Below, in pieces: positions 1 through 64,000 of a stretch of DNA of 64,000 bases (within the stretch, counting starts at the first letter, position 1; every line of letters starts with the position of its first letter). Made by a program: the position numbers and the translations under genes. The stretch is from Bacteroidota bacterium. GTDB taxonomy: Bacteria > Bacteroidota > Bacteroidia > UKL13-3. A model generated the notes under the pieces. That model was not told the origin of the DNA, did not search any database, and worked only from the letters and a program-made list of their open reading frames with translations. The DNA lies in NCBI GenBank assembly GCA_947464275.1, contig CANHVU010000001.1:122993-186992 (forward strand), read 5' to 3'.

Positions 1-329
1 ATTGGATTTATTTTTACTAAAATTTCATTTCTAAAACCTAATTGGCCAATTCCGAATTCAATTTTCTTTTGAGCAGTCATGTTAAAATGAACTCCATTGG
101 TTGCTGTTAAGCTGGGGTCAGTTGAATTATCTTTTACAGAGAGTATAGCTGAATAAGGTTGCAAAGTGCTATCCTGATTATAATTATACATTGCTATTAC
201 CACAGCAGAATTTTGATCTTTATGAGTAAAGTTTTGATAATCATCTTTATAGTCAAACCCAAACACAACTTGTGCATTTGCCCCTATAACCATTAAGACA
301 CTAATTATTGATAAGTATATTTTTTTCAT
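1..329 (-). CDS. secreted hypothetical protein, partial (N-terminal part in window, continues past position 1)
   Basis: The minus-strand ATG is the complement of cat at 327-329. The translation begins MKKIYLSIISVLMVIGANAQ, a typical signal peptide. No recognisable family. Confidence 0.4.
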   Translation of the reverse strand, partial: MKKIYLSIISVLMVIGANAQVVFGFDYKDDYQNFTHKDQNSAVVIAMYNYNQDSTLQPYSAILSVKDNSTDPSLTATNGVHFNMTAQKKIEFGIGQLGFRNEILVKINP

Positions 330-418
330 AATTAATTACATAAAAAGAATTACAATGATAATAATTTGATTGATTTTAGCAAAGCAAATTTAGTTGCAAG
401 CTACAAATAAAATTAAAA

Positions 419-2035
419 TTACCTTATCCTAATTTTTTCTCCTATTTTCAATTGTACTAAATTACTATTTAATTCCTTTAAATTTTTTACTGACACATTG
501 AATTTTCGGCTAATTGAAAATACTGTTTCACCTTTTTCTACTGTATAATAAATTGAATTACTTCCAGAATTATTTTCTGTATTTTTAACAGGAACCACTG
601 TTAACCTTTGGTCAATTTTTATGTTATTATTTTCAAGTGTATTTATGGCTTTTAAATCATTTACAGAAATGTTATAAAGTTTAGAAATACTAAATAAAGT
701 TTCTCCATGGCGAACAACATGATAACCAGGAACTGGCTGAGGCTCTTTTGTATCGGCACTTGGTAAATTAGGATTTACAATAAGTCTTTGGCCTATTTCA
801 ATATTATTGTTTTTCATAGCATTTAAAAATTGTAATGCGTCTACTTTAACATTGTATTTTTTTGCAATACTATAAAGTGTTTCACCTGTTTGAACCGTAT
901 GAAAAAAGGACAGCTCTGATTTTTTTTCTTCCAAAGTATCAAAATAGCTCAACGTGGTTTCATTAACAGGAAACATTGTTTCAATATTTTTTTTAGGATC
1001 TTCATAAACAGTCTCATTCAAAATAATGGTATCTACTTTAATCACATTTGGAGCTGTTTGAGTTTTTACAATTTCAACAGAGTCACGCTGTATAGCGGTG
1101 TCTGCGATTATTATTGCATTGGTTCGTTTAGTATTTAAATAAATTATTTGACCTGCAGCAGGTTGCTGATTTAAAACCAAGTTGTTACGTGAAAGTATTT
1201 TTTCTAATTTAATGGCGAAACGTTGTGAGATTTTATGGGTATTATCACCTTTTCCAAAGGTACAAGTTTCTACTTCTGCCTTATTTTTTTTGCTCTTTAA
1301 AAATATAGTGTCACCTTCATGGCACTCATCATCTTTTTGCAAATCATTGTATTTATATAGTTGAAATACTTTAATGTCATAATTTAAAGCTATTTGAGCA
1401 AAGCTTTCATTAGCTTTTGCCGTAATGGCTGGCACTCCATTAATCATAAATTCTTTGCCATAGGTTTTTATTACTTCTGCTTTCTCCTCTGCTTTTTCCT
1501 TTTCTTCTTCCTCACTTATTTTTACTTCATCATATTTATGTAATTTATGCTTTTCAATAAACGTAATAAGCAATTCAGGGTATTGGGGGTTGGTTGCATA
1601 TCCTGCTTTTTTTAGTCCGTAAGCCCAACTTTTATAATCCTTACTATCTAAATCAAACAAAAAAGCATAACGTTTATTATTCATTAAAAAATCAGAGTGA
1701 TCTCGGTAGCTATCTATTGCAGCATCATATTTCCTAAAACATTCTTGAGGAGCATCATCATCTTCATACAATGTTTTGCCTGTCCAAGTAGCTTTACACT
1801 TTATTCCGAAATGATTATTTGCTTCAGTTGACAACCTACTGTTTCCATTCCCACTTTCTAATATTCCTTGAGCCAATGTAATACTGGCTGGAATTCTACT
1901 TCTGTACATTTCTTCAATGGCTAAAGCAGAGTATTTTTCAATATATTGTTCAACTGTAATTTTGACCTTAACTTCCTCTTGGGCAAAACTATTAAGTGTA
2001 AAAATGCAGAATAATGTAAAAAAAATGTACTTCAT
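419..2035 (-). CDS. peptidoglycan hydrolase: N-terminal glucosaminidase (mannosyl-glycoprotein endo-beta-N-acetylglucosaminidase-like) plus multiple C-terminal LysM domains
   Basis: Signal peptide is present. The glucosaminidase motif LAQGILESGNGNSRL...NNHFGIK is followed by at least three LysM-like repeats (YTVEKGETVFSISRKFNVSVKNLKELN etc.). Confidence 0.7.
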   Translation of the reverse strand: MKYIFFTLFCIFTLNSFAQEEVKVKITVEQYIEKYSALAIEEMYRSRIPASITLAQGILESGNGNSRLSTEANNHFGIKCKATWTGKTLYEDDDAPQECFRKYDAAIDSYRDHSDFLMNNKRYAFLFDLDSKDYKSWAYGLKKAGYATNPQYPELLITFIEKHKLHKYDEVKISEEEEKEKAEEKAEVIKTYGKEFMINGVPAITAKANESFAQIALNYDIKVFQLYKYNDLQKDDECHEGDTIFLKSKKNKAEVETCTFGKGDNTHKISQRFAIKLEKILSRNNLVLNQQPAAGQIIYLNTKRTNAIIIADTAIQRDSVEIVKTQTAPNVIKVDTIILNETVYEDPKKNIETMFPVNETTLSYFDTLEEKKSELSFFHTVQTGETLYSIAKKYNVKVDALQFLNAMKNNNIEIGQRLIVNPNLPSADTKEPQPVPGYHVVRHGETLFSISKLYNISVNDLKAINTLENNNIKIDQRLTVVPVKNTENNSGSNSIYYTVEKGETVFSISRKFNVSVKNLKELNSNLVQLKIGEKIRIR

Positions 2036-2268
2036 AAAAATGTTTGATAATGCTAACTAACAAAACTAATGCCTAAAATATTTTTGTAAGTATATGATGT
2101 TCCATGCTTTACTAACAATTGCCTACAGTTGTTCAACAAAATATACGACAAAAAAGCCATTAAGTAAAATTTGTATTTACTCAATGGCTCCAATTTAGAT
2201 TTTTATAAAATCCAACTATTAATGCCTTAGATTTCAGAAAAGGCATTGTTTAACTCATAAATTCGTTA

Positions 2269-3714
2269 TTAAACTAAGTTCATTTTTATTCTTTTGCCAA
2301 TTTCTTCGATGTCGGCTCGGAATTTCTTGTCAGTTTCCATTAAGTCGTTTACTGTTTGGCAAGCATGAATAACAGTTGAGTGATCGCGTCCACCAAAGTG
2401 CATACCTATGGTTTTTAACGATGATTTGGTTAAATCTTTAGCATAATACATGCTTATTTGACGAGCTTGAACTATTTCGCGTTTTCTTGTTTTTGATTTT
2501 ACTTGTTCTACTGGAATGGTAAAATAATCACAAACTAATTTCTGAATAAATTCAATTGAAATTTCACGTGTATTGTTCTTCACAAAGTTTTTCAAAATTT
2601 GTTTAGCCAAATCAAGAGTTACTTCTTTTTTGTTTAACGATGATTGTGCTAACAAACTAACCAAAGCACCTTGTAATTCGCGCACATTGGTATTGATATT
2701 ATGTGCTACATATTCTACCACATCACGATGTAAGTTGATACCATCATTATACATCATATGTTCCAAAATAGCTAAACGAGTTTCAAAATCGGGCGACTGT
2801 ATATCGGCAGACAAACCCCATTTAAACCTGCTTAATAAACGCTCATCCATTCCTTTTAAGTCTTTAGGAGCTCTATCGCTTGTTAGAATTAATTGTTTGC
2901 CTTGTTGATGTAAATGATTAAAAATGGTAAAGAAAATTTCTTGTGTTTTTTGTTTGTTTTCCAAGAACTGAACATCATCTACAATTAATACATCTACTTG
3001 TTGGTAGTAGTTTAAAAAATCTTGATTTGAGTTATTGCGTATAGCTTCTACAAACTGATTAGTAAATTTTTCAATGGGAACATACAATACAATTTTGTTT
3101 TTGTTGTTTTGTTTCACCATGTTACCAATAGCGTGTACTAAGTGGGTTTTACCCATACCCGTTTCACCAAAAAACATCAATGGATTAAAGGCAGTTCCGC
3201 CCGGTTTAGAAGCTACCGACATTCCAGCTGCTCTAGCTAGGCGGTTGTTATCTCCTTCAATATAATTATCAAAAGTTAGGTTGTGATTTAAGTTAGCGTC
3301 AATATTTACCTTTTTTAAGCCTGGAATTACAAACGGGTTTTTAATGTTGGCATTCATAGCCATTCCTAAACCAGCCTCTTGAGAGTCCATTTTTGAACTT
3401 TGACTACCTGGCAAATTTACTATATAAGGATTTGAGTTGGAGGTACCGTTTTCAACAATAATATTGTATTCTAATCGTGCACCTGTACCTAAAATTTGTT
3501 TTAAAGTTTTTTTCAATAAGCTTACATAATGTTCTTCTAACCATTCGTAAAAAAACTGGCTAGGAACTTGAATAGTAAGGATTTTATTTTCTAATTTGAT
3601 GGGTTTGATTGGCTCAAACCAAGTTCTAAAGCTTTGAGGGTTCACATTATCTTGAATCAATTTCAAGCAATTATTCCACACTGTTTCACACGACTGTTCA
3701 CTCATAATATTCAT
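2269..3714 (-). CDS. dnaA: chromosomal replication initiator protein DnaA
   Basis: Walker A GETGMGKTHL, Walker B VDVLIVDDVQFL, and a C-terminal DNA-binding signature (...GGRDHSTVIHACQ). The track ORF extends to 3774 via a TTG. The ATG at 3714 (MNIMSEQ...) or 3705 is a more likely start. Confidence 0.9.
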   Translation of the reverse strand: MNIMSEQSCETVWNNCLKLIQDNVNPQSFRTWFEPIKPIKLENKILTIQVPSQFFYEWLEEHYVSLLKKTLKQILGTGARLEYNIIVENGTSNSNPYIVNLPGSQSSKMDSQEAGLGMAMNANIKNPFVIPGLKKVNIDANLNHNLTFDNYIEGDNNRLARAAGMSVASKPGGTAFNPLMFFGETGMGKTHLVHAIGNMVKQNNKNKIVLYVPIEKFTNQFVEAIRNNSNQDFLNYYQQVDVLIVDDVQFLENKQKTQEIFFTIFNHLHQQGKQLILTSDRAPKDLKGMDERLLSRFKWGLSADIQSPDFETRLAILEHMMYNDGINLHRDVVEYVAHNINTNVRELQGALVSLLAQSSLNKKEVTLDLAKQILKNFVKNNTREISIEFIQKLVCDYFTIPVEQVKSKTRKREIVQARQISMYYAKDLTKSSLKTIGMHFGGRDHSTVIHACQTVNDLMETDKKFRADIEEIGKRIKMNLV

Positions 3715-3963
3715 ACCTTTTTCCGACTGTAAAAGTGTGTTAAAAAGTTTACACAAAAAAGTTTTTTTCAACAATATTATCCGAATTGTGGTAAAAAAAA
3801 CTTTTGGTGCTGATTTATAGCTACAAATATTTTTTTGTTATTTTTTTGTTGCAAAATAGCTAACAATTTGTTTGCAAAATGTGCATTACTCAATGTTACA
3901 AATTAAATATAAAATATGATAATCAAACAGTTGCAATGCCTTGATAATACTATGTTTTCAACA

Positions 3964-4914
3964 TTATATGTTTGTATCTACAATATCAACATTATTTGAT
4001 GTGTGTATAAACCCGTTGATTTGTTGGTTGTTGAAAGTAAAATCTATTTTACCTAATGCCAATCCTGCCCATCCAACTTGGTTTACTATTACTTCTTTTC
4101 CAATGGCGTTTTTTACCAAAGTTGGTTCTTTTAAAAATGTGTGCGTATGACCACCAATTATTAAATCAACATGTTTGGTTTGTGGTGCAAGGCTTAAATC
4201 GCCTATTTTACCTTCTTTGTAATTATAACCAAGGTGCGATAAGCAAATCACCAAATCACATTTTTTTTCTTGTTTTAAATAAGCAGCTACTTTATTTAAA
4301 TTTTCTACAGGGTCGTTGTATTTAATTTTACCATATAATTTTTCAGGAACCAATCCTTTTAGTTCAATTCCAACTCCTGTAACGCCAATTTTTAAACCAC
4401 CTTTTTTATAAATTTTATACGGCAAAACTTTGTTTTCAAGCAGTGTATCTTTAAAATCGTAATTGCAGTTCACAAAATCGAAGGTAGCATGTGGCATTTG
4501 TTTAAATAAACCATCTATTCCGTTGTCAAAATCATGGTTTCCAAGAGTTACACAATCGTAACCCATTTGACTCATTAATTTATATTCTAACTCGCCACCA
4601 TAAAAATTAAAGTAAGGCGTACCTTGAAATATATCTCCAGCATCAAGTAGTAAAATGTTTTCATTTTCTGCTCGGTATTTTTTTATCAGCGCAGCTCTAA
4701 ATTCTGCTCCGCCCATTCCTCCATTGTTTTTATCGGTTTTATCAAATGATTCAATGCGACTGTGCCAATCGTTGGTATGTAAAATAGTTAATTTGGTAGT
4801 ACCATTAGCTGCCAATAATTGATTAATTGGCGAAGCCATAAAAGCAGAACCCGCCAATAAAATACCCGATTTTTTTATAAAATCACGTCTATTTGATTTG
4901 TTTAATTCTTCCAT
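3964..4914 (-). CDS. metallophosphatase (5'-nucleotidase N-terminal calcineurin-like domain) with Tat signal
   Basis: Tat motif is NRRDFIKKSG. Metallophosphoesterase motifs LTILHTNDWH, GDIFQG, GNHDFDNG are present. Confidence 0.75.
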   Translation of the reverse strand: MEELNKSNRRDFIKKSGILLAGSAFMASPINQLLAANGTTKLTILHTNDWHSRIESFDKTDKNNGGMGGAEFRAALIKKYRAENENILLLDAGDIFQGTPYFNFYGGELEYKLMSQMGYDCVTLGNHDFDNGIDGLFKQMPHATFDFVNCNYDFKDTLLENKVLPYKIYKKGGLKIGVTGVGIELKGLVPEKLYGKIKYNDPVENLNKVAAYLKQEKKCDLVICLSHLGYNYKEGKIGDLSLAPQTKHVDLIIGGHTHTFLKEPTLVKNAIGKEVIVNQVGWAGLALGKIDFTFNNQQINGFIHTSNNVDIVDTNI

Positions 4915-5677
4915 CTAATTGTATATTTATTGGTTGAGCACTTTTATTTCTGTTTCTTAATTGTTGGATCAATGCCTCGCGCACCATTAAGTTTAACGAT
5001 GTAATTGACTTAGCATATTTCATTGGTTCGGTTTTATCGCCACCGCTTGCTACATAGTCGTTGGTAAGGATGTTATAAACTGCATTCTCATCAAATGGTT
5101 GACCATTAATGGTAATGTTTACCGCCTTATTGTTTTCAATATCAAAACGCAATTCTTTAGAACAAGGAGCACCATTATTTTGAGCCATTAAATCAAACAA
5201 TTGTTTGCAATATTTACCTTCCAATGTTACTACCACCAATTCATTATCAAAGGGTGCTAGTTCAAATATTTTACCTACAGTTATGTTCCCTTTTGCTATG
5301 CTTCCAACGCGTAAACCACCATTATTATAAACACAAAACCGAGGTCCTAAATTGGTGTTTAGTTTATTTGTCAACGATAAGAAATTTATTTGTTTGTAAG
5401 CAAATGCCATCAATTCATCGCAAACAAAATTGCCCAACGTTCCTTCGGGTAAATCTTTTTTCAAGTCTTGGTTATTGTAACACAAAACTTCATTCATGGA
5501 GCTATCAAGCCTAGCTTTGTATGGCGCAATGGTTTTAAAAGCCAACTCATCTCGCATTTGCAGCGAGTCTTTGTTAATTTTTATGTTTTGAGTTTGGGTA
5601 TTGGTAAGTGTAAGCTTTGGCGCACAAGCAGTAAAGCTAAAAACCAATAGCAATGTTATAAAAAAAGTATTTTTCAC
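4889..5677 (-). CDS. 5'-nucleotidase C-terminal domain lipoprotein
   Basis: Lipoprotein signal is LLLVFSFTAC. 5'-nucleotidase_C-like motifs (GNFVCDELM, YNNGGLRVG) are present. It appears to use a GTG start. It overlaps the downstream metallophosphatase gene by 26 nt. Confidence 0.65.
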   Translation of the reverse strand: MKNTFFITLLLVFSFTACAPKLTLTNTQTQNIKINKDSLQMRDELAFKTIAPYKARLDSSMNEVLCYNNQDLKKDLPEGTLGNFVCDELMAFAYKQINFLSLTNKLNTNLGPRFCVYNNGGLRVGSIAKGNITVGKIFELAPFDNELVVVTLEGKYCKQLFDLMAQNNGAPCSKELRFDIENNKAVNITINGQPFDENAVYNILTNDYVASGGDKTEPMKYAKSITSLNLMVREALIQQLRNRNKSAQPINIQLDGRIKQIK

Positions 5678-5715
5678 AAGGCAAATATATTGATAGTATA
5701 TAAACTAGTTGTTAA

Positions 5716-6912
5716 TTAAACGGAGGTATTAAAATAATTTGCCAAATAATAACCCATGCTAAAATTAGCTTGTAGCAAATAACCTCCAGTTGGCGCATCC
5801 CAATCAAGCATTTCACCCAAACAAAAATGATTTGGTATTTTATTCAACTCTAAGTTAGTATTTACCTCGGTTAGCGCTATTCCACCAACAGTAGAAATGG
5901 CTTCATCAATAGGTGAAGTACCAGTAATTTTTAAAGGAAATGCTTTGATGTTTTCGGCCAATTGCTCTGCACTTAAAAATGCTTCTTTGCTCAAATAAGT
6001 TTTAAGTAATGCAATTTGAGGAGCGGGCATGTTTAAATCGTACTTTAAAATATCAGAGGTTGATTTTGACTCATTGCTCAGCTTTTTTTCAATGGCATAA
6101 AGCTGCAAGGTAGGTTTAAAATCAATGAGTAAATCTGCTTCGTTTTTAGCATTTAACTGGGTTCTAATTTTATGGCTCAAAGCATAAATGGCGCCACCTT
6201 CTAATCCTAATTTAGTAATAGCTAGTTCTCCCTTTTTGGTTAAGCTGCCACAAGTAGTCGCAATATTTTTTAAATACAAGCCTTCGTTTTCGGTAATAAA
6301 TTCTTGTAGCCAATCGATTTTAAAACCACAATTAGAGGCTTGAAAAGGCACGGTTTTAATACCTTTATCTTTAAATAAATTTACCCAATTACCATCAGAA
6401 CCTGTTTTAGCCCAACTTGCTCCTCCAAGCGCAAAAATGGTGTAATCTGGTCTAGCTGTTATGTTTTCGATAGGTGTTTTAAACAAATGGTTTTCGTTTT
6501 CCCATCCTAACCATTCATGTTGTGTTTTTATGGTTACATTATTGGCTGTTATTTTACTTATTATGGCATTTAACACTTCAATGGGCTTTATACCTTTTTC
6601 AGGAAAAACCCTTTTACTGCTGCCTGTAAAAGTTTCAATACCAATATCATATAGCCAACCTCTTAAATGGTCGTTATTAAATAATTCAAAGTAAGGTTTA
6701 ATAAATTTATTGGGAGTATATTTTTGAATAAATTCTTGAGGAACTTCACTATGAGTAATGTTTAAACCACCATCACCAGCTACTAAAAATTTGCGTCCAA
6801 CTGCAAAATTTTTTTCAAATATAGTTACCTCAAATTTTTCGGTATTTATTTGTGCAGCGAGCATCAATGCTGATGGTCCGCCTCCAATGATAGCTATTGT
6901 TTTTTTTGTCAT
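5716..6912 (-). CDS. NAD(P)/FAD-dependent oxidoreductase, HI0933/BaiN-like flavoprotein
   Basis: N-terminal Rossmann motif IAIIGGGPSALMLA. Length ~400 aa matches the family. Confidence 0.6.
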   Translation of the reverse strand: MTKKTIAIIGGGPSALMLAAQINTEKFEVTIFEKNFAVGRKFLVAGDGGLNITHSEVPQEFIQKYTPNKFIKPYFELFNNDHLRGWLYDIGIETFTGSSKRVFPEKGIKPIEVLNAIISKITANNVTIKTQHEWLGWENENHLFKTPIENITARPDYTIFALGGASWAKTGSDGNWVNLFKDKGIKTVPFQASNCGFKIDWLQEFITENEGLYLKNIATTCGSLTKKGELAITKLGLEGGAIYALSHKIRTQLNAKNEADLLIDFKPTLQLYAIEKKLSNESKSTSDILKYDLNMPAPQIALLKTYLSKEAFLSAEQLAENIKAFPLKITGTSPIDEAISTVGGIALTEVNTNLELNKIPNHFCLGEMLDWDAPTGGYLLQANFSMGYYLANYFNTSV

Positions 6913-7005
6913 GAATATAAAGGTGCAATTACGGCAAATTAAATTTAAATAATCCTTTGTTTGATGATATTAAGTTATAATTTTGAATAACCAGGTTCAA
7001 CATTT

Positions 7006-7521
7006 ATGATAAAAAAATTATTACTGGTATCAATTACATTTATACTTCTGACTGGCGATTCAAAGTATTTAATGGCGCAAGCTCACGAAAGGGGAAATGT
7101 ATTTACAAATGCTGGAATTATTTGGGGAATGAGGGGATATAATTATTCCGATATTTCAAGTAATGTTTTGGCCAATTTATCAATGGACTATGCATTAAGT
7201 GAGAGTGTGAGTTTAGGTGCACAATATGGGAAATCACTATTTAATAGAGAAAATGGCTCGTTTAATAACTCAATGAGTTTATATGCTGTTCGTTTGGGTT
7301 TTCACTTGTCTTCAAGCGATTATTTTGACCCATATATTAATCTATCACTTGGAACCATGACAAATAACTATAATAGCTATTATGGGATAGTTTATGATAA
7401 TTACACTGTTTTGGGTGTTAATTTAGGAACTCGTTATATGTTCAAGAAAAGTTTTGGTATTTTTGGAGACGTTGGAATTGGAATGGGGTTGATTTCGTTT
7501 GGATTAGTTGACAAATTTTAA
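7006..7521 (+). CDS. small outer-membrane beta-barrel protein (hypothetical)
   Basis: Signal peptide, alternating hydrophobic pattern, Gly/Tyr-rich, C-terminal F. Confidence 0.45.
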   Translation: MIKKLLLVSITFILLTGDSKYLMAQAHERGNVFTNAGIIWGMRGYNYSDISSNVLANLSMDYALSESVSLGAQYGKSLFNRENGSFNNSMSLYAVRLGFHLSSSDYFDPYINLSLGTMTNNYNSYYGIVYDNYTVLGVNLGTRYMFKKSFGIFGDVGIGMGLISFGLVDKF

Positions 7522-7572
7522 TTTAAGGTATTTGAGAGTTTTAATTTATATTTGTCAAATTTTATAATAAAT

Positions 7573-8592
7573 ATGTGTAGTTCAGTTACAAAAACAATTA
7601 TTTTTATAGTGAGTATTTTTTCATTTTTAAGTGTGAATGCACAAAAGAAAGTTTTTATGCCATGGTTTGAAACCATTAATTTAAAGGCCGACTTTAAGGT
7701 ATCGACCACTAAATTGTTAAAAGGATACATGGAAAATACAGGAAAGTACCAGGTTTTAAATCAATCAGCTAACGATACCATGGTTTATAATATGGATGAG
7801 ATAGAAACAGCCAAAACAGCCGCTAAGGATAAAAATGCTCAATATTTGGTAATGGGAACTTTAAATAGATTGGGTGAAATGGTTATTGTTAACATTCAAA
7901 TGTTTGATGTAAATACTGGAACTAAAGTTTGGTTTGATCAACTTAAAGCACTTACACCCGATGATTTAGACCCAATTTTACAACGTGTTGGTCAGAATAT
8001 TGGTAGTGAGTTTAAAGCTACAACTACTGATGATATTTATTCAGTTACCAATCAAGAAACCCAAGAGTTAAAGAAAAAAGAAAGCAATAATAGTTTTGGA
8101 GTTGGTATTAATGGAATTACTTTAATGGGTAACCAATCTAGCAGTTCACCATTAGCAGGTATAAGCTTGAATTGGAGTTTTGATGCTAGAGATTATATTT
8201 TTGATATAAAACCTTTTTGGACAGCAAATAAAGAAAGAAATTTAATTGGGATAAGTTTAGAAATGAATAAACCTTTTCATAGCAAAGGAAATACTCCATT
8301 TTTGGGTGGTGGTGTTTCGTTTTCAAGAACAGATATAACTCCTTTACCTGATTATTCAGGTGTTTCAAACACTAGTTCAAGTGGATATGGTTTGATGTTA
8401 ATAGCTGGAGGCGGTTATATTTTTAACAGAACTGGGTCTACATCTGTGCGAGTATCGGCTAATTATATGCAAGGTTTTTATGACGTAACTACTGGTAGTA
8501 ATTATAATTATGTTTCTAGTTCATCGTATAACAGAAATGATGGCTACACTTATGGAATTTTATTTCGTGTAGAAATTTTATTTAGACGATAA
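7573..8592 (+). CDS. hypothetical OM-associated protein with a TolB-N/CsgG/LpoB-like N-terminal domain and an S/T/Y/G-rich C-terminal beta-barrel-like region
   Basis: Signal peptide MCSSVTKTIIFIVSIFSFLSVNAQ. The N-domain pattern is YQVLNQ...AQYLVMGTLNRLGEMVIVNIQMFDVNTG. The C-terminus ends ...ILFRR. The track start at 7552 is a TTG; the ATG at 7573 is preferred. Confidence 0.4.
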   Translation: MCSSVTKTIIFIVSIFSFLSVNAQKKVFMPWFETINLKADFKVSTTKLLKGYMENTGKYQVLNQSANDTMVYNMDEIETAKTAAKDKNAQYLVMGTLNRLGEMVIVNIQMFDVNTGTKVWFDQLKALTPDDLDPILQRVGQNIGSEFKATTTDDIYSVTNQETQELKKKESNNSFGVGINGITLMGNQSSSSPLAGISLNWSFDARDYIFDIKPFWTANKERNLIGISLEMNKPFHSKGNTPFLGGGVSFSRTDITPLPDYSGVSNTSSSGYGLMLIAGGGYIFNRTGSTSVRVSANYMQGFYDVTTGSNYNYVSSSSYNRNDGYTYGILFRVEILFRR

Positions 8593-8597
8593 ATACA

Positions 8598-9008
8598 ATG
8601 AGAAAATCAATCATTTATTTAATTGTTGCCGTTGTTTTGCTTTCTTCTTGTGCTAATTCAATAATTACCGTTTCCGATAAAAGTAAACCATACTATATTT
8701 ATGTAAATAACCAGTTTAAAGGAATGTCAACCAGTAAAGTCGGCATTCAACGTTCTGGATTTCCACAAAAAAAACTGATTGAAATAAAAGATGCTAGAGG
8801 AAAAATTATTGCACACGAAAAAATTAGTCGCGATTTTAATACTTTTAAGTTTTTAGCAGGTTGGTTTTATTTATATCCTCTATGGTTTTTTATGTGGGAA
8901 TACGATAATAAAATAGAAATATACATTGACAAACAACAAACTAATGTTAATAATCAAAGTCCTTGGGATACCGATTCTACTAAAGTAAATAAAAGCCCTT
9001 GGGATTAG
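8598..9008 (+). CDS. hypothetical lipoprotein
   Basis: Lipobox LLSSC. No family recognised. C-terminal SPWD repeat. Confidence 0.4.
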   Translation: MRKSIIYLIVAVVLLSSCANSIITVSDKSKPYYIYVNNQFKGMSTSKVGIQRSGFPQKKLIEIKDARGKIIAHEKISRDFNTFKFLAGWFYLYPLWFFMWEYDNKIEIYIDKQQTNVNNQSPWDTDSTKVNKSPWD

Positions 9009-9392
9009 TTGTCGCTTATTTTTTGCTTTAAAAAAATATAACTAGGTTTTTATTGATAGGTCATAATTGTAAATCTTTCCAAATAATTTCCTTCATTAAC
9101 TCCTTCATTTTTCATCGTTAATTACTATTATTATAGGTATGAATTAGCAAGTAAACTAAAATAAACAGTTAAGAATAATTGTTTATTTATGACTAGAAAT
9201 TATTTCTATTACAGGTATTCCTTTTCATAATGTGTAAAGTTTCGCACAAATAAACCAAAACACAAATGGCTTATTTTCAGACAACAATAACTTTTACATT
9301 TGAAATATTCACTTTTCTATTAATAAATGTACAGTTTTCAAATCTTGACAAAAAAAATACAATTTATATATTTGATTTACATTTAAAGAACA

Positions 9393-10091
9393 ATGAAAAT
9401 GAAAAAAACATTATTAACATTAACAGCAGCATTAGTAGGAACTTTTGCCTTTGCTCAAAAACCTGTAATGGGATCAAAAACAGCTGAAGTTGTTTTAAAT
9501 TTACAAACTGGAACTTCAGGAATTAGTTATAATTTACCTGGAGAATTACGTTTACGTTATTTTATGGCTGATAAAATGGCTATAAGAGCACGTATTGGTT
9601 TAGGCTCTACTTCATCAACTGATAAAGTAAGCAATGCCGCAGGAACCACAACTGCAGAAATTAAAAAAAGCAGTGGTTTTGATATTATGCTTGCTCCAGG
9701 TATTGAAAAGCATTTTGCAGGAACCTCAAAATTATCGCCATATTATGGTGCGCAATTAATGTTTGGATACAGCACAGGTGCATCTACTGAAGTTTCAAAT
9801 GCAAATAACCCAACGCCAACAACGGGTTCAGTTAATAGTGGAGATTCATACAAAAGTAAAGATGGAAGTAACCTAGGTTTAGGTTTAGGTCTTTTATTAG
9901 GTGCTGATTACTATGTTACTGATGGTGTTTTTGTAGGAGGTGAAATGGGCTTAGGCTTATTTAACATGACCTCTGCAGGTGATGGTACAGAAAAAGTAAA
10001 TTCAGATCCTGAGACAAAAACACTTGGTGGTAGTACTTTCGACTTATTTGGAGTAACTACTGGTGGGGTTCGTTTAGGTTTTAGATTTTAA
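9393..10091 (+). CDS. outer-membrane beta-barrel protein (OmpA-N-like/porin-like)
   Basis: Signal peptide ends AFAQ. Gly-rich amphipathic strands. Terminal GVRLGFRF with C-terminal Phe. Confidence 0.55.
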   Translation: MKMKKTLLTLTAALVGTFAFAQKPVMGSKTAEVVLNLQTGTSGISYNLPGELRLRYFMADKMAIRARIGLGSTSSTDKVSNAAGTTTAEIKKSSGFDIMLAPGIEKHFAGTSKLSPYYGAQLMFGYSTGASTEVSNANNPTPTTGSVNSGDSYKSKDGSNLGLGLGLLLGADYYVTDGVFVGGEMGLGLFNMTSAGDGTEKVNSDPETKTLGGSTFDLFGVTTGGVRLGFRF

Positions 10092-10115
10092 TTATAACAC
10101 TTAAAAAATAAAAAA

Positions 10116-10146
10116 GGGCTGTCTCGAAAGGGCAGCCTTTTTTTGT
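10116..10146 (+). terminator. rho-independent terminator
   Basis: The stem-loop GGGCTGTC-TCGAAAG-GGCAGCC is followed by TTTTTTT. Confidence 0.7.
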
Positions 10147-10283
10147 AATCAAATTTTAGCCATAACCACTTTATTATACCGCTTATAAAAATACATAATA
10201 TTGCATTAAGCAATGAATTAAAAATAAACTTACTTTTCGCCTTTATTTAATATTGTTTATTGCAATTTATTTAACCTAATTTC

Positions 10284-11645
10284 ATGAAAAAATCGAATAA
10301 CAAACTGTTAAAATGGCTTGGTGGAGCTGTAATCTTATTGATAATAATTGCGCTTATTGGAAAAAGTAAAGGTTGGTTTGGCGGTAAAAAAGAGATCAGT
10401 GTAAGTGTGAGTACCACCGAAATCACTACCATTATTGAAACAGTTAGTGCAAATGGTAAAATCCAACCTGAATCGGAAGTTAAAATTAGTTCAGATGTAA
10501 GTGGAGAAATAAGAGAGCTTTATGTGAAAGAAGGAGATTCGGTAACATACGGGCAATTATTGGCAAGGATAGATCCAGAATTATATGCCTCAGCTCTTGA
10601 TAGAAGCAATGCATCTTTAAGTAATGCAAAAGCTAATTTAGCAACTAGTAAAGCCAGATTAACACAGGCAGAAGCTCGTTTTGCAGAAATAGAAAAACAG
10701 TTTAATAGAACCAAAAAAATGGCAGAGCAAAAATTAATGAGCGAAGCCGAAGTTGAAACCGCTACCTCAAGTTATAAAAATGCGAAGGCTGAGGTAGAAG
10801 CTATTAAACAAAATGTTATTGGGGCTGATTATACTGTAAAAAGTTTTGAAGCAAGTTTAAAAGAAAGTCGTAAAAATTTAACCAGAACTGAAATCTTTGC
10901 ACCTGTTAGTGGTATTGTATCTGCATTAAAAGTAGAAAAAGGGGAACGTGTAGTTGGAACTTCACAAATGGCTGGAACTGAAATGATGCGAGTAGCTAAT
11001 TTAAATGCAATGGAAGTGAGTGTGGATGTAAATGAAAATGACATCATCAAAGTGGGTTTGGGCGATACTGCATTAATTGAAGTAGATGCTTATGGTACTC
11101 GAAAATTTAAAGGAATTGTATCGGAAATAGCCAATAGTGCAAGTGCTAATGGGGCCTCTACAAGTGATCAAGTAACTAATTTTGTTGTAAAAATAAAAAT
11201 ACTACGCAGCAGTTATACCGATTTAACGGCCAAATTTGGCAAACGTAAAGCTGTTTTCCGCCCGGGTATGAGTGCTAGTGTTGAAATTCAAACAGAGGTT
11301 GAAACAAATGTATTGGCAATTCCAATTGAGGCAGTTACAGTGAGACAAGCTAAAGATTTGGATACCTCTAAAACAGATAAAAAAGATGTGGAGGATTTTA
11401 AATTAAGTACCACTGATTCAAAAAAAGATGAAGTAGAAGTTGTATTTATTAATATTAATAATACTGCAAGCATTAGGAAGGTTACTACAGGCATACAAAA
11501 CGACAAACTAATAGTAATAACAAGTGGTTTGCAAAAAGGTGATAAAGTGGTAAGTGGACCTTATGCTACTGTTTCAAAAACACTTAAACACGGTGATAAA
11601 ATAAAACAAGTAAGCAAAGAAATGCTTTTTGAAGTAAAAAATTAG
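10284..11645 (+). CDS. HlyD-family efflux/secretion periplasmic adaptor subunit (membrane fusion protein)
   Basis: N-terminal TM anchor, a long coiled-coil segment (ALDRSNASLSNAKANLATSKARLTQAEARFAEIEKQ) and a beta-barrel/lipoyl-like C-terminus. Confidence 0.75.
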   Translation: MKKSNNKLLKWLGGAVILLIIIALIGKSKGWFGGKKEISVSVSTTEITTIIETVSANGKIQPESEVKISSDVSGEIRELYVKEGDSVTYGQLLARIDPELYASALDRSNASLSNAKANLATSKARLTQAEARFAEIEKQFNRTKKMAEQKLMSEAEVETATSSYKNAKAEVEAIKQNVIGADYTVKSFEASLKESRKNLTRTEIFAPVSGIVSALKVEKGERVVGTSQMAGTEMMRVANLNAMEVSVDVNENDIIKVGLGDTALIEVDAYGTRKFKGIVSEIANSASANGASTSDQVTNFVVKIKILRSSYTDLTAKFGKRKAVFRPGMSASVEIQTEVETNVLAIPIEAVTVRQAKDLDTSKTDKKDVEDFKLSTTDSKKDEVEVVFININNTASIRKVTTGIQNDKLIVITSGLQKGDKVVSGPYATVSKTLKHGDKIKQVSKEMLFEVKN

Positions 11646-11663
11646 GTTTAAGTTCTGTGGCCT

Positions 11664-12269
11664 TTACTTTCCATAAGGAACTCTGCTTACTATGCTTCGT
11701 CCTAATGTTATTTCATCGGCATATTCTAATTCGCCACCTATTGAAATACCTCGGCTTATGGTGCTAATTTGAATGGGTAAATGTGCTAATTTTTTTGAAA
11801 TATAAAATGTGGTGGTATCTCCTTCAGGAGTAGCACTCAAGGCAATTACTAATTCTTTAATATTTTCGGTTTCAGCACGGCTTACTAAGGAAGCAATTTT
11901 TAGTTCATCTGGTCCTATGCCGTTAATGGGCGAGATTACTCCACCTAAAACATGGTATAATCCATTGAATTGAGACGTGTTTTCAATAGCCATTACATCG
12001 CGTAAATCCTCTACCACGCAAACCAATTCACTATTGCGTTTATGGCTTTGGCAAATATTACATAATTCACCATCGCTAACATTATGGCACCGATTACAGT
12101 ATTTTATCAGAGTTCTAACTTGTTCAACTGCTTGAGCTAGTTTAATTACATCTTGAGGTTCTTGCTTTAAAATATGCAATACCATACGCAGTGCTGATTT
12201 TTTACCAACACCAGGAAATTTGGATAATTGATTTACAGCCTCTTCAATTAAGGCGGAAGGAAAGTTCAT
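11664..12269 (-). CDS. recR: recombination protein RecR
   Basis: HhH N-terminus, C4 zinc finger CNRCHNVSDGELCNICQ, Toprim domain. Length 201 aa. Confidence 0.9.
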   Translation of the reverse strand: MNFPSALIEEAVNQLSKFPGVGKKSALRMVLHILKQEPQDVIKLAQAVEQVRTLIKYCNRCHNVSDGELCNICQSHKRNSELVCVVEDLRDVMAIENTSQFNGLYHVLGGVISPINGIGPDELKIASLVSRAETENIKELVIALSATPEGDTTTFYISKKLAHLPIQISTISRGISIGGELEYADEITLGRSIVSRVPYGK

Positions 12270-12271
12270 AT

Positions 12272-13066
12272 TTAAACTGCTACCGCTCCTTTTATGGCCG
12301 GATGTGGATTGTAATTTTCTAATTCAAAATCCTCGTATTTAAAATCAAAAATGGATTTAACTTCTTTATTGATTTTCATGGTTGGATAAGGCCTTAAATC
12401 TCTACTTAATTGCAACTCTACTTGTTCAAAATGGTTGCTGTAAATATGTGCATCGCCAAAGGTGTGAATAAAATCGCCTGGTTCTAAATTGCAAACTTGT
12501 GCTATCATTAAAGTTAATAAAGCATAGCTTGCTATGTTAAACGGCACACCCAAAAACATGTCAGCACTACGCTGATACAATTGGCAGCTTAATTTACCAT
12601 TGGCTACATAAAATTGAAAAAAGGCGTGACAAGGCATTAAAGCCATTTTAGGTAAATCAGCCACATTCCAAGCACTTACTATAATTCTGCGGCTATCTGG
12701 ATTATTTTTTAAAGTTTCAATTACTTCGCTTAATTGGTCAATGGTTCCACCATCCGTTTTTGGCCAATTGCGCCATTGGTGCCCATAAACAGGACCAAGA
12801 TTTCCATCTTTATCAGCCCATTCGTCCCAAATTCTTACACCATTATCCGTTAAATATTTTGTATTCGTATCGCCTTTAATAAACCAAATCAATTCGTGTA
12901 TAATTGATTTTAAATGTACTTTTTTAGAGGTAATTAAAGGGAATCCTTTACTCAAATCAAATCTTATTTGAGCCCCAAAAATACTACGTGTACCAGTTCC
13001 AGTTCTGTCGCTTTTTTCCGCTCCAGTGCTATATACATGCTTTAATAATTCTTCGTATTGGTTCAT
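12272..13066 (-). CDS. thyA: thymidylate synthase
   Basis: Motifs [11 protein letters not shown] and the active-site region [10 protein letters not shown]. Length 264 aa. Confidence 0.92.
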
Positions 13067-13198
13067 TTCTAAATATTATTTACAAATAAAATGAATAAAA
13101 CGGATAGAACACCTAAAAGTCAAAAAAAATATAGAATTACTTATTTTACAATAATAATTAGCATATTCGTGTTTTAAGTAATTATAAAAACTGTATTC

Positions 13199-15424
13199 AT
13201 GATAAAAAAATACTTACCTGCTTTGGCATTAACTTTAGCTACATTTTGGGGTAATGCACAAATAAATCAATCGCAAAAATTATCGGCTAATTTAATGCAA
13301 TTGCTTAGCAAACCAAATGCTGTAAATAGCAGTAGTAAAGCAGTATTGTCAAAAATAAAAGGCGAAACTTTTGTTAGCACTTTAATAAAAGTTACACCTC
13401 AAATAAATGAAAAAAGCATTACGCAATTAGGTGCGTTTATTGGTACAAAAGCGGGTAATATTTGGACAGTTCAAGTTCCAGTTTCACAGCTACAAAAATT
13501 TATTGCCATTACTCAAATTGATTATATCCAACTAGACGAACCTATTGCAAGTAATTTAGATGCGGCTATTAAATCGGCAAGGGCAGATTCTGTGCAGAAT
13601 GGAATTAATTTACCTTTGGCGTATTCAGGAAAAGGTGTGGTTGTTGGTATTATTGATGCAGGGTTTGACTACACGCATCCTACATTTTATGATACATCAG
13701 GAACCAATTTACGCATAAAACGTGTTTGGGAGCAACACAATGACGGTACGCCTCCAGTTGGTTACAATTATGGTAACGAGATAAGAGATACAGCTACCAT
13801 GTCAGTCAAAGGATTTGAAGTAAATAGTTTTTCGCATGGAACACACGTGGGCGGAATAGCTGCAGGTTCCGGTTATGGAACCAATAAAAAATGCCGTGGT
13901 TTAGCTTACGAAAGCGATATAGTAATAGTAGGTATTAAACCCGAAAAAACAGAATGGAAAACCTCTGGCATGGCCAGTATTTTAGATGGCATGAACTATA
14001 TTTACAACTATGCAAAATCGGTAAATAAACCTGCTGTAGTTAATTTGAGTTGGGGCAATTCTATTGGTCCTAACGATGGCAGTTCATTGTTCAGTCAAGC
14101 ATGTAATAATATGGTTGGTGAAGGTAAAATTTTTGTTTTATCAGCTGGGAATAATGGCGATGAAAATATCCATGTTCAAAAAAAATTTACCAATACAGAT
14201 ACTGCTTTACATAGCTTTGTTACTTTCCCAACCATTAATGGCGAAAAGCGCAACTGGATTGATGTTTGGGGCGAAGTTGGTAAGCAATTTTGCTTAAAAA
14301 TTAGTTTGTACAATGGCTCAACAGTAAGCAGTGCAACAACTGATATTTGTTTAAATAATAATACATTAGATACTTTTTTAGTTGGTTCAAAAAACGACAC
14401 CTGTTTTTTAACCATTACTGCCAAAGCCGCTGATTATAATGGTAAGCCACATATTCTGGTAGATGTATTTAGTAAGACAGCTGATAAATTTTGTGTAAGT
14501 GTATTAGGACAAAGTGGATTGGTGCACATGTGGCAAGGTTTTGTAAACGATTATAATGGTTATTATGGAGAGTTTACTGCGGGTGGTTTTCCATGGGGAA
14601 CCGCAGGCAATAGTAATTATACCTTAGGCGAAATGGCAAGCACACAATCAGCAATAACTGTAGCAGCTTATGCTTCTAAAATTACGTTTAAAAACTTAGC
14701 GGGTTCTAACCAAAGTTATTCGGGTTATGCTTTTCCGGGTCAAATTACACCATTTTCAAGTAAAGGCCCTACGGTAGATGGCAGAATTAAACCAGATATA
14801 GCAGCACCAGGAATGACTATTGCTTCTGCAGTTAACTCGTTTGATGTTTCTTATTTATCGGGTGGAAGTAATTATGCGCAAAGTGTAGCCAAGTTTACTT
14901 TTGCTAAAAATAACCGTGATTATTATTATGCTGAGGCAAGTGGCACATCTATGTCATCGCCAATGGTTGCTGGCATTGTAGCTTTATTGCTGCAAGCAAA
15001 CCCTAAATTGACTCCTGCGTTAATTAAGAACATCCTTTTTAAAACAGCCATTACCGATAGTTACACCAAACAACCTGTTGATTCAAGCCGATGGGGTGCT
15101 GGTAAAATTAATGCTTATGCAGCCATTAAACGCACCATTGCTACTATTGGAGTAACCGAACAAAAGTTCAAGCAAACACAAATTAATTTGTTTCCAAATC
15201 CTACTTCGGGCAGTTTTCAGTTGTCTTGCGAAGCAACCCAAAACAACGATTTGCAAGTAACCATTACCGATATAATGGGCAAATCCATTCAACAATATAA
15301 TTGGACTGCAGGTGATTCGAATAATACCTTAACCATTAATTTAGGAAACGAAAATAAAGGAGTTTATTTTGTGAGCATAAGCAATGGTTTTAGCACGGAG
15401 GTGCGCAAAGTATTGGTTTATTAA
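13199..15424 (+). CDS. S8 family serine peptidase (subtilase) with type-A T9SS C-terminal sorting domain
   Basis: Catalytic Asp (VVGIIDAGFD), His (HGTHVGG) and Ser (GTSMSSPMVAG). The CTD is LFPNPTSGSFQL...GVYFVSI...KVLVY. Confidence 0.85.
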   Translation: MIKKYLPALALTLATFWGNAQINQSQKLSANLMQLLSKPNAVNSSSKAVLSKIKGETFVSTLIKVTPQINEKSITQLGAFIGTKAGNIWTVQVPVSQLQKFIAITQIDYIQLDEPIASNLDAAIKSARADSVQNGINLPLAYSGKGVVVGIIDAGFDYTHPTFYDTSGTNLRIKRVWEQHNDGTPPVGYNYGNEIRDTATMSVKGFEVNSFSHGTHVGGIAAGSGYGTNKKCRGLAYESDIVIVGIKPEKTEWKTSGMASILDGMNYIYNYAKSVNKPAVVNLSWGNSIGPNDGSSLFSQACNNMVGEGKIFVLSAGNNGDENIHVQKKFTNTDTALHSFVTFPTINGEKRNWIDVWGEVGKQFCLKISLYNGSTVSSATTDICLNNNTLDTFLVGSKNDTCFLTITAKAADYNGKPHILVDVFSKTADKFCVSVLGQSGLVHMWQGFVNDYNGYYGEFTAGGFPWGTAGNSNYTLGEMASTQSAITVAAYASKITFKNLAGSNQSYSGYAFPGQITPFSSKGPTVDGRIKPDIAAPGMTIASAVNSFDVSYLSGGSNYAQSVAKFTFAKNNRDYYYAEASGTSMSSPMVAGIVALLLQANPKLTPALIKNILFKTAITDSYTKQPVDSSRWGAGKINAYAAIKRTIATIGVTEQKFKQTQINLFPNPTSGSFQLSCEATQNNDLQVTITDIMGKSIQQYNWTAGDSNNTLTINLGNENKGVYFVSISNGFSTEVRKVLVY

Positions 15425-15436
15425 AATTAGAAAAAT

Positions 15437-16588
15437 ATGTCAACAATTGAATCGTTTATAAAAAGATACGCAATAGGCAAAGGAATAGTAAGTGGCTATT
15501 TATCTGTGTTTTTTAGTTCATTAGCCCTTGGAGGGGTTTTATGTTTTTATTTTCCCGAAATATTAACCACACCTGAATTTAGAGAAGTGTATACAGCTAA
15601 ATCAATGAAGGTTTTGCTTACAGCAACGCTAATTATTTCAATGCTTTTTGGCTTAAGTAATGTAATATTAAGTACCAAAAGAGCCAGAGGGATTTGGGGA
15701 ATTTTTATAGCATGCATAACCATCATTATTGGTGGATTTGATGTACAAGGAAGAGCAGTAGAAAAAGCTAATTGGCATTTAGGATTAGACTGGCTTTTAC
15801 TGGATTTATTGCTTATGGCTATTATTTTTATTCCCATAGAAATGGTATTTCCTAAACGCGAAAATCAAGATAGATTTCATACTGAATGGAGAACAGATTT
15901 AATTTATTTTACCATTAGTCATTTACTCATTCAGTTTTTTGGAGTAATTACACAAAAGCCTGCCGTGATTTTTTTTGGTAAAATGAATTTAGAGTCGTTC
16001 CAGTTGTGGGTTCAAAACTTGCCATTGGGCCTTGAACTTCTTTTTGCTTTTTTTATTACCGATGTATTCCAATATTGGGCACATAGAATATTTCATTCGC
16101 ACCAATATTTATGGCGTTTTCATGCAGTTCACCACTCTACCCAAACCATGGATTGGTTGGCAGGAAGTAGAACTCATTTTATTGATATTTTCTTTACGCG
16201 CTCCATTACATTTATTCCTTTGTATGTATGTGGATTTTCGCCATTGGTATTTAATATTTACATTGTAGTAATAGCTATTCATGCTGTATTTATTCATGCC
16301 AATACGCGCATTAATATTGGTTTCTTAAAATATGTATTTACCACACCTCAATACCATCATTGGCACCATTGTATAGAAGAAGATAAATACGGAAAAAACT
16401 TTGCTGTATTTTTCCCAGTTATTGATAGGATATTTGGCACTTATTATTTACCCGAAAATGAATGGCCAAAAGGTACAGGATTAAACGAAGCACAATTTCC
16501 GGTAGGATACACCAAGCAATTAATTTATCCATTTAAAATAAATCCTTTTGAAGCCAAAATAGCTGACAATAAAGAGAGTAAAAGGTAA
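15437..16588 (+). CDS. fatty acid hydroxylase / sterol desaturase superfamily integral membrane protein
   Basis: Multiple TM helices. His boxes HRIFHSH, HAVHHS and HHWHH. Confidence 0.7.
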   Translation: MSTIESFIKRYAIGKGIVSGYLSVFFSSLALGGVLCFYFPEILTTPEFREVYTAKSMKVLLTATLIISMLFGLSNVILSTKRARGIWGIFIACITIIIGGFDVQGRAVEKANWHLGLDWLLLDLLLMAIIFIPIEMVFPKRENQDRFHTEWRTDLIYFTISHLLIQFFGVITQKPAVIFFGKMNLESFQLWVQNLPLGLELLFAFFITDVFQYWAHRIFHSHQYLWRFHAVHHSTQTMDWLAGSRTHFIDIFFTRSITFIPLYVCGFSPLVFNIYIVVIAIHAVFIHANTRINIGFLKYVFTTPQYHHWHHCIEEDKYGKNFAVFFPVIDRIFGTYYLPENEWPKGTGLNEAQFPVGYTKQLIYPFKINPFEAKIADNKESKR

Positions 16589-16608
16589 TTGCAAGAAATG
16601 ATTGTAAC

Positions 16609-17172
16609 ATGAAAACACAAATAGTTTTAATAATACCAATAATACTTTTAACTATTTTAAGTTGCAAGGACGATTGCAAACCAAACTCAGTTGGCTCTGA
16701 AGAGAAATTATCTTCACAAAGAGTCCTTACACTTTTTCCTTATAAAGGAGATGAAAAATTACGGTTTTTGAAAAATGGAACAGACACAGTTATTTTTAGT
16801 AATACTGGTTTCATTGATGGATACAATTATGTTACAAGTCAAACTGATTGCCCATATCAGATAAAACTTCAATATAAAAGCATGACATTTATTGACAGCA
16901 TTGGTAGTAATAGATTTCAGCTTGTTAATTATAGAAATACATTTTATGGTAATGATTTTATGTTAAAACTCAATAATCAAATTTTATTTAATGACGCCTC
17001 GATAAGTTTCATTTTATTAGACCCACCATATAAATCAGTAACAATTAATAATAGAAAATACGACACTTTAACTTATGTAGAGAACAACAGTAGTTATGCC
17101 TATTATAAAACTTACACCACTGGTATGGTAAAGTTTAAAATTGATAATAATGTATTTGAGTTAGTTCCTTAA
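16609..17172 (+). CDS. hypothetical lipoprotein (paralog A)
   Basis: Lipobox ILSC. Shares architecture and motifs with the next gene (…DTVIFSN / …DTSVF, conserved Cys pair). Confidence 0.45.
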   Translation: MKTQIVLIIPIILLTILSCKDDCKPNSVGSEEKLSSQRVLTLFPYKGDEKLRFLKNGTDTVIFSNTGFIDGYNYVTSQTDCPYQIKLQYKSMTFIDSIGSNRFQLVNYRNTFYGNDFMLKLNNQILFNDASISFILLDPPYKSVTINNRKYDTLTYVENNSSYAYYKTYTTGMVKFKIDNNVFELVP

Positions 17173-17190
17173 AAGTTTAATAATTGTAAC

Positions 17191-17769
17191 ATGAAAAGAT
17201 TAATATTCATCATTCCTTTAATACTACTTTTGTTTAAAGCTTGTAAGCCTGATGAAGGATGCGTTGACAATAATTACTATGAATATCAGTTAGAAGAAGA
17301 TTTAAATGTGGTGCCTTACAAAGACTTTTCTGAACTGACTTTTATAAACAAAACAACACGCGATACTTCTGTTTTTATTGGCCAGGGGTATGTCTATGAT
17401 TGGGGAAAATATACCACCCAAGAAGAATGCCCTCAAACTTATAACCTGCAACGCAGGTATATAATATTTAACTGTACAAAGAATACTGATAAAATTAGTA
17501 TTGAAAATACATTTATTAAATATGGTATTAGAACAATGAACTTTAGTTGGAACAATAAAGGAAAAGCACTTTACCCAAGCTATTTTAGTGGTCCATTTGC
17601 TTACGATTCTCTAAATATTGAAGGTAAATATTATTATAATGTAAAAGATTTTACTTCAATAAAATCAACTACAGAGTTTGGCTTTTTATATACAAAAACT
17701 GAAGGTTTGATTAGATTGGTAAATCCATTAACCAATGACACCCTCAACTTAATAAGCCTCAAACTATGA
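17191..17769 (+). CDS. hypothetical lipoprotein (paralog B)
   Basis: Lipobox FKAC. Tandem paralog of 16609-17172. The 15-nt leader ATTGTAACATGAAAA is shared. Confidence 0.45.
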   Translation: MKRLIFIIPLILLLFKACKPDEGCVDNNYYEYQLEEDLNVVPYKDFSELTFINKTTRDTSVFIGQGYVYDWGKYTTQEECPQTYNLQRRYIIFNCTKNTDKISIENTFIKYGIRTMNFSWNNKGKALYPSYFSGPFAYDSLNIEGKYYYNVKDFTSIKSTTEFGFLYTKTEGLIRLVNPLTNDTLNLISLKL

Positions 17770-17794
17770 GAAAGATTAAAGTTTGATATGTAGC

Positions 17795-18247
17795 TTAATA
17801 CTTTATTCCCAATCTTTGGTAAACAAAGCCTAAAAGCCAAGCTGGCCCAATCAGTAAAAATTGTAAGTCTTTTAAAAACGAAGGTTTTTTGCCTTCTATT
17901 TTATGTCCGTAAAATTGGCCTAACCAAGCCATTACAAAAATGCCCAATGCTATTTTCCAAAGTGCTATAGGCAAGTGGCATAAAGCAATGGCTCCCATAA
18001 AACAAACAAAGTAAAACAACAACAAACCAATAGCCAATTTAGGCGATAATCGGGCATAAAATACCGTAGCAAATATCATTAATATGCCAGCTAAATTGAG
18101 CACTCCCGCTATAGGAACCAACGAAAATAAGCACACAATACTAAAAAATATACTTGGTACACATATCCAATGAATTAATTTATTAGTAGGGTTTTGGTGG
18201 CTTTCGCTATATTCGTTAAACCAATCTTGTATTGTTTTTTGAGCCAT
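17795..18247 (-). CDS. DUF962/Mpo1-like membrane protein
   Basis: Motif HQNPTNKLIHWICVP plus three or four TM helices. Length 150 aa. Confidence 0.5.
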   Translation of the reverse strand: MAQKTIQDWFNEYSESHQNPTNKLIHWICVPSIFFSIVCLFSLVPIAGVLNLAGILMIFATVFYARLSPKLAIGLLLFYFVCFMGAIALCHLPIALWKIALGIFVMAWLGQFYGHKIEGKKPSFLKDLQFLLIGPAWLLGFVYQRLGIKY

Positions 18248-18265
18248 AAATTTTATAGGTACTAA

Positions 18266-19669
18266 CTAGCTGTTTCTATAACTTTCAATTATTTCGGTAA
18301 GCGAAGTAGCTTGCTGTAATTTTGGTAATATTTCGTAAATCAAAAAATAATCGTCAAACTTTAAAAGCAAGCCAATTTCCAAGTGTTTTTTAGCCTCTTC
18401 TATTTGCCCGTTTTCATATAAGTAGCAAACCAAACGGTAATGGTATTGATGGCAATCGTAATTTGTTTTTACCGCTTCCAAAATCATTTCAATGGCTTCT
18501 TTGGTAAATCCTTGGGTATATTTTACAAAACTCCAATCTAACCAAGCTTCCATCATGGTAGCATCTAACTCTACCAATTTAGCATAAGTTTCTTCGCAGT
18601 TTTCTATTTGATTTAAGCGGTATTGTGTTTCGCCCAAAACCAATAAATATTCAGCATTATCTTGCTCCAGCATACATGCACGTTGGTAAAAAGGTAATGC
18701 TTCTTTGTTTTTATTTTCTTTTTCAAAAGTTAAACCTATTCCAAACCATGCCTCAGCAATATTTGGGTTCAAATCGGTAGCTTTTTTGTAATTGGCTCTA
18801 GCTTCCTCGTTTTTATTCATGCGCTCATAGCATCCGCCCAAATTACAATAAGTAATGGCATCTGCACCGTCTTCGGCTATGGCACTTTTGTATTCAGCTA
18901 TGGCTTCATCGTAACGTTCTAGCTCCACCAAAACATTGGCTTTATTAAATTTAGCAGCAGTAAATTCTTCATCAATTGCTAAGCAAAATTCATAAGCATC
19001 CAAGGCTTCTTCAAACCTTTCGGTTTTATAATAAATAATACCCAAATTATACCAGCCTGTGGTGCTATATGGTTCGTTATCTATTAATTGTTTGTAATAA
19101 AATATGGCATTTTCATAATCACCTAATTGGTTGAAACAATGCCCTATTTCGTAATACGATTGTTCAATTTCGGGAAACTCATTAATTAATATTTTAAAAT
19201 ATTCAACCGCTTTGGCATACATATCACAATCTTCGTAAACATAAGCTATTTCAAAAAGCATGTCCAAACGTTCATCGGTGTATTGCAGTGCTTTTTCAAA
19301 ACAAATAGCAGCCTCATTAAACTGGCGAAGATTAATTAAGGTTTCGCCTTTTAGCAAATGCAAATCGGTATTAAATGGCTCAAAATTTTCTACTGTTTCA
19401 AGTTCTTCTAAAGCGCTTTCATAGCGTTCGCCTAAAATATAAACTTCAGCTTTTTGTAATAAAAACTCGCTATGCGATTGGTATAAATTTAAAGCATAGG
19501 TAACAGCCGCAAAGGCTTTCTTTAACTTATTGGTTTGTATATAATAATCAATTATTCCTTCAAGAGTTTCAGCATCAAAGTATTCGGTGGTTTTGTTGCG
19601 CAACATTTTCTCGTAACGTTGTACATCATTGCTCACATCTTCACTTAAAAAGTCTTCACCATCCATCAT
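18266..19669 (-). CDS. tetratricopeptide repeat protein
   Basis: At least 10 TPR-like units (AxxxYxxAL..P pattern throughout). The track start at 19675 is a TTG; the ATG at 19669 is preferred. Confidence 0.7.
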   Translation of the reverse strand: MMDGEDFLSEDVSNDVQRYEKMLRNKTTEYFDAETLEGIIDYYIQTNKLKKAFAAVTYALNLYQSHSEFLLQKAEVYILGERYESALEELETVENFEPFNTDLHLLKGETLINLRQFNEAAICFEKALQYTDERLDMLFEIAYVYEDCDMYAKAVEYFKILINEFPEIEQSYYEIGHCFNQLGDYENAIFYYKQLIDNEPYSTTGWYNLGIIYYKTERFEEALDAYEFCLAIDEEFTAAKFNKANVLVELERYDEAIAEYKSAIAEDGADAITYCNLGGCYERMNKNEEARANYKKATDLNPNIAEAWFGIGLTFEKENKNKEALPFYQRACMLEQDNAEYLLVLGETQYRLNQIENCEETYAKLVELDATMMEAWLDWSFVKYTQGFTKEAIEMILEAVKTNYDCHQYHYRLVCYLYENGQIEEAKKHLEIGLLLKFDDYFLIYEILPKLQQATSLTEIIESYRNS

Positions 19670-19784
19670 ACGCAAAATTCAAATTTGTTTTACAAATATA
19701 AGTTCATAAATTATTTAAATGGTCTTTTTCAGGTCAGATATTTTATAAATATTTGAAAACTTGATTAAAACAAACCTTTCGTTC

Positions 19785-22784
19785 ATGAGAAAATTATTTT
19801 CAATTATTTTTTTACTTCCAATTTCAGTTCAACTAATGGCACAAAGTGCACCCAAAAAACTGAATCAAGCTAACTGGCAACAGCATGTGGCTTATACCAT
19901 TTCGGTTAAGCTCGATGATAATAAAAACTCCCTCGATGGGAAAATTAGTATGGTTTATACCAATAATTCTGCTGATGTGTTGAACCAAATTTACATGCAT
20001 GTGTGGCCAAATGCTTATGCCAATAGAAATACTGCATTTGCCAAGCAACATTTAGAAAATGGTAAAACAGATTTTTATTTTGCAAAACCCGAAGATCAAG
20101 GAAGTATTGATAGTTTGAATTTTGCGGTAAATAATTCTTCTATAAAATGGAACTTAACCAACGATATTGATATAGCTTTACTTACTTTAAACCAACCTTT
20201 AAAGCCTGGAGAAAAAATAACAATAAGTACACCTTTTTATGTGCAATTGCCAAAAGTTTATAGCCGTTTAGGTCATGAAAAACAATTGTATTGTATAACC
20301 CAATGGTTTCCAAAACCAGCAGTTTACGATGTGAATGGATGGAACCCAATCCCCTATTTAGATCAAGGTGAGTTTTACAGTGAATTTGGAAGCTTTGATG
20401 TAAGTATTACCTTGCCTAAAAACTATGTTTTAGCAGCTACAGGTAATTTACAAAACAAAGAAGAGGAAACCTTTTTAAACAAATTGGCAGAAAGCGAAGC
20501 CAAACAATTTGAAGAAAGACCTCTTTCAAGTAATGAATTTAAAACTGTGCGTTACTTACAAGATTCAGTTCACGATTTTGCATGGTTTGCTAGTAAAGAA
20601 TTTAATGTAAAAAAGGGAGAAGTAACCTTACAAAATGGTAAAAAAGTAACAACTTGGTTATTTGCCAAACGCATTAATAACAGCGGTATTGGTTACATAA
20701 ACGAAGGAGTAAAATATTACTCTGACCATATTGGAAATTATCCTTATAACCTAGCACAAGTAGTTATTACTCCGCTTGAAGCTGGAGGAGGAATGGAATA
20801 CCCAACCATTACCAATTGCGCTAGCATTGATAGAACAACCATTATTCATGAGGTGGGCCATAACTGGTTTTATGGAATTTTAGGAAGCAACGAACGCGAG
20901 CACCCTTGGATGGACGAAAGTTTGAACACTTATTATGAAAGCCGTTGCACGCAAGAAAAAGAGGATGAAACAAGGGCTAAAACGGCTGTACAAAAAGACT
21001 TTTTGAGAGATGTTTTCAATGTGGATTTAAAAGGTTTTGGTCAGGCAAGATTGCTTTATGGAATTACTGCACGAAAAAATGAAGACCAAGCTGGAAATTT
21101 GACTTCTACGAGTTATACAGACTTTAACTATGGCGCCATTATTTATGCCAAAAACCCCTTAAGTTTTTACATGCTGCAAAATTATTTAGGTAATGATAAG
21201 TTTGATGCCATGATGCATGCTTATTACGAAAAATGGAAATTTAAACACCCATTGCCAAACGATTTTAGAAACCATGCCGAAGCATTTACCAACGAAAATT
21301 TAAGTTGGTTTTTTGACGAAGTATTAGGTTCAACTAAAAAAATGGATTATAAGATAATAAGTGTTAAAAAGAACCAAGCTAAAGTTAAAAATGTAAGTGG
21401 TTTTAATGCTCCTTTTAGTTTATCATCCACCAATCAATACAATACACCCATCAAAACCAAACAATTTGAAGGATTTAAAGGTACAAAAACTTTTGACATT
21501 ACCTTGCTTTTAAATAATGATGGTGTGGCCAATAATATTCAAATCGACCAAAACCAATCGAGCATTGAGTTATATAGAAAAAATAATGCGCTGCACAAAC
21601 CTTTGAGCGTTCGTTTTTTACCAGCTTTAGAAAATCCTAATAAGCGCCAAATATTCTGTATTCCTCTTTATGCTTGGAATAAATACAATGGAAATATGCT
21701 AGGCTTGTTTATCAATAACGATTTTTTCCCTGACCAAAAAACAGAATTTAACTTTACGCCATTGTATAGTTTTACCACAAACGATTTAAATGGCTATTTA
21801 AGTATTGCAAGGAATTTTCATGTAAGCAGCAAAGTTTTAAAAAACATAAAAATTGGTATTAATACTTCGAGGTTTGGAACAAAAAGTTTTGATGAATCAA
21901 CTGATATTTCGTATGAAAAATTGGCTCCAAGTATTGAGTTAGATTTTAAACAAGCAACTGCACGCAGTTTGTTTGAAAACAAAGTAATTTTACGCCATGT
22001 TACCGTACTTGAAAACAAAACAAGTGAAGGCTATTTAAGTAATTTCAATAACCAAAGCATGTCGGCTATGGATATTACATACAAAATGGCCCATAACTTA
22101 GCTACTTACCCAACCTATTTTAAAACCAATCTTCAAGTTGGAACTGCTGATTATAGCTTTACCCGTTTAAGCTTTGAAGTAAATCAAGGCATTTCATATA
22201 ACGCTAGTAAAAAGAAAGCCAATATTCGCCTATTTGCGGGTACATTCTTAAACGAGCAAAGCACAGCAACAACTGATTTGAATCAAGGTAGAACTTATTT
22301 TCAAGCTGGAGGAACCAATGGCTATAACGATTATTTTTACGATGAAGCCATGTTTGGAAGAGCAGAAGGAAATCAACAACAAACTTTCTTAGCCCGCCAA
22401 GTGCTGAACAGAGATGCTGGTTTTAGAAATTTTGTTGCGATTGGTTCAAGTAGAACTTGGCTTACCGCTGCCAACATTACATTACCTTTTCCTTTTAAAT
22501 TACCAATTGGTTTTTATACCGATTGCGCATATGGCGAGGTTTTTATTACCGAGGCCAATACAAATAATTATTCTTATGAAACAAAATTTTTAACAGTAGG
22601 TGGTTTATACGTGAGTATAGCTAAAAATGTGTTTGAAATATATCTGCCTTTATTTGCTAGCCAAAATGTAATGGATGTTTGGAAACTTAACAATGGCTTC
22701 GAACATCCTTTTGAAAGAGCAAGTTTTATTTTAAACTTAAATGCAATTAACCCAATAAAATTGGCAAAAAATGCCATGAAATAA
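19785..22784 (+). CDS. M1-family (gluzincin) metallopeptidase domain protein, ~1000 aa, secreted
   Basis: Signal peptide MRKLFSIIFLLPISVQLMAQ. Zinc motif HEVGHNWFYG followed by WMDESLNTYYE 18 residues later (HExxH...E). The track start 19761 is an alternative. Confidence 0.6.
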   Translation: MRKLFSIIFLLPISVQLMAQSAPKKLNQANWQQHVAYTISVKLDDNKNSLDGKISMVYTNNSADVLNQIYMHVWPNAYANRNTAFAKQHLENGKTDFYFAKPEDQGSIDSLNFAVNNSSIKWNLTNDIDIALLTLNQPLKPGEKITISTPFYVQLPKVYSRLGHEKQLYCITQWFPKPAVYDVNGWNPIPYLDQGEFYSEFGSFDVSITLPKNYVLAATGNLQNKEEETFLNKLAESEAKQFEERPLSSNEFKTVRYLQDSVHDFAWFASKEFNVKKGEVTLQNGKKVTTWLFAKRINNSGIGYINEGVKYYSDHIGNYPYNLAQVVITPLEAGGGMEYPTITNCASIDRTTIIHEVGHNWFYGILGSNEREHPWMDESLNTYYESRCTQEKEDETRAKTAVQKDFLRDVFNVDLKGFGQARLLYGITARKNEDQAGNLTSTSYTDFNYGAIIYAKNPLSFYMLQNYLGNDKFDAMMHAYYEKWKFKHPLPNDFRNHAEAFTNENLSWFFDEVLGSTKKMDYKIISVKKNQAKVKNVSGFNAPFSLSSTNQYNTPIKTKQFEGFKGTKTFDITLLLNNDGVANNIQIDQNQSSIELYRKNNALHKPLSVRFLPALENPNKRQIFCIPLYAWNKYNGNMLGLFINNDFFPDQKTEFNFTPLYSFTTNDLNGYLSIARNFHVSSKVLKNIKIGINTSRFGTKSFDESTDISYEKLAPSIELDFKQATARSLFENKVILRHVTVLENKTSEGYLSNFNNQSMSAMDITYKMAHNLATYPTYFKTNLQVGTADYSFTRLSFEVNQGISYNASKKKANIRLFAGTFLNEQSTATTDLNQGRTYFQAGGTNGYNDYFYDEAMFGRAEGNQQQTFLARQVLNRDAGFRNFVAIGSSRTWLTAANITLPFPFKLPIGFYTDCAYGEVFITEANTNNYSYETKFLTVGGLYVSIAKNVFEIYLPLFASQNVMDVWKLNNGFEHPFERASFILNLNAINPIKLAKNAMK

Positions 22785-22826
22785 TCCTATTTGGAATAAA
22801 ATGAATAGCTTTGCAACGAAATATTG

Positions 22827-22889
22827 AATAGGCAATAGGCAATAGGCAATAGGCAATAGGCAATAGGCAATAGGCAATAGGCAATAGCT
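22827..22889. repeat. perfect heptanucleotide tandem repeat (AATAGGC/GGCAATA) x ~8.7
   Basis: Read directly. It is followed by degenerate heptamers GCTAAAG-GCTAGAA-GCCAGTT-GCCAGAA (22890-22916) and two AACTAAGAACTAA direct repeats before the ALDH start. Confidence 0.9.
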
Positions 22890-22961
22890 AAAGGCTAGAA
22901 GCCAGTTGCCAGAAGCAAAATAACTAAGAACTAACTAACTATAAACTAAGAACTAATAAAA

Positions 22962-24509
22962 ATGAGTGCAACACAAACCTTTTCTCTTGATTTTTTAAAA
23001 GAGTTAAACTTAAAAGAAATAAACGAAGGAACATCAACAGGGCAAAATCATTTTGCTGATGCAAACGCTGAAGTAAAAGAAATTTACTCGCCTGTAGATG
23101 GAAAATTAATAGGTAAAGTAAAATTTACCACCGAAGCTGAGTACAATAAAGTAATTGCAACTGCTGAAGAAGCTTTTAAAACTTGGCGTAAAATGCCTGC
23201 CCCAAAACGTGGTGAGATTGTGCGTCAATACGGAAATTTATTGCGCGAATACAAACAACCTTTAGGCCAATTGGTGAGCTACGAAATGGGTAAGAGCTTA
23301 CAAGAAGGTTTGGGCGAAGTACAAGAAATGATTGACATCTGCGATTTTGCAGTAGGTTTAAGCCGTCAGTTAACGGGCTCAACTATGCATAGCGAAAGAC
23401 CAAACCACAGAATGTATGAGCAATACCATCCACTTGGAATAGTTGGAATCATTTCGGCTTTTAATTTCCCTGTTGCAGTTTGGAGTTGGAATAGTATGTT
23501 AGCCGCTGTTTGTGGTGATGTGTGTGTTTGGAAACCATCAGAAAAAACACCACTTTCAGCAATTGCTTGTCAGTTGTTAATGGCTAAAATTTTAAAGGAA
23601 AATAATTTACCAGAAGGGATTTTCTGTTTGGTAAATGGCGATTATAAAGTAGGTGAATTAATGAGCAAAGATGAACGAGTTCCTTTGGTTTCAGCAACTG
23701 GTTCTACCCGCATGGGCCGCATAGTTGGTGCCACTGTAGCACAACGTTTTGGAAAAGCTTTATTAGAATTAGGTGGAAACAATGCCATTATTTTAACCCC
23801 AAATGCCAATTTAGATTTAGCCATGGTGGGTGTGGTTTTTGGTGCAGTAGGAACAGCAGGCCAACGTTGTACTACCACACGCAGGTTAATTATTCACGAA
23901 AGTATTTACGAAAAAGTAAAAGATAAATTAGTGAATGCTTACAAGCAATTAACCATTGGAAATCCTTTAACTGGAAACTTGGTTGGACCATTAATTGATA
24001 AAGATGCAGTAAATGCTTACTTAAATGCCATTGAGCAAGTAAAAGCCGAAGGTGGAAATGTACTTTGTGGTGCTGAGGTTATGAAAGGCGAAAGTTACGA
24101 AAGTGGTTGTTATGTAAAACCAACTATTTGCGAAGCTAAAAACAGCTTTAAAATAGTACAACACGAAACTTTTGCGCCTATTCTGTATATCATGAAATAC
24201 ACAGATTTTGATGACGCTATCGATATGCAAAATGGCGTTAAACAAGGTTTAAGCTCTAGTGTGTTTACCGATAATTTGCAAGAAGCAGAAGCATTTTTAG
24301 CACATTGGGGCAGCGATTGCGGAATTGCAAACGTAAATATTGGAACCAGTGGTGCTGAAATTGGCGGTGCATTTGGTGGCGAAAAAGAAACAGGTGGCGG
24401 CCGCGAAAGTGGAAGCGATAGCTGGAAAGCATACATGCGTAGACAAACAAATACCATTAACTACGGTAAAGAATTACCATTAGCTCAAGGCATTAAATTT
24501 GACCTTTAG
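22962..24509 (+). CDS. aldehyde dehydrogenase family protein (ALDH7/piperideine-6-carboxylate dehydrogenase-like)
   Basis: Motifs [11 protein letters not shown], the catalytic Cys region [10 protein letters not shown] and ELGGNNAII. Length 515 aa. Confidence 0.7.
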
Positions 24510-24552
24510 TTAAATGTTCACTGAGCGGAGCCGAAGTGAATGATTGATTTGA

Positions 24553-24593
24553 AAAACCTTGTTAAACTTTATTGCTTTAGCAAGGTTTTTTTG
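24553..24593 (+). terminator. rho-independent terminator
   Basis: Stem AACCTTG...CAAGGTT followed by TTTTTTT. Confidence 0.65.
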
Positions 24594-24644
24594 TGCATTA
24601 TTGTTTCCTAAAATACCAAGCAATTATTCAGACCATTTAACTAC

Positions 24645-25091
24645 ATGCTTTTAAAAAACAATTCATTTCCCGAGATTATTTCAGCGCCAGAGGCTGATTA
24701 TTTATTTATAAAAACATCAGGAATTGAAAATGCTGGTTTGGGTTTATTTACGGCTATAAATATTTATAAAAATGAAATAATAGCCATTTATAGAGGAGAA
24801 ATAATTGGCACAAAAGAAGCCGAGGCAAGAGCACTTAATAAACAAAACACTTATTTTATGAACTTACCCAATGGCAAAATTTTAGATGCGCAACAAACAG
24901 ATAGTTTTGCCAAATACGCTAATGATGCAAATGGCAGTTTGCCTATTGTTTATAAAAACAATGCTTTCATTACTTTAAACCATAAAAACGAAGTTTGTTT
25001 GGTGGCTTTAAAAAATATAAAAGCACTGTCTGAAATATTTTGCAGTTATGGAAATGGATATTGGCAAAACCCCAAGTTATTTAATAAATAA
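24645..25091 (+). CDS. SET domain-containing protein (putative protein lysine methyltransferase)
   Basis: Motifs GLGLFTA...IYRGEII (GxG/β-core), the NHxCxPN-equivalent region KYANDANGS, and the post-SET-like C-terminus EIFCSYGNGYW. Confidence 0.55.
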   Translation: MLLKNNSFPEIISAPEADYLFIKTSGIENAGLGLFTAINIYKNEIIAIYRGEIIGTKEAEARALNKQNTYFMNLPNGKILDAQQTDSFAKYANDANGSLPIVYKNNAFITLNHKNEVCLVALKNIKALSEIFCSYGNGYWQNPKLFNK

Positions 25092-25156
25092 AAATGAATC
25101 ATCCAAATACTAAAAAACTATACTTCAATTTAACCTATAAACCTCTGTAGGTAAAG

Positions 25157-28100
25157 CTAGTTTTTTAATATTTTAGCAGTGAAAATTTCATTTTTACCCA
25201 CTAATTTAATTACATAAAAACCACTTTTAAATCCTCCTAAATCAATGCTTTCTATAGTTGAATTTTTATGTCCCAAAAGCACCTCTTTTCCGCTAAAATC
25301 ATAAACGATATAATCAAGTTGAAGTTCTGAATCAATATTAAATATACCTAAAGTTGGATTAGGATAAATCCTGATTTCATTATCAGCATTAATACCTTTA
25401 ATGGAAGTATATTTAAATTCAAATTCATCACTTAAAGTTCCGCAGCCATTTGAACTATCAATACGCACGCTATAAAATCCAAAATTAGTGGGTTGAAAGG
25501 TTTGTAAATTAGCCCCAGTAATTGGAGAACCATTAAAGTACCATTGATAGGCTTGCCCCGTACTAGCTTTCAGAATATTACCAGATACCAACGAAACGGT
25601 AGGCTTTATAGGTCCACTAGTTACCGAAACTACTTTAACCAATGTATCGGTACAGTTATTAGCAGCAATTACTTTAAGTTTAATAAAGTATTTACCGGGA
25701 TAACCAAAGTTCTTGGTTGTGGGGAAGGTAGCAGTTGAAAAAGTATTGTCACCAAAACTCCATTCGTTGCCAACAACCCAACTTTCTGTACCTCCGTTTG
25801 ATGTATTATTTAATTCAAAAGCATTATTTAAAAAACATTGATTTAAATAATTCACTTCAAAATCGGCCTTCGGTTTTATATTATTTACTACCGTATTTTT
25901 ATATAAAACTTCCGTACATCCTACATCATTAGTAGCAACCAATTTAACATTAAAAACGCCTGTTTTTTTGTAAATATGTCTTGGGTTGGGTAGTGTGGTT
26001 GTGGCTGTGCTGTCACCAAAGTTCCATACAAATGTATTACCTGAACTTAAAGTAGTATTTATAAATGCTACAATCGAAGAGTCGCAAGTATTGTTAACAG
26101 TTTCAGCTTCAAAATTTACCAGTGAATCTTTAAAAATAATATCCATGGTATCTTTTGCTGCTGGGCACGGCCCAAAAGGATCATTGGTAGACAATACAAT
26201 AGAAACTAATTTATTTGCAAAATCAGTAGTTGTAGGTCTATACTTAGTACTCATTGTATCTATTTTGTCAAAGGTTCCTTTTCCATTAATGGTACTCCAA
26301 TTAAGACTAGTAGCAGTGCCACTAATATTACCCATTAAGTCAATTCTGTTATTGGTTGCACACACTGTTTGGTCTAATCCTGCATCAGCAAAAGCGGGTT
26401 TAAAAAACGTAACAGTTATGGAGTCTTTAGCTTCATTACAAGGCCCAACTGGGTCACTCGAGATTAAGGTAAAGGTTATTTTCCCTAAGTTAATATCTGT
26501 TTGTGTAGGATAGTATGTAGTAACAGAATCAAATGAACTATAATTAATTGAATTTGATGAAAGCCATTTGGCAAAAACAGCGGCACTATTATAACTTCCA
26601 TTTAAATTAATAGGACTATTACCACAAATACTTTGATTTTGACCAGCATTAACTATTGGCTTTTGGTATAATATTACATTTAAAGTATCACTTACTGAAC
26701 TACAAGGACCCAAAGGATCGTTGGTAGTCAATATTAATTTAACTAGCCCACTTTGCTTATCACTATTACTAAACGTGTATATGGTTACTAAAGAATCAGA
26801 ATTGTTAAATGAGCCACTACCCGTGCTAGTCCATTTTGCAGAAGTAGCCGAGCCATTTATGGAACCAATTAACAATATTGAGTTATTTGAATTACATATT
26901 GCTTGGTCTAAACCTGCATTTGCAAAGGCCATTCTATTAATAAATATTTTAGTTGAATCTATGGAATTAGAGCATGAATTGAAAGGATCATTGGTAATAA
27001 AAGTAAAAGTTACATGACCTAATGTTTTATCATTTTCACTTGGAAAGTAAATAGGAGTAAGTGATAAATTATTATTAAAACCACCTGAGCCGTTCGTGTA
27101 CCAAGCAGCATTTCCGCTTACATAGTTTGTATTAGCATTCAGATATATTAAATCATTTTCGCAAATTGAAGTATCATTAATTATATTTGATACAGCACTT
27201 AGATTAAAAGATAACTGTATGGTGTCAAAAGCACTTTCGCAAGGCCCAACTGGATTATTTGTACCTAGTATTAGCTTTATGCTCCCCAACTGCTTATCGG
27301 CATTACTGGGAAAATACCTTGCGTTTAGTATGGTAGAATCACTGAAATAACCAGTTCCTGTTGTTTTCCATTTTGCACTATTGGCGGCACCGCCAATAAA
27401 ACCATTAAGTAAAACACTTGATTCATTTGTGCAGATGGTTTGGCTAATTCCAGCACTTACTGTTGCCAAAGAATTGATAGTAATTAAAATGGAATCACTT
27501 ACTGATTTACAATCACCTGCAGGATCATCAGATTTATATCTAACATAGAAAAACTTATTGCTTATATCAACTAGATTAGGCATATAGGTAGTAACTGTAT
27601 CAAATGAAATGTAAGCAGGATTGTTTGAAACAGTCCAACTGGCAAAACTTACAACATTATTAAAAGAACCTTTTAAATTTACCAAATCGTTTTCACAAAT
27701 TACTTGGTCGGGTCCAGCATCAATTTGCGCTGGATTTTCAAAAGTTATTTTCAACGAATCTACCCCAAAACTACAAGGACCAGAGGGGTCGTTGGTTGTT
27801 AATGTTAGATATATAAAACCTTTATTTTTATCAAAAACAGAAGGATAGTAATTTGTGTTTAAAACATTAACGTTATCAAAAGTTCCACTACCTGAAGTAC
27901 TCCAACTTGCAGAAGTTGCAGAACCACTAATTTGCCCATTCAAAGCAGCAAATAGTGTTGTTTTACATATCCCAATATCATTCCCAGCATCTGCTATTGC
28001 TAAGGAATCAATTGTTACCTCCATACTGTCAACCGTGTTATCGCAAATGAAATTAGGATTACTTGTTTTAAATGTAAACATAAGTTTTCCTAATAATACA

Positions 28101-29194
28101 TCTGAATTGCTTGGGTAATAAACAGGATTCACTAAGGTGTTATTTGAAAAATAGCCCGTACCATTGGTTGTCCAAATTTTTGAACCTGAATTTGCAGTGG
28201 TACTGGCATTTAAAAACAGAAAATCATTTTTACAAATTCTTTGATCTACCCCCGCATTTGAAATTGCAAGTGGATTAAAATAAATTTCAACAGTATCGGC
28301 CACAAAAGAGCATGGACCTGCTGGGTCATCGGTTGTTAATATTAATTTTACAAAACCATTTAATATATCATTATTGCTAGGTATATAATTTGTATTTAAG
28401 TTGGTAGAGTTATTAAATATACCGGTACCTAATGAACGCCAACTAGCACTAGATGCTGACCCTCCAATACTTCCATTCAAATTAACTGAAGTTGTATTAT
28501 TACATAAATTTTGATTTACCCCCGCATTTACTATTGGCATTTGTAAAAAGTAAACAGTCATGGAATCTAACGCAGCTGCGCATGGACCTGCAGGATCATT
28601 GGTTGTTATTGTTAAAACAACAGAACCATTAGCAATATCTGCTATACTTGGTGTATAAACCGCATTTAAGGTTGAGGAATTAACAAATGAACCGCTTCCC
28701 GAAGTTGTCCAATTTATGTATGGTGCCACACTATTAACAGTTCCATTTAAATTAATTATGCTATTTGCGCACACCGTTTGATTTGTTCCAGCATCTACAA
28801 AGGGTCTAGCATTGATATTAATATTAGCCCCATTGTCTGTACCTACAACAAAAGGATCATTAGCCAAAACCCTCACTTTATATAAATAACTTGTACTACA
28901 ATTAAGGGGTATTGTACACAAAATATTTCCGCTGCTAGTTGATGTTATTTGACCAATATTTATTGGCGAAATAAAATTTCCATTTGTGTCACTTAATTGT
29001 ACCGCAAAAATATTGGATGGATTAAAACTGCCATTTATAACGTAACTAATGTTTACGGTTTCACCAGCACAAAATGAATTTACAACCAAAGAATTGGTTG
29101 TAATTGTTTGTGCATTTATTTTGAAACTTAATAGTGTTGTAAAAGTTAAAATTACTATTAATAGAATAGAATTTATATGGGATTTTGTTGGCAT
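25157..29194 (-). CDS. large T9SS-secreted surface protein: ~10 tandem ~85-aa repeats, PKD/Ig-like region, type-A T9SS C-terminal sorting domain
   Basis: Signal peptide is present. The repeat consensus is NAG.DQ.IC......L.G...G.A.S..W...G.G.F......N..Y.PS..D...G...L.L.T.DP.GPC...D...I.F. The CTD is IRIYPNPTLGIFNI...FYVIKLVGKNEIFTAKILKN. Confidence 0.8.
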   Translation of the reverse strand: MPTKSHINSILLIVILTFTTLLSFKINAQTITTNSLVVNSFCAGETVNISYVINGSFNPSNIFAVQLSDTNGNFISPINIGQITSTSSGNILCTIPLNCSTSYLYKVRVLANDPFVVGTDNGANININARPFVDAGTNQTVCANSIINLNGTVNSVAPYINWTTSGSGSFVNSSTLNAVYTPSIADIANGSVVLTITTNDPAGPCAAALDSMTVYFLQMPIVNAGVNQNLCNNTTSVNLNGSIGGSASSASWRSLGTGIFNNSTNLNTNYIPSNNDILNGFVKLILTTDDPAGPCSFVADTVEIYFNPLAISNAGVDQRICKNDFLFLNASTTANSGSKIWTTNGTGYFSNNTLVNPVYYPSNSDVLLGKLMFTFKTSNPNFICDNTVDSMEVTIDSLAIADAGNDIGICKTTLFAALNGQISGSATSASWSTSGSGTFDNVNVLNTNYYPSVFDKNKGFIYLTLTTNDPSGPCSFGVDSLKITFENPAQIDAGPDQVICENDLVNLKGSFNNVVSFASWTVSNNPAYISFDTVTTYMPNLVDISNKFFYVRYKSDDPAGDCKSVSDSILITINSLATVSAGISQTICTNESSVLLNGFIGGAANSAKWKTTGTGYFSDSTILNARYFPSNADKQLGSIKLILGTNNPVGPCESAFDTIQLSFNLSAVSNIINDTSICENDLIYLNANTNYVSGNAAWYTNGSGGFNNNLSLTPIYFPSENDKTLGHVTFTFITNDPFNSCSNSIDSTKIFINRMAFANAGLDQAICNSNNSILLIGSINGSATSAKWTSTGSGSFNNSDSLVTIYTFSNSDKQSGLVKLILTTNDPLGPCSSVSDTLNVILYQKPIVNAGQNQSICGNSPINLNGSYNSAAVFAKWLSSNSINYSSFDSVTTYYPTQTDINLGKITFTLISSDPVGPCNEAKDSITVTFFKPAFADAGLDQTVCATNNRIDLMGNISGTATSLNWSTINGKGTFDKIDTMSTKYRPTTTDFANKLVSIVLSTNDPFGPCPAAKDTMDIIFKDSLVNFEAETVNNTCDSSIVAFINTTLSSGNTFVWNFGDSTATTTLPNPRHIYKKTGVFNVKLVATNDVGCTEVLYKNTVVNNIKPKADFEVNYLNQCFLNNAFELNNTSNGGTESWVVGNEWSFGDNTFSTATFPTTKNFGYPGKYFIKLKVIAANNCTDTLVKVVSVTSGPIKPTVSLVSGNILKASTGQAYQWYFNGSPITGANLQTFQPTNFGFYSVRIDSSNGCGTLSDEFEFKYTSIKGINADNEIRIYPNPTLGIFNIDSELQLDYIVYDFSGKEVLLGHKNSTIESIDLGGFKSGFYVIKLVGKNEIFTAKILKN

Positions 29195-29462
29195 TTGTCT
29201 TTTTATTAATTAAAAACTAACTTAAAATTACTTCTAAAGTATGGCTTTTTGTTTTAGTAACAAAAGAAATAGGTAATCCGCAGTTAAATGTATTTTAATT
29301 GCCAATATTTTTATTTAACCTGCATTGAGTTTTAAACAGATTAAACTAAAAGGTTTAATGGTTAAAGTAACCAACATTAAAAAACTAAAATCAACAAAAA
29401 AATCAAAATTGATAGTTTGGGTTTGCTTTTTTATTCGCAAATTCGCGGCTTACTTTTCAATC

Positions 29463-31703
29463 ATGAATCAATCTATTCCATCGGGCAATCTAGCCTCACT
29501 TGAACAAGCACAGCAATTAGGTCTTAGACCAGAAGAATTTGAAAAAATTAAAGAAATTTTAGGTCGTACACCCACTTTTACCGAAATGAGTATTTACTCA
29601 GTAATGTGGAGCGAGCATTGTTCATATAAAAACTCTATAGTTTGGTTAAAAACATTGCCTAAAAAAGGTGAAAAAATGTTGGCCGAAGCAGGTGAAGAAA
29701 ATGCTGGATTAATTGATATTGGCGATGGATTGGCTTGTTGTTTTAAAATTGAAAGTCATAATCACCCAAGTGCTATTGAACCTTACCAAGGGGCTGCAAC
29801 GGGTGTGGGCGGAATTAACCGCGATATTTTTTCGATGGGAGCTCGCCCAATTGCGCAACTAAATTCATTACGTTTTGGAAACATTGAAAACGAAAGAACA
29901 AAATGGTTAGTTCGTGGAGTAGTTAAAGGAATTGGAAATTATGGAAATGCATTTGGTATTCCTACTGTCGGTGGCGAAGTATATTTTGATGATTGCTACC
30001 AAATCAACCCTCTGGTAAATGCCATGAGTGTGGGAATAGCAAAGGTTGGTAAAACCGTTTCTGCCATTGCGGAAGGTGTTGGTAATCCAGTTTATATTTT
30101 TGGTTCAGCTACTGGTAAAGATGGAATTCATGGTGCTGCATTTGCTAGTAAAGATATTACAGAAGATTCAGCAAAAGATTTGCCTTCGGTTCAAGTAGGC
30201 GATCCTTTCTGGGAAAAATTGATTTTGGAAGCCAGCATGGAATTATTGGAAACCGATGCCATTGTTGGTATGCAAGATATGGGTGCTGCGGGAATTACTT
30301 GCTCAACTAGCGAGATGAGTGCAAAAAGTGGAACAGGAATGACGGTGTGGTTGGATAAAGTTCCTATGCGTCAAGAAGGCATGAAAGATTGGGAAATTCT
30401 CTTATCAGAAAGCCAAGAGCGCATGTTGGTGATTGTGAAAAAAGGAATGGAAGCCCAAGTTGAAAAAGTATTAGAAAAATGGGATTTAACCTATAATATC
30501 ATTGGTGAAGTAACTGATTCAGGTAGGGTTCAATATTACATGAACGATGAATTAAGAGCTGATATTCCGGGCGAAAGTTTGGTTTTAGGTGGTGGTGCTC
30601 CTGTTTATCACCGTGAATACACCGAGCCAAAATACTTTAAAGAAATTGAAAAATTTGATATAAACAATATAGCAGATTGTAAACCAGAGCAAGCTATTAA
30701 TGTCGCTAAATTCCTGGCTGCACACCCAAATATTGCATCGAAAAGATGGGTGTATAACCAATATGATAGCATGGTAGGAACCATAAACCAAACTACCAAT
30801 GCACCTAGTGATGCATCGGTGGTAAAAGTTAAAGGAACCGACAAGTCAATTGCTATGACGGTAGATTGTAACAGCCGTTTTGTTTGGGCTGACCCATTTG
30901 TAGGCGGACAAATTGCAGTGGCAGAAGCAGCACGTAATTTGGTTTGCTCAGGTGCAGAGCCTGCGGCAATTACCAATTGCTTAAACTTTGGAAATCCTTA
31001 TAACCCTGAAGTGTATTACCAATTTGTATATGCTATAAAAGGCATGGGCGAAGCTTGTAAAAAGTTTGATACGCCTGTAACAGGTGGAAACGTAAGTTTT
31101 TATAACCAAAGCAGCGACAATGATGCTGTTTTCCCAACTCCAACCATTGGTATGGTGGGTTTAATTGGAGATAACAAAAAACACATGACCATGGATTTTA
31201 AAAATGCAGGTGATGTAATTTATATGCTAGGCAATAGCAAAAACGATATTGGTTCATCGCATTATTTGGCGCATTACCATAAAGTACAATACTCTCCAGC
31301 ACCGTACTTTAACTTAGACGAAGAGCACCAATTACACAAAGCTTTATTAGGTTTAATCAATGGCAATCATATCGAATCAGCTCACGATGTTAGCGAAGGT
31401 GGTTTGTTTATTACTTTACTAGAAAGTGCTATGAACAGAAATCTTTCATTCAACATTCAACATTCAACATCCAACATTCGTTTAGATGCTTTCTTATTTG
31501 GTGAAGCTCAAGGGCGTGTGGTAATTTCAGTAAAAACAAACAATTGTGCCCAAGTTGAAAGTTACTTAAATGGATTAAATATGCCATTTGAAAAACTTGG
31601 AACTGTTACTGAAAATAATATTCAAGTAAATGATATTGATTTTGGCAAAACTGCTGATTTGGCAAACATTTACAACAATTCTTTAGCTGAAAAATTAGCT
31701 TAA
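29463..31703 (+). CDS. purL: phosphoribosylformylglycinamidine synthase subunit PurL (FGAM synthase II)
   Basis: PurL N-terminus MNQSIPSG...[20 protein letters not shown], then SEHCSYK and two AIR-synthase-related domains. The track ORF start at 29325 adds a 46-aa extension that is probably not translated. Confidence 0.9.
31447..31479. repeat. in-CDS heptamer microsatellite (CATTCAA) x4.3 within purL
   Basis: Read directly. It encodes ...[11 protein letters not shown].... Confidence 0.85.
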
Positions 31704-31721
31704 TTTATTCTACTACTATTT

Positions 31722-31760
31722 CAAAAAAGCTTGACATTGAAAAGTGTCAAGCTTTTTTGT
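31722..31760. terminator. bidirectional rho-independent terminator
   Basis: A perfect 10-bp stem AAGCTTGACA/TGTCAAGCTT is flanked by an A-run and a T-run. It lies between convergent purL and the ATPase gene. Confidence 0.7.
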
Positions 31761-31761
31761 T

Positions 31762-32931
31762 TTATACTTCCCCCAAAAACTTCTGCAAAAAATGTTCTAA
31801 ACTACAAACCCAAATGTTCTTTATGGGATAAGTGTCGCTGCTTGGTGTAATTACGTAGTTTTGGGTCGTTTCTAAATCGTCTATACAATTATAAAACCCA
31901 CGACTAACAGCAGGTGCATTCGATAATTTTATTTCAATACAAGCCACAGGTTGATTGGCTTTAACCAATACCACGTCTACCTCTGCGCCATTTTGGGTTC
32001 TGTAATAAAACATGTCAATTCCTTCGGGTCTGCTCGCATAAATTTGTTGAATAACATAACCTTCCCAGGAAGCACCGATAATTGGATGACTTTGTAAAGT
32101 ATCATTATCAGTTATTCTGTTTACATAATGCACAATTCCACTATCCTTTACATACACCTTTGGGGCTTTAACCATTCGTTTATTGGTATTGGCTGTAAAG
32201 GCTTGTAGTCTATGCACTAAAAAAGCGCCTTCCAAAAACTCAAAATAACGATTTGCAGTTGGGGCACTTACACCTAATGAATTGGCATACATTTCTGCTT
32301 TCCAAATATTTCCTTGGTTATAAGCCAACATTTGCCAAAGTTTAGCAATGGCTACGGAATTTAAATTTACTCCAAAAAGCAACCTAAAATCGCGCTCGGT
32401 GTAAGTTTTTATAAAAGCAGCCATCCAATCGGCCCAAGCCAAATTGTTTTCAGTTAAAAATGCTTGAGGAAATCCACCTTTTAGCCAATGTGTACGCCAA
32501 TTAAAACCACTAGTTGTAATTTCTTGTAATTTTAAAGGACCAAGTCCTAAAAACGATATTCTACCTGCCAATGATTCAGTTACACCATGCACCAAATTTG
32601 GCGAGGCAGAACCTAATAACAAAAACCTTCCATTTCGCCTGTTGGAGTCAATTACTGAGCGTAAAACAGAAAATATTTCTGGTATTAATTGCGCTTCATC
32701 TATAATTACAAGTTTTTCTTCATTTACTTTAAAATAAGCCTCCGCATCTGTAAGTTTGGCTTTATCAGTAGGACTTTCCAAATCTAAATAAATAAAGCCA
32801 TTGCTTTGCAAAGCACCAAATGCTTTAGCTAAGGTAGTTTTACCACATTGCCTTGGCCCCAAAATAGCAATGGCTGGAGCCCAGCCTGCTTTTAAGCTTA
32901 ATTTAGCTAAATCATCTCTATTTATCACCAT
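31762..32931 (-). CDS. AAA-family ATPase with DUF4143-type C-terminal domain
   Basis: Walker A GPRQCGKTTLAK, Walker B LVIIDEAQ. The track ORF runs to 32994. The start MVINRDD at 32931 fits the family N-terminus and keeps the gene clear of the upstream inverted repeat. Confidence 0.65.
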   Translation of the reverse strand: MVINRDDLAKLSLKAGWAPAIAILGPRQCGKTTLAKAFGALQSNGFIYLDLESPTDKAKLTDAEAYFKVNEEKLVIIDEAQLIPEIFSVLRSVIDSNRRNGRFLLLGSASPNLVHGVTESLAGRISFLGLGPLKLQEITTSGFNWRTHWLKGGFPQAFLTENNLAWADWMAAFIKTYTERDFRLLFGVNLNSVAIAKLWQMLAYNQGNIWKAEMYANSLGVSAPTANRYFEFLEGAFLVHRLQAFTANTNKRMVKAPKVYVKDSGIVHYVNRITDNDTLQSHPIIGASWEGYVIQQIYASRPEGIDMFYYRTQNGAEVDVVLVKANQPVACIEIKLSNAPAVSRGFYNCIDDLETTQNYVITPSSDTYPIKNIWVCSLEHFLQKFLGEV

Positions 32932-32976
32932 ACAAATAAAATCATTAACCATGAAAAACCAAAATATAATTTTCAT

Positions 32977-33039
32977 TTTACTTGGTTGAAGCATATTAAA
33001 CCAAGTAAATCAAAAATGCAATTTTCGATTTACTTGGTT
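32977..33039. promoter_or_regulatory. putative operator: 11-bp inverted repeat TTTACTTGGTT-N11-AACCAAGTAAA plus a third direct copy 41 bp downstream, in the divergent promoter region
   Basis: Read directly. Confidence 0.4.
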
Positions 33040-33115
33040 TTTTTAAGTGTTTGAATTACTTTTCAAATTTTATTTATTACCTAAAAAACAACTTAATTTG
33101 CACCGCCTTAAAGTT

Positions 33116-33772
33116 ATGCAAAAACACTTTTTAACTGTTCCTAAAACAGCCAGATACTTTACCCAAGGAGATTTAACAGAAAATACGCAATACATTTGGA
33201 TTGTAATTCATGGTTATGCTCAAACTGCGGATTCTTTTATAAATAGCTTTGAAATATTGGGAGATGAACATTTTATTATAGCTCCCGAAGGTTTAAATAA
33301 ATTTTACTCGCGTGGGTTTAGCGGAAGCCCAGTTGCTAGCTGGATGACTAGCCTAGAACGCGAAAATGAAATAATTGATTACAACAATTATTTAAACCAA
33401 TTAGTAGAAAGTTTAAATTTAAAATCTTACACCAATACCAAACTAGTGCTACTAGGTTTCAGTCAAGGAGTATCAACTCAAACTCGTTTTTTAAACCAAA
33501 CGCCTATAAAATTTGATTTTTCGGTAATGATTGCTGGAGAGATTGGTAAAGAGTTTCAAGAACATTTACCCGAACGAATAGCTAAAACAAATAGCCTATA
33601 TTTAGTAGGTAATCAAGAAAATTTAATTAAACCCGAAAAGATTGAATTTCACCAACAGTTATTCAAAAACAGTAATTGCTCTTTTAACATTTTTGAGGGA
33701 AAACACGAAGTAAATGAACATGCAGTAAACACCATTTTACAGTGGTTAAAACATAATGCTACAAACCAATAG
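33116..33772 (+). CDS. alpha/beta hydrolase (phospholipase/carboxylesterase family)
   Basis: Motifs WIVIHGYAQ and the nucleophile elbow GFSQG. The track start at 33047 is an alternative. Confidence 0.6.
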   Translation: MQKHFLTVPKTARYFTQGDLTENTQYIWIVIHGYAQTADSFINSFEILGDEHFIIAPEGLNKFYSRGFSGSPVASWMTSLERENEIIDYNNYLNQLVESLNLKSYTNTKLVLLGFSQGVSTQTRFLNQTPIKFDFSVMIAGEIGKEFQEHLPERIAKTNSLYLVGNQENLIKPEKIEFHQQLFKNSNCSFNIFEGKHEVNEHAVNTILQWLKHNATNQ

Positions 33773-34478
33773 CTAGTATATCGGCCAAATGCAAAAACTT
33801 TAAATTGACTCCTTGTTTTTCGGCTATGCTTTTTAAGTGAATCAAACAGCTGTAATCGGTTGAAACTACTGTTTGAACTCCTGTTTCCTTTATAGCATTT
33901 AATTTTTTATTTCCTAAGTGAATAGCAATATCTGAATTAGTAACAGAAAAAGCTCCACCAAAACCGCAGCACTCATCTTGGTTTGGTAGTTCAACCAATT
34001 CTAAACCTTCTATTTGCTCCAACAATTTACGTGGTTGGGCTTTTATACCGCAACCATTCAAACCCGTGCAAGTATCCATAAAAACCACTTTACCACTGAA
34101 TTTTGAACCAATAGTTTCAACCTTTAATACATCAACTAAAAATTCGCTTAACTCAAAAGTGCGCTTTTGTAATTGCCTAAACTTATTATGATACGAAGAA
34201 TTTTGAAATAATAAATCGTATGAATTTCTTATCATTCCTGTACAAGCCGAACCTGCGCATACAAAATTTCTATCAGGCGTAATTTCATTTAATAGTTTTT
34301 CGCTTACTTGACGTGCTTCATTCCATTGGCCTGCGTTAAAAGCGGGTAAGCCACAACAAGTTTGTTCAATATTATAATTAACCTGGCAGCCAGCTTTTTC
34401 TAGCACCTTTACCATATTAAATCCTGTTTGTGGATTAAACTGATCTATAAAACAAGGAATAAATAAATCTATTTTCAT
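33759..34478 (-). CDS. (Fe-S)-binding protein with two CCG cysteine-rich domains (LutA/YkgE-like)
   Basis: CCG motifs CFIDQF...CCGLP and CTG...CCGFGG. Confidence 0.7.
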   Translation of the reverse strand: MKIDLFIPCFIDQFNPQTGFNMVKVLEKAGCQVNYNIEQTCCGLPAFNAGQWNEARQVSEKLLNEITPDRNFVCAGSACTGMIRNSYDLLFQNSSYHNKFRQLQKRTFELSEFLVDVLKVETIGSKFSGKVVFMDTCTGLNGCGIKAQPRKLLEQIEGLELVELPNQDECCGFGGAFSVTNSDIAIHLGNKKLNAIKETGVQTVVSTDYSCLIHLKSIAEKQGVNLKFLHLADILAIGL

Positions 34479-34495
34479 GGGTAATTTTTTACTGT

Positions 34496-35953
34496 TTATG
34501 CCTTTGAAACATGATAGCTTTTAAAGTTTTTTATTTGAACCACAAATATTAAACCTATTAAAAAATAAATAGCTAATGCCACGACAGAAAGGCGCATATT
34601 ATGGGTAATTCCATTTAATAACCCGTAGCTAAAAGTTCCTAAAACAATGGCAAATTTCTCGCACACATCAAAAAAACTAAAATAAGATGCTGTGTCTTTG
34701 GTATTTTCAGGTATTAATTTGGCATAAGTACTTCTAAACATAGATTGAACACCACCCATAACCATTCCCACTAACACCCCTAAACCCATAAAATGAATCA
34801 CTACTTTTTTAACCTGCACCCCTCCTATTGTAAAATATTCGGGCGTATCGCGTATGCTGTATGCTAAAAAGCAAATAACCATCCAAATAACAATGGTAAT
34901 AATAAGCGTATAAATATTACCGATAGCAGCCGAAATGCGCGAAAACGCCCAAGCCCCTAATATGGCAATAAGTTGAATAACCAAAATGGTTCCAATTAAT
35001 ACGCCAGTATCTAAATGCAACTCTTCTTCACCAAACAAACTAGCCACATACATAACAGTTTGCACACCCATACTGGTAAAAAAGAAACCTAACAAATATT
35101 TTAACATGGTAGGCTGTTGTTTTACTTGTAACCACACTTTTTTCAGTTCTTCAAAACCTTTGTTTAAAATATTGCCATCGTAAGTTTTATTGCTATGCAC
35201 TTCGGGTACATTTTTAAACATAATTTGAGCAAAACCCGCCCACCATAAACCAACCGAAACAAAAGATAAACGTGTGGCAATTCCAGCATAAATTCCTTTG
35301 GCTTCTTCTGTGGCTAAATCGTTAGTTAAAATAGGATTGGCAGCCATTAATTCAGCCGCTTTACTCTGGATAGGAAAAAACATATCAGGCATCATAATGG
35401 TTAATAAATTAATAATTAACAAAATAACACTACCAATATAACCCATCGAAAAACCTTTAGCACTTACTTTATCAAGCATGTCTTCACTCGCAATTTCAGG
35501 TAGAAATGCATTATAGAAAACTATACTTCCTGCAAAACCGACCAAACTTAACATGAATAAAACAACGCCCAAGCCGATGGTATTGGCAGTAAAAAAATAC
35601 ATACTTATACAACTAGCCGAACCCATATAACAAAAAACTTTAAGAAAAAATTTCTTGTTTTGTTTAAAATCGGCAATGCCTGAAAGTAACGGACTTAAAA
35701 AGGCCACAATTAAAAAACCAGCAGAAACCACAAAAGAATAAAGCTCAGCTCCAATAACCTTCATACCCCAAAAATTGAGGTAATAAATGCCATCAGTCAT
35801 AGAACCTTGCGCCTCAGAGGCTACTTTACACATTTTATTAAAATATATGGGGAAAATAGCTGTGGCAATGGTTAACGAAAAAACCGAATTGGCCCAATCG
35901 TACATGGCCCACGAGTTGATAATTTTTTTATCGTTTAATACAATTTTTTGCAT
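34496..35953 (-). CDS. MFS transporter (UMF1/Atg22-like family)
   Basis: About 12 TM helices. N-terminal motif WAMYDWANSVFS. Confidence 0.65.
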   Translation of the reverse strand: MQKIVLNDKKIINSWAMYDWANSVFSLTIATAIFPIYFNKMCKVASEAQGSMTDGIYYLNFWGMKVIGAELYSFVVSAGFLIVAFLSPLLSGIADFKQNKKFFLKVFCYMGSASCISMYFFTANTIGLGVVLFMLSLVGFAGSIVFYNAFLPEIASEDMLDKVSAKGFSMGYIGSVILLIINLLTIMMPDMFFPIQSKAAELMAANPILTNDLATEEAKGIYAGIATRLSFVSVGLWWAGFAQIMFKNVPEVHSNKTYDGNILNKGFEELKKVWLQVKQQPTMLKYLLGFFFTSMGVQTVMYVASLFGEEELHLDTGVLIGTILVIQLIAILGAWAFSRISAAIGNIYTLIITIVIWMVICFLAYSIRDTPEYFTIGGVQVKKVVIHFMGLGVLVGMVMGGVQSMFRSTYAKLIPENTKDTASYFSFFDVCEKFAIVLGTFSYGLLNGITHNMRLSVVALAIYFLIGLIFVVQIKNFKSYHVSKA

Positions 35954-36090
35954 GTTAAGTTTATTGTAGTGGGTGCAAGATATTTTTTTAAATAAATAAT
36001 TCTAGCATATTTTATAATCAATTATTTAATCCAACAAAAAACCTTTTACTTTACTGAAAGTTATATTTATCAAATTACCCTTTTTATATT

Positions 36091-37575
36091 TTGAAAACTC
36101 AGCAAAAAAAAGCCATTGTAATTGGTGCGGGCATAGCCGGAATGTCGGCAGCAAGTTACTTAGCCAAAGGTGGTTTTAACGTTACCGTTTTAGAAAAAAA
36201 CAGCAGCATAGGTGGCCGTGCACGCCAGTTTAAAGCCGAAGGTTTTACCTTTGATATGGGCCCAAGTTGGTATTGGATGCCCGATGTATTTGAAAAATTT
36301 TACAACGATTTTGGAAAAACTACAGCCGATTTTTACGAGCTTATTCGCCTTGACCCAAGCTATAAAGTGGTTTGGAAAAACGGAGAAGGAATTGATATTC
36401 CTGCAGATATGGGCGGAATTGAAGCACTCTTTGAAAGATTTGAGCCCGGAAGCAGTAAAAAATTACAACAGTTTTTAAAAGAAGCGGCTTATAAATACGA
36501 TGTAGGCATTAACGATTTAGTTTATAAACCAAGTTTAAGTTTATTGGAATTTGCCGATATTAGATTATTGAATGGATTGCTAAAAATGGATGTGTTAACC
36601 AGCATGAAAAAACATATACGCCATTTTGTGTCTCATCCTTTCCTTATCGAATTACTCGAGTTTCCTATTTTGTTTTTAGGTGCTTTGGCAAGCAATACAC
36701 CTGCACTTTATAGCTTAATGAATTATGCTGATATGAGCCTAGGAACCTGGTATCCCAAAGGTGGTATGTTTAAATTTGTAGAGGCTTTTGAACAAATAGC
36801 ATTAAGCCAAGGTGTTACTTTTAAACTAAACAGCAATGTTATAAAAATTAACAGTTTAAATGGAAAAGCTACTTCGGTTGAAACTGAAAACGAAACCTTT
36901 GAAGCAGACGTAATTATTGCAGCAGGCGATTATAACCATATTGAACAACAAGTTTTAAACCCAAAAGATAGACAATACTCACCCAAATATTGGGACGATA
37001 GAAAATTGGCTCCAAGTTGTGTACTTTATTATGTAGGTTTAAATAAAACTATAGATGGTTTATTGCACCACAATTTATTTTTTGATACCGATTTTAACCA
37101 ACATGCCGATGAAATTTATACCAATATCAAATGGCCAGAAAATCCACTATTTTATGCCTCGTTAACCTCTAAAACTGATGACACGGCTGCTCCACAAGGA
37201 CACGAAAACTTATTCTTATTGGTACCCATTTCAACCGAATTAACAGACGATTCAGAAGAAAAACGTGAAATTTATTTTGATATGATGATGGACCGATTGG
37301 AAAAACATACAAGTCAAAAAATAAAAGAACATGTAATTTACAAACGCAGTTTTGGAATAAATAATTTTAAAAGCGACTACCACTCATTTAAAGGAAATGC
37401 TTATGGATTAGCAAATACATTAACTCAAACTGCCATTTTAAAACCTCGCATAAAAAGCTCTAAATTAAAAAATTTATACTTTGCCGGACAATTAACAGTT
37501 CCCGGACCGGGCGTTCCGCCAAGTATTATCAGTGGTAAGGTGGCAGCCAATTTGGTTATTAAAGAAAATTTATAG
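36091..37575 (+). CDS. crtI: phytoene desaturase (CrtI family)
   Basis: FAD motif AIVIGAGIAGMSAASYLAKGGFNVTVLEKNSSIGGRA. Length 494 aa. Apparent TTG start. Confidence 0.8.
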   Translation: MKTQQKKAIVIGAGIAGMSAASYLAKGGFNVTVLEKNSSIGGRARQFKAEGFTFDMGPSWYWMPDVFEKFYNDFGKTTADFYELIRLDPSYKVVWKNGEGIDIPADMGGIEALFERFEPGSSKKLQQFLKEAAYKYDVGINDLVYKPSLSLLEFADIRLLNGLLKMDVLTSMKKHIRHFVSHPFLIELLEFPILFLGALASNTPALYSLMNYADMSLGTWYPKGGMFKFVEAFEQIALSQGVTFKLNSNVIKINSLNGKATSVETENETFEADVIIAAGDYNHIEQQVLNPKDRQYSPKYWDDRKLAPSCVLYYVGLNKTIDGLLHHNLFFDTDFNQHADEIYTNIKWPENPLFYASLTSKTDDTAAPQGHENLFLLVPISTELTDDSEEKREIYFDMMMDRLEKHTSQKIKEHVIYKRSFGINNFKSDYHSFKGNAYGLANTLTQTAILKPRIKSSKLKNLYFAGQLTVPGPGVPPSIISGKVAANLVIKENL

Positions 37576-37640
37576 TAAGGTTTAAAACAATTTACAAACA
37601 AAATCATTGTTAATTATAAAAAAAATCATAGATTTATAAA

Positions 37641-38477
37641 ATGAAACCCCTATTCGACAATATATCGCGTAAAAGTAGCAAAATGGTTACTAAGGCATAC
37701 AGTACCTCATTTTCTATGGGAATTAAATTCTTAGCCAAACGCTTTCATGACCCTATTTATGGTGTTTATGGTTTTGTAAGGTTAGCCGATGAAATTGTAG
37801 ATTCGTTTCACGATTACGATAAACGCCAATTACTTGCCGAATTTAGGGAAGATACTTACAAGGCTATTGAACAAAAAATTAGTTTAAATCCAATTCTAAA
37901 TTCATTTCAAGAAGTGGTAAATAAATACCAAATTGACCATTGGACCATTGAAACTTTTTTAAAAAGTATGGAAATGGATTTGGACAAAAATACTTACGAC
38001 CAACATGGTTATGAAGAATATATTTTAGGTTCGGCAGAGGTAGTAGGTTTAATGTGTTTGAGCGTATTTACCGAAGGTAATAAAGCCATGTATGAGGAAT
38101 TGAAACCTTATGCCATGAAATTAGGTTCGGCTTTCCAAAAAATCAACTTCTTACGCGATTTTAAAGCCGATGCCGATGCTTTAGGACGATTATATTTCCC
38201 ACAATTGCGTACACAAGCATTTGACCAACTTACCAAGGAAGAAATAGAAAAAGACATTATAAAAGACTTCAAAATGGGCTTTGAAGGAATTAAAAAACTA
38301 CCTAAAGATGCTCGCTTTGGCGTTTATGTAGCCTATATTTATTACTCACAATTATTGGCAAAAATAATGGATATGCCTGCAAGTGTAATTATGGAAGAAA
38401 GGGTGCGCATTTCTGATAAACGCAAATATGCATTATTCTTTGGTTCATACTTCCGTCATAGTTTCAACTTACTTTAA
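37641..38477 (+). CDS. crtB: phytoene synthase (squalene/phytoene synthase family)
   Basis: Motifs YSTSF...YGFVRLADEIVD and the second Asp-rich region. Confidence 0.8.
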   Translation: MKPLFDNISRKSSKMVTKAYSTSFSMGIKFLAKRFHDPIYGVYGFVRLADEIVDSFHDYDKRQLLAEFREDTYKAIEQKISLNPILNSFQEVVNKYQIDHWTIETFLKSMEMDLDKNTYDQHGYEEYILGSAEVVGLMCLSVFTEGNKAMYEELKPYAMKLGSAFQKINFLRDFKADADALGRLYFPQLRTQAFDQLTKEEIEKDIIKDFKMGFEGIKKLPKDARFGVYVAYIYYSQLLAKIMDMPASVIMEERVRISDKRKYALFFGSYFRHSFNLL

Positions 38478-38534
38478 TTAGCGAATTTGACCTCGTAATT
38501 TTTCTTTTCAAAGTTATCTTGCGCGCCAAACAAT

Positions 38535-38987
38535 ATGCTAAAAAAGGTTATCCAATTATTTGTTTTTGTATTCATGGTGGTACAATTAATTGCCAATATT
38601 GATTTAAGAAATCAATTTGATAAAGCCATTGATAGTAAAAGTATTGCAGAAAGTTTAAAACAAACTTTGCAACAAAAAAGTAACTTAACTGCTCTAGAGC
38701 TAGGCTATTTGGGCGCCACCAAAATGCTCTTAGCAAAACACTATTTTAATCCATTTAATAAACTCGAAATTTTTAACGAAGGTCGTACTGACTTGGATAA
38801 TGCTTTGAAAAAAGATAAAAACAATGCTGAGCTAGTTTTTTTACGTTATAGCTGCGCTAAAAATGCACCCCATTTTTTAAATTATTATCAAAATATAGCA
38901 ACAGATAAGCAGTTTTTAGAAAATGCTGTTACATCAATGACAGACAGTGATTTAAAGAACAGAATTCAGTTATTTTTAAAAAAATAA
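38535..38987 (+). CDS. hypothetical protein with N-terminal TM/signal segment
   Basis: ORF directly downstream of crtB. No family recognised. Confidence 0.35.
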   Translation: MLKKVIQLFVFVFMVVQLIANIDLRNQFDKAIDSKSIAESLKQTLQQKSNLTALELGYLGATKMLLAKHYFNPFNKLEIFNEGRTDLDNALKKDKNNAELVFLRYSCAKNAPHFLNYYQNIATDKQFLENAVTSMTDSDLKNRIQLFLKK

Positions 38988-39108
38988 CAATTTGTATTTA
39001 AAATGCTTAATACCCATATAAAATATTGACAAAAAAAAGTGGGTTTCATTTACACAAAAACACTATTGTTGCACGCAAAAAAATTTTATAACCATTATAA
39101 AAAATAAA

Positions 39109-39900
39109 ATGTCGACACAAAACATGTATCAAACCATTTTAACTGAAGTAAAAAACAATATTTTTTACGTAACCATCAATCGCGAAGCAAAACTAAATGC
39201 TTTGAATATTCAAACTCTTACCGATATTAAAAATGCTGTATTGAGCATTTACGATAACGCAGAAGTAAGAGGTGTAATTCTTACAGGAAGCGGTAAAAAA
39301 GCTTTTGCTGCTGGTGCTGATATAGCTGAGTTCGCAGAATTTAATGTAGAGCAAGGAACTAAAATGAGTGCTGAAGGGCATGCAGTATTGCGCGCAATTG
39401 AAAACAGCCCAAAACCTGTGGTAGCTGCTATTAATGGTTTTGCTTTAGGTGGTGGAAATGAGTTAGCTATGAGTTGTCATATTAGAATTGCAGCCGAAAA
39501 TGCTCGCTTTGGACAACCAGAAGTTAACTTAGGTATTACGCCAGGTTATGCAGGAACTCAACGTTTAGCTCAATTAATTGGTCGCGGCAGAGCTTTAGAA
39601 TACCTAATGACTGCTGATATGATTGATGCACAAACTGCATTGAACTTAGGTTTAGTTAACCATGTGGTGCCAGCTGATAATTTAATGGCAAAATGCGAAG
39701 AAATTTTAGAGAAAATTAAAACTAAATCTCCATTAGCTATTGCAAGTGTAATTCGTTGTGTTAATGCATACTACGAAAAACGTGCAGATGGAAACGAAGT
39801 AGAAGTAAACGAGTTTGGAAACTTTTTTGGTAGTGAAGATTTTATGGAGGGTACAAAAGCCTTTATGGAACGTAGACCTGCTAATTTTAAAGGAAACTAA
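39109..39900 (+). CDS. enoyl-CoA hydratase/isomerase family protein
   Basis: Crotonase motifs FAAGADIAEF and AAINGFALGGGNELAMSCH. Confidence 0.8.
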   Translation: MSTQNMYQTILTEVKNNIFYVTINREAKLNALNIQTLTDIKNAVLSIYDNAEVRGVILTGSGKKAFAAGADIAEFAEFNVEQGTKMSAEGHAVLRAIENSPKPVVAAINGFALGGGNELAMSCHIRIAAENARFGQPEVNLGITPGYAGTQRLAQLIGRGRALEYLMTADMIDAQTALNLGLVNHVVPADNLMAKCEEILEKIKTKSPLAIASVIRCVNAYYEKRADGNEVEVNEFGNFFGSEDFMEGTKAFMERRPANFKGN

Positions 39901-39910
39901 ATATAAACCA

Positions 39911-39939
39911 AAAAGCTGCTTTTTAAGCAGCTTTTTTTA
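39911..39939 (+). terminator. rho-independent terminator
   Basis: Stem AAGCTGCTT/AAGCAGCTT followed by TTTTTTT. Confidence 0.7.
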
Positions 39940-39964
39940 TGTTTGCCGCTTAATAAATTAAACC

Positions 39965-40468
39965 ATGAAACAAATAGCAATTATAATGGGCAGCGATAGC
40001 GACTTAGAAGTAATGAAAGAAGCTGCCAATGTATTAGACGAATTTAAAATTGAATATGAAATTACAGTAGTATCGGCACATAGAACTCCTGAACGCATGT
40101 ATAACTTTGCTAAGGAAGCTAAAGGCAGAGGCATTAAAGTAATTATTGCAGGTGCAGGTGGTGCAGCTCATTTGCCAGGCATGGTAGCAAGTATTACTAC
40201 TTTGCCTGTTATTGGTGTGCCTGTTAAATTAAAAACCATGGATGGTCTAGATTCATTGCTTTCCATAGTTCAGATGCCTGCAGGCGTTCCTGTAGCCACA
40301 GTAGCTATTAACAATGCTAAAAATGCTGGAATTTTAGCCGCACAAATTTTAGGCACACATAACGAAGAAATTGCTGAAAGCATTCAGGCTTTTAAAGATA
40401 AAATGAAAGCTGAAGTAGAAAAGAAAGCTGAAATAGTAGAAAAAGGTCGCAAAATAATAGGTTATTAA
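39965..40468 (+). CDS. purE: 5-(carboxyamino)imidazole ribonucleotide mutase
   Basis: Motifs IIMGSDSD and SAHRTP, plus [14 protein letters not shown]. Length 167 aa. Confidence 0.9.
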
Positions 40469-40477
40469 AACTTTTTT

Positions 40478-40550
40478 GAAAGCCTTATAAAGATATATTG
40501 TCTTAGAAAGACCATACCTTTATAAGGCTTTATTTATTTTTGTTTTTTTA
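40478..40550 (+). terminator. long-loop hairpin (14-bp perfect arms AAAGCCTTATAAAG/CTTTATAAGGCTTT) followed by a T-rich run; probable purE terminator
   Basis: Read directly. Confidence 0.45.
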
Positions 40551-40578
40551 ATATTATTTCTTTCACACAGTTAGAAAT

Positions 40579-40827
40579 TTATCCTCCTAAACAATTAGTA
40601 GTTAACTCGGAGTAACTGCCTGTGGAAAGATTTAATTCGACAGAAAAAAAACATTTTCCACCATCTCGTACTCTAATATTAACTTCTACTTTAGTCCAAT
40701 CCAAGTCAAAGTCTTGACAAAAACATCCAATCCCAATAACTTTCTGTCCTTTCTTGTTGTAACTAGGAAAATATTGTCGTTTGTATTCTTTTAAATCAAT
40801 TAACCAATACTCACCTAACTTATCCAT
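40579..40827 (-). CDS. hypothetical small protein (82 aa, four Cys, ends NCLGG)
   Basis: ORF only. No signal peptide and no family recognised. Confidence 0.35.
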   Translation of the reverse strand: MDKLGEYWLIDLKEYKRQYFPSYNKKGQKVIGIGCFCQDFDLDWTKVEVNIRVRDGGKCFFSVELNLSTGSYSELTTNCLGG

Positions 40828-40842
40828 TTTTACTTGCTTATT

Positions 40843-41013
40843 TTAAGCAGCAACACTTAAAACCAAAATTGAATCAATTTTAGCCAACTCTTGTTTTGAT
40901 AAAGAAATCGGATTTTTTTCTGGATTTTGTATTACGGCAAAAAGAGTATCTCCTACATTTTTAACAGGCGCAATTGTTTCTTTTTCATGAACAACTTCTT
41001 TCTTTTCTGACAT
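40843..41013 (-). CDS. hypothetical small protein (56 aa; below the 60-aa ORF-track cutoff)
   Basis: Hand-translated as MSEKKEVVHEKETIAPVKNVGDTLFAVIQNPEKNPISLSKQELAKIDSILVLSVAA. It ends 16 nt upstream of the 82-aa gene on the same strand. Confidence 0.3.
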   Translation of the reverse strand: MSEKKEVVHEKETIAPVKNVGDTLFAVIQNPEKNPISLSKQELAKIDSILVLSVAA

Positions 41014-41184
41014 TCAATATCAGCCCACTAAAAAAAGCAGAATGAAAAAAAATTGTATACCCTTTTTCATATATAATCTAAATTCTTTAATTAAATAACT
41101 TGCAGTAAAACAGTTCTTTGAACAGTTCCCAACTCCAAAATTATTTACCAATTGCTTCACGTTCTTTTTCAGCACATCCACAGT

Positions 41185-42162
41185 CTATCGTCTATAAACT
41201 AACTGCAAAATCTCCACTCGCCACATCAATACAAAAACACCTACCAAACTTAACAACGCTGCAAAAATTGACTCTAGTTTTATTTTTTCTTTACCCATAA
41301 AATGCGCTGATACTATTACTGTGATTGGCAAAAACGAAAAAATGGTTTGCGCTAACGATACATCCATATTACTGGCCGCAAAAAGCGACATACTTACTCC
41401 CATTACTGGACCAAATACAGTTCCAATAATGATGGGTTTAAAATACAATTTGGTGGTGCTAATTTCTTTAAACTCTTTCCATACATTTACTTTAAAAATG
41501 CCCATGGCATAAATAAAAATGGTTCCTATAAAAAGCCTAATCCAAGTGGCATGTATGGGCGAAAGTAATTCACCACTGGCATTTTGTAAAACCAAACCTT
41601 TTTTAGCAAACACCAACCCAACTCCTTGACAAACTGCACCTAAAATGGCAAAAATTATTCCTTTGGTTACGTGTTTTTTGTCTAAAACCTCGTTGTTATG
41701 AGCATTACTTTTAATAAACCAAGCTATACCTGCAATGGAAATAAGCATTCCCAAAATGCCAATTATATTAATGCTTTCACCAAGCATAAGAACACCACCA
41801 ATTAAAGCTGCTGCTGGCGCAAAAGAGTTAAACAAACTGGTTCGGCTGCTGCCTAATATTTTAAAAGCTGTAAAAGCAAAATGATCGCCAATACTTAAAC
41901 CAATAATACCCGAAACACCCAACCAAACCCAATGCATTGGCAATGGACCACTAAATAACTCAATAATAGCTAATTGGGAAACATTGCTAAATGAAATAAC
42001 TACACAAGTAATTACACTTAACAAAATGCTTGCGTAAAGCAAACGCACCCTATTAACCGAAACTGGCGCATACAGTTTAGATGCTTTGGTAAACGAAAAC
42101 GTTCCAATGGTCCACCCCGTTAAAGTTATAAGTGCTGCTATTATTCCTGTAGTTTGGTTCAT
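41185..42162 (-). CDS. DMT-superfamily (EamA-like) transporter
   Basis: Ten TM helices in two EamA-like halves. Confidence 0.7.
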   Translation of the reverse strand: MNQTTGIIAALITLTGWTIGTFSFTKASKLYAPVSVNRVRLLYASILLSVITCVVISFSNVSQLAIIELFSGPLPMHWVWLGVSGIIGLSIGDHFAFTAFKILGSSRTSLFNSFAPAAALIGGVLMLGESINIIGILGMLISIAGIAWFIKSNAHNNEVLDKKHVTKGIIFAILGAVCQGVGLVFAKKGLVLQNASGELLSPIHATWIRLFIGTIFIYAMGIFKVNVWKEFKEISTTKLYFKPIIIGTVFGPVMGVSMSLFAASNMDVSLAQTIFSFLPITVIVSAHFMGKEKIKLESIFAALLSLVGVFVLMWRVEILQLVYRR

Positions 42163-42424
42163 TTACTTATTTATTGATTTTTGATTTGAAGAGTTGTTGA
42201 TTAGATGGTTGAATTGTTTTTGTTTCGCTTAATTATAATTCAACAAGATTATCTGCAATTTTCTGCTAAATCTGCGGGAATAATTACAGAACAATAGTTT
42301 TCAGTTAATGGAAAATTGGTTTACCAAACAAGGGAGATGCTTACAGCATGACCCCATTTTTTGGTTAATTTCCTATAATTATTCCTTTCCAACTATTGTC
42401 TATGGTCCATAAACTATTTACCAA

Positions 42425-42457
42425 CTGCCAGAGGCTAGAGGCTAGCTGCCAGAAGCC
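42425..42457. repeat. degenerate GC-rich heptamer element GCCAGAG-GCTAGAG-GCTAGCT-GCCAGAA-GCC, dispersed copy of 22892-22916
   Basis: 22/25 identity to AGGCTAGAAGCCAGTTGCCAGAAGC at 22892-22916. Confidence 0.6.
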
Positions 42458-42467
42458 TTCGCCAAAA

Positions 42468-43037
42468 CTAATTCAACCTTCTTCCAATAATTTCTTTTAT
42501 ACGCTGATACAACTGAAATGGGCTTAATGTGCGCCAAGGCATATTATCAAACTCACCTCCAAAGTTGATGTAATAATCAATATTGGCATGTTTCATTTCA
42601 TCAAGTACATGTTCTTGAAAGTTTAATGCCACAATCCAACCTTCTTCTTCAATGTCTTGAAACCATTCTTCGTAGTAACTGTCATCGCTAGTATGAAAAT
42701 TCAATACATTTTCTCCAATCAATATAAATTTATCAATACCGGCTGCGTTAAAAACTTCCATCACATCACGCTTTAAAAACATAATATCGTTATGCAAAGC
42801 ATCGTTCCATTCGCCCAATAATTCGGCCACCAGAAAACCTTTGTTATAATCAGCAAAAATTATTTTTACATACAAAGTTGGTGTTCCAAAATCGTCCCAC
42901 TGCGGATGAATTAAGTAATTATATATTTGATTGGTAAAATCAAACTCGCTGTATTCTCGTTCATAAAAAGGCGAATTTTCATCGTCTTCACTTTTGTACA
43001 TATCGCGCCATAAGTAGTGTGGCTCAATGCTTTCCAT
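42468..43037 (-). CDS. hypothetical acidic cytoplasmic protein
   Basis: ORF only. Rich in D/E/Y/W. No family recognised. Confidence 0.35.
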   Translation of the reverse strand: MESIEPHYLWRDMYKSEDDENSPFYEREYSEFDFTNQIYNYLIHPQWDDFGTPTLYVKIIFADYNKGFLVAELLGEWNDALHNDIMFLKRDVMEVFNAAGIDKFILIGENVLNFHTSDDSYYEEWFQDIEEEGWIVALNFQEHVLDEMKHANIDYYINFGGEFDNMPWRTLSPFQLYQRIKEIIGRRLN

Positions 43038-43047
43038 ATTTTTCTAT

Positions 43048-44991
43048 TTATCGTTTGTAATCGGTTTTTAAAACCCTAAAAGTAGTACGTCTGTTTACTT
43101 GGTGTTCAGCTTCGCTGCAATCTATTCCATCGCTGCAATCGTTTAATAATTTGGTTTCACCATAACCAACAGCCACCATTCTATCTTTGGCTATTCCTTT
43201 ACTAATTAAATAAGTTAAACAGCTTTGCGCGCGTTTTTTCGATAATTCTAAGTTATAATCGGCAGGTGCGCGGCTATCGGTATGCGAACCAATTTCAACA
43301 GTAATAGTCGGGTTATTTTTTAAAATAATGGCCAATGAATCCAAAACTACTTTCGACTCTGGGCGCAAATCGTATTTATCTAAATCGTATAAAATGCCTT
43401 GTAAAGTAAAATCAACCTCAGGAGCAGGAATCACATCCAAATAAATAGTTAACTCCACCACCGAGTCCTTTTGCATGCCCACACTCGAAATTTCTATTGG
43501 GGTACTTGCAAAATAACCGCTTTTATTTGCCAAAAGTGTTTGTAAAGTATTCAAAGGAATTTCGCCACTGTACTCACCTTTATCGGTAGTGTTAACGGTA
43601 AATATATTTTTACCACTATTATTGGTTACTGTAACCAAGGCTTTGCCTAATGGCGAATTGGTTTCGCGCTCCAAAACTTTTCCTTTTACCAAAAACACAA
43701 ATGGTTTTACAGTAATGCTGTAAATATCATCATCGCCTAAGCCATCCATTCTATTTGAGGTAAAAAACGCAATGGGCGCATCGGCTTTTTGTAAATGTTG
43801 TGGTAAAAATGTAATCCCAAAATCATCTCCTCCACTGTTAATGGGGTATTGCAAATTTTGTGGCACTTTGTAAGTATTGGCCGAGTCTTGTGTTTTAAAA
43901 ATATCTAATCCACCTAAACCTATTTTGCCTTTTGTAGAATAGTACAATTCATTGGTTTCACTGATGTATGGAAACATATCATCGTCAAAAGTATTTACCA
44001 TGGCACCTAGGTTTTTTGGCGTTTGCCAAGTTGCTTTTACTTCATCAAAATTACTTACATAAATATCTTTTTCACCAAAACCTCCAGGCATATCACTCGC
44101 AAAATATAATTGCTTACCATCAGCACTTAAACTTGGTTGGCCACAACTAAAACTATCAGAATTAAAAGGCAATAAACTTGGTTCACCCCACACATTATTT
44201 TGTTTGTAAGTAACATATATTTTACAATTAATTCCTTTTCCATCTGTGCCATTGCATTGTGTAAAATACATGGTATTTTGGGTAGAATCTAAACAAGCCA
44301 CGCCATCGTTATAATTAGTATTTACTTTGCCTAATACATTGTTTGGTTTGCCATAAGCATTATCGTAATTGGCTTCAAAAATATCACACATTTTTTGTCC
44401 CGTCCATTCAAATATCAAACTTCCGGTACTTTCTTTCCTACTCGATGTCCAAAACATTTTTCCATTGCTGTAAAAAGGTGCATAATCTCCAAACTCGGTA
44501 TTCCAATCTTTAACGTTATTTACATTAAACTTAAGCGGATTGGCCTTCCATTGTTGCGCCAAAGCACACGATTGTTGTGCTATTTTTCCTTTTGAATCCT
44601 CTGGTAGTTCAAATAAATAATCGCTAAAAGTTCTATTGGCATCATCATATTTTTCAAAATATTTTAATAAATTACCATAGCTGTATAACACAATTGGGTC
44701 AGGATATTTGGAATTTAGAACTTCTTCAAACCACTTAATTGCTTGAGTATAATTATCGCTTAGTCTATAACTTTCAGCAATACCAAAAAGCACTTTCTGC
44801 TTTAATTCAGCGTCTTTTATTTTAGGATAAACTTTTTTATAAATGCTTGCTGCGGTATTATATTTTTTATATAAAAAAGCATTATTGGCCTTATCCAACT
44901 CAAATTGATAAGGTAGTTGATTTTGCTGTGCAATTAAGCTGTTAACTCCAAATAGCACCAAAAAAAATAAAATGTTTTGCGTTGTTTTCAT
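43048..44991 (-). CDS. OmpA family protein with TPR, WD40-like beta-propeller (TolB-like) repeats and a C-terminal OmpA peptidoglycan-binding domain
   Basis: Signal peptide is present. OmpA C-domain TVEIGSHTDSRAPADYNLELSKKRAQSCLTYL...GYGETK. Confidence 0.8.
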   Translation of the reverse strand: MKTTQNILFFLVLFGVNSLIAQQNQLPYQFELDKANNAFLYKKYNTAASIYKKVYPKIKDAELKQKVLFGIAESYRLSDNYTQAIKWFEEVLNSKYPDPIVLYSYGNLLKYFEKYDDANRTFSDYLFELPEDSKGKIAQQSCALAQQWKANPLKFNVNNVKDWNTEFGDYAPFYSNGKMFWTSSRKESTGSLIFEWTGQKMCDIFEANYDNAYGKPNNVLGKVNTNYNDGVACLDSTQNTMYFTQCNGTDGKGINCKIYVTYKQNNVWGEPSLLPFNSDSFSCGQPSLSADGKQLYFASDMPGGFGEKDIYVSNFDEVKATWQTPKNLGAMVNTFDDDMFPYISETNELYYSTKGKIGLGGLDIFKTQDSANTYKVPQNLQYPINSGGDDFGITFLPQHLQKADAPIAFFTSNRMDGLGDDDIYSITVKPFVFLVKGKVLERETNSPLGKALVTVTNNSGKNIFTVNTTDKGEYSGEIPLNTLQTLLANKSGYFASTPIEISSVGMQKDSVVELTIYLDVIPAPEVDFTLQGILYDLDKYDLRPESKVVLDSLAIILKNNPTITVEIGSHTDSRAPADYNLELSKKRAQSCLTYLISKGIAKDRMVAVGYGETKLLNDCSDGIDCSEAEHQVNRRTTFRVLKTDYKR

Positions 44992-45112
44992 GAAAATATT
45001 GAGTCAAGACCAATTGTTCAAATATAATGAGCCATTGTTGAGCAATGCAATAGTAAATATTACTATTAAATAAATGACAATTAAATAACAGAATTGGCTG
45101 CTTATATATTCA

Positions 45113-45802
45113 TTATCTTACAGCGCTCATTCCGCCATCTACCTGTAAAATTTGACCTGTGACCCAATTGGCATTTAATAAATACTCCACAGCATTACTT
45201 ATATCTTCCACATTTCCAATTTTTTTAAGTGGATGGCGTTCTTCTGCTCCTTTCAATTTGGCTTCTGCATTAATTAGTTTATCGGCAAGTGGTGTAGCAG
45301 TTAACGATGGAGCAACTGCATTTACCCTAATTTTTGGAGCAAACTCAGCTGCTAAACTTCGCGTTAAACCTTCAACTGCTCCTTTTGCCATGGCAATACT
45401 GGCGTGAAAAGCCATTCCTGTTTGCATTGCCACTGTGCTAAAAAGTACAATATTTCCATTTCCCGCACTGATTAAATTAGGTAAATATTGTTTAATGGTT
45501 TTAACTGCACCTAGCGCATTTATATTAAACTCGTTCAAATAATCTTCTGGTTTTAGTGCCCTAAATGGTTTTAAATTTATTGTACCTGGGCAATAGATTA
45601 GTCCGTTTATGCTTTCTTCAATTGCAGGAAAAATTGGGCTTTCTTCACTTATATTTACCTGATAATAGGTAACATTATTTAAACTAGATAAATTATTATC
45701 GCTTCTGCTCAATGCAATAACTTTATTGCCATTTTCGGTTAAATTTTTTGCCAATTGAAAACCAATTCCAGAGCTTGCTCCTACTATTAAATACGTTTGC
45801 AT
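45113..45802 (-). CDS. SDR family oxidoreductase
   Basis: Cofactor motif VGASSGIG. Length 229 aa. Confidence 0.7.
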   Translation of the reverse strand: MQTYLIVGASSGIGFQLAKNLTENGNKVIALSRSDNNLSSLNNVTYYQVNISEESPIFPAIEESINGLIYCPGTINLKPFRALKPEDYLNEFNINALGAVKTIKQYLPNLISAGNGNIVLFSTVAMQTGMAFHASIAMAKGAVEGLTRSLAAEFAPKIRVNAVAPSLTATPLADKLINAEAKLKGAEERHPLKKIGNVEDISNAVEYLLNANWVTGQILQVDGGMSAVR

Positions 45803-45952
45803 ATCAATACAACTTACATAAAGGTTTTTAGTTTTAGTAGTTGATTGAAATAATTACAATTCATTTTTTACCTTCTAACCATTTAATGGTTCCTTTTGTG
45901 TAAGCAAAGTATTTATTTTTAACCTTAACCTTTTATATTAGCCAAATAAAAT

Positions 45953-47011
45953 ATGTTAAATAAAGCAAAAATATATTGGTATTGCCAGTTTGGAGGTTGG
46001 TTTGTTTTTATTTTAATAGAACTAATTACATACATTAACGAAACGGGTTTTGCAATTGGTTTAATCATAAATGCAATGGTAAACTGGATAGTTTGTATTC
46101 TTTTAACTCATTTTTATCGATTAATAATTATAAAGGCAAATTGGTTGGTTTTACCTTTAAAAAAACTAATTCCACGTGGGGTTTTCATGATTGTATTAAT
46201 ATCTGTGCCATTAACACTTATAAACATTGTTTTAGACTTTTACACAGTTCCATCTGATACAGAAAATTATAATATTCAGGATGCAATTCTATCTCAAATT
46301 GATTTTGCACGTTTGCCTATTTTCTTTTTCAATTTATCTAAATACGTTTTTTTATGGGCTATTATTTATCATTTCTTTTTATTTTGGGAAAGATTACTCA
46401 AAACTGAAACCGATAAATTTGAGTTACAAGCAATTTTAAAAGAAACACAATACAACAATTTAAAGACACAATTAAATCCTCATTTTTTATTTAATTCATT
46501 AAATGGAATAAGAACTTTGGTAGATATTGACCCAGAAAATGCTAAAGAAGCAATCACCAGATTAAGTAGCCTTTTGCGAGGTTCTTTAAAAATGGAGAAA
46601 CATAAAACTGTTACGTTAGCTGATGAATTACAAACAGTTAATGATTATTTAGCCATAGAAAAAATTAGATTTGACGAACGCTTGAAAACTGTGTTGGAAA
46701 TTGCACCTGAAACGTTAAAAACAAATTTACCTCCCATGATGATTCAAACATTGGTAGAAAATGGTATTAAGCACGGAATCAGTAACTTAAAAAACGGTGG
46801 CACCATTTTAATCAAATCATTTACAAAACATCAAAACACCGTTATTCAAATTATCAATAGTGGTCAATTCAATCCAAAACATGAAAGTTCTGGACTTGGA
46901 ATTGAAAACACGAAAGAAAGATTGCGCATATTGTTTGAGGACAAAGCCTCATTTAGTATTAAAAACCAAGACGAACAAAACGTATTAACCGAAATAATTT
47001 TACCATTATGA
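45953..47011 (+). CDS. LytS/YehU-type sensor histidine kinase
   Basis: N-terminal TM helices. His_kinase motif LKTQLNPHFLFNSLNGIRTL. HATPase_c C-terminus. Confidence 0.8.
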   Translation: MLNKAKIYWYCQFGGWFVFILIELITYINETGFAIGLIINAMVNWIVCILLTHFYRLIIIKANWLVLPLKKLIPRGVFMIVLISVPLTLINIVLDFYTVPSDTENYNIQDAILSQIDFARLPIFFFNLSKYVFLWAIIYHFFLFWERLLKTETDKFELQAILKETQYNNLKTQLNPHFLFNSLNGIRTLVDIDPENAKEAITRLSSLLRGSLKMEKHKTVTLADELQTVNDYLAIEKIRFDERLKTVLEIAPETLKTNLPPMMIQTLVENGIKHGISNLKNGGTILIKSFTKHQNTVIQIINSGQFNPKHESSGLGIENTKERLRILFEDKASFSIKNQDEQNVLTEIILPL

Positions 47012-47727
47012 TCAAAACAATCATTATAGACGATGAAAAATTAGCCCGCGAAGGCTTAAAAAACCTTTTAAAAGAGTTTAACGAAATTGAAATTATTGCT
47101 GAAGCAAGCAATGCCGATGAAGGGTTAGATTTAATTGACAAACTTAAACCTCAATTAATTTTTTTAGATATTCAAATGCCTGAAAAAACTGGTTTTGAAA
47201 TGTTAGAAGAGCTAATTGAGACCCCTGCTATTATTTTTACAACTGCCTATAATGAATTTGCCATTAAAGCTTTTGAAGTAAATGCGCTTGATTATATTTT
47301 AAAGCCCATAGAAACCAGTCGTTTACGTGAAGCTATTTCAAAAGCTAAAAAACAAATAGCTGCTGACGAAGAACAAAAAGGAAATGGAAAACTAGCAGAA
47401 GATAGCCAAGTTTTTATTAGAGATGGCGACCGTTGCTGGTATGTAAAATTAACTGATATTCGACTAATTGAAAGCAACGGAAATTATGCGAAGATCTTTT
47501 TTGATAAATACCAACCGTTAATTCACAGAACTTTAAACTCATTGGACGAGCGCTTAAGTCCGAAAATGTTTTTTAGAGCTAATCGCCAACAAATTGTAAA
47601 CTTAAATTACATCGATAAAATTGAGCCTTTCTTTAACAGTGGACTTTTGTTTTACATGAAAGATGGTTCTAAGGTTGAAGTTAGCAGACGCCAAGCTGTT
47701 AAGTTTAAAGATATGATGAGTTTATAA
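47008..47727 (+). CDS. LytTR-family response regulator
   Basis: Receiver domain (IIIDDE...LIFLDIQMP) plus a C-terminal LytTR domain. It overlaps the kinase gene by 4 nt. Confidence 0.85.
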   Translation: MIKTIIIDDEKLAREGLKNLLKEFNEIEIIAEASNADEGLDLIDKLKPQLIFLDIQMPEKTGFEMLEELIETPAIIFTTAYNEFAIKAFEVNALDYILKPIETSRLREAISKAKKQIAADEEQKGNGKLAEDSQVFIRDGDRCWYVKLTDIRLIESNGNYAKIFFDKYQPLIHRTLNSLDERLSPKMFFRANRQQIVNLNYIDKIEPFFNSGLLFYMKDGSKVEVSRRQAVKFKDMMSL

Positions 47728-47728
47728 A

Positions 47729-48271
47729 ATGAACGAACAATTTTTGATGAGTGTAAATAAGCAATTTTTATACTACAAATCGCTTGCAGAAAAATCGTTT
47801 GATCAATTAGAAGAAAATCAGCTTTTTGTTCAAAAAAATGAAGACACCAACAGCATTGCAACAATTGTAAAACACCTAGCAGGAAATATGCTTTCACGTT
47901 GGACAGATATATTTAACTCTGATGGCGAAAAACCTTGGCGCATGCGCGATGCTGAATTTGAAAACGATTTAAAAACTAAAGAACAAATGCTCCTTACTTG
48001 GAATAAAGGTTGGAACTGCTTTTTAGAAACACTAAATAGTTTACAAGCATCTGATTTAGAACGAATTATTTATATTAGAAATGAAGGTCATACTGTGATG
48101 GATGCAATTAACAGACAATTAGCACATTATAGTTATCATATTGGGCAAATTGTTTTTTATAGCAAGCAATTAAAAGCTGGCACGTGGAACAGTTTATCCA
48201 TCCCTAAAAACAATTCGAATGCATACAATGACAAAAAATTTGCGCAAGAAAAAAGCATTAAACTTTACTGA
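47729..48271 (+). CDS. DinB/YfiT-like (DUF1572-type) four-helix-bundle protein
   Basis: Size and motif pattern (HLAGNM...W...HY.YHIGQI). Tentative. Confidence 0.4.
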   Translation: MNEQFLMSVNKQFLYYKSLAEKSFDQLEENQLFVQKNEDTNSIATIVKHLAGNMLSRWTDIFNSDGEKPWRMRDAEFENDLKTKEQMLLTWNKGWNCFLETLNSLQASDLERIIYIRNEGHTVMDAINRQLAHYSYHIGQIVFYSKQLKAGTWNSLSIPKNNSNAYNDKKFAQEKSIKLY

Positions 48272-48290
48272 CAGTGAATTGAAGTAGTAT

Positions 48291-48971
48291 TTACTTCAAT
48301 TCATCTTCAAAAATTATTCTACTTTGTCCCTCCGGCAAATTATTTAAATGTACATTTCCAATTCTTACACGTTTTAAGCTAGTAACCAAATAATCAAGCT
48401 TATAACACATTCGCCTGATTTGGCGATTTAAACCCTGAACCAAAATGATTTTAAAAGTAAAATCATCCATTTTTTGAACAACGCAAGGCAGCGTAACTTG
48501 TCCTAATATTTCAACTCCCCTACTCATTTTTAATATAAAATCATCGGTAACTACTTTATTTACAGTTACTATATATTCTTTTTCTACCTCGCTTTTTGGA
48601 TTAATGGTTTTGTTAAATAAATAACCATCGTTGGTTAAAATGAGCAGTCCTTCCGATTCTTTGTCAAGCCTACCAACAGGAAAAAGTTTTTCATCAAAAT
48701 TGATTAATTCCTTTAAGTTATTGGGTATTTCGGGGTTTAAAGTACACTCTATTCCTCGTGGTTTATGTAATGCGACATAAATTATTTTTTTGCCTTCCTG
48801 AATAACTTCTCCATTCAGTTCTACCCAATCCGTTTCTTTTATTAAAATATTATCATTCACATTTACAGCATTTACCAACACCACGTTAGCTGCAATTATT
48901 TCTTTTGCCTTAGCATTTGAAATCTTCATTTTTTTAACCAATAAATACTGCAACTTTTCTCTGTAAGACAT
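48291..48971 (-). CDS. rRNA pseudouridine synthase (RsuA/RluB/RluF family) with N-terminal S4 domain
   Basis: Motifs HKPRG and VGRLDKESEGLLILTNDG. Confidence 0.8.
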   Translation of the reverse strand: MSYREKLQYLLVKKMKISNAKAKEIIAANVVLVNAVNVNDNILIKETDWVELNGEVIQEGKKIIYVALHKPRGIECTLNPEIPNNLKELINFDEKLFPVGRLDKESEGLLILTNDGYLFNKTINPKSEVEKEYIVTVNKVVTDDFILKMSRGVEILGQVTLPCVVQKMDDFTFKIILVQGLNRQIRRMCYKLDYLVTSLKRVRIGNVHLNNLPEGQSRIIFEDELK

Positions 48972-49675
48972 TATACACGATCACTTAACTTTTGAGCAAA
49001 ATAAAGACAAAATTTAGCAGTAATCTCATGTAAGATAAAAAACTTACATTTTTATGCTTAAAAGTATTCATAAAGCCTCATAAGTATTAAGTAACTAGCT
49101 AGCGCGACAATCAAAAAAAGATTTCAGACAATTTGAAATGATAAAAAATGGTGGTTTTCATTATTTGGAGCCAATTCGTGTATAAATGACTGATATTTTC
49201 AAATATTTTGATAAAAACATTTCATTTTTTTAGGTTTTGGTAACTTTTATGCTTTCATGATAATACAATATTACAAACGATTATTCACACTCAAATTAGC
49301 CATTTTAAGCTTATCAATTTACACCTTATTACATATTATAGACTTCATTCCATTACTATCAAAAAAGTGTCTTAAATCGAAGAAAAAACATTATAAATTG
49401 GCTTCAATATAATGGCCCTACCAAACGCGACATTTAAACTTAACGCTTGTTAGTTTGTAAAATAAATTGGATATAAAGAAATGTTTTGATTTAAAGAAAA
49501 TTACCAAAACAACTATTTGGTTCATTTTGTGTTCATTAAGTAAATTGTATGTTGAACGTAAAATTTTCAATAAAAATATACACGTTTTAAAAATGTGCGT
49601 TTAAGTGTTAGGTAATCAATGTACAAATTGCTTTTATCACCACTATTTTCGCATAGTACATAAAGAAAAAATATT

Positions 49676-50920
49676 TTGATCAAGTATAATCAATATCAAT
49701 TGCCAAATGGCTTAACTGTAATTCATCATTTTGATGATAGCACACAACTTTGTGTTTTAAATTTACTTTATAACGTAGGTTCAAAACACGAAAATCCTAA
49801 CAAAACGGGCTTTGCGCATTTGTTTGAACATTTGATGTTTGGCGGATCTATCAACATTGAAGATTTTGACACTGAGCTTCAAGACGCTGGAGGAGAAAGC
49901 AACGCATTCACCAGTAACGATATAACCAATTATTACTTAACACTTCCTGCAAATAACATAGAAACAGGCTTTTGGCTTGAAAGCGACAGAATGTTAAGCT
50001 TGGACTTTAACCAAGAAAGTTTAGATATTCAGCGCAATGTAGTTATTGAAGAATTTAAGGAAAGATACCTGAATCAACCTTATGGAGATGTATGGTTAAA
50101 AATATTACCCTTAGCGTATAAAGTTCATCCTTACAGTTGGCCTACCATTGGCAAAGAAATTAGCCATATTGAAAATGCGACACTTGATGATGTAAAAGCT
50201 TTTTTCAAAAACTTTTATTGCCCAAATAATGCCGTATTAGTTATTGCCGGAAATATTGATTTTGATAAATGTAAAGCGTTGATTAGTAAATGGTTTGAAC
50301 CTATTCCGGCTCAAAATTACGTGAAACCTAATTATGAACAAGAACCCATTCAAACTGAAGCAAGATATGAAACTGTTTATGCTGATGTACCAGCAAACAT
50401 GATTGTAAAAGCCTATCATATGCCTGCAAGAACAGATGAAAAATATTATGCAGCAGATATGTTAACTGATATTTTAGGAGCAGGTAAGTCTTCAAGATTT
50501 TACACTGAATTGGTTAAAAATAAAAACCTTTTTAGCGAGTTAGATGCCTATATCAGTGGTGATGTAGAAGCCGGATTATTGATGATTGAAGGAAAAATCA
50601 GTGAAGGTGTTTCGGTTGAAGCTGCAGAAAAAGCTATTTTAGATTTATTGGAAAACTTTAAACAAAATGGAGTAGGAGAGGATGAATTAACCAAAATAAA
50701 AAACAAGTCAGAAACGAATATTCGTTTCAATGATATGACTGCACTTAACAAAGCTATGAAATTAGCTTATGCGTGGGTTTTAGGCGATGTAGAATTGGTT
50801 AATAAGGAAATTGATTTATACTTAAAAGTTACTCAGGAAGACATTTTAAAAGCCTCTAACGAAATAATTACTCCCAACAATTGTTCAACCCTTTATTACC
50901 TTTCAAACCATGCTAAATAG
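49676..50920 (+). CDS. M16 family zinc peptidase (active subunit)
   Basis: Inverted zinc motif HLFEHLMFGGS (HxxEH). Apparent TTG start. Confidence 0.75.
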   Translation: MIKYNQYQLPNGLTVIHHFDDSTQLCVLNLLYNVGSKHENPNKTGFAHLFEHLMFGGSINIEDFDTELQDAGGESNAFTSNDITNYYLTLPANNIETGFWLESDRMLSLDFNQESLDIQRNVVIEEFKERYLNQPYGDVWLKILPLAYKVHPYSWPTIGKEISHIENATLDDVKAFFKNFYCPNNAVLVIAGNIDFDKCKALISKWFEPIPAQNYVKPNYEQEPIQTEARYETVYADVPANMIVKAYHMPARTDEKYYAADMLTDILGAGKSSRFYTELVKNKNLFSELDAYISGDVEAGLLMIEGKISEGVSVEAAEKAILDLLENFKQNGVGEDELTKIKNKSETNIRFNDMTALNKAMKLAYAWVLGDVELVNKEIDLYLKVTQEDILKASNEIITPNNCSTLYYLSNHAK

Positions 50921-52190
50921 AACACAAGCACCATTTGCTGCTGAAATTACCAATATAAAAATTAAGGAAGCGGTTGAAAATACCTTACAAAATGGAATAA
51001 AAGTTTATGCCATAAATGTGGGTAATGAAGAGGTTTTAAAACTTGATTTTATATTTAATGCAGGAGCTATAGCCCAGCAAATAAAGGGACAGGCAAACTT
51101 TACAGCCAAAATGTTAAGTGAAGGAACTAGTAAATATTCTGCCGCAGAAATAGCTGAAAAACTAGACTTTTATGGTGCCTATTTTCAAGCTAAAAGCGGA
51201 ACTGATGAAGCCACACTAACGTTGTATTGTATCAATAAACACTTAGCTAATTGTTTGCCATTTATTGTTGAAATACTTACAGATAGTATTTTTCCTGAAA
51301 AAGATTTAGCTATTTTAAAGAAAAATACCATCCAAAACTTAATAGTTAATGAAGAAAGAAATTCTTATTTGGCTAGGAGAGTTTTCAATCAATCGGTGTT
51401 TGGGAATACTGTGTACGGAAGTTTTTCTACAAAAGAAGATATTCAGAATATTGACAGAAAAGATTTGGTAAGTTTTTATAAAACACATTACCAGCAAGGA
51501 ATCAAGTATATTATCGTTTCTGGTTTTGTAAATGATACTGTAATAAACACCATTTCAAGCAATTTTGGAACTAGTACATTCTCAAAAAATTCTGATTTAA
51601 AAACTTCTTATCAAGGTAAAACATTTGTACAAGAAAATATTTTCATAGAAAAAACATCATCAGTTCAAAGCGCCATTAGAATTGGTAAAAAATTATTCAA
51701 TCGAAATAACCCTGATTTCAGAGAAATTCAGTTATTAAACTTAATTCTTGGTGGTTATTTTGGATCACGATTAATGAAAAATATTCGAGAAGAAAAAGGG
51801 CTTACTTACGGTATATATTCAGCAATTGAAGCTTATCCAAATGATGCATGCTGGTATATAGATACTGAAATAAATAATGATTTATGTGAACAAGGAATAG
51901 AAGAAATCTATAAAGAAGTAAAGAAACTATGTACTGAAAAAATAGGAACTGATGAATTGAGAGTTGCTAAAAACTATCTTTTAGGTTCATTTTTGAGAAG
52001 TATAGATGGCCCTTTTAGTTTAGCCGATAGATTTAAAATACTACAAGATTATAACTTAACCTATCAATATTATTACCAGTATATTGAGATTATAAAGAAT
52101 AGCACACCTGAAAGATTAATAGAACTTGCCAATAAATATTTAAACGAAGAAACTTTTACAAAAGTAAGAGTAGGTGCTAATACCAAATGA
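50910..52190 (+). CDS. M16 family peptidase (non-catalytic/partner subunit)
   Basis: Pitrilysin-like fold without HxxEH. It overlaps the upstream gene by 11 nt. Confidence 0.65.
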   Translation: MLNRTQAPFAAEITNIKIKEAVENTLQNGIKVYAINVGNEEVLKLDFIFNAGAIAQQIKGQANFTAKMLSEGTSKYSAAEIAEKLDFYGAYFQAKSGTDEATLTLYCINKHLANCLPFIVEILTDSIFPEKDLAILKKNTIQNLIVNEERNSYLARRVFNQSVFGNTVYGSFSTKEDIQNIDRKDLVSFYKTHYQQGIKYIIVSGFVNDTVINTISSNFGTSTFSKNSDLKTSYQGKTFVQENIFIEKTSSVQSAIRIGKKLFNRNNPDFREIQLLNLILGGYFGSRLMKNIREEKGLTYGIYSAIEAYPNDACWYIDTEINNDLCEQGIEEIYKEVKKLCTEKIGTDELRVAKNYLLGSFLRSIDGPFSLADRFKILQDYNLTYQYYYQYIEIIKNSTPERLIELANKYLNEETFTKVRVGANTK

Positions 52191-53926
52191 TAAAAAAGCT
52201 TTACATATTATTTCTTTTGTTTATTACAGCAAATATTGCTCAGGCACAGTATTGCTCAAAATTAAGAAGAATATGTAGAGCAAATTTAAATAACGATATT
52301 TTTTGGAACTATAATCAAAGTGTTCCATGTGGAACATTTAAAGAATACAGAATATATGGAAGGGATAAAACATCGAATCCATACATCTTGCTAAATACGG
52401 AAACAAACCAAAACATAATAAATTGGAGTCATTTAAATGCTAACGTACCTAGTAATAAAAACTGGGATTATTATGTTGAAACTGTTTTTAATTGTTCAGG
52501 TGTTGATAATTTATGTTATTCAGATACTCAAAATGTATCTGAATTTTATTTACCTAAAAGTAAAATAGCTTATGTAACTGTTGATATATTGACCAATAAA
52601 CCAATAATAGTTTGGGAACAAAATACATTTCCTAGTTTTTGGTATATAGATTTGTTTAATGACAATGCAATAAAAACAGGAATTGTAGATACTTTTTTTA
52701 TTGATAATGTTACTGGACTAAATCCTAAATCAGGTAGTTTAAAATATGTAATCGCGGCAGTTGATAGTTGTACCAAAAGATGGGATTATCTTCCAGAAGA
52801 TTATCATTACACCATTTATAGTACAGCCAGTATTGATACTTGTGTAAATAGAATAAGCTTAAATTGGACAAAATATATCGGTTGGGGTAATAATATAAAA
52901 TACTACTATATTTATAAAAATGTTAATGGTGCAGGTTTTCAATTGATAGATAGCGTTTCAAATACAACAACAAATTATATAGATAGAATAAATAGTAATG
53001 AGACTATTGATTATTATATTATGGCGGTAAATAATACAAATGAAAAATATAAAAGTAATTCAAACTTAGTAACATTGGTATCTGGTAAAAGAATTGCAAA
53101 TCATGATTTAAAAATAAATTATGTAACTTTAAATAATTACATCAATATAAATATAAACTTTAATCAATTCTCGGATATTGACTCAATACAAATTTTAAAA
53201 TCAAATAATAACCAAACCTATTTATTATTTAAAAAAGTAAAAACTACAAATTCTCCATTAAATGAAATAGATAATAGCGAAGATGGAAATAGAAGAGTAT
53301 ACTATTATTTAGTTTCTAAAAATTCTTGTAATCAATGGACTGATACAACCAAAATTTCTAGTAATATATATTTAGAACAACAAGAAGAAATAATAGAAAA
53401 TAAACTATGGTGGAATACATATTCCACGTGGAACAGTGGCATAGAAAAATACGTAATATACAGAGAAACAAGGCTTAACGCACAAATAATTAATCCTTTT
53501 TCACAAAGATACGTTGGAATAGATACCAACTATAAGGATAATATAAGCGATAATACTATTGATGGTTCTACATTATGTTATAAGGTTATCGGTACTGAAA
53601 ACATAAGTGGTCATACCAGTCAATCAAATACAGTATGTATTGTTGGAGGAATGAAAGTTTATTTTCCAGATGGAGTTATTGCAAGAAATTCTTCTAATGT
53701 TTTTAAACCCATTGGTGTTTATATAGATTATAAAAAATCTAAAATGTATATTTATAACAGGTGGGGTAAATTAGTTAAAGAAATAACTGATTTAAATATT
53801 GGATGGGATTTAACCGATGAAAATAATAATTTTGCAGAAACTGATACCTACGTATATGATGCAAAAATGGTTGGATTAGATGGAAAAGAAATAAACAAAT
53901 CAGGAACTATAACAGTTATAAGATAA
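52187..53926 (+). CDS. T9SS type-B sorting-domain (gliding-motility-associated C-terminal domain) protein
   Basis: Signal peptide is present. Type-B CTD ...MYIYNRWGKLVKEI...GWDLTDENNNFAETDTYVYDAKMVGLDGKEINKSGTITVIR. Confidence 0.7.
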   Translation: MIKKLYILFLLFITANIAQAQYCSKLRRICRANLNNDIFWNYNQSVPCGTFKEYRIYGRDKTSNPYILLNTETNQNIINWSHLNANVPSNKNWDYYVETVFNCSGVDNLCYSDTQNVSEFYLPKSKIAYVTVDILTNKPIIVWEQNTFPSFWYIDLFNDNAIKTGIVDTFFIDNVTGLNPKSGSLKYVIAAVDSCTKRWDYLPEDYHYTIYSTASIDTCVNRISLNWTKYIGWGNNIKYYYIYKNVNGAGFQLIDSVSNTTTNYIDRINSNETIDYYIMAVNNTNEKYKSNSNLVTLVSGKRIANHDLKINYVTLNNYINININFNQFSDIDSIQILKSNNNQTYLLFKKVKTTNSPLNEIDNSEDGNRRVYYYLVSKNSCNQWTDTTKISSNIYLEQQEEIIENKLWWNTYSTWNSGIEKYVIYRETRLNAQIINPFSQRYVGIDTNYKDNISDNTIDGSTLCYKVIGTENISGHTSQSNTVCIVGGMKVYFPDGVIARNSSNVFKPIGVYIDYKKSKMYIYNRWGKLVKEITDLNIGWDLTDENNNFAETDTYVYDAKMVGLDGKEINKSGTITVIR

Positions 53927-54339
53927 TGATATACTATAATAATATAGATGATAAATATATAATTAAAGAAAAAAGAAAAATAAATAATTGGATAAAATTA
54001 TGTATAGATGAAGAAGGAAAAGAAATAAATACCATTTCATTTAATCTTTGTAGTGATGAATATATATTACAACTAAATAATGAAGTACTACAACATGATT
54101 ATTATACTGATATAATCACTTTTGAGTTGAACGAAAAAAATGAACCAATTGAAGGTGATATATATATAAGCATTGATAGGGTAAAAGATAATGCCAAAAT
54201 ATTAAATATACCTTTTATAACTGAACTACAAAGAGTAATAATACATGGGGTTTTACATTTATGCGGTTATAAAGATAAAAACACTGAAGAAGAAAAACAG
54301 ATGCGTGAAAAAGAAAACTATTATTTAAATAAAATATAA
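53926..54339 (+). CDS. ybeY: rRNA maturation RNase YbeY
   Basis: Metal-binding motif HGVLHLCGYKD. Length 137 aa. Its start overlaps the upstream stop. Confidence 0.85.
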   Translation: MIYYNNIDDKYIIKEKRKINNWIKLCIDEEGKEINTISFNLCSDEYILQLNNEVLQHDYYTDIITFELNEKNEPIEGDIYISIDRVKDNAKILNIPFITELQRVIIHGVLHLCGYKDKNTEEEKQMREKENYYLNKI

Positions 54340-54341
54340 AA

Positions 54342-54355
54342 GTTCCACGTGGAAC
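54342..54355. promoter_or_regulatory. perfect 14-bp palindrome GTTCCACGTGGAAC in the 29-bp ybeY-mnmG gap
   Basis: Read directly. It is a member of a locally over-represented TTCCACGTGGAA family. Confidence 0.5.
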
Positions 54356-54368
54356 AAGGAGAAAAATA

Positions 54369-56231
54369 ATGTTAGGACAATACGATATAATAGTAGTAGG
54401 AGCAGGACATGCAGGATGTGAGGCTGCTGCTGCTGCTGCAAACATGGGAAGTAAGGTTTTACTTATAACAATGGATATGAATAAAATTGCTCAGATGAGT
54501 TGTAATCCAGCAATGGGAGGGGTAGCTAAAGGTCAAATAGTTAGAGAAATAGATGCTTTAGGAGGTTATTCTGGAATTGTAACAGATAATTCAGCTATTC
54601 AATTTAGACTACTAAATAGATCTAAAGGGCCCGCAATGTATAGCCCAAGAGCACAAAGCGATAGAATGTTATTTTCACAATATTGGAGAGAACATTTAGA
54701 ACAAATTCCTAATGTAGATTTTTGGCAAGATATGGTTAGTGGCCTGTTAATTGAAAATGGAAAATTAGTAGGAGTTAAAACTGGAATGGGAATGAATATC
54801 TACTCAAAAGCAGTAGTTTTAACCAACGGAACTTTTTTAAATGGAATTATTCATATAGGACAAAAACAATTTGGTGGCGGAAGAATAGGAGAAAAAGCTG
54901 CAAGTGGAATAACAGAACAATTAATCAATTTGGGTTTTGAAAGTGGCAGGATGAAAACTGGAACTCCACCAAGGGTAGATGGCAGAACATTGAACTATGA
55001 GGCAATGGAAATTCAAGAAGGTGATGAAAATCCAGGTAAGTTTTCTTATACAAATACTAAACCATTAACCAATCAAAGACCATGTTGGATAACTTATACC
55101 AACGAGAAAGTTCACGATATATTGAGAACAGGCTTTGATGATTCTCCCATGTATACAGGAAGAATAAAAGGTTTAGGCCCAAGATATTGTCCTTCCATAG
55201 AAGATAAAATAAACAGATTTGCTGAAAGAGATAGACATCAAATATTTGTAGAACCTGAAGGTTGGAATACTGTAGAGATTTATGTAAATGGATTTTCTAC
55301 TTCATTACCTGATGAAATACAATTGAAAGCAATGCGATTAATTCCGGGCTTTGAAAATGCAAAAATGTTTAGACCAGGTTATGCAATTGAATATGATTAT
55401 TTTCCACCTACCCAATTAAAACTTACATTAGAAACCCATCTAATGGAAAACTTGTATTTTGCCGGACAAATAAATGGAACAACTGGATACGAAGAAGCTG
55501 CATGTCAAGGATTAATGGCTGGTATAAATGCACATTTAAAAATTAAAGAAAAAGAAGAATTTATTCTAAAAAGATCAGAAGCTTATATTGGAGTTTTAAT
55601 TGACGATTTGGTAAACAAAGGAACTGACGAACCTTATAGAATGTTTACCTCAAGAGCTGAATATAGAATCTTGTTACGTCAAGATAATGCAGATATTAGA
55701 TTAACAGAAATTGGTAATAAAATTGGTTTAGCAAGTGATGAAAGACTTGAAAATGTTAAACAAAAAATTGAAAACACCAACGAAATTATTAAACATTTTA
55801 AGAAGACCTCTGTAACACCAGACGAAATAAATCCGTTATTGGAAGAGTACAATACTACACCGATTCCTCAAAACTATAAATTAATGCAAATTGTAACTAG
55901 GCCACAATTAGATATTAATATTTTAAAAGACAAGGTGGAATCAATTGAAAAATTTTTAAATACATACAACGAAGACGAAATACTTCAAGCTGAAATATTG
56001 ATGAAATATGAAGGCTATCTAGAGAAAGAACAATTGATGGTTGAAAAAATGAATCGATTAGAAAATGTAAATATTAATGAAGATTTTGATTTTACATCAA
56101 TTCATAACTTAAGTAGTGAAGCTCGACAAAAATTAAATAAACAAAAACCAAGAACTTTAGGCCAAGCAGCAAGAATAAGTGGAATATCTCCTTCTGATAT
56201 TTCAGTTTTAATGATACATTTGGGCCGATAA
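54369..56231 (+). CDS. mnmG: tRNA uridine-5-carboxymethylaminomethyl(34) synthesis enzyme MnmG (GidA)
   Basis: FAD motif YDIIVVGAGHAGCEAA. Length 620 aa. C-terminal GidA helical domain. Confidence 0.92.
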   Translation: MLGQYDIIVVGAGHAGCEAAAAAANMGSKVLLITMDMNKIAQMSCNPAMGGVAKGQIVREIDALGGYSGIVTDNSAIQFRLLNRSKGPAMYSPRAQSDRMLFSQYWREHLEQIPNVDFWQDMVSGLLIENGKLVGVKTGMGMNIYSKAVVLTNGTFLNGIIHIGQKQFGGGRIGEKAASGITEQLINLGFESGRMKTGTPPRVDGRTLNYEAMEIQEGDENPGKFSYTNTKPLTNQRPCWITYTNEKVHDILRTGFDDSPMYTGRIKGLGPRYCPSIEDKINRFAERDRHQIFVEPEGWNTVEIYVNGFSTSLPDEIQLKAMRLIPGFENAKMFRPGYAIEYDYFPPTQLKLTLETHLMENLYFAGQINGTTGYEEAACQGLMAGINAHLKIKEKEEFILKRSEAYIGVLIDDLVNKGTDEPYRMFTSRAEYRILLRQDNADIRLTEIGNKIGLASDERLENVKQKIENTNEIIKHFKKTSVTPDEINPLLEEYNTTPIPQNYKLMQIVTRPQLDINILKDKVESIEKFLNTYNEDEILQAEILMKYEGYLEKEQLMVEKMNRLENVNINEDFDFTSIHNLSSEARQKLNKQKPRTLGQAARISGISPSDISVLMIHLGR

Positions 56232-56236
56232 AAAAT

Positions 56237-57127
56237 ATGGAAAAATTAACTACCTGTTTAGTTTGTGGAAATACTGAATTTACCACAGAACTTACTTGCA
56301 AAGATTTTGTAGCAACCAACGAAAATTTTGAGCTAAATAGATGTTCAAACTGTAGCTTTTTATTTACCAATCCAAGACCAAATACTGAAGAAATTGGCAA
56401 GTATTATCAAAGCGATAAATACGTATCACATGCTGGAAAAAAGGAAGGACTTGGCCTAATGTATAAAGTTTATGATATAGTAAGAAATTATAGCATTAAA
56501 GAAAAACTTGATTTAATAAAAAACTATAACACAACAGGTAGTTTAATGGATTTAGGTTGCGGATTGGGTTATTTTTTACATGGAGCTGTAATGGATAAAA
56601 CATTTAATTGTATAGGAGTAGATGTTAGCGATGATGCAATTAATTATGTAAAATCTACCTTTGGTTATGAAGTAAAAAATGAGAATGAATTAGATAATTT
56701 TGAACATAAAAATTTTGATGTTATAACCCAATGGCACGTATTAGAACATGTACATTATTTAAATGAACGAATGGTTCAATTAAGCAATTTGTTGAAAGAT
56801 GATGGAACCATGTTTATAGCTGTTCCAAATTCAGATAGTTGGGATGCTAAAAACTACAAACAATTTTGGGATGGTTATGATGTACCAAGACATTTGTATC
56901 ATTTCAATCAAAAAAGTTTTACATTATTAATGGAAAAACATGGCTTCAAAATTGTAGATACAAAACCATTATTATTTGATGCACCATACATTTCCATGAG
57001 AAGCGAAACACATAAGCAAAATAATTTTACTATGATAAGAGGAGCAGTAAATGGAATTATTTCAAATAATAATGCAAGCATAAAAGGTGATTATTCGTCA
57101 TTACTTTTTGTGGTAAAAAAAGCTTAA
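56237..57127 (+). CDS. class I SAM-dependent methyltransferase with N-terminal zinc-ribbon
   Basis: Cys pairs CLVCGN...CSNCSF. SAM motif LMDLGCGLGYF. Confidence 0.65.
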   Translation: MEKLTTCLVCGNTEFTTELTCKDFVATNENFELNRCSNCSFLFTNPRPNTEEIGKYYQSDKYVSHAGKKEGLGLMYKVYDIVRNYSIKEKLDLIKNYNTTGSLMDLGCGLGYFLHGAVMDKTFNCIGVDVSDDAINYVKSTFGYEVKNENELDNFEHKNFDVITQWHVLEHVHYLNERMVQLSNLLKDDGTMFIAVPNSDSWDAKNYKQFWDGYDVPRHLYHFNQKSFTLLMEKHGFKIVDTKPLLFDAPYISMRSETHKQNNFTMIRGAVNGIISNNNASIKGDYSSLLFVVKKA

Positions 57128-57143
57128 TTCTTATATTTTAAAA

Positions 57144-58748
57144 ATGAAATTATTTAAAAAAACTGTTTTATTTGGTTTAGTAATATTGGCAAGTTGTGCT
57201 CAAATTGTTGCGCCTACAGGTGGGCCAAAAGATGAGATTGGGCCTAAAGTATTAGAAGTATTACCCAAAGATAAAACAGTTAAATTTTCAGCCATCAATC
57301 AGGATGTAAGAATAAGGTTTGATGAATTTATTCAACTAAAAGATCCTAGTAAGCAAATAGTGATGAGCCCACCTTTAAAACAAGCTCCCGAATATTTGAT
57401 AACAGGCAAAGAACTAAGAATAAAATTCAAAGAACCTTTAGCTAATAATACTACATATACCATAAACTTTGGTAATGCAGTAACTGATAATCATGAAGGA
57501 ATAGTAGCTATCAATTTACAATATACTTTTTCAACAGGAAATTATATTGACAGCAATTTTATAAAAGGAAAAGTAAGAAATGCTTTTACCGATTTACCCG
57601 CAGAAGGTGTAATAGTTTCATTATATAAAAAGTCTAATTTTACTGATACAACTATTTATAAATTCAATCCAACTTATTTTACCAAAACTAAAGCAGATGG
57701 AACATTTATTATTGAAAATATGCCAGCTGATGAGTTTTATTTATATGCCTATAAAAAGGAAGGTATAGATTTAAAATACGCAAAAAACGATAGTGTCGCA
57801 ATAAACAAATTAGAAGTAAATACAGGAAGTAACAACGGTTTTTGTAACTTATTTTTATTTAAACCGAACGAGTATAAACTCAATAAATTATTTGATACCA
57901 GTTCTAATCAAATAGGTGTGTATAATTTTACTGTATATAAGCCTACTTCATTTCAAGTAAGTTTAGATAATGGAAACAAAGTATTTCAAAAAATAATTAA
58001 AGGAACAAATTTTATCGATACAGTTAAAGCATTTGTTGAAAATAATATAGAAGTACCAAAGTTTAAAATAAATGCATTAGACACGAGTTTTTCTATCAAA
58101 ATAACACCAAAAAAGAAAAGTAAGCTAGCAGAATTAAATTTAACAGCCAAAACTGACATCAATCCATTAGATACTTTTATAGTAGAAGCATCGCTTCCGA
58201 TAAGAAATTTTATTAAAGATAGCATCATATTTAAAGAAGACACATTAGTAGTGAAACCACAACTATATGATTATCAAAATAATACATTTAAATTTAGATT
58301 TTACACAAATTGGAAAGAATCAACAAAATACAGCATTATTTTAAAAGATTCCGCTATACAAGATATTTATGGAAACTACAATAAATCAAGTACTTACAAT
58401 ATAAATATAAAACAATTTAAAGATTACGGAAACTTAGTATTAAATGTAGAATTAGAAGGTGCAAAACACAATTATATTTTACAATTACTAAATAAAAATA
58501 CCAATGAAGTAATTAGAGAATTTAATGTTAACAAAAGCACTCAACTGAAATTAGAGTATTTAAACCCGGTAGAAGCAAAAATTAAAGTAATAGAAGACTT
58601 GAATAACAATGGATTATGGGATAATGGAGACTTGGAAAACATGATTTTACCAGAGAAAGTATTTAACTACAATCAAGTGTTTAATATCAGGGCTTACTGG
58701 GACTTGGAACAAAACGTTAACATTAACGCTATAATTAACCAACAATAA
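57144..58748 (+). CDS. Ig-like domain-containing lipoprotein (hypothetical)
   Basis: Lipobox ILASC. N-terminal region resembles the SbsA/BIG-like Ig fold pattern. Confidence 0.4.
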   Translation: MKLFKKTVLFGLVILASCAQIVAPTGGPKDEIGPKVLEVLPKDKTVKFSAINQDVRIRFDEFIQLKDPSKQIVMSPPLKQAPEYLITGKELRIKFKEPLANNTTYTINFGNAVTDNHEGIVAINLQYTFSTGNYIDSNFIKGKVRNAFTDLPAEGVIVSLYKKSNFTDTTIYKFNPTYFTKTKADGTFIIENMPADEFYLYAYKKEGIDLKYAKNDSVAINKLEVNTGSNNGFCNLFLFKPNEYKLNKLFDTSSNQIGVYNFTVYKPTSFQVSLDNGNKVFQKIIKGTNFIDTVKAFVENNIEVPKFKINALDTSFSIKITPKKKSKLAELNLTAKTDINPLDTFIVEASLPIRNFIKDSIIFKEDTLVVKPQLYDYQNNTFKFRFYTNWKESTKYSIILKDSAIQDIYGNYNKSSTYNINIKQFKDYGNLVLNVELEGAKHNYILQLLNKNTNEVIREFNVNKSTQLKLEYLNPVEAKIKVIEDLNNNGLWDNGDLENMILPEKVFNYNQVFNIRAYWDLEQNVNINAIINQQ

Positions 58749-59221
58749 GGTAATAGTTAGCCACATTTCTAAAATAAAAAGTGGATAGCAAAACAAAATA
58801 TTTGTGGATATGTAATAACTACCAATTTATGCCAATTACACCCACAGTAAACTAACAAATTAAGTGCGACATTTTATAAACAATCACATGTTAATGTCGC
58901 ATTTAACATGCTGTTTATAAATAGCTAACCTTAACATAATAAGTACTTTATAAAAAGTACAAAATGTTAGTTAAATTTGATAAGCTATAAAACAAGTATT
59001 TAAAAAAAAGTTATTCTATAAACTAACAGCATATACTATTATTACAATTATATCTTTAAAATAATTTATAATACATTTACAGTGTGGGTATCCCGCACCG
59101 TTTTATTTTTAAATGGAATACTTATGTTTGCAGTGTTAAAATTTCAAAATTAAAAACTCCTGAATCCCGCACCATTTGTTACTAATTTTGAAAAAAGAAA
59201 ATTTAAATTTTAAAATAAAAA

Positions 59222-60238
59222 ATGAAACAAAAGTTAGAAGAAATTCAGCAAAAACTACATGAGTATAAAATAAATTCGAGCGAAGATTTAGAAAATTTTC
59301 GTTTAAAATATTTGTCGCGCAAAGGTTTAATGAATGATTTATTTGAAGAATTTAAACAAGTTCCAAATGAAATGAAGCGAGATTTAGGCAAATTAATGAA
59401 CGTGGTAAAAACCAATGTTCAAGCAAAATTTGACGAAGCAGCTGCAAAATTTAAAACAGATAAAAAAGGAAATAATAATCAAAATATTGATTTTACATTA
59501 CCAGCAGATTTAACAGAATTAGGATCACGCCATCCGTTAAATATTACAGAAAATCAAATTGTCGCAATCTTTAATAAATTAGGTTTTACAATGGCTGAAG
59601 GGCCAGAAATTGAAAATGATTGGCATAATTTTTCGGCTTTAAATTTTCCACCAAATCACCCTGCGCGCGATATGCAGGATACTTTTTTTATAGATGAAGA
59701 AATTGCATTAAGAACTCATACTAGTAGTGTACAAGTTAGGTTAATGCAGCAAAAAAATCCGCCCTTGCGGGCGATAATGCCAGGTCGCGTTTACAGAAAT
59801 GAAGCAATTTCAGCTAGAGCAAATTGTTTTTTTCATCAAATAGAAGGAATTTATATTGATGAAAAAGTGAGTTTTGCCGATTTAAAGCAAACTTTATATG
59901 CATTTGTAAAAGATATGTTTGGCGATGATGTAGAAGTTCGTTTCAGACCAAGTTATTTTCCATTTACTGAACCAAGTGCAGAAATGGATATTAGCTGCCA
60001 AATATGTAAAGGAAAAGGCTGTAATATTTGCAAACACAGCGGTTGGGTTGAAATTTTGGGCTGCGGTATGATTGATCCAAATGTGTTGGAAAATTGTGGT
60101 ATTGATTCAGAAAAATACACTGGATTTGCATTTGGAATGGGCATAGAACGTATTACCATGCTTAAATACGATGTTAAAGATTTAAGAACATTTTTTATAA
60201 ATGATACGCGCTTTTTAAAGCAATTTAGCAACGTTTAA
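59222..60238 (+). CDS. pheS: phenylalanine--tRNA ligase alpha subunit
   Basis: Class II aaRS motifs FRPSYFPFTEPSAEMDI and GWVEILGCGMIDPNVL. Confidence 0.92.
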   Translation: MKQKLEEIQQKLHEYKINSSEDLENFRLKYLSRKGLMNDLFEEFKQVPNEMKRDLGKLMNVVKTNVQAKFDEAAAKFKTDKKGNNNQNIDFTLPADLTELGSRHPLNITENQIVAIFNKLGFTMAEGPEIENDWHNFSALNFPPNHPARDMQDTFFIDEEIALRTHTSSVQVRLMQQKNPPLRAIMPGRVYRNEAISARANCFFHQIEGIYIDEKVSFADLKQTLYAFVKDMFGDDVEVRFRPSYFPFTEPSAEMDISCQICKGKGCNICKHSGWVEILGCGMIDPNVLENCGIDSEKYTGFAFGMGIERITMLKYDVKDLRTFFINDTRFLKQFSNV

Positions 60239-60314
60239 AATATTTAACGATTTAAATCGGTTTGTTTCATAATTATTTTGTTAATTCACATGTGTAATTA
60301 ATAAAAATACAATT

Positions 60315-61034
60315 ATGAAACAGACCTTTTACGATGCTGAAATAATTAACATAATTGACGAAACGGCTACTACCAAACGTTTTTTTTTTAAGGTTCACCA
60401 TTTACCTCAGTTTCAATTTAAAGCAGGTCAGTTTGTAATGATTGATTTGCCAATTGAATCAAAAATTACTTACAGAAGTTATAGCATAGCTTCAGCTCCA
60501 AATAATATCAATGAGTTTGAATTATTGATAGTACTTAATCCACCAGGAAAAGGCACACCGTACATGTGGGAAAACATAAAGGTTGGCTCCAAAGTAAAAG
60601 TAGCGGGCCCAATCGGTAAATTTTTATTACCTGAAGAATTAGATCGAGAAATTTGTTTTTTATGCACCGGAACGGGTATTGCGCCATTGCGAAGCATGTT
60701 GCACGATTTGGTAAATAATAAAAAATTGCACCATCCTGTAAAAATAATTTTTGGCAGCAGATATAAAGACGATTTGCTGTATAAAGAAGAAATGTCGCAG
60801 TTACAAAAAGAGTATAGTAATTTTGAGTTTATACCGGTTTTATCGCGCGAAAAAGATGAAAATTGGGAAGGCAAAAAAGGATATGTACATGAGGTGTATG
60901 AAGATATTTATGCCGATAAAAGACCTTGTTATTTTTACTTATGTGGCTGGAGTGCAATGATTAAAGAAGCACGAGATAGGTTATTGGCATTAGGTTATAC
61001 CAAAAGCGATATAAAATTTGAATTGTACGATTAA
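60315..61034 (+). CDS. FAD/NAD(P)-binding oxidoreductase (ferredoxin-NADP reductase fold)
   Basis: FAD motif RSYSIAS. NAD motif GTGIAPLRSML. Confidence 0.65.
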   Translation: MKQTFYDAEIINIIDETATTKRFFFKVHHLPQFQFKAGQFVMIDLPIESKITYRSYSIASAPNNINEFELLIVLNPPGKGTPYMWENIKVGSKVKVAGPIGKFLLPEELDREICFLCTGTGIAPLRSMLHDLVNNKKLHHPVKIIFGSRYKDDLLYKEEMSQLQKEYSNFEFIPVLSREKDENWEGKKGYVHEVYEDIYADKRPCYFYLCGWSAMIKEARDRLLALGYTKSDIKFELYD

Positions 61035-61114
61035 AAAAATGTAAAAGTCTGAATAAAATTATTCTTGCACAGTATTTTTATAAAATATATTTGAGCCAAA
61101 TAAAATTAAAAACA

Positions 61115-62554
61115 ATGACAACCAAAATAACAGTTTTAAGTAAGTACAACGAAAAGTTAAGTTCTTTAATGGTATGTAATAAAAAAACCAAATGGGCGAG
61201 TTTAGGTTTTTCAAAAGCAGAAGCAAACTATATTGATAAAAAAATCAAATCAGATGACACTTTTATTACCATTAATCAATTTGAAAGATTGGTTTTTGTG
61301 CAATTGATAGAAGAATTTGAAAAGAAAAACGAAAATCAAGCGCTTGAAGCATACAGAAATTTAGGAAACAAAGTATGCGTAGCAGTTAATACACATAAAT
61401 ATGATACCATACAAATAGCCGAAACAACTGCTACCGAAGCCCAAGTATTAGCCATAGCAGAAGGAGCAGCATTAAGTAACTATCAGTTTATAAAATATTT
61501 AACCGAAGGCAAAGCCAACAGCTTAAAAACCATTAGCATAGTTGGGGCCAAGATTAATAAAACTGCGGTAGAACAAACCAATATTTTGGTAGAAGCTGTT
61601 TGTGAAGCACGTAATTTGGTGAACGAGCCACAAAACGTTATTGATGCAGAAACCATAGCAGCAGAGTTTAAAATACTGGGTAAAAAAGCTGATTTTAAAG
61701 TAGAGGTTTTAAACAAAAAACAAATTGAAAGTTTAAAAATGGGCGGACTTTTGGCAGTAAACAAAGGTAGTCAAACACCACCAACTTTTACCATTATGGA
61801 GTATAAGCCAGCTAAGCCAAAAAATAAAAAACCATTGGTATTAGTGGGTAAAGGTGTTGTTTATGATACTGGAGGATTAAGCTTAAAGCCAACTCCAAAC
61901 AGCATGGATACCATGAAATGTGATATGGCTGGTTCGGCTGCTGTAGCTTGCGCTATTTATGCTATTGCTAAGGCTAAGTTAAACTACCATGTTATAGCTT
62001 TGGTACCTGCTACCGATAACCGCCCGGGGGAAAATGCTTATACTCCAGGCGATGTAATTACCATGTATGATGGACAAACCGTAGAAGTATTAAATACCGA
62101 TGCAGAAGGCCGCATGATTTTGGCTGATGCTTTAACTTATGCTAAAAAATACAAACCTGAAATGGTAATGGATTTTGCAACCTTAACAGGTGCAGCAGCA
62201 GCGGCCATTGGCCAATATGGAATAGTATGTATGGGCACGGCTGACGAAATACAAAAATCTGAGCTAAAAGAAAGTGGAAATGCGACACATGAGCGCTTGG
62301 TAGAGTTTCCGTTTTGGGATGATTATGGCAAATTAATTAAATCTGATATTGCAGATATGAAAAATATAGGTGGCCCGGTAGGAGGAGCTATAACTGCAGG
62401 TAAGTTTTTAGAAAAATTTGTAGATTACCCTTGGATGCACTTTGACATAGCTGGACCAGCTTTTATTTCGGGTAATGATAGTTATCGTTTAAAAATGGGT
62501 ACTGGAGTGGGCGTGCGTTTAATTTTTGATTACGTAAAGAAAAAAGCACAATAA
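61115..62554 (+). CDS. pepA: leucyl aminopeptidase (M17 family)
   Basis: Motif NTDAEGRMILADALTYA and the metal-binding residues. The track start 61091 is a TTG; the ATG at 61115 is preferred. Confidence 0.85.
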   Translation: MTTKITVLSKYNEKLSSLMVCNKKTKWASLGFSKAEANYIDKKIKSDDTFITINQFERLVFVQLIEEFEKKNENQALEAYRNLGNKVCVAVNTHKYDTIQIAETTATEAQVLAIAEGAALSNYQFIKYLTEGKANSLKTISIVGAKINKTAVEQTNILVEAVCEARNLVNEPQNVIDAETIAAEFKILGKKADFKVEVLNKKQIESLKMGGLLAVNKGSQTPPTFTIMEYKPAKPKNKKPLVLVGKGVVYDTGGLSLKPTPNSMDTMKCDMAGSAAVACAIYAIAKAKLNYHVIALVPATDNRPGENAYTPGDVITMYDGQTVEVLNTDAEGRMILADALTYAKKYKPEMVMDFATLTGAAAAAIGQYGIVCMGTADEIQKSELKESGNATHERLVEFPFWDDYGKLIKSDIADMKNIGGPVGGAITAGKFLEKFVDYPWMHFDIAGPAFISGNDSYRLKMGTGVGVRLIFDYVKKKAQ

Positions 62555-62570
62555 AAGGTAATAGAAAACA

Positions 62571-62608
62571 AAAAAGCCTAGTTTAAATTTTTAAACTAGG
62601 CTTTTTTG
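62571..62608. terminator. bidirectional rho-independent terminator
   Basis: A 14-bp stem AAGCCTAGTTTAAA/TTTAAACTAGGCTT is flanked by an A-run and a T-run. It lies between convergent pepA and clpX. Confidence 0.75.
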
Positions 62609-63841
62609 TTATGCAGCTTGTATTGTTTTATATTTCAATGCTTCAATTTTACTTTTTGCGTAAGCTAAATCAATTACAATTTTGCCTTTATTGGCTAAAT
62701 CTGGCGCATCGTACATTAAGTCAAGCATAATGGCTTCGCAAATGCTACGTAAACCACGTGCTCCTAATTTGAAATCAAATGCGGTATCAACAATTAATTC
62801 AACTACTTCATTAGTAAATTGCAAGTCGATTTTTTCTAAATCAAACAAGTGTTTGTATTGTTTGGTTAAGGCATTTTTAGGTTCAGTTAAAATATTGCGA
62901 AGCGCCTCTTTATCTAGTGGATTTAAGTGGCATAATACTGGTAAACGACCAATAATTTCAGGAATTAAACCAAAACTTCTTAAATCAGCAGGGCTAATGT
63001 ACTGCAACATGTTTTTATCGTTTACTTTGCCCAAATCATCTTCGTTTTTAAAACCAATTGCTTGAGTTTGTAACCTGCGTGCAATATGTCTATCAATTCC
63101 ATCAAAAGCACCTCCACAAATAAATAAAATATTGCTGGTGTTTATTTGAATCATTTTTTGATCAGGATGCTTTCGGCCACCTTGTGGTGGTACATTTGCA
63201 ATAGTTCCTTCTAAAATTTTTAGTAAAGCTTGTTGCACCCCTTCGCCACTCACATCGCGCGTAATGCTTGGGTTATCGCTTTTACGGCTAATTTTATCAA
63301 TTTCGTCAATATATACAATTCCACGTTCAGCTGCTTCTACATTGTAATCAGCTGCTTGTAATAAACGGCTTAAAATACTTTCAACGTCTTCGCCTACATA
63401 ACCAGCTTCGGTAATTACAGTAGCATCGGCAATACAGAAAGGCACATCTAATACTTTTGCTAATGTTTTAGCTAATAATGTTTTACCTGTACCTGTTTCG
63501 CCAACTAGCATTACATTGCTTTTTTCTATTTCAATATCGCCTTTTTTGCTTTTTGAAAGTAAACGTTTAAAGTGATTGTAAACTGCTACACAAAGTACTT
63601 TTTTGGCTTCATCTTGGCCAATTACGTATTCATCTAAGTGTGCTTTAATTTGAGCAGGTTTAAGTAAAACTAGTTTGTTTAATGGTGTTGATGACTTAAC
63701 ATCGGCATCTTCACTAATAATTCTATAAGCTTGTTTGGTGCAATCTTCACAAATTAGTGCATCTAATCCAGCAATTAAAAATTGCACTTCATTTCTTCCA
63801 CGTCCACAAAACGAACATTTATCTTCGGTTTTCTTTGCCAT
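62609..63841 (-). CDS. clpX: ATP-dependent Clp protease ATP-binding subunit ClpX
   Basis: N-terminal zinc finger CSFCGR...CEDC. Walker [13 protein letters not shown]. Length 410 aa. Confidence 0.92.
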
Positions 63842-64000
63842 TAATTGTATAGAGCTAGGTAATTTTAATAATTAGATTGCAAATATAATACAATGAAAGG
63901 CTATTTTTGTTTGTTTTTAAAATCGTTGCAAAGATTAATTTGTTAAGTTGAAGTTATTTGAGTGATTAATAAAGTAACAAACAAAAACACTATTTAAAGA

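Follow-up and report, generated by a model that had tools for sequence, protein, structure and literature searches.

A heptanucleotide repeat array in the inferred 5′ leader of a predicted L-piperidine-6-carboxylate dehydrogenase gene varies in copy number among Bacteroidota strains

Arrays of heptamers have been reported from bacterial spacers since 1990, in the form of the cyanobacterial STRRs, and they are the commonest class of long SSRs in many genomes. To our knowledge, their function is unexplained outside a few pathogen loci. One such array lies between an M1-family peptidase gene and a predicted metabolic gene in the 64,000-nt stretch of a Bacteroidota contig analyzed here (the window). 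It raises the question of whether the number of its units tunes the gene downstream or whether the units are neutral debris of slippage. An initial annotation, made from the letters alone, had read it as a slipped-strand arrangement that shifts and rotates promoter elements or, alternatively, as a periodic binding array for a regulator.

Composition of the spacer and its presumed promoter

The array occupies part of a 177-nt intergenic spacer upstream of an aldehyde dehydrogenase (ALDH) gene (Table 1). The product of this gene is predicted to be a lysine-catabolism enzyme, L-piperidine-6-carboxylate dehydrogenase, from its matches to Pfam Aldedh (E = 5e-133) and to the NCBIfam equivalog NF050084 (837 bits against a cut-off of 730). 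A neighboring protein carries a T9SS sorting domain, and the relatives described below are labeled Bacteroidota/Bacteroidia MAGs, which marks the organism as an uncultured member of the Bacteroidota. Stacked repeat types do precede the ATG at 22962, as had been annotated, and TRF returned 8.7 perfect copies of AATAGGC (period 7, 100% matches, score 122). This consensus reads GGCAATA in another register, which makes the array (GGCAATA)8 plus partial units, and the array ends 75 nt from the ATG. It is followed by the heptads GCTAAAG GCTAGAA GCCAGTT GCCAGAA GC, of the form GCYAGNN, which are probably older units that have decayed, and by a run of AACTAA-type heptads that includes two exact copies of AACTAAGAACTAA (22922-22934 and 22944-22956). 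The heptad phase, with GC at positions 1 and 2 of each 7, is continuous from 22831 to about 22921, which indicates that nearly the whole spacer is built of heptads. The 14-mer at the end of the spacer, AAACTAAGAACTAA, is presumed to be an A-rich translation-initiation region.

Table 1. Features of the ALDH spacer and the genes on either side of it
Feature	Position	Strand	Remark
M1-family peptidase gene	19761..22784	+	upstream of the array
Invariant non-coding block, peptidase stop to end of −7 box	22785..22813	+	29 nt, identical across strains
Putative −7 promoter box, Bacteroidota type, TAGCTTTG	22806..22813	+	sole TAnnTTTG match in the spacer; 5′ of the array
Predicted transcription start	22819..22822	+	about 6-9 nt past the −7 box; placed from the box position
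Perfect heptanucleotide array (AATAGGC)x8.7	22827..22887	+	hypervariable part, by TRF and strain comparison
Degenerate GCYAGNN heptads	about 22887-22916	+	in phase with the perfect array
AACTAA-type degenerate heptads	22921..22956	+	TRF: period 7, 4.9 copies, 75% matches
Invariant 14-mer	22943..22956	+	just 5′ of the ATG; identical across heptad-carrying loci
Predicted L-piperidine-6-carboxylate dehydrogenase gene (ALDH7-type, 515 aa)	22962..24509	+	downstream of the array

The array is far beyond chance. With up to 2 mismatches allowed, (GGCAATA)2 had 8 matches against 0.97 expected, a number that none of 100 shuffles reached, and the GCYAGNNGCYAG pattern, with 0.09 matches expected in the window, was matched 5 times. 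The lag-7 match fraction was 0.63 in the ALDH spacer, compared with 0.316 pooled over the other 29 spacers of the window, which showed no lag-7 excess and hence no sign of being built of heptads. A scan of the whole window at periods of 4 to 12 found near-perfect arrays at period 7 only, in the ALDH spacer and in purL. The AACTAA-type motif precedes the ALDH gene only and was not enriched before the other start codons of the window, and it was therefore ruled out as a general motif of that position.

The TAnnTTTG consensus of the −7 box reportedly goes back to Bayley in 2000 for Bacteroides fragilis and to Chen in 2007 for Flavobacterium. A match to it was dropped as stand-alone evidence for a promoter, as the motif is common in the window (108 matches against 132 expected, i.e., no enrichment). 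We gave weight to the box because it is conserved and because its like is tightly spaced at other genes: in ten other genes of the window, a sense TAnnTTTG lies 18, 18, 19, 20, 21, 23, 25, 27, 31, and 38 nt from the ATG. This spacing suggests that leaders are normally very short in this organism, and TAnnTTTG appears to behave as a real promoter element in the genes of the window. Examples of the box are found at 6978-6985, 7547-7554, 9367-9374, 39938-39945, and 61086-61093, most of them reading TATATTTG. The outliers in leader length are ALDH, at 148 nt, and a gene at 4889-5557, at 124 nt.

Conservation points to the same box. The 37-mer TGAAATAATCCTATTTGGAATAAAATGAATAGCTTTG (22777-22813), of which 29 nt are non-coding, was identical in the window and in all seven relatives in which it was checked (L001, L083, L217 to L220, and L223), and TAGCTTTG was also retained in L084 despite a diverged surrounding spacer. 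In the ALDH gene, 94 of 201 fourfold sites (47%) are invariant over five lineages, and a naive estimate of the chance of 29 invariant non-coding bases is thus 0.468^29, or about 3e-10. The invariant block is presumed to be the ALDH promoter. Neither a TAnnTTTG nor a sigma-70-like site was found on the + strand in the stretch from the array to the ATG. Because the −7 box and the invariant block lie upstream of the array and no promoter-like motif lies downstream, we infer that the array would be transcribed as the first part of a 148-nt ALDH leader, beginning 5 to 8 nt beyond the predicted transcription start. This leader would be 4 to 8 times longer than is typical for the genome. No + strand terminator was found between the M1 peptidase gene and the array, so that read-through transcripts would carry the array too. 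With the promoter upstream, copy number would alter the length of the leader and not the geometry of the promoter; the proposal that a change of units shifts or rotates promoter elements is at odds with the only −7 box of the spacer being upstream of the array, within the 29-nt invariant block.

Several other roles for the leader were examined and set aside. A lysine riboswitch or another known RNA would fit the pathway, but Rfam gave no match in the window at gathering thresholds and none in 22700-23050 at E ≤ 1. Leader folds of seven heptad-leader strains had z-scores of −1.2 to +1.3 against shuffles, none of them significant, and neither a stable structure nor a terminator or attenuator was supported. 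Each unit contains a TAG, which closes all three + strand frames and makes a uORF or an extended N-terminus impossible.

Variation of the array between strains

Related loci were recovered by exact-protein look-ups in other assemblies. The initial annotation had called for a comparison of copy number across strains, and it proved not to be identical: perfect arrays ranged from 2 to 9.7 units and leaders from 75 to 166 nt (Table 2), with the counts taken from metagenome assemblies, in which arrays that exceed the assembler k-mer can be miscounted and individual counts beyond about 55 nt call for confirmation in the reads. The differences were of whole units, in agreement with the slipped-strand change that had been suggested. 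L001 is the same as the window over 16969-29923 (about 12.9 kb) save for one extra AATAGGC, giving 9.7 copies against 8.7. The ALDH protein is the same in L217 and L218/L219, as are 206 of 207 fourfold sites, yet the array is 42 nt (6 units) longer in L217, which has (ATAAGCA)7 and some extra units, than in L218, which has (ATAAGCA)3. L002 is 100% identical to the window, and its contig stops 55 nt into the array, like a k-mer break.

Table 2. Perfect arrays and leader lengths, from the −7 box to the ATG, in the window and its relatives (assembly-derived counts)
Locus	Array	Leader (nt)
Window	(ATAGGCA)8.7	148
L001	(ATAGGCA)9.7	155
L083	(ATAGACG)6.4	100
L217	(ATAAGCA)7	166
L218/L219	(ATAAGCA)3	124
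L220/L221	(ATAAGCA)2	92
L223	(ATAAGCA)2	75

The unit itself differs by lineage, being ATAGGCA, ATAAGCA, or ATAGACG. L083, whose ALDH gene has 95% nt identity, carries the last of these at the position of the array and has no GCYAGNN heptads. AGTTGCCAGA was retained in L217, L218, L220, and L223 and is missing from L083. AAACTAAGAACTAA was identical in the window and eight heptad-leader loci (L001, L083, L217 to L221, and L223). Overall, the heptad region is hypervariable, and a constrained block flanks it on either side. Despite a divergence of 20-35% at fourfold sites, none of the seven related heptad-carrying assemblies has fewer than 2 units or a leader shorter than 75 nt; the persistence of both, together with the kept AGTTGCCAGA, could reflect selection on the leader instead of neutrality.

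Arrays were absent from the sister clades. A sister clade (L214, L215, L216, and L222; 87% nt identity) has TACATTTG and a 51-nt leader with no array, and L084 has a 46-nt leader with no array. L085 has a near-copy of AAACTAAGAACTAA and GCCAG-type heptads only, in inverted orientation. The array-free ALDH leader of the sister clade (L214, L215, and L222, at about 2950-2976) contains a 7-bp hairpin, GCGGCTA...TAGCCGC in L215, which the other two strains keep by G-U-compatible changes (GTGGCTA...CAGCCGC and GCGGCTA...CAGCTGC).

Three further routes to strain-level data were tried. In a metagenome scan with the ALDH protein, the matches listed were all at ≤74% identity and none had an upstream heptamer array. 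A look-up with the neighboring SET-domain protein gave contigs that begin inside the ALDH gene and do not reach the array. In ALDH relatives at 88% and 85% identity, the upstream region was not syntenic.

The region downstream of the ALDH gene varies as well. In L083 (1703-1745), L217 (4549-4600), and L220 (4549-4610), degenerate heptads directly follow the ALDH stop codon (TAGTTGG TAGTTAA TGGTTGT CAGTTGA TAGACCA TAGACGA...) and are followed by an intrinsic terminator, a segment that is absent from the window. These heptads differ between L217 and L218 by a 7-nt indel (CGATAGT), and their GATAGAC motif matches the unit of the upstream array of L083. Gene content beyond them varies among close strains (L085, L214, L215, L217, L218, and L220 compared with 24510-29194 of the window): the SET-domain gene is adjacent or displaced, and different T9SS-tailed proteins, an OMP beta-barrel, or an RHS/SpvB protein may occur. 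Such differences indicate that the ALDH gene borders a variable region.

Explanations for the array and its variation

The array belongs to the heptanucleotide long SSRs or STRR-like heptamer arrays, a class already reported in Bacteroidetes, and it has all four features of that class, i.e., perfect 7-nt copies, a non-coding location, whole-unit polymorphism, and other heptamers adjacent. Like the LSSRs (Mrazek 2007), the STRR heptamers, and the Xanthomonas GGGAATC and Nostoc GGGGAYT arrays, it consists of perfect intergenic 7-nt units stacked with differing heptamers and is variable in length and sequence between close relatives, a variation that is wide in Xanthomonas and Nostoc and for which polymerase slippage has been proposed (PMC4692102). 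Unlike the Xanthomonas and Nostoc units, the ALDH-leader unit is not G-rich, and no G-quadruplex is possible. It also shares mixed heptamers, shorter array-free spacers in relatives, and contigs ending in arrays with the Bacteroidetes arrays of MacGregor 2015, who described TAACTGA and further heptamers as direct repeats in Beggiatoaceae, Cyanobacteria, and five Bacteroidetes (PMC4679880). The AACTAAG, AACTAAC, and TAACTAT heptads at the ALDH ATG resemble the start-codon-adjacent TAACTGA sets of the same study (PMC4679880); the TAACTGA repeats, however, occur in forward orientation near the start codons of many genes, whereas the main array here has the unit GGCAATA and lies 75 nt from the ATG, and the AACTAA-type heptads of the window precede the ALDH gene alone. 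What this locus adds to the LSSR/STRR class is an allelic series between strains, with the presumed promoter and initiation region as an invariant frame.

The explanation that we favor, and consider fairly probable, is a slippage-driven heptanucleotide SSR in the 5′ leader with turnover of its units and probably little effect on expression. Replication slippage would expand the heptamer array within the untranslated 5′ leader of the dehydrogenase mRNA, and the segment between the −7 promoter and the A-rich initiation region would evolve as 7-nt units are gained, lost, and replaced, with old units decaying to the GCYAGNN and AACTAA heptads. What would follow directly is the polymorphism of leader length among strains (75-166 nt). 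Under this explanation slippage would be the cause of the variation and the array would be close to neutral; its effect on expression is most likely small or nil. On this reading the array would be neither an on/off switch nor a changer of promoter spacing.

The main rival, possible though unlikely, is that the array acts as a 5′ UTR rheostat, the copy number of which heritably tunes the stability or translation of the dehydrogenase mRNA while selection keeps the locus variable. Models for such tuning are hmw1A of Haemophilus influenzae and the (AGAT)n tract in the uspA2 leader of Moraxella catarrhalis. Like the (ATCTTTC)n of hmw1A and hmw2A, the array is a 7-nt SSR whose unit number differs among isolates (PMC12721329, PMC8262952); the hmw repeats are transcribed in the 5′ UTR, where the ALDH array is placed by inference, and hmw1A expression is inversely proportional to the 5′ UTR heptamer count (PMC12721329). 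A tuning role would also fit the position of the array in the inferred leader between two invariant elements, its 2 to 9.7 copies with no member of the heptad clade lacking all heptads, the unusual length of the leader, and the ability of one repeat unit to pair with AGUUGCC in each strain that has AGUUGCC. However, the hmw repeats are one arm of a long hairpin that is cut by RNase III (PMC12721329, PMC8262952), and no long stable repeat hairpin of this type was predicted in the ALDH leader. The fold z-scores given above are nonsignificant, and the only stem is one of 5-6 bp, formed by AGUUGCC (22904-22910) with the last GGCAAU unit (22880-22885), and this GGCAAU/GCAAU-AGUUGCC pairing recurs among strains with no covariation and is absent from L083, in which the AGUUGCC arm is wholly missing. 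Also against tuning, the gene putatively encodes a metabolic, housekeeping catabolic enzyme and not a surface or contingency product, and arrays of this class favor neither the 5′ leader nor the sense orientation. What speaks for this reading nonetheless is that every member of the heptad-carrying clade has kept 2 units or more and a leader of no less than 75 nt.

Less likely still is a fuller claim, namely that the array, at the very 5′ end of the leader, has been selected as a heritable rheostat that sets the expression of a core lysine-degradation gene in a free-living population of freshwater Bacteroidota. If this were true, SSR-based contingency variation would extend beyond pathogens and beyond surface genes, and the long-unexplained heptamer arrays of bacteria would gain a demonstrated function. 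Phase variation in Bacteroidota is known mainly from invertible promoters. The strains form a natural allelic series (2, 2, 3, 7, 6.4, 8.7, and 9.7 units, as assembled), with the array-free sister clades as a control, and this series within an invariant frame makes array tuning versus neutral slippage debris directly testable.

Binding of a regulator to the repeats has a known counterpart at the ctxAB genes of Vibrio cholerae, the heptads of which are sites for ToxT and H-NS. The ctxAB (TTTTGAT)n is likewise a heptad array near a promoter with a strain-dependent number of units, but its conserved units are regulator-binding sites upstream of the core promoter (bioRxiv 10.1101/2021.05.14.444153), unlike the ALDH array, which lies downstream of the −7 box and the unit of which is not conserved. 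A periodic binding site in the leader, either for a DNA-binding roadblock regulator past the start site or for an RNA binder such as a cold-shock-domain protein or S1, is an improbable explanation. A single-strand RNA-binding protein was proposed by MacGregor for the TAACTGA repeats (PMC4679880), and the invariant AAACTAAGAACTAA resembles those of them that stand next to start codons; in addition, the units share a core ATA-R-N-C-N across strains, and the window has another site with GCYAGNN heptads. Yet close strains disagree at 3 of the 7 positions of the unit, the GCYAGNN heptads of L085 are inverted and those at 42427 run antisense to the gene downstream, AACTAA is not enriched before other start codons, and the other spacers have no lag-7 signal. 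The regulator-binding array suggested at the outset thus finds no support in a unit that differs between strains and in GCCAG heptads that are reversed in L085 and at the second window site. Even less probable is a phase switch in which a change of units alters the spacing or helical phase of promoter or activator elements and turns ALDH transcription up or down: although copy number varies and, by simple geometry, each 7-bp step would turn the sites on either side by some 240 degrees, all of the conserved −7 box and its invariant block is upstream, no TAnnTTTG or sigma-70-like + strand site occurs from the array to the ATG, and the array does not separate a −33 from a −7 element. It is scarcely credible that the array, or at least its copy-number differences, arose in assembly. 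The L002 contig breaks off after exactly 55 nt of the array, as is characteristic of a break in a de Bruijn graph at k = 55, and there are suspicious single-base insertions in the purL gene of L001, but seven related assemblies from different samples and pipelines have heptad arrays at one place, several arrays are shorter than 50 nt (L217, L218, L220, and L223), and the differences in unit sequence are impossible by miscount, so that for the array itself an artifact is excluded. In practical terms, heptamer arrays break short-read assemblies and may be miscounted.

Heptamer arrays in other genomes and elsewhere in the window

Heptamers predominate among long bacterial SSRs (PMC4679880, PMC4692102). 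In Gramella, Aequorivita, and Elizabethkingia, stacked heptamer arrays are absent from the closest relatives, and Cyanothece strains differ by 7-nt indels, with contigs that often stop inside the arrays (PMC4679880). The initial annotation had proposed a search of the genome for other (GGCAATA)n tracts; in the window, near-perfect period-7 arrays were limited to the ALDH spacer and purL. In a species-representative genome collection, (GGCAATA)≥3 occurred in more than 120 other genome stretches among the matches listed, mainly of Cyanobacteria, Bacteroidota, and Planctomycetota with scattered others; Nostoc, Coleofasciculus, Planktothrix, Moorena, and many Bacteroidota were among these hosts. 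In the first 80 listed loci, 160 of 179 perfect tandem arrays had period 7, and beyond those selected by the query the flanks had 68 further heptamer arrays, against 19 arrays with any other period between 2 and 15.

Across the 120 listed loci, the arrays were mostly intergenic, convergent spacers included, and by crude ORF calls their orientation to the downstream gene was not significantly biased (47 sense versus 32 antisense). In the 29 listed loci labeled Bacteroidota, only 2 of 33 arrays had a −7 box within 45 nt reading into them, which ruled out that arrays in other Bacteroidota generally begin right after a −7 box. A Bacteroidota contig with a 70% identical ALDH (L081, 5356-5558) has five stacked heptamer arrays in a spacer between convergent genes, namely (AGTTAGC)3, (GTTGGCA)3, (GATAACA)4.9 and 4.0, and (AACAGAT)4.6, indicating that heptamer arrays are not confined to 5′ regions.

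The second array of the window, (CATTCAA)x4.7 with 92% matches, lies in the purL coding sequence (31447-31479), where a slip of one unit would frameshift the last ~80 of the 781 residues of PurL. Since homologues are equal in length over this segment (SFNIQNSKSNIR, NFEIRNPKSEIR), it is a near-periodic variable loop and not an insertion. Elsewhere in purL, L001 (12963-13548) differs from the window (29924-30503) by 62 substitutions, mostly spaced by multiples of 3, and by six insertions of one base each, none of them beyond the initial 600 nt of this stretch. The pattern points to an assembly error or to a segment that is recombined or chimeric between strains.

At 42427-42457, four GCYAGNN heptads (GCCAGAG GCTAGAG GCTAGCT GCCAGAA GC) end in TGCCAGAAGC, as in the ALDH leader. 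They lie 10 nt past the stop codon of a 189-aa gene that has no annotation, and an EamA transporter gene is found 265 nt downstream of them; the heptads are antisense to both genes.

Follow-up and report, generated by a model that had tools for sequence, protein, structure and literature searches.

The parS element is a centromere-like 16-bp palindrome that acts as the loading site for dimers of the CTP-dependent clamp protein ParB (Spo0J). Sites of this kind are typically origin-proximal (PMC7333895). In B. subtilis, parS conforms to the consensus TGTTNCACGTGAAACA (PMC7022226, Table 1) and provides the loading sites for both ParB and SMC (PMC7022226, PMC7333895). The consensus for M. xanthus, in which 22 sites are recorded, is TGTTCCACGTGGAACG (PMC7022226, Table 1). 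In P. aeruginosa, the sequence TGTTCCACGTGGAACA constitutes parS2 and parS3 and is bound by ParB both in vitro and in vivo, and mismatches in the core of the site lower ParB affinity (PMC4368675). A search of the literature yielded no report specific to parS in Bacteroidota.

Here, a palindrome repeated within a 64-kb stretch of DNA (the whole stretch analyzed, hereafter the window) was compared with these systems. The copies at 52321, 53420, and 54341 are very probably chromosomal parS sites for ParB. The repeated palindrome is an element of an already-known kind, normal for bacterial chromosomes, because it corresponds to known parS, present in three copies beside ybeY and mnmG and ~50 kb from dnaA. 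Since it is fully explained as a textbook element, it is not to be pursued as a new motif.

Features of the Predicted parS Sites

Each of the three sites matched 13 of the 14 specified positions of the parS consensus TGTTNCACGTGNAACA, with a core of either CACGTG or CATGTG. The predicted parS AGTTCCACGTGGAACA (54341..54356; no strand is assigned to this or any other copy of the palindrome) is a consensus match within the 29-nt spacer that separates the ybeY stop codon from the mnmG start codon. Its sole mismatch occupies the outermost position, and the perfect 14-bp palindrome GTTCCACGTGGAAC lies inside it. A second predicted parS, TATTCCACGTGGAACA (53420..53435), is located inside the gene for a 579-aa T9SS type-B sorting-domain protein, where it supplies the codons for Tyr-Ser-Thr-Trp-Asn; its one mismatch affects the second position of the left arm. 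The same gene contains a probable weaker parS, TGTTCCATGTGGAACA (52321..52336), which is read as Val-Pro-Cys-Gly-Thr and whose single mismatch sits in the CACGTG core. The site at 54341 is probably the strongest of the three, followed by that at 53420. Given the core mismatch and the common codons from which it is built, the predicted site at 52321 may be weak or fortuitous.

The 14-bp core of the 54341 site is identical to that of P. aeruginosa parS1-parS4 (TGTTCCACGTGGAACA, or the version ending ...AACC), and TGTTCCACGTGGAACA is the symmetrical C/G parS variant used by the lineage studied here. As in P. aeruginosa, a few sites are clustered within kilobases in the origin domain, and sites with one outer mismatch stand beside better ones. 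By analogy, a hierarchy like that of P. aeruginosa would be expected here, with core mismatches weakening binding (PMC4368675). Unlike in P. aeruginosa, all three sites fall short of a perfect 16-mer, and the sites flank ybeY and mnmG; parAB lies ~7 kb from oriC in PAO1, whereas here it is not nearby.

The same C/G consensus variant and tight clustering of copies are seen in M. xanthus, and the 14-bp core at 54341 is identical to the published parS of that organism (PMC7022226). By contrast with the ~22 copies of M. xanthus, there are three here, in another phylum and in DNA of different base composition (32% G+C). At this G+C content, the sites are built against both codon and composition bias. 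The Spo0J sites of B. subtilis, several of which are intragenic, have the same 16-bp architecture and degenerate position as those described here, and in both cases sites are tolerated in coding sequence and lie in the origin domain. The right arm, however, is GGAACA here and GAAACA in B. subtilis (the relative L016 has GAAACA), and the neighboring genes differ.

A ParB-family palindrome of similar length is also found in Bacillota. Jalal et al. are said to have described in 2020 this Noc-binding site (NBS), reportedly ATTTCCCGGGAAAT, together with the positions that distinguish it from parS. NBS has A at position 2, as does the 53420 site, but its core is CCCGGG, whereas the three sites here have CACGTG or CATGTG and do not qualify as NBS. 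NBS sites do not cluster near the origin but are dispersed and kept out of the terminus region, and Noc is not known outside Bacillota.

Genomic Setting and Proposed Role in Partition

The window contains dnaA, the gene for the replication initiator (2269..3774, minus strand; Pfam Bac_DnaA, Bac_DnaA_C, and DnaA_N), and is therefore origin-proximal, with dnaA ~50 kb from the predicted parS cluster. Directly upstream of the intergenic site is ybeY, which encodes an rRNA maturation RNase (53926..54339, plus strand; TIGR00043, PF02130), and directly downstream is mnmG (gidA), a classic origin-region gene (54369..56231, plus strand; PF01134 GIDA, E = 6.5e-163). The predicted parS sites are thus origin-proximal, with dnaA in the window and mnmG/gidA adjacent. 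No DnaA-box cluster that would mark oriC was detected in the window (13 boxes versus 21.5 expected), and the GC skew over 64 kb was uninformative. A 704-nt AT-rich gap (48972-49675) that was searched as an oriC candidate yielded no conserved block and no Rfam match.

No parA or parB gene was found in the window or in its flanks (10 kb on the left, 6 kb on the right). Neither the ParB GERRxRA box nor the ParA Walker A motif occurs in the window or these flanks, and no Par domain was detected in 40 ORFs scanned with Pfam. Given this result, a cognate reader in the source genome is assumed, and we infer that a ParB encoded elsewhere in that genome binds the three sites. By analogy with described partition systems, ParB would nucleate at the three predicted sites and slide onto several kilobases of flanking DNA. 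ParA would move the resulting partition complex, which would also load SMC condensin, and the origin region would as a consequence be segregated first. The sites would mark the partition locus near the origin in an AT-rich, uncultured lineage of Bacteroidia that is known from metagenomes alone. Such a predicted parS locus is of use in orienting and anchoring MAG scaffolds and predicts where ParB and SMC are loaded.

The 54341 site stops 13 nt short of the mnmG start codon, a placement that is conserved in relatives (4-13 nt in the source lineage), and the gene for a LytTR response regulator lies 6.6 kb upstream. Both observations would fit an operator of a local dimeric transcription factor for mnmG or a ybeY-mnmG operon, with the intragenic copies being incidental. 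Such an operator is nonetheless very unlikely, as the sequence is exactly the pan-bacterial parS that recurs by mnmG, dnaA, and parAB in many phyla, and as the two-component genes are missing in some relatives that keep the sites (L016 and L018). LytTR regulators recognize direct repeats and are not known to recognize 16-bp palindromes. A LytTR operator was accordingly rejected, both on site architecture and because relatives without the regulator keep the sites. Moreover, a regulatory side-effect needs no second protein, because parS-bound ParB can dampen adjacent transcription. It is doubtful that loading of ParB at the predicted parS doubles as a gate on mnmG transcription or translation, perhaps also on ybeY read-through; if it did, expression of the tRNA-modification and ribosome-maturation genes would be coupled to the chromosome-segregation cycle.

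Word Statistics and Excluded Copies

The original prediction described a locally over-represented palindrome family of at least five copies, and the over-representation was borne out both by word counts and by the consensus statistic. Exact copies of the word TTCCACGTGGAA are located at 53422 and 54343, and a one-mismatch form, TTCCATGTGGAA, is located at 52323. The two exact sites give a both-strand tally of 4, in which the palindrome is counted twice, versus 0.003-0.009 expected on that tally. For CACGTGGAAC, 3 sites were observed versus 0.028 expected with the palindrome counted once (p ~4e-6), and the palindrome family is the most over-represented word set of the window after a heptamer tandem repeat. 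Unrelated top words of the window reach p ~2e-6, similar to CACGTGGAAC, and the window k-mer statistics alone do not clearly survive this look-elsewhere effect.

The decisive statistic is the match to an independent, pre-existing motif, namely the parS consensus TGTTNCACGTGNAACA. Three sites in the window have one mismatch or fewer and none has two, whereas 200 order-3 Markov simulations produced no site with one mismatch or fewer and an order-0 estimate gives ~0.009 such sites per 64 kb. The 3-mismatch class (7 seen versus 2.55 per simulated window) is not clearly enriched. Across ~80 kb read from the source genome, the only sites with two or fewer mismatches are the three described, all within 2.0 kb.

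These three sites belong together; the other two copies of the proposed family are not members. The copy AATTCCACGTGGGGTT (46168..46183), in a LytS-type histidine kinase gene, encodes Ile-Pro-Arg-Gly and carries 6 consensus mismatches. Given that its orthologs read CCTCGAGG, CCAAGGGG, and CCTCGTGG, its DNA sequence is not conserved, and this copy is a coding coincidence. The copy GCTGGCACGTGGAACA (48176..48191), in a DUF1572/DinB_2 gene, encodes Thr-Trp-Asn-Ser and has 3 mismatches, with the right arm alone intact, and is a chance-level half-site; with the three parS sites set aside, the window has 4 occurrences of the heptamer GTGGAAC/GTTCCAC versus ~3.3 expected (order-0). The corresponding versions of TTCCACGTGGAA, TTCCACGTGGGG at 46170 and TGGCACGTGGAA at 48178, each differ from it at two positions.

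Positions 48181, 53422, and 54342 had been placed correctly, whereas 46169 was off by 1 and 52332 should have been 52322. The extension CACGTGGAACAG, described as common to three copies, is exact in two (48181 and 53425), the third being CACGTGGAACAA. The shared extension CACGTGGAACAGT is no sign of a longer motif: the Thr-Trp-Asn-Ser at 48182 and that at 53426 are specified by identical codons. That the palindrome is a protein-recognition word and not an RNA structure is supported. The original prediction nevertheless left the choice between a regulator, a nucleoid or partition protein, and a modification-associated site unmade and did not recognize the canonical parS. Its listing of a partition protein was apt, in that the sites match the parS of ParB, and nothing supports a modification-associated site.

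CACGTG is the PmlI/Eco72I site, and the core is thus a type II recognition palindrome; in addition, a gene for a SAM-dependent methyltransferase (56237-57127) follows mnmG. Against these two observations, which would accord with a restriction-modification or DNA-methylation target, the bare core CACGTG is present at 7 sites, where order-0, -1, and -4 Markov models expect ~4-6 and order-2 and -3 models expect ~2.7. At this number, which is at or somewhat above the Markov expectation (~2.6-6), CACGTG is not avoided, and the modest excess is largely made up of the parS copies themselves. Furthermore, conservation extends over 14-16 bp rather than 6 bp. The methyltransferase falls into generic class I families acting on small molecules or RNA, and synteny of its gene extends to all relatives. 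No match to a DNA methyltransferase family was found near mnmG. The palindrome is therefore not a short avoided motif, and a role as a target of modification is extremely improbable.

Conservation in Related Loci and Across Phyla

Conservation of the predicted parS sites was assessed in 19 related loci (L001-L019; 317 kb in total), in which YbeY is 100-57% identical. A parS-like site was present in the ybeY-mnmG spacer of 19/19 loci, though the length and sequence of the spacer change. This intergenic site has 1 consensus mismatch in L001-L017 and 2 in L018 and L019 (TGTTTCACGTGGAAAG); that of L016, AGTTTCACGTGAAACA, is the canonical parS form. Over the same relatives, the neighboring 704-nt spacer falls to ~50% identity. 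All sites with two or fewer mismatches in the 19 loci lie inside a conserved block of M16-peptidase, T9SS, ybeY, and mnmG genes. Nearly all are at three orthologous positions, the exceptions being one extra site in L016 and L017 and one in the M16 gene of L018 and L019. The two N positions of the consensus drift in relatives, with C/T in one arm and G/A in the other.

The 53420 site is kept down to L016, at 52% protein identity, and is lost in L018. All three of its testable codons (TAT, ACG, and AAC) are invariant in 8 orthologs, compared with a background of 35 of 199 comparable codons (17.6%). Two of the codons employed are rare, with ACG representing 6.1% of Thr codons and TCC 3.0% of Ser codons, and, given the peptide, codon usage yields a chance of ~4e-4 for the codon set observed. 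The one variable base of the site is consensus N5, and its change converts Ser to Phe. The site thus provides a small example of dual coding, in which rare codons (TCC, 3%; ACG, 6%) preserve a GC-rich palindrome with a predicted protein-binding function within a gene of a genome with 32% G+C, and the only base change tolerated, at a degenerate parS position, is one that alters the amino acid (Ser/Phe). The 52321 site persists in the majority of relatives; it is identical in L001-L009, has 2 mismatches in L014 and L016, and is degraded or lost in L010 and L012; given its common codons, coding constraint may explain part of this conservation.

These data bear on whether the words simply arise by chance from the coding of conserved peptides, with no function at the DNA level. 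Such an origin holds for the copies at 46168 and 48176, as well as for the shared CACGTGGAACAGT, in which Thr-Trp-Asn-Ser is encoded twice; the common codons at 52321 are compatible with it, and k-mer statistics from the window only are not decisive after multiple testing. As an account of the three predicted sites it is highly unlikely, given that three matches to an independent motif were found where ~0.009 would be expected, that the best copy lies between genes and stays conserved as its spacer is remodeled, and that the 53420 site is kept by invariant rare codons. For 53420 and 54341, it is already largely refuted. The intergenic and 53420 sites are under purifying selection at the DNA level.

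The palindromes can also be folded as 5-9-bp RNA hairpins (GUUCC-ACGU-GGAAC) with z-scores of -2.4 to -3.6, and a C-to-U change at consensus N5 would keep a G-U pair, as might be anticipated for a processing or stability element of the ybeY-mnmG transcript. However, any palindrome folds in this way, and the minimum-energy fold at 53420 pairs with a different upstream partner rather than with the palindrome. There is no Rfam match and no U-tract. Moreover, across phyla the word recurs in DNA irrespective of context or orientation, and its binding by ParB is proven in other bacteria. The palindrome is thus almost certainly not an RNA element of this type.

The distribution expected of parS was apparent in a cross-genome sample of arbitrary GTDB stretches that carry the 14-mer TTCCACGTGGAACA, drawn from many phyla and with at least 120 matches listed. 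Among the 120 matches listed, 80 (67%) had the full 16-mer, where ~1 in 16 would be expected, and 72 (60%) had at least two parS-like sites in 8 kb; a Myxococcus locus among them had 12 matches in 8 kb. Within 8 kb, mnmG was present in 44 (37%) of the 120 matches listed, dnaA in 15, the ParB GERRxRA box in 20, and the ParA Walker A motif in 25, versus a chance expectation of ~0.2% for each gene near the 14-mer. At least one of mnmG, dnaA, or a ParA/ParB signature was found within 8 kb in 72/120 of the matches listed. In at least 20 Bacteroidota loci among the matches listed, from the Flavobacteriales, Chitinophagales, Sphingobacteriales, Cytophagales, and Bacteroidales, parS occupies the ybeY-mnmG spacer or lies just 3' of mnmG, and parAB was adjacent to the mnmG-parS pair in 0/20 of these listed loci. 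Flavobacterium soli DSM 19725, a cultivable member of the Flavobacteriales, is one organism with the ybeY-parS-mnmG order. The chromosomal centromere of Bacteroidota therefore appears to be anchored to mnmG, with parAB unlinked. The 54341 site is orthologous to that of the ybeY-parS-mnmG arrangement found in other Bacteroidota.

Word statistics and parS identity

Scanning of the AT-rich window (28-35% G+C) located exact matches to TTCCACGTGGAA at 53422 and 54343, one copy with a single mismatch at 52323 and two copies with 2 mismatches at 46170 and 48178; the expectation for this word is 0.003-0.009 occurrences in the window (Markov orders 0-4). The original prediction had proposed at least five clustered copies of a palindrome within 8.2 kb, and all but two of its coordinates were right, 46169 being corrected to 46170 and 52332 to 52322. 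The extension CACGTGGAACAG, described as common to three copies, has two exact occurrences (48181 and 53425) and one with 1 mismatch (54346). A heptamer tandem repeat aside, the palindrome family is the top over-represented word set in the window, and a window-only p value of ∼4e-6 was obtained for three CACGTGGAAC sites with the palindrome counted once. Given that comparable p values were returned for unrelated top words, over-representation from window statistics alone is suggestive but not decisive.

Three sites, named by the start of their 16-mers, namely 52321 (TGTTCCATGTGGAACA), 53420 (TATTCCACGTGGAACA) and 54341 (AGTTCCACGTGGAACA), each match 13 of the 14 specified positions of the chromosomal consensus TGTTNCACGTGNAACA for parS, the 16-bp site bound by the partition protein ParB. 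No 2-mismatch parS sites were found in the window scan, and seven 3-mismatch sites were present versus 2.55 per simulated window. Sites with ≤1 mismatch did not occur in any of 200 order-3 Markov simulations (order-0 estimate, 0.009 per 64 kb), and because the consensus was defined independently of the window data, the match incurs no look-elsewhere penalty. The literature confirms the parS assignment at the level of sequence: TGTTNCACGTGAAACA is parS of B. subtilis and C. glutamicum, TGTTCCACGTGGAACG is that of M. xanthus, with 22 sites (PMC7022226, Table 1), and the perfect palindrome TGTTCCACGTGGAACA is P. aeruginosa parS2 and parS3 (PMC4368675). In P. aeruginosa, ParB binding is nearly as good at one-mismatch sites, and affinity drops when the CACGTG core is mismatched (PMC4368675). 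Judged by its sequence, the motif is real, functional-looking and equivalent to canonical, already known parS; its main use here would be to mark the origin domain in an uncultured lineage of Bacteroidia. An R-M target is contradicted, CACGTG not being avoided in the window, as is an RNA hairpin, for which no Rfam match was found and the predicted hairpins were trivial and inconsistent.

The two remaining copies, 46168 in the histidine kinase gene and 48176 in the DUF1572/DinB_2 gene, were rejected, leaving 52321, 53420 and 54341 as the members of the proposed family that match parS. Site 46168 departs from the consensus at six positions, and orthologs show synonymous drift in its CCACGTGG; in site 48176, only one arm is intact. 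Half-site heptamers beyond the three parS sites numbered 4 in the window versus ∼3.3 expected. The DUF1572/DinB_2 and T9SS-protein genes, which are unrelated, contain the same 12-mer, ACGTGGAACAGT, at 48182-48193 and 53426-53437, read in frame as Thr-Trp-Asn-Ser in both, so that CACGTGGAACAGT is common to the 48176 copy and 53425, and this coding coincidence gave the impression of an extended motif.

Gene context and conservation in relatives

The region encodes, on the + strand, a LytS-type histidine kinase (45953-47011), a LytTR response regulator (47008-47727) and DUF1572/DinB_2 (47729-48271), followed by an RluF-like pseudouridine synthase on the - strand (48291-48971) and, again on the + strand, two M16 peptidases (49676-52190), a 579-aa protein with a weak T9SS type-B sorting domain (52187-53926), ybeY (53926-54339) and mnmG/gidA (54369-56231). 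The 29-nt ybeY-mnmG spacer holds the perfect 14-mer of site 54341. Neither parA nor parB was found in the window or its -10 kb and +6 kb flanks; dnaA lies at 2269-3774 (-). E. coli-type DnaA boxes (TTATCCACA, ≤1 mismatch) numbered 13 versus 21.5 expected and were enriched nowhere in the 64 kb; thus, a replication origin is not evident beside dnaA or the parS cluster.

Nineteen related loci with synteny kept (317 kb in total) were found via YbeY homologs of 100-57% identity. All parS matches with ≤2 mismatches in this sequence fall within the M16-peptidase/T9SS-gene/ybeY/mnmG block, nearly all at orthologous positions, apart from one additional site in L016/L017 and one inside an M16 gene in L018/L019. 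The intergenic site is present in 19/19 loci despite changes in spacer length and sequence, and overlaps the ybeY stop codon in some. It has 1 mismatch to the consensus in L001-L017 and 2 in L018/L019, its two consensus N positions vary (C/T and G/A), and in L016 it reads AGTTTCACGTGAAACA, the canonical parS form. In a nearby control spacer of 704 nt (48972-49675), identity falls to ∼50% across these relatives and no block is conserved.

Within the T9SS gene, the 53420 site persists in relatives as distant as L016 (52% protein identity) and has been lost in L018. Among eight orthologs, 35/199 amino-acid-invariant, degenerate codons of this gene were codon-invariant, as were 3/3 testable codons within the site (TAT, ACG and AAC). 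In the window, ACG accounts for 6.1% of Thr, TCC for 3.0% of Ser and AAC for 29% of Asn codons. The sole variable base is consensus N5, where the change gives Ser to Phe. Conservation of the 53420 site reflects selection on DNA rather than protein, and a coding coincidence as the source of the 53420 and 54341 sites is contradicted. Site 52321 is kept in most relatives, is degraded in L010 and L012, and has common codons and a mismatch in the core; it is a probable weak parS site.

In L010 (3.34-Mb contig, 10415-10437), the database start of mnmG is a GTG within the parS core at 10423; homology to the window places the true start at the ATG near position 10435. Gene-calling software can be misled by a parS palindrome that lies directly upstream of a start codon.

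parS beside mnmG in other genomes

A TTCCACGTGGAACA scan over 185,579 species genomes returned at least 120 stretches, an arbitrary sample from many phyla. Among the 120 matches listed, the full 16-mer palindrome was present in 80 (chance, ∼1 in 16) and two or more parS-like sites lay within 8 kb in 72. mnmG was found within 8 kb in 44 and dnaA in 15, a ParB GERRxRA box in 20 and a ParA Walker A motif in 25, with at least one of these four in 72; the chance expectation for each gene is ∼0.2% of stretches.

In the 20 Bacteroidota loci among these matches (L020, L024, L027, L029, L036, L037, L039, L055, L066, L076, L079, L086, L090, L111, L114, L118, L126, L130, L132 and L139), parS lies in the ybeY-mnmG spacer or directly 3' of mnmG. 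The sources are Flavobacterium soli, Algibacter, Hwangdonia, Chryseobacterium, Maribacter, Chitinophaga, Daejeonella, Flammeovirgaceae, Marinilabiliaceae and several Bacteroidales, and at least five orders among the matches listed have mnmG-flanking parS. The spacer position predominates in the listed Flavobacteriales, Chitinophagales, Sphingobacteriales and Cytophagales, and the position just 3' of mnmG in the listed Bacteroidales; five perfect 16-mers occur in Chitinophaga solisilvae. The same 8 kb carried no ParA or ParB signature at any of the 20 loci. Given the 20 loci with parS at mnmG, the intergenic site of the window is, by sequence comparison, a local instance of a phylum-wide arrangement, and its interpretation as a local operator is contradicted. 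By analogy with studied systems (PMC7333895), ParB dimers would load at parS and become CTP-bound sliding clamps that spread over adjoining DNA; ParA-ATP gradients would move the ParB-parS complex, which would also recruit SMC (condensin), organising and segregating the origin region.

Other features of the window

The window's most over-represented words come from a heptamer repeated perfectly in tandem, (AATAGGC) x 8.7, at 22827-22887. The genes on either side of its 177-nt spacer encode an M1-peptidase-like protein (19761-22784) and an aldehyde dehydrogenase (22962-24509), and the repeat tract could be slippage-prone and phase-variable. Diverged DNA repeats inside the gene at 25157-29194 (-), spaced ∼270, 537 and 1071 nt apart, explain several of the repeated GC-rich words among the ranked k-mers (e.g. 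ACCTGCAGGATC and CAAGGCCCAACTGG); the gene encodes a 1345-aa T9SS cargo protein with a PKD domain and Por_Secre_tail.

The non-coding gap at 48972-49675 (25% G+C), which separates the divergently oriented genes for the RluF-like protein and the M16 peptidase, is long in all relatives (341-748 nt), with no conserved block ≥12 nt. It has no Rfam match, no ORF >51 aa, only one DnaA-box-like word and no sign of oriC, and is probably a promoter or regulatory spacer. Finally, the M17 aminopeptidase and clpX genes converge on a perfect 21-nt inverted repeat at 62567-62610 (AACAAAAAAGCCTAGTTTAAA / TTTAAACTAGGCTTTTTTGTT, arms 2 nt apart), which resembles a bidirectional intrinsic terminator.
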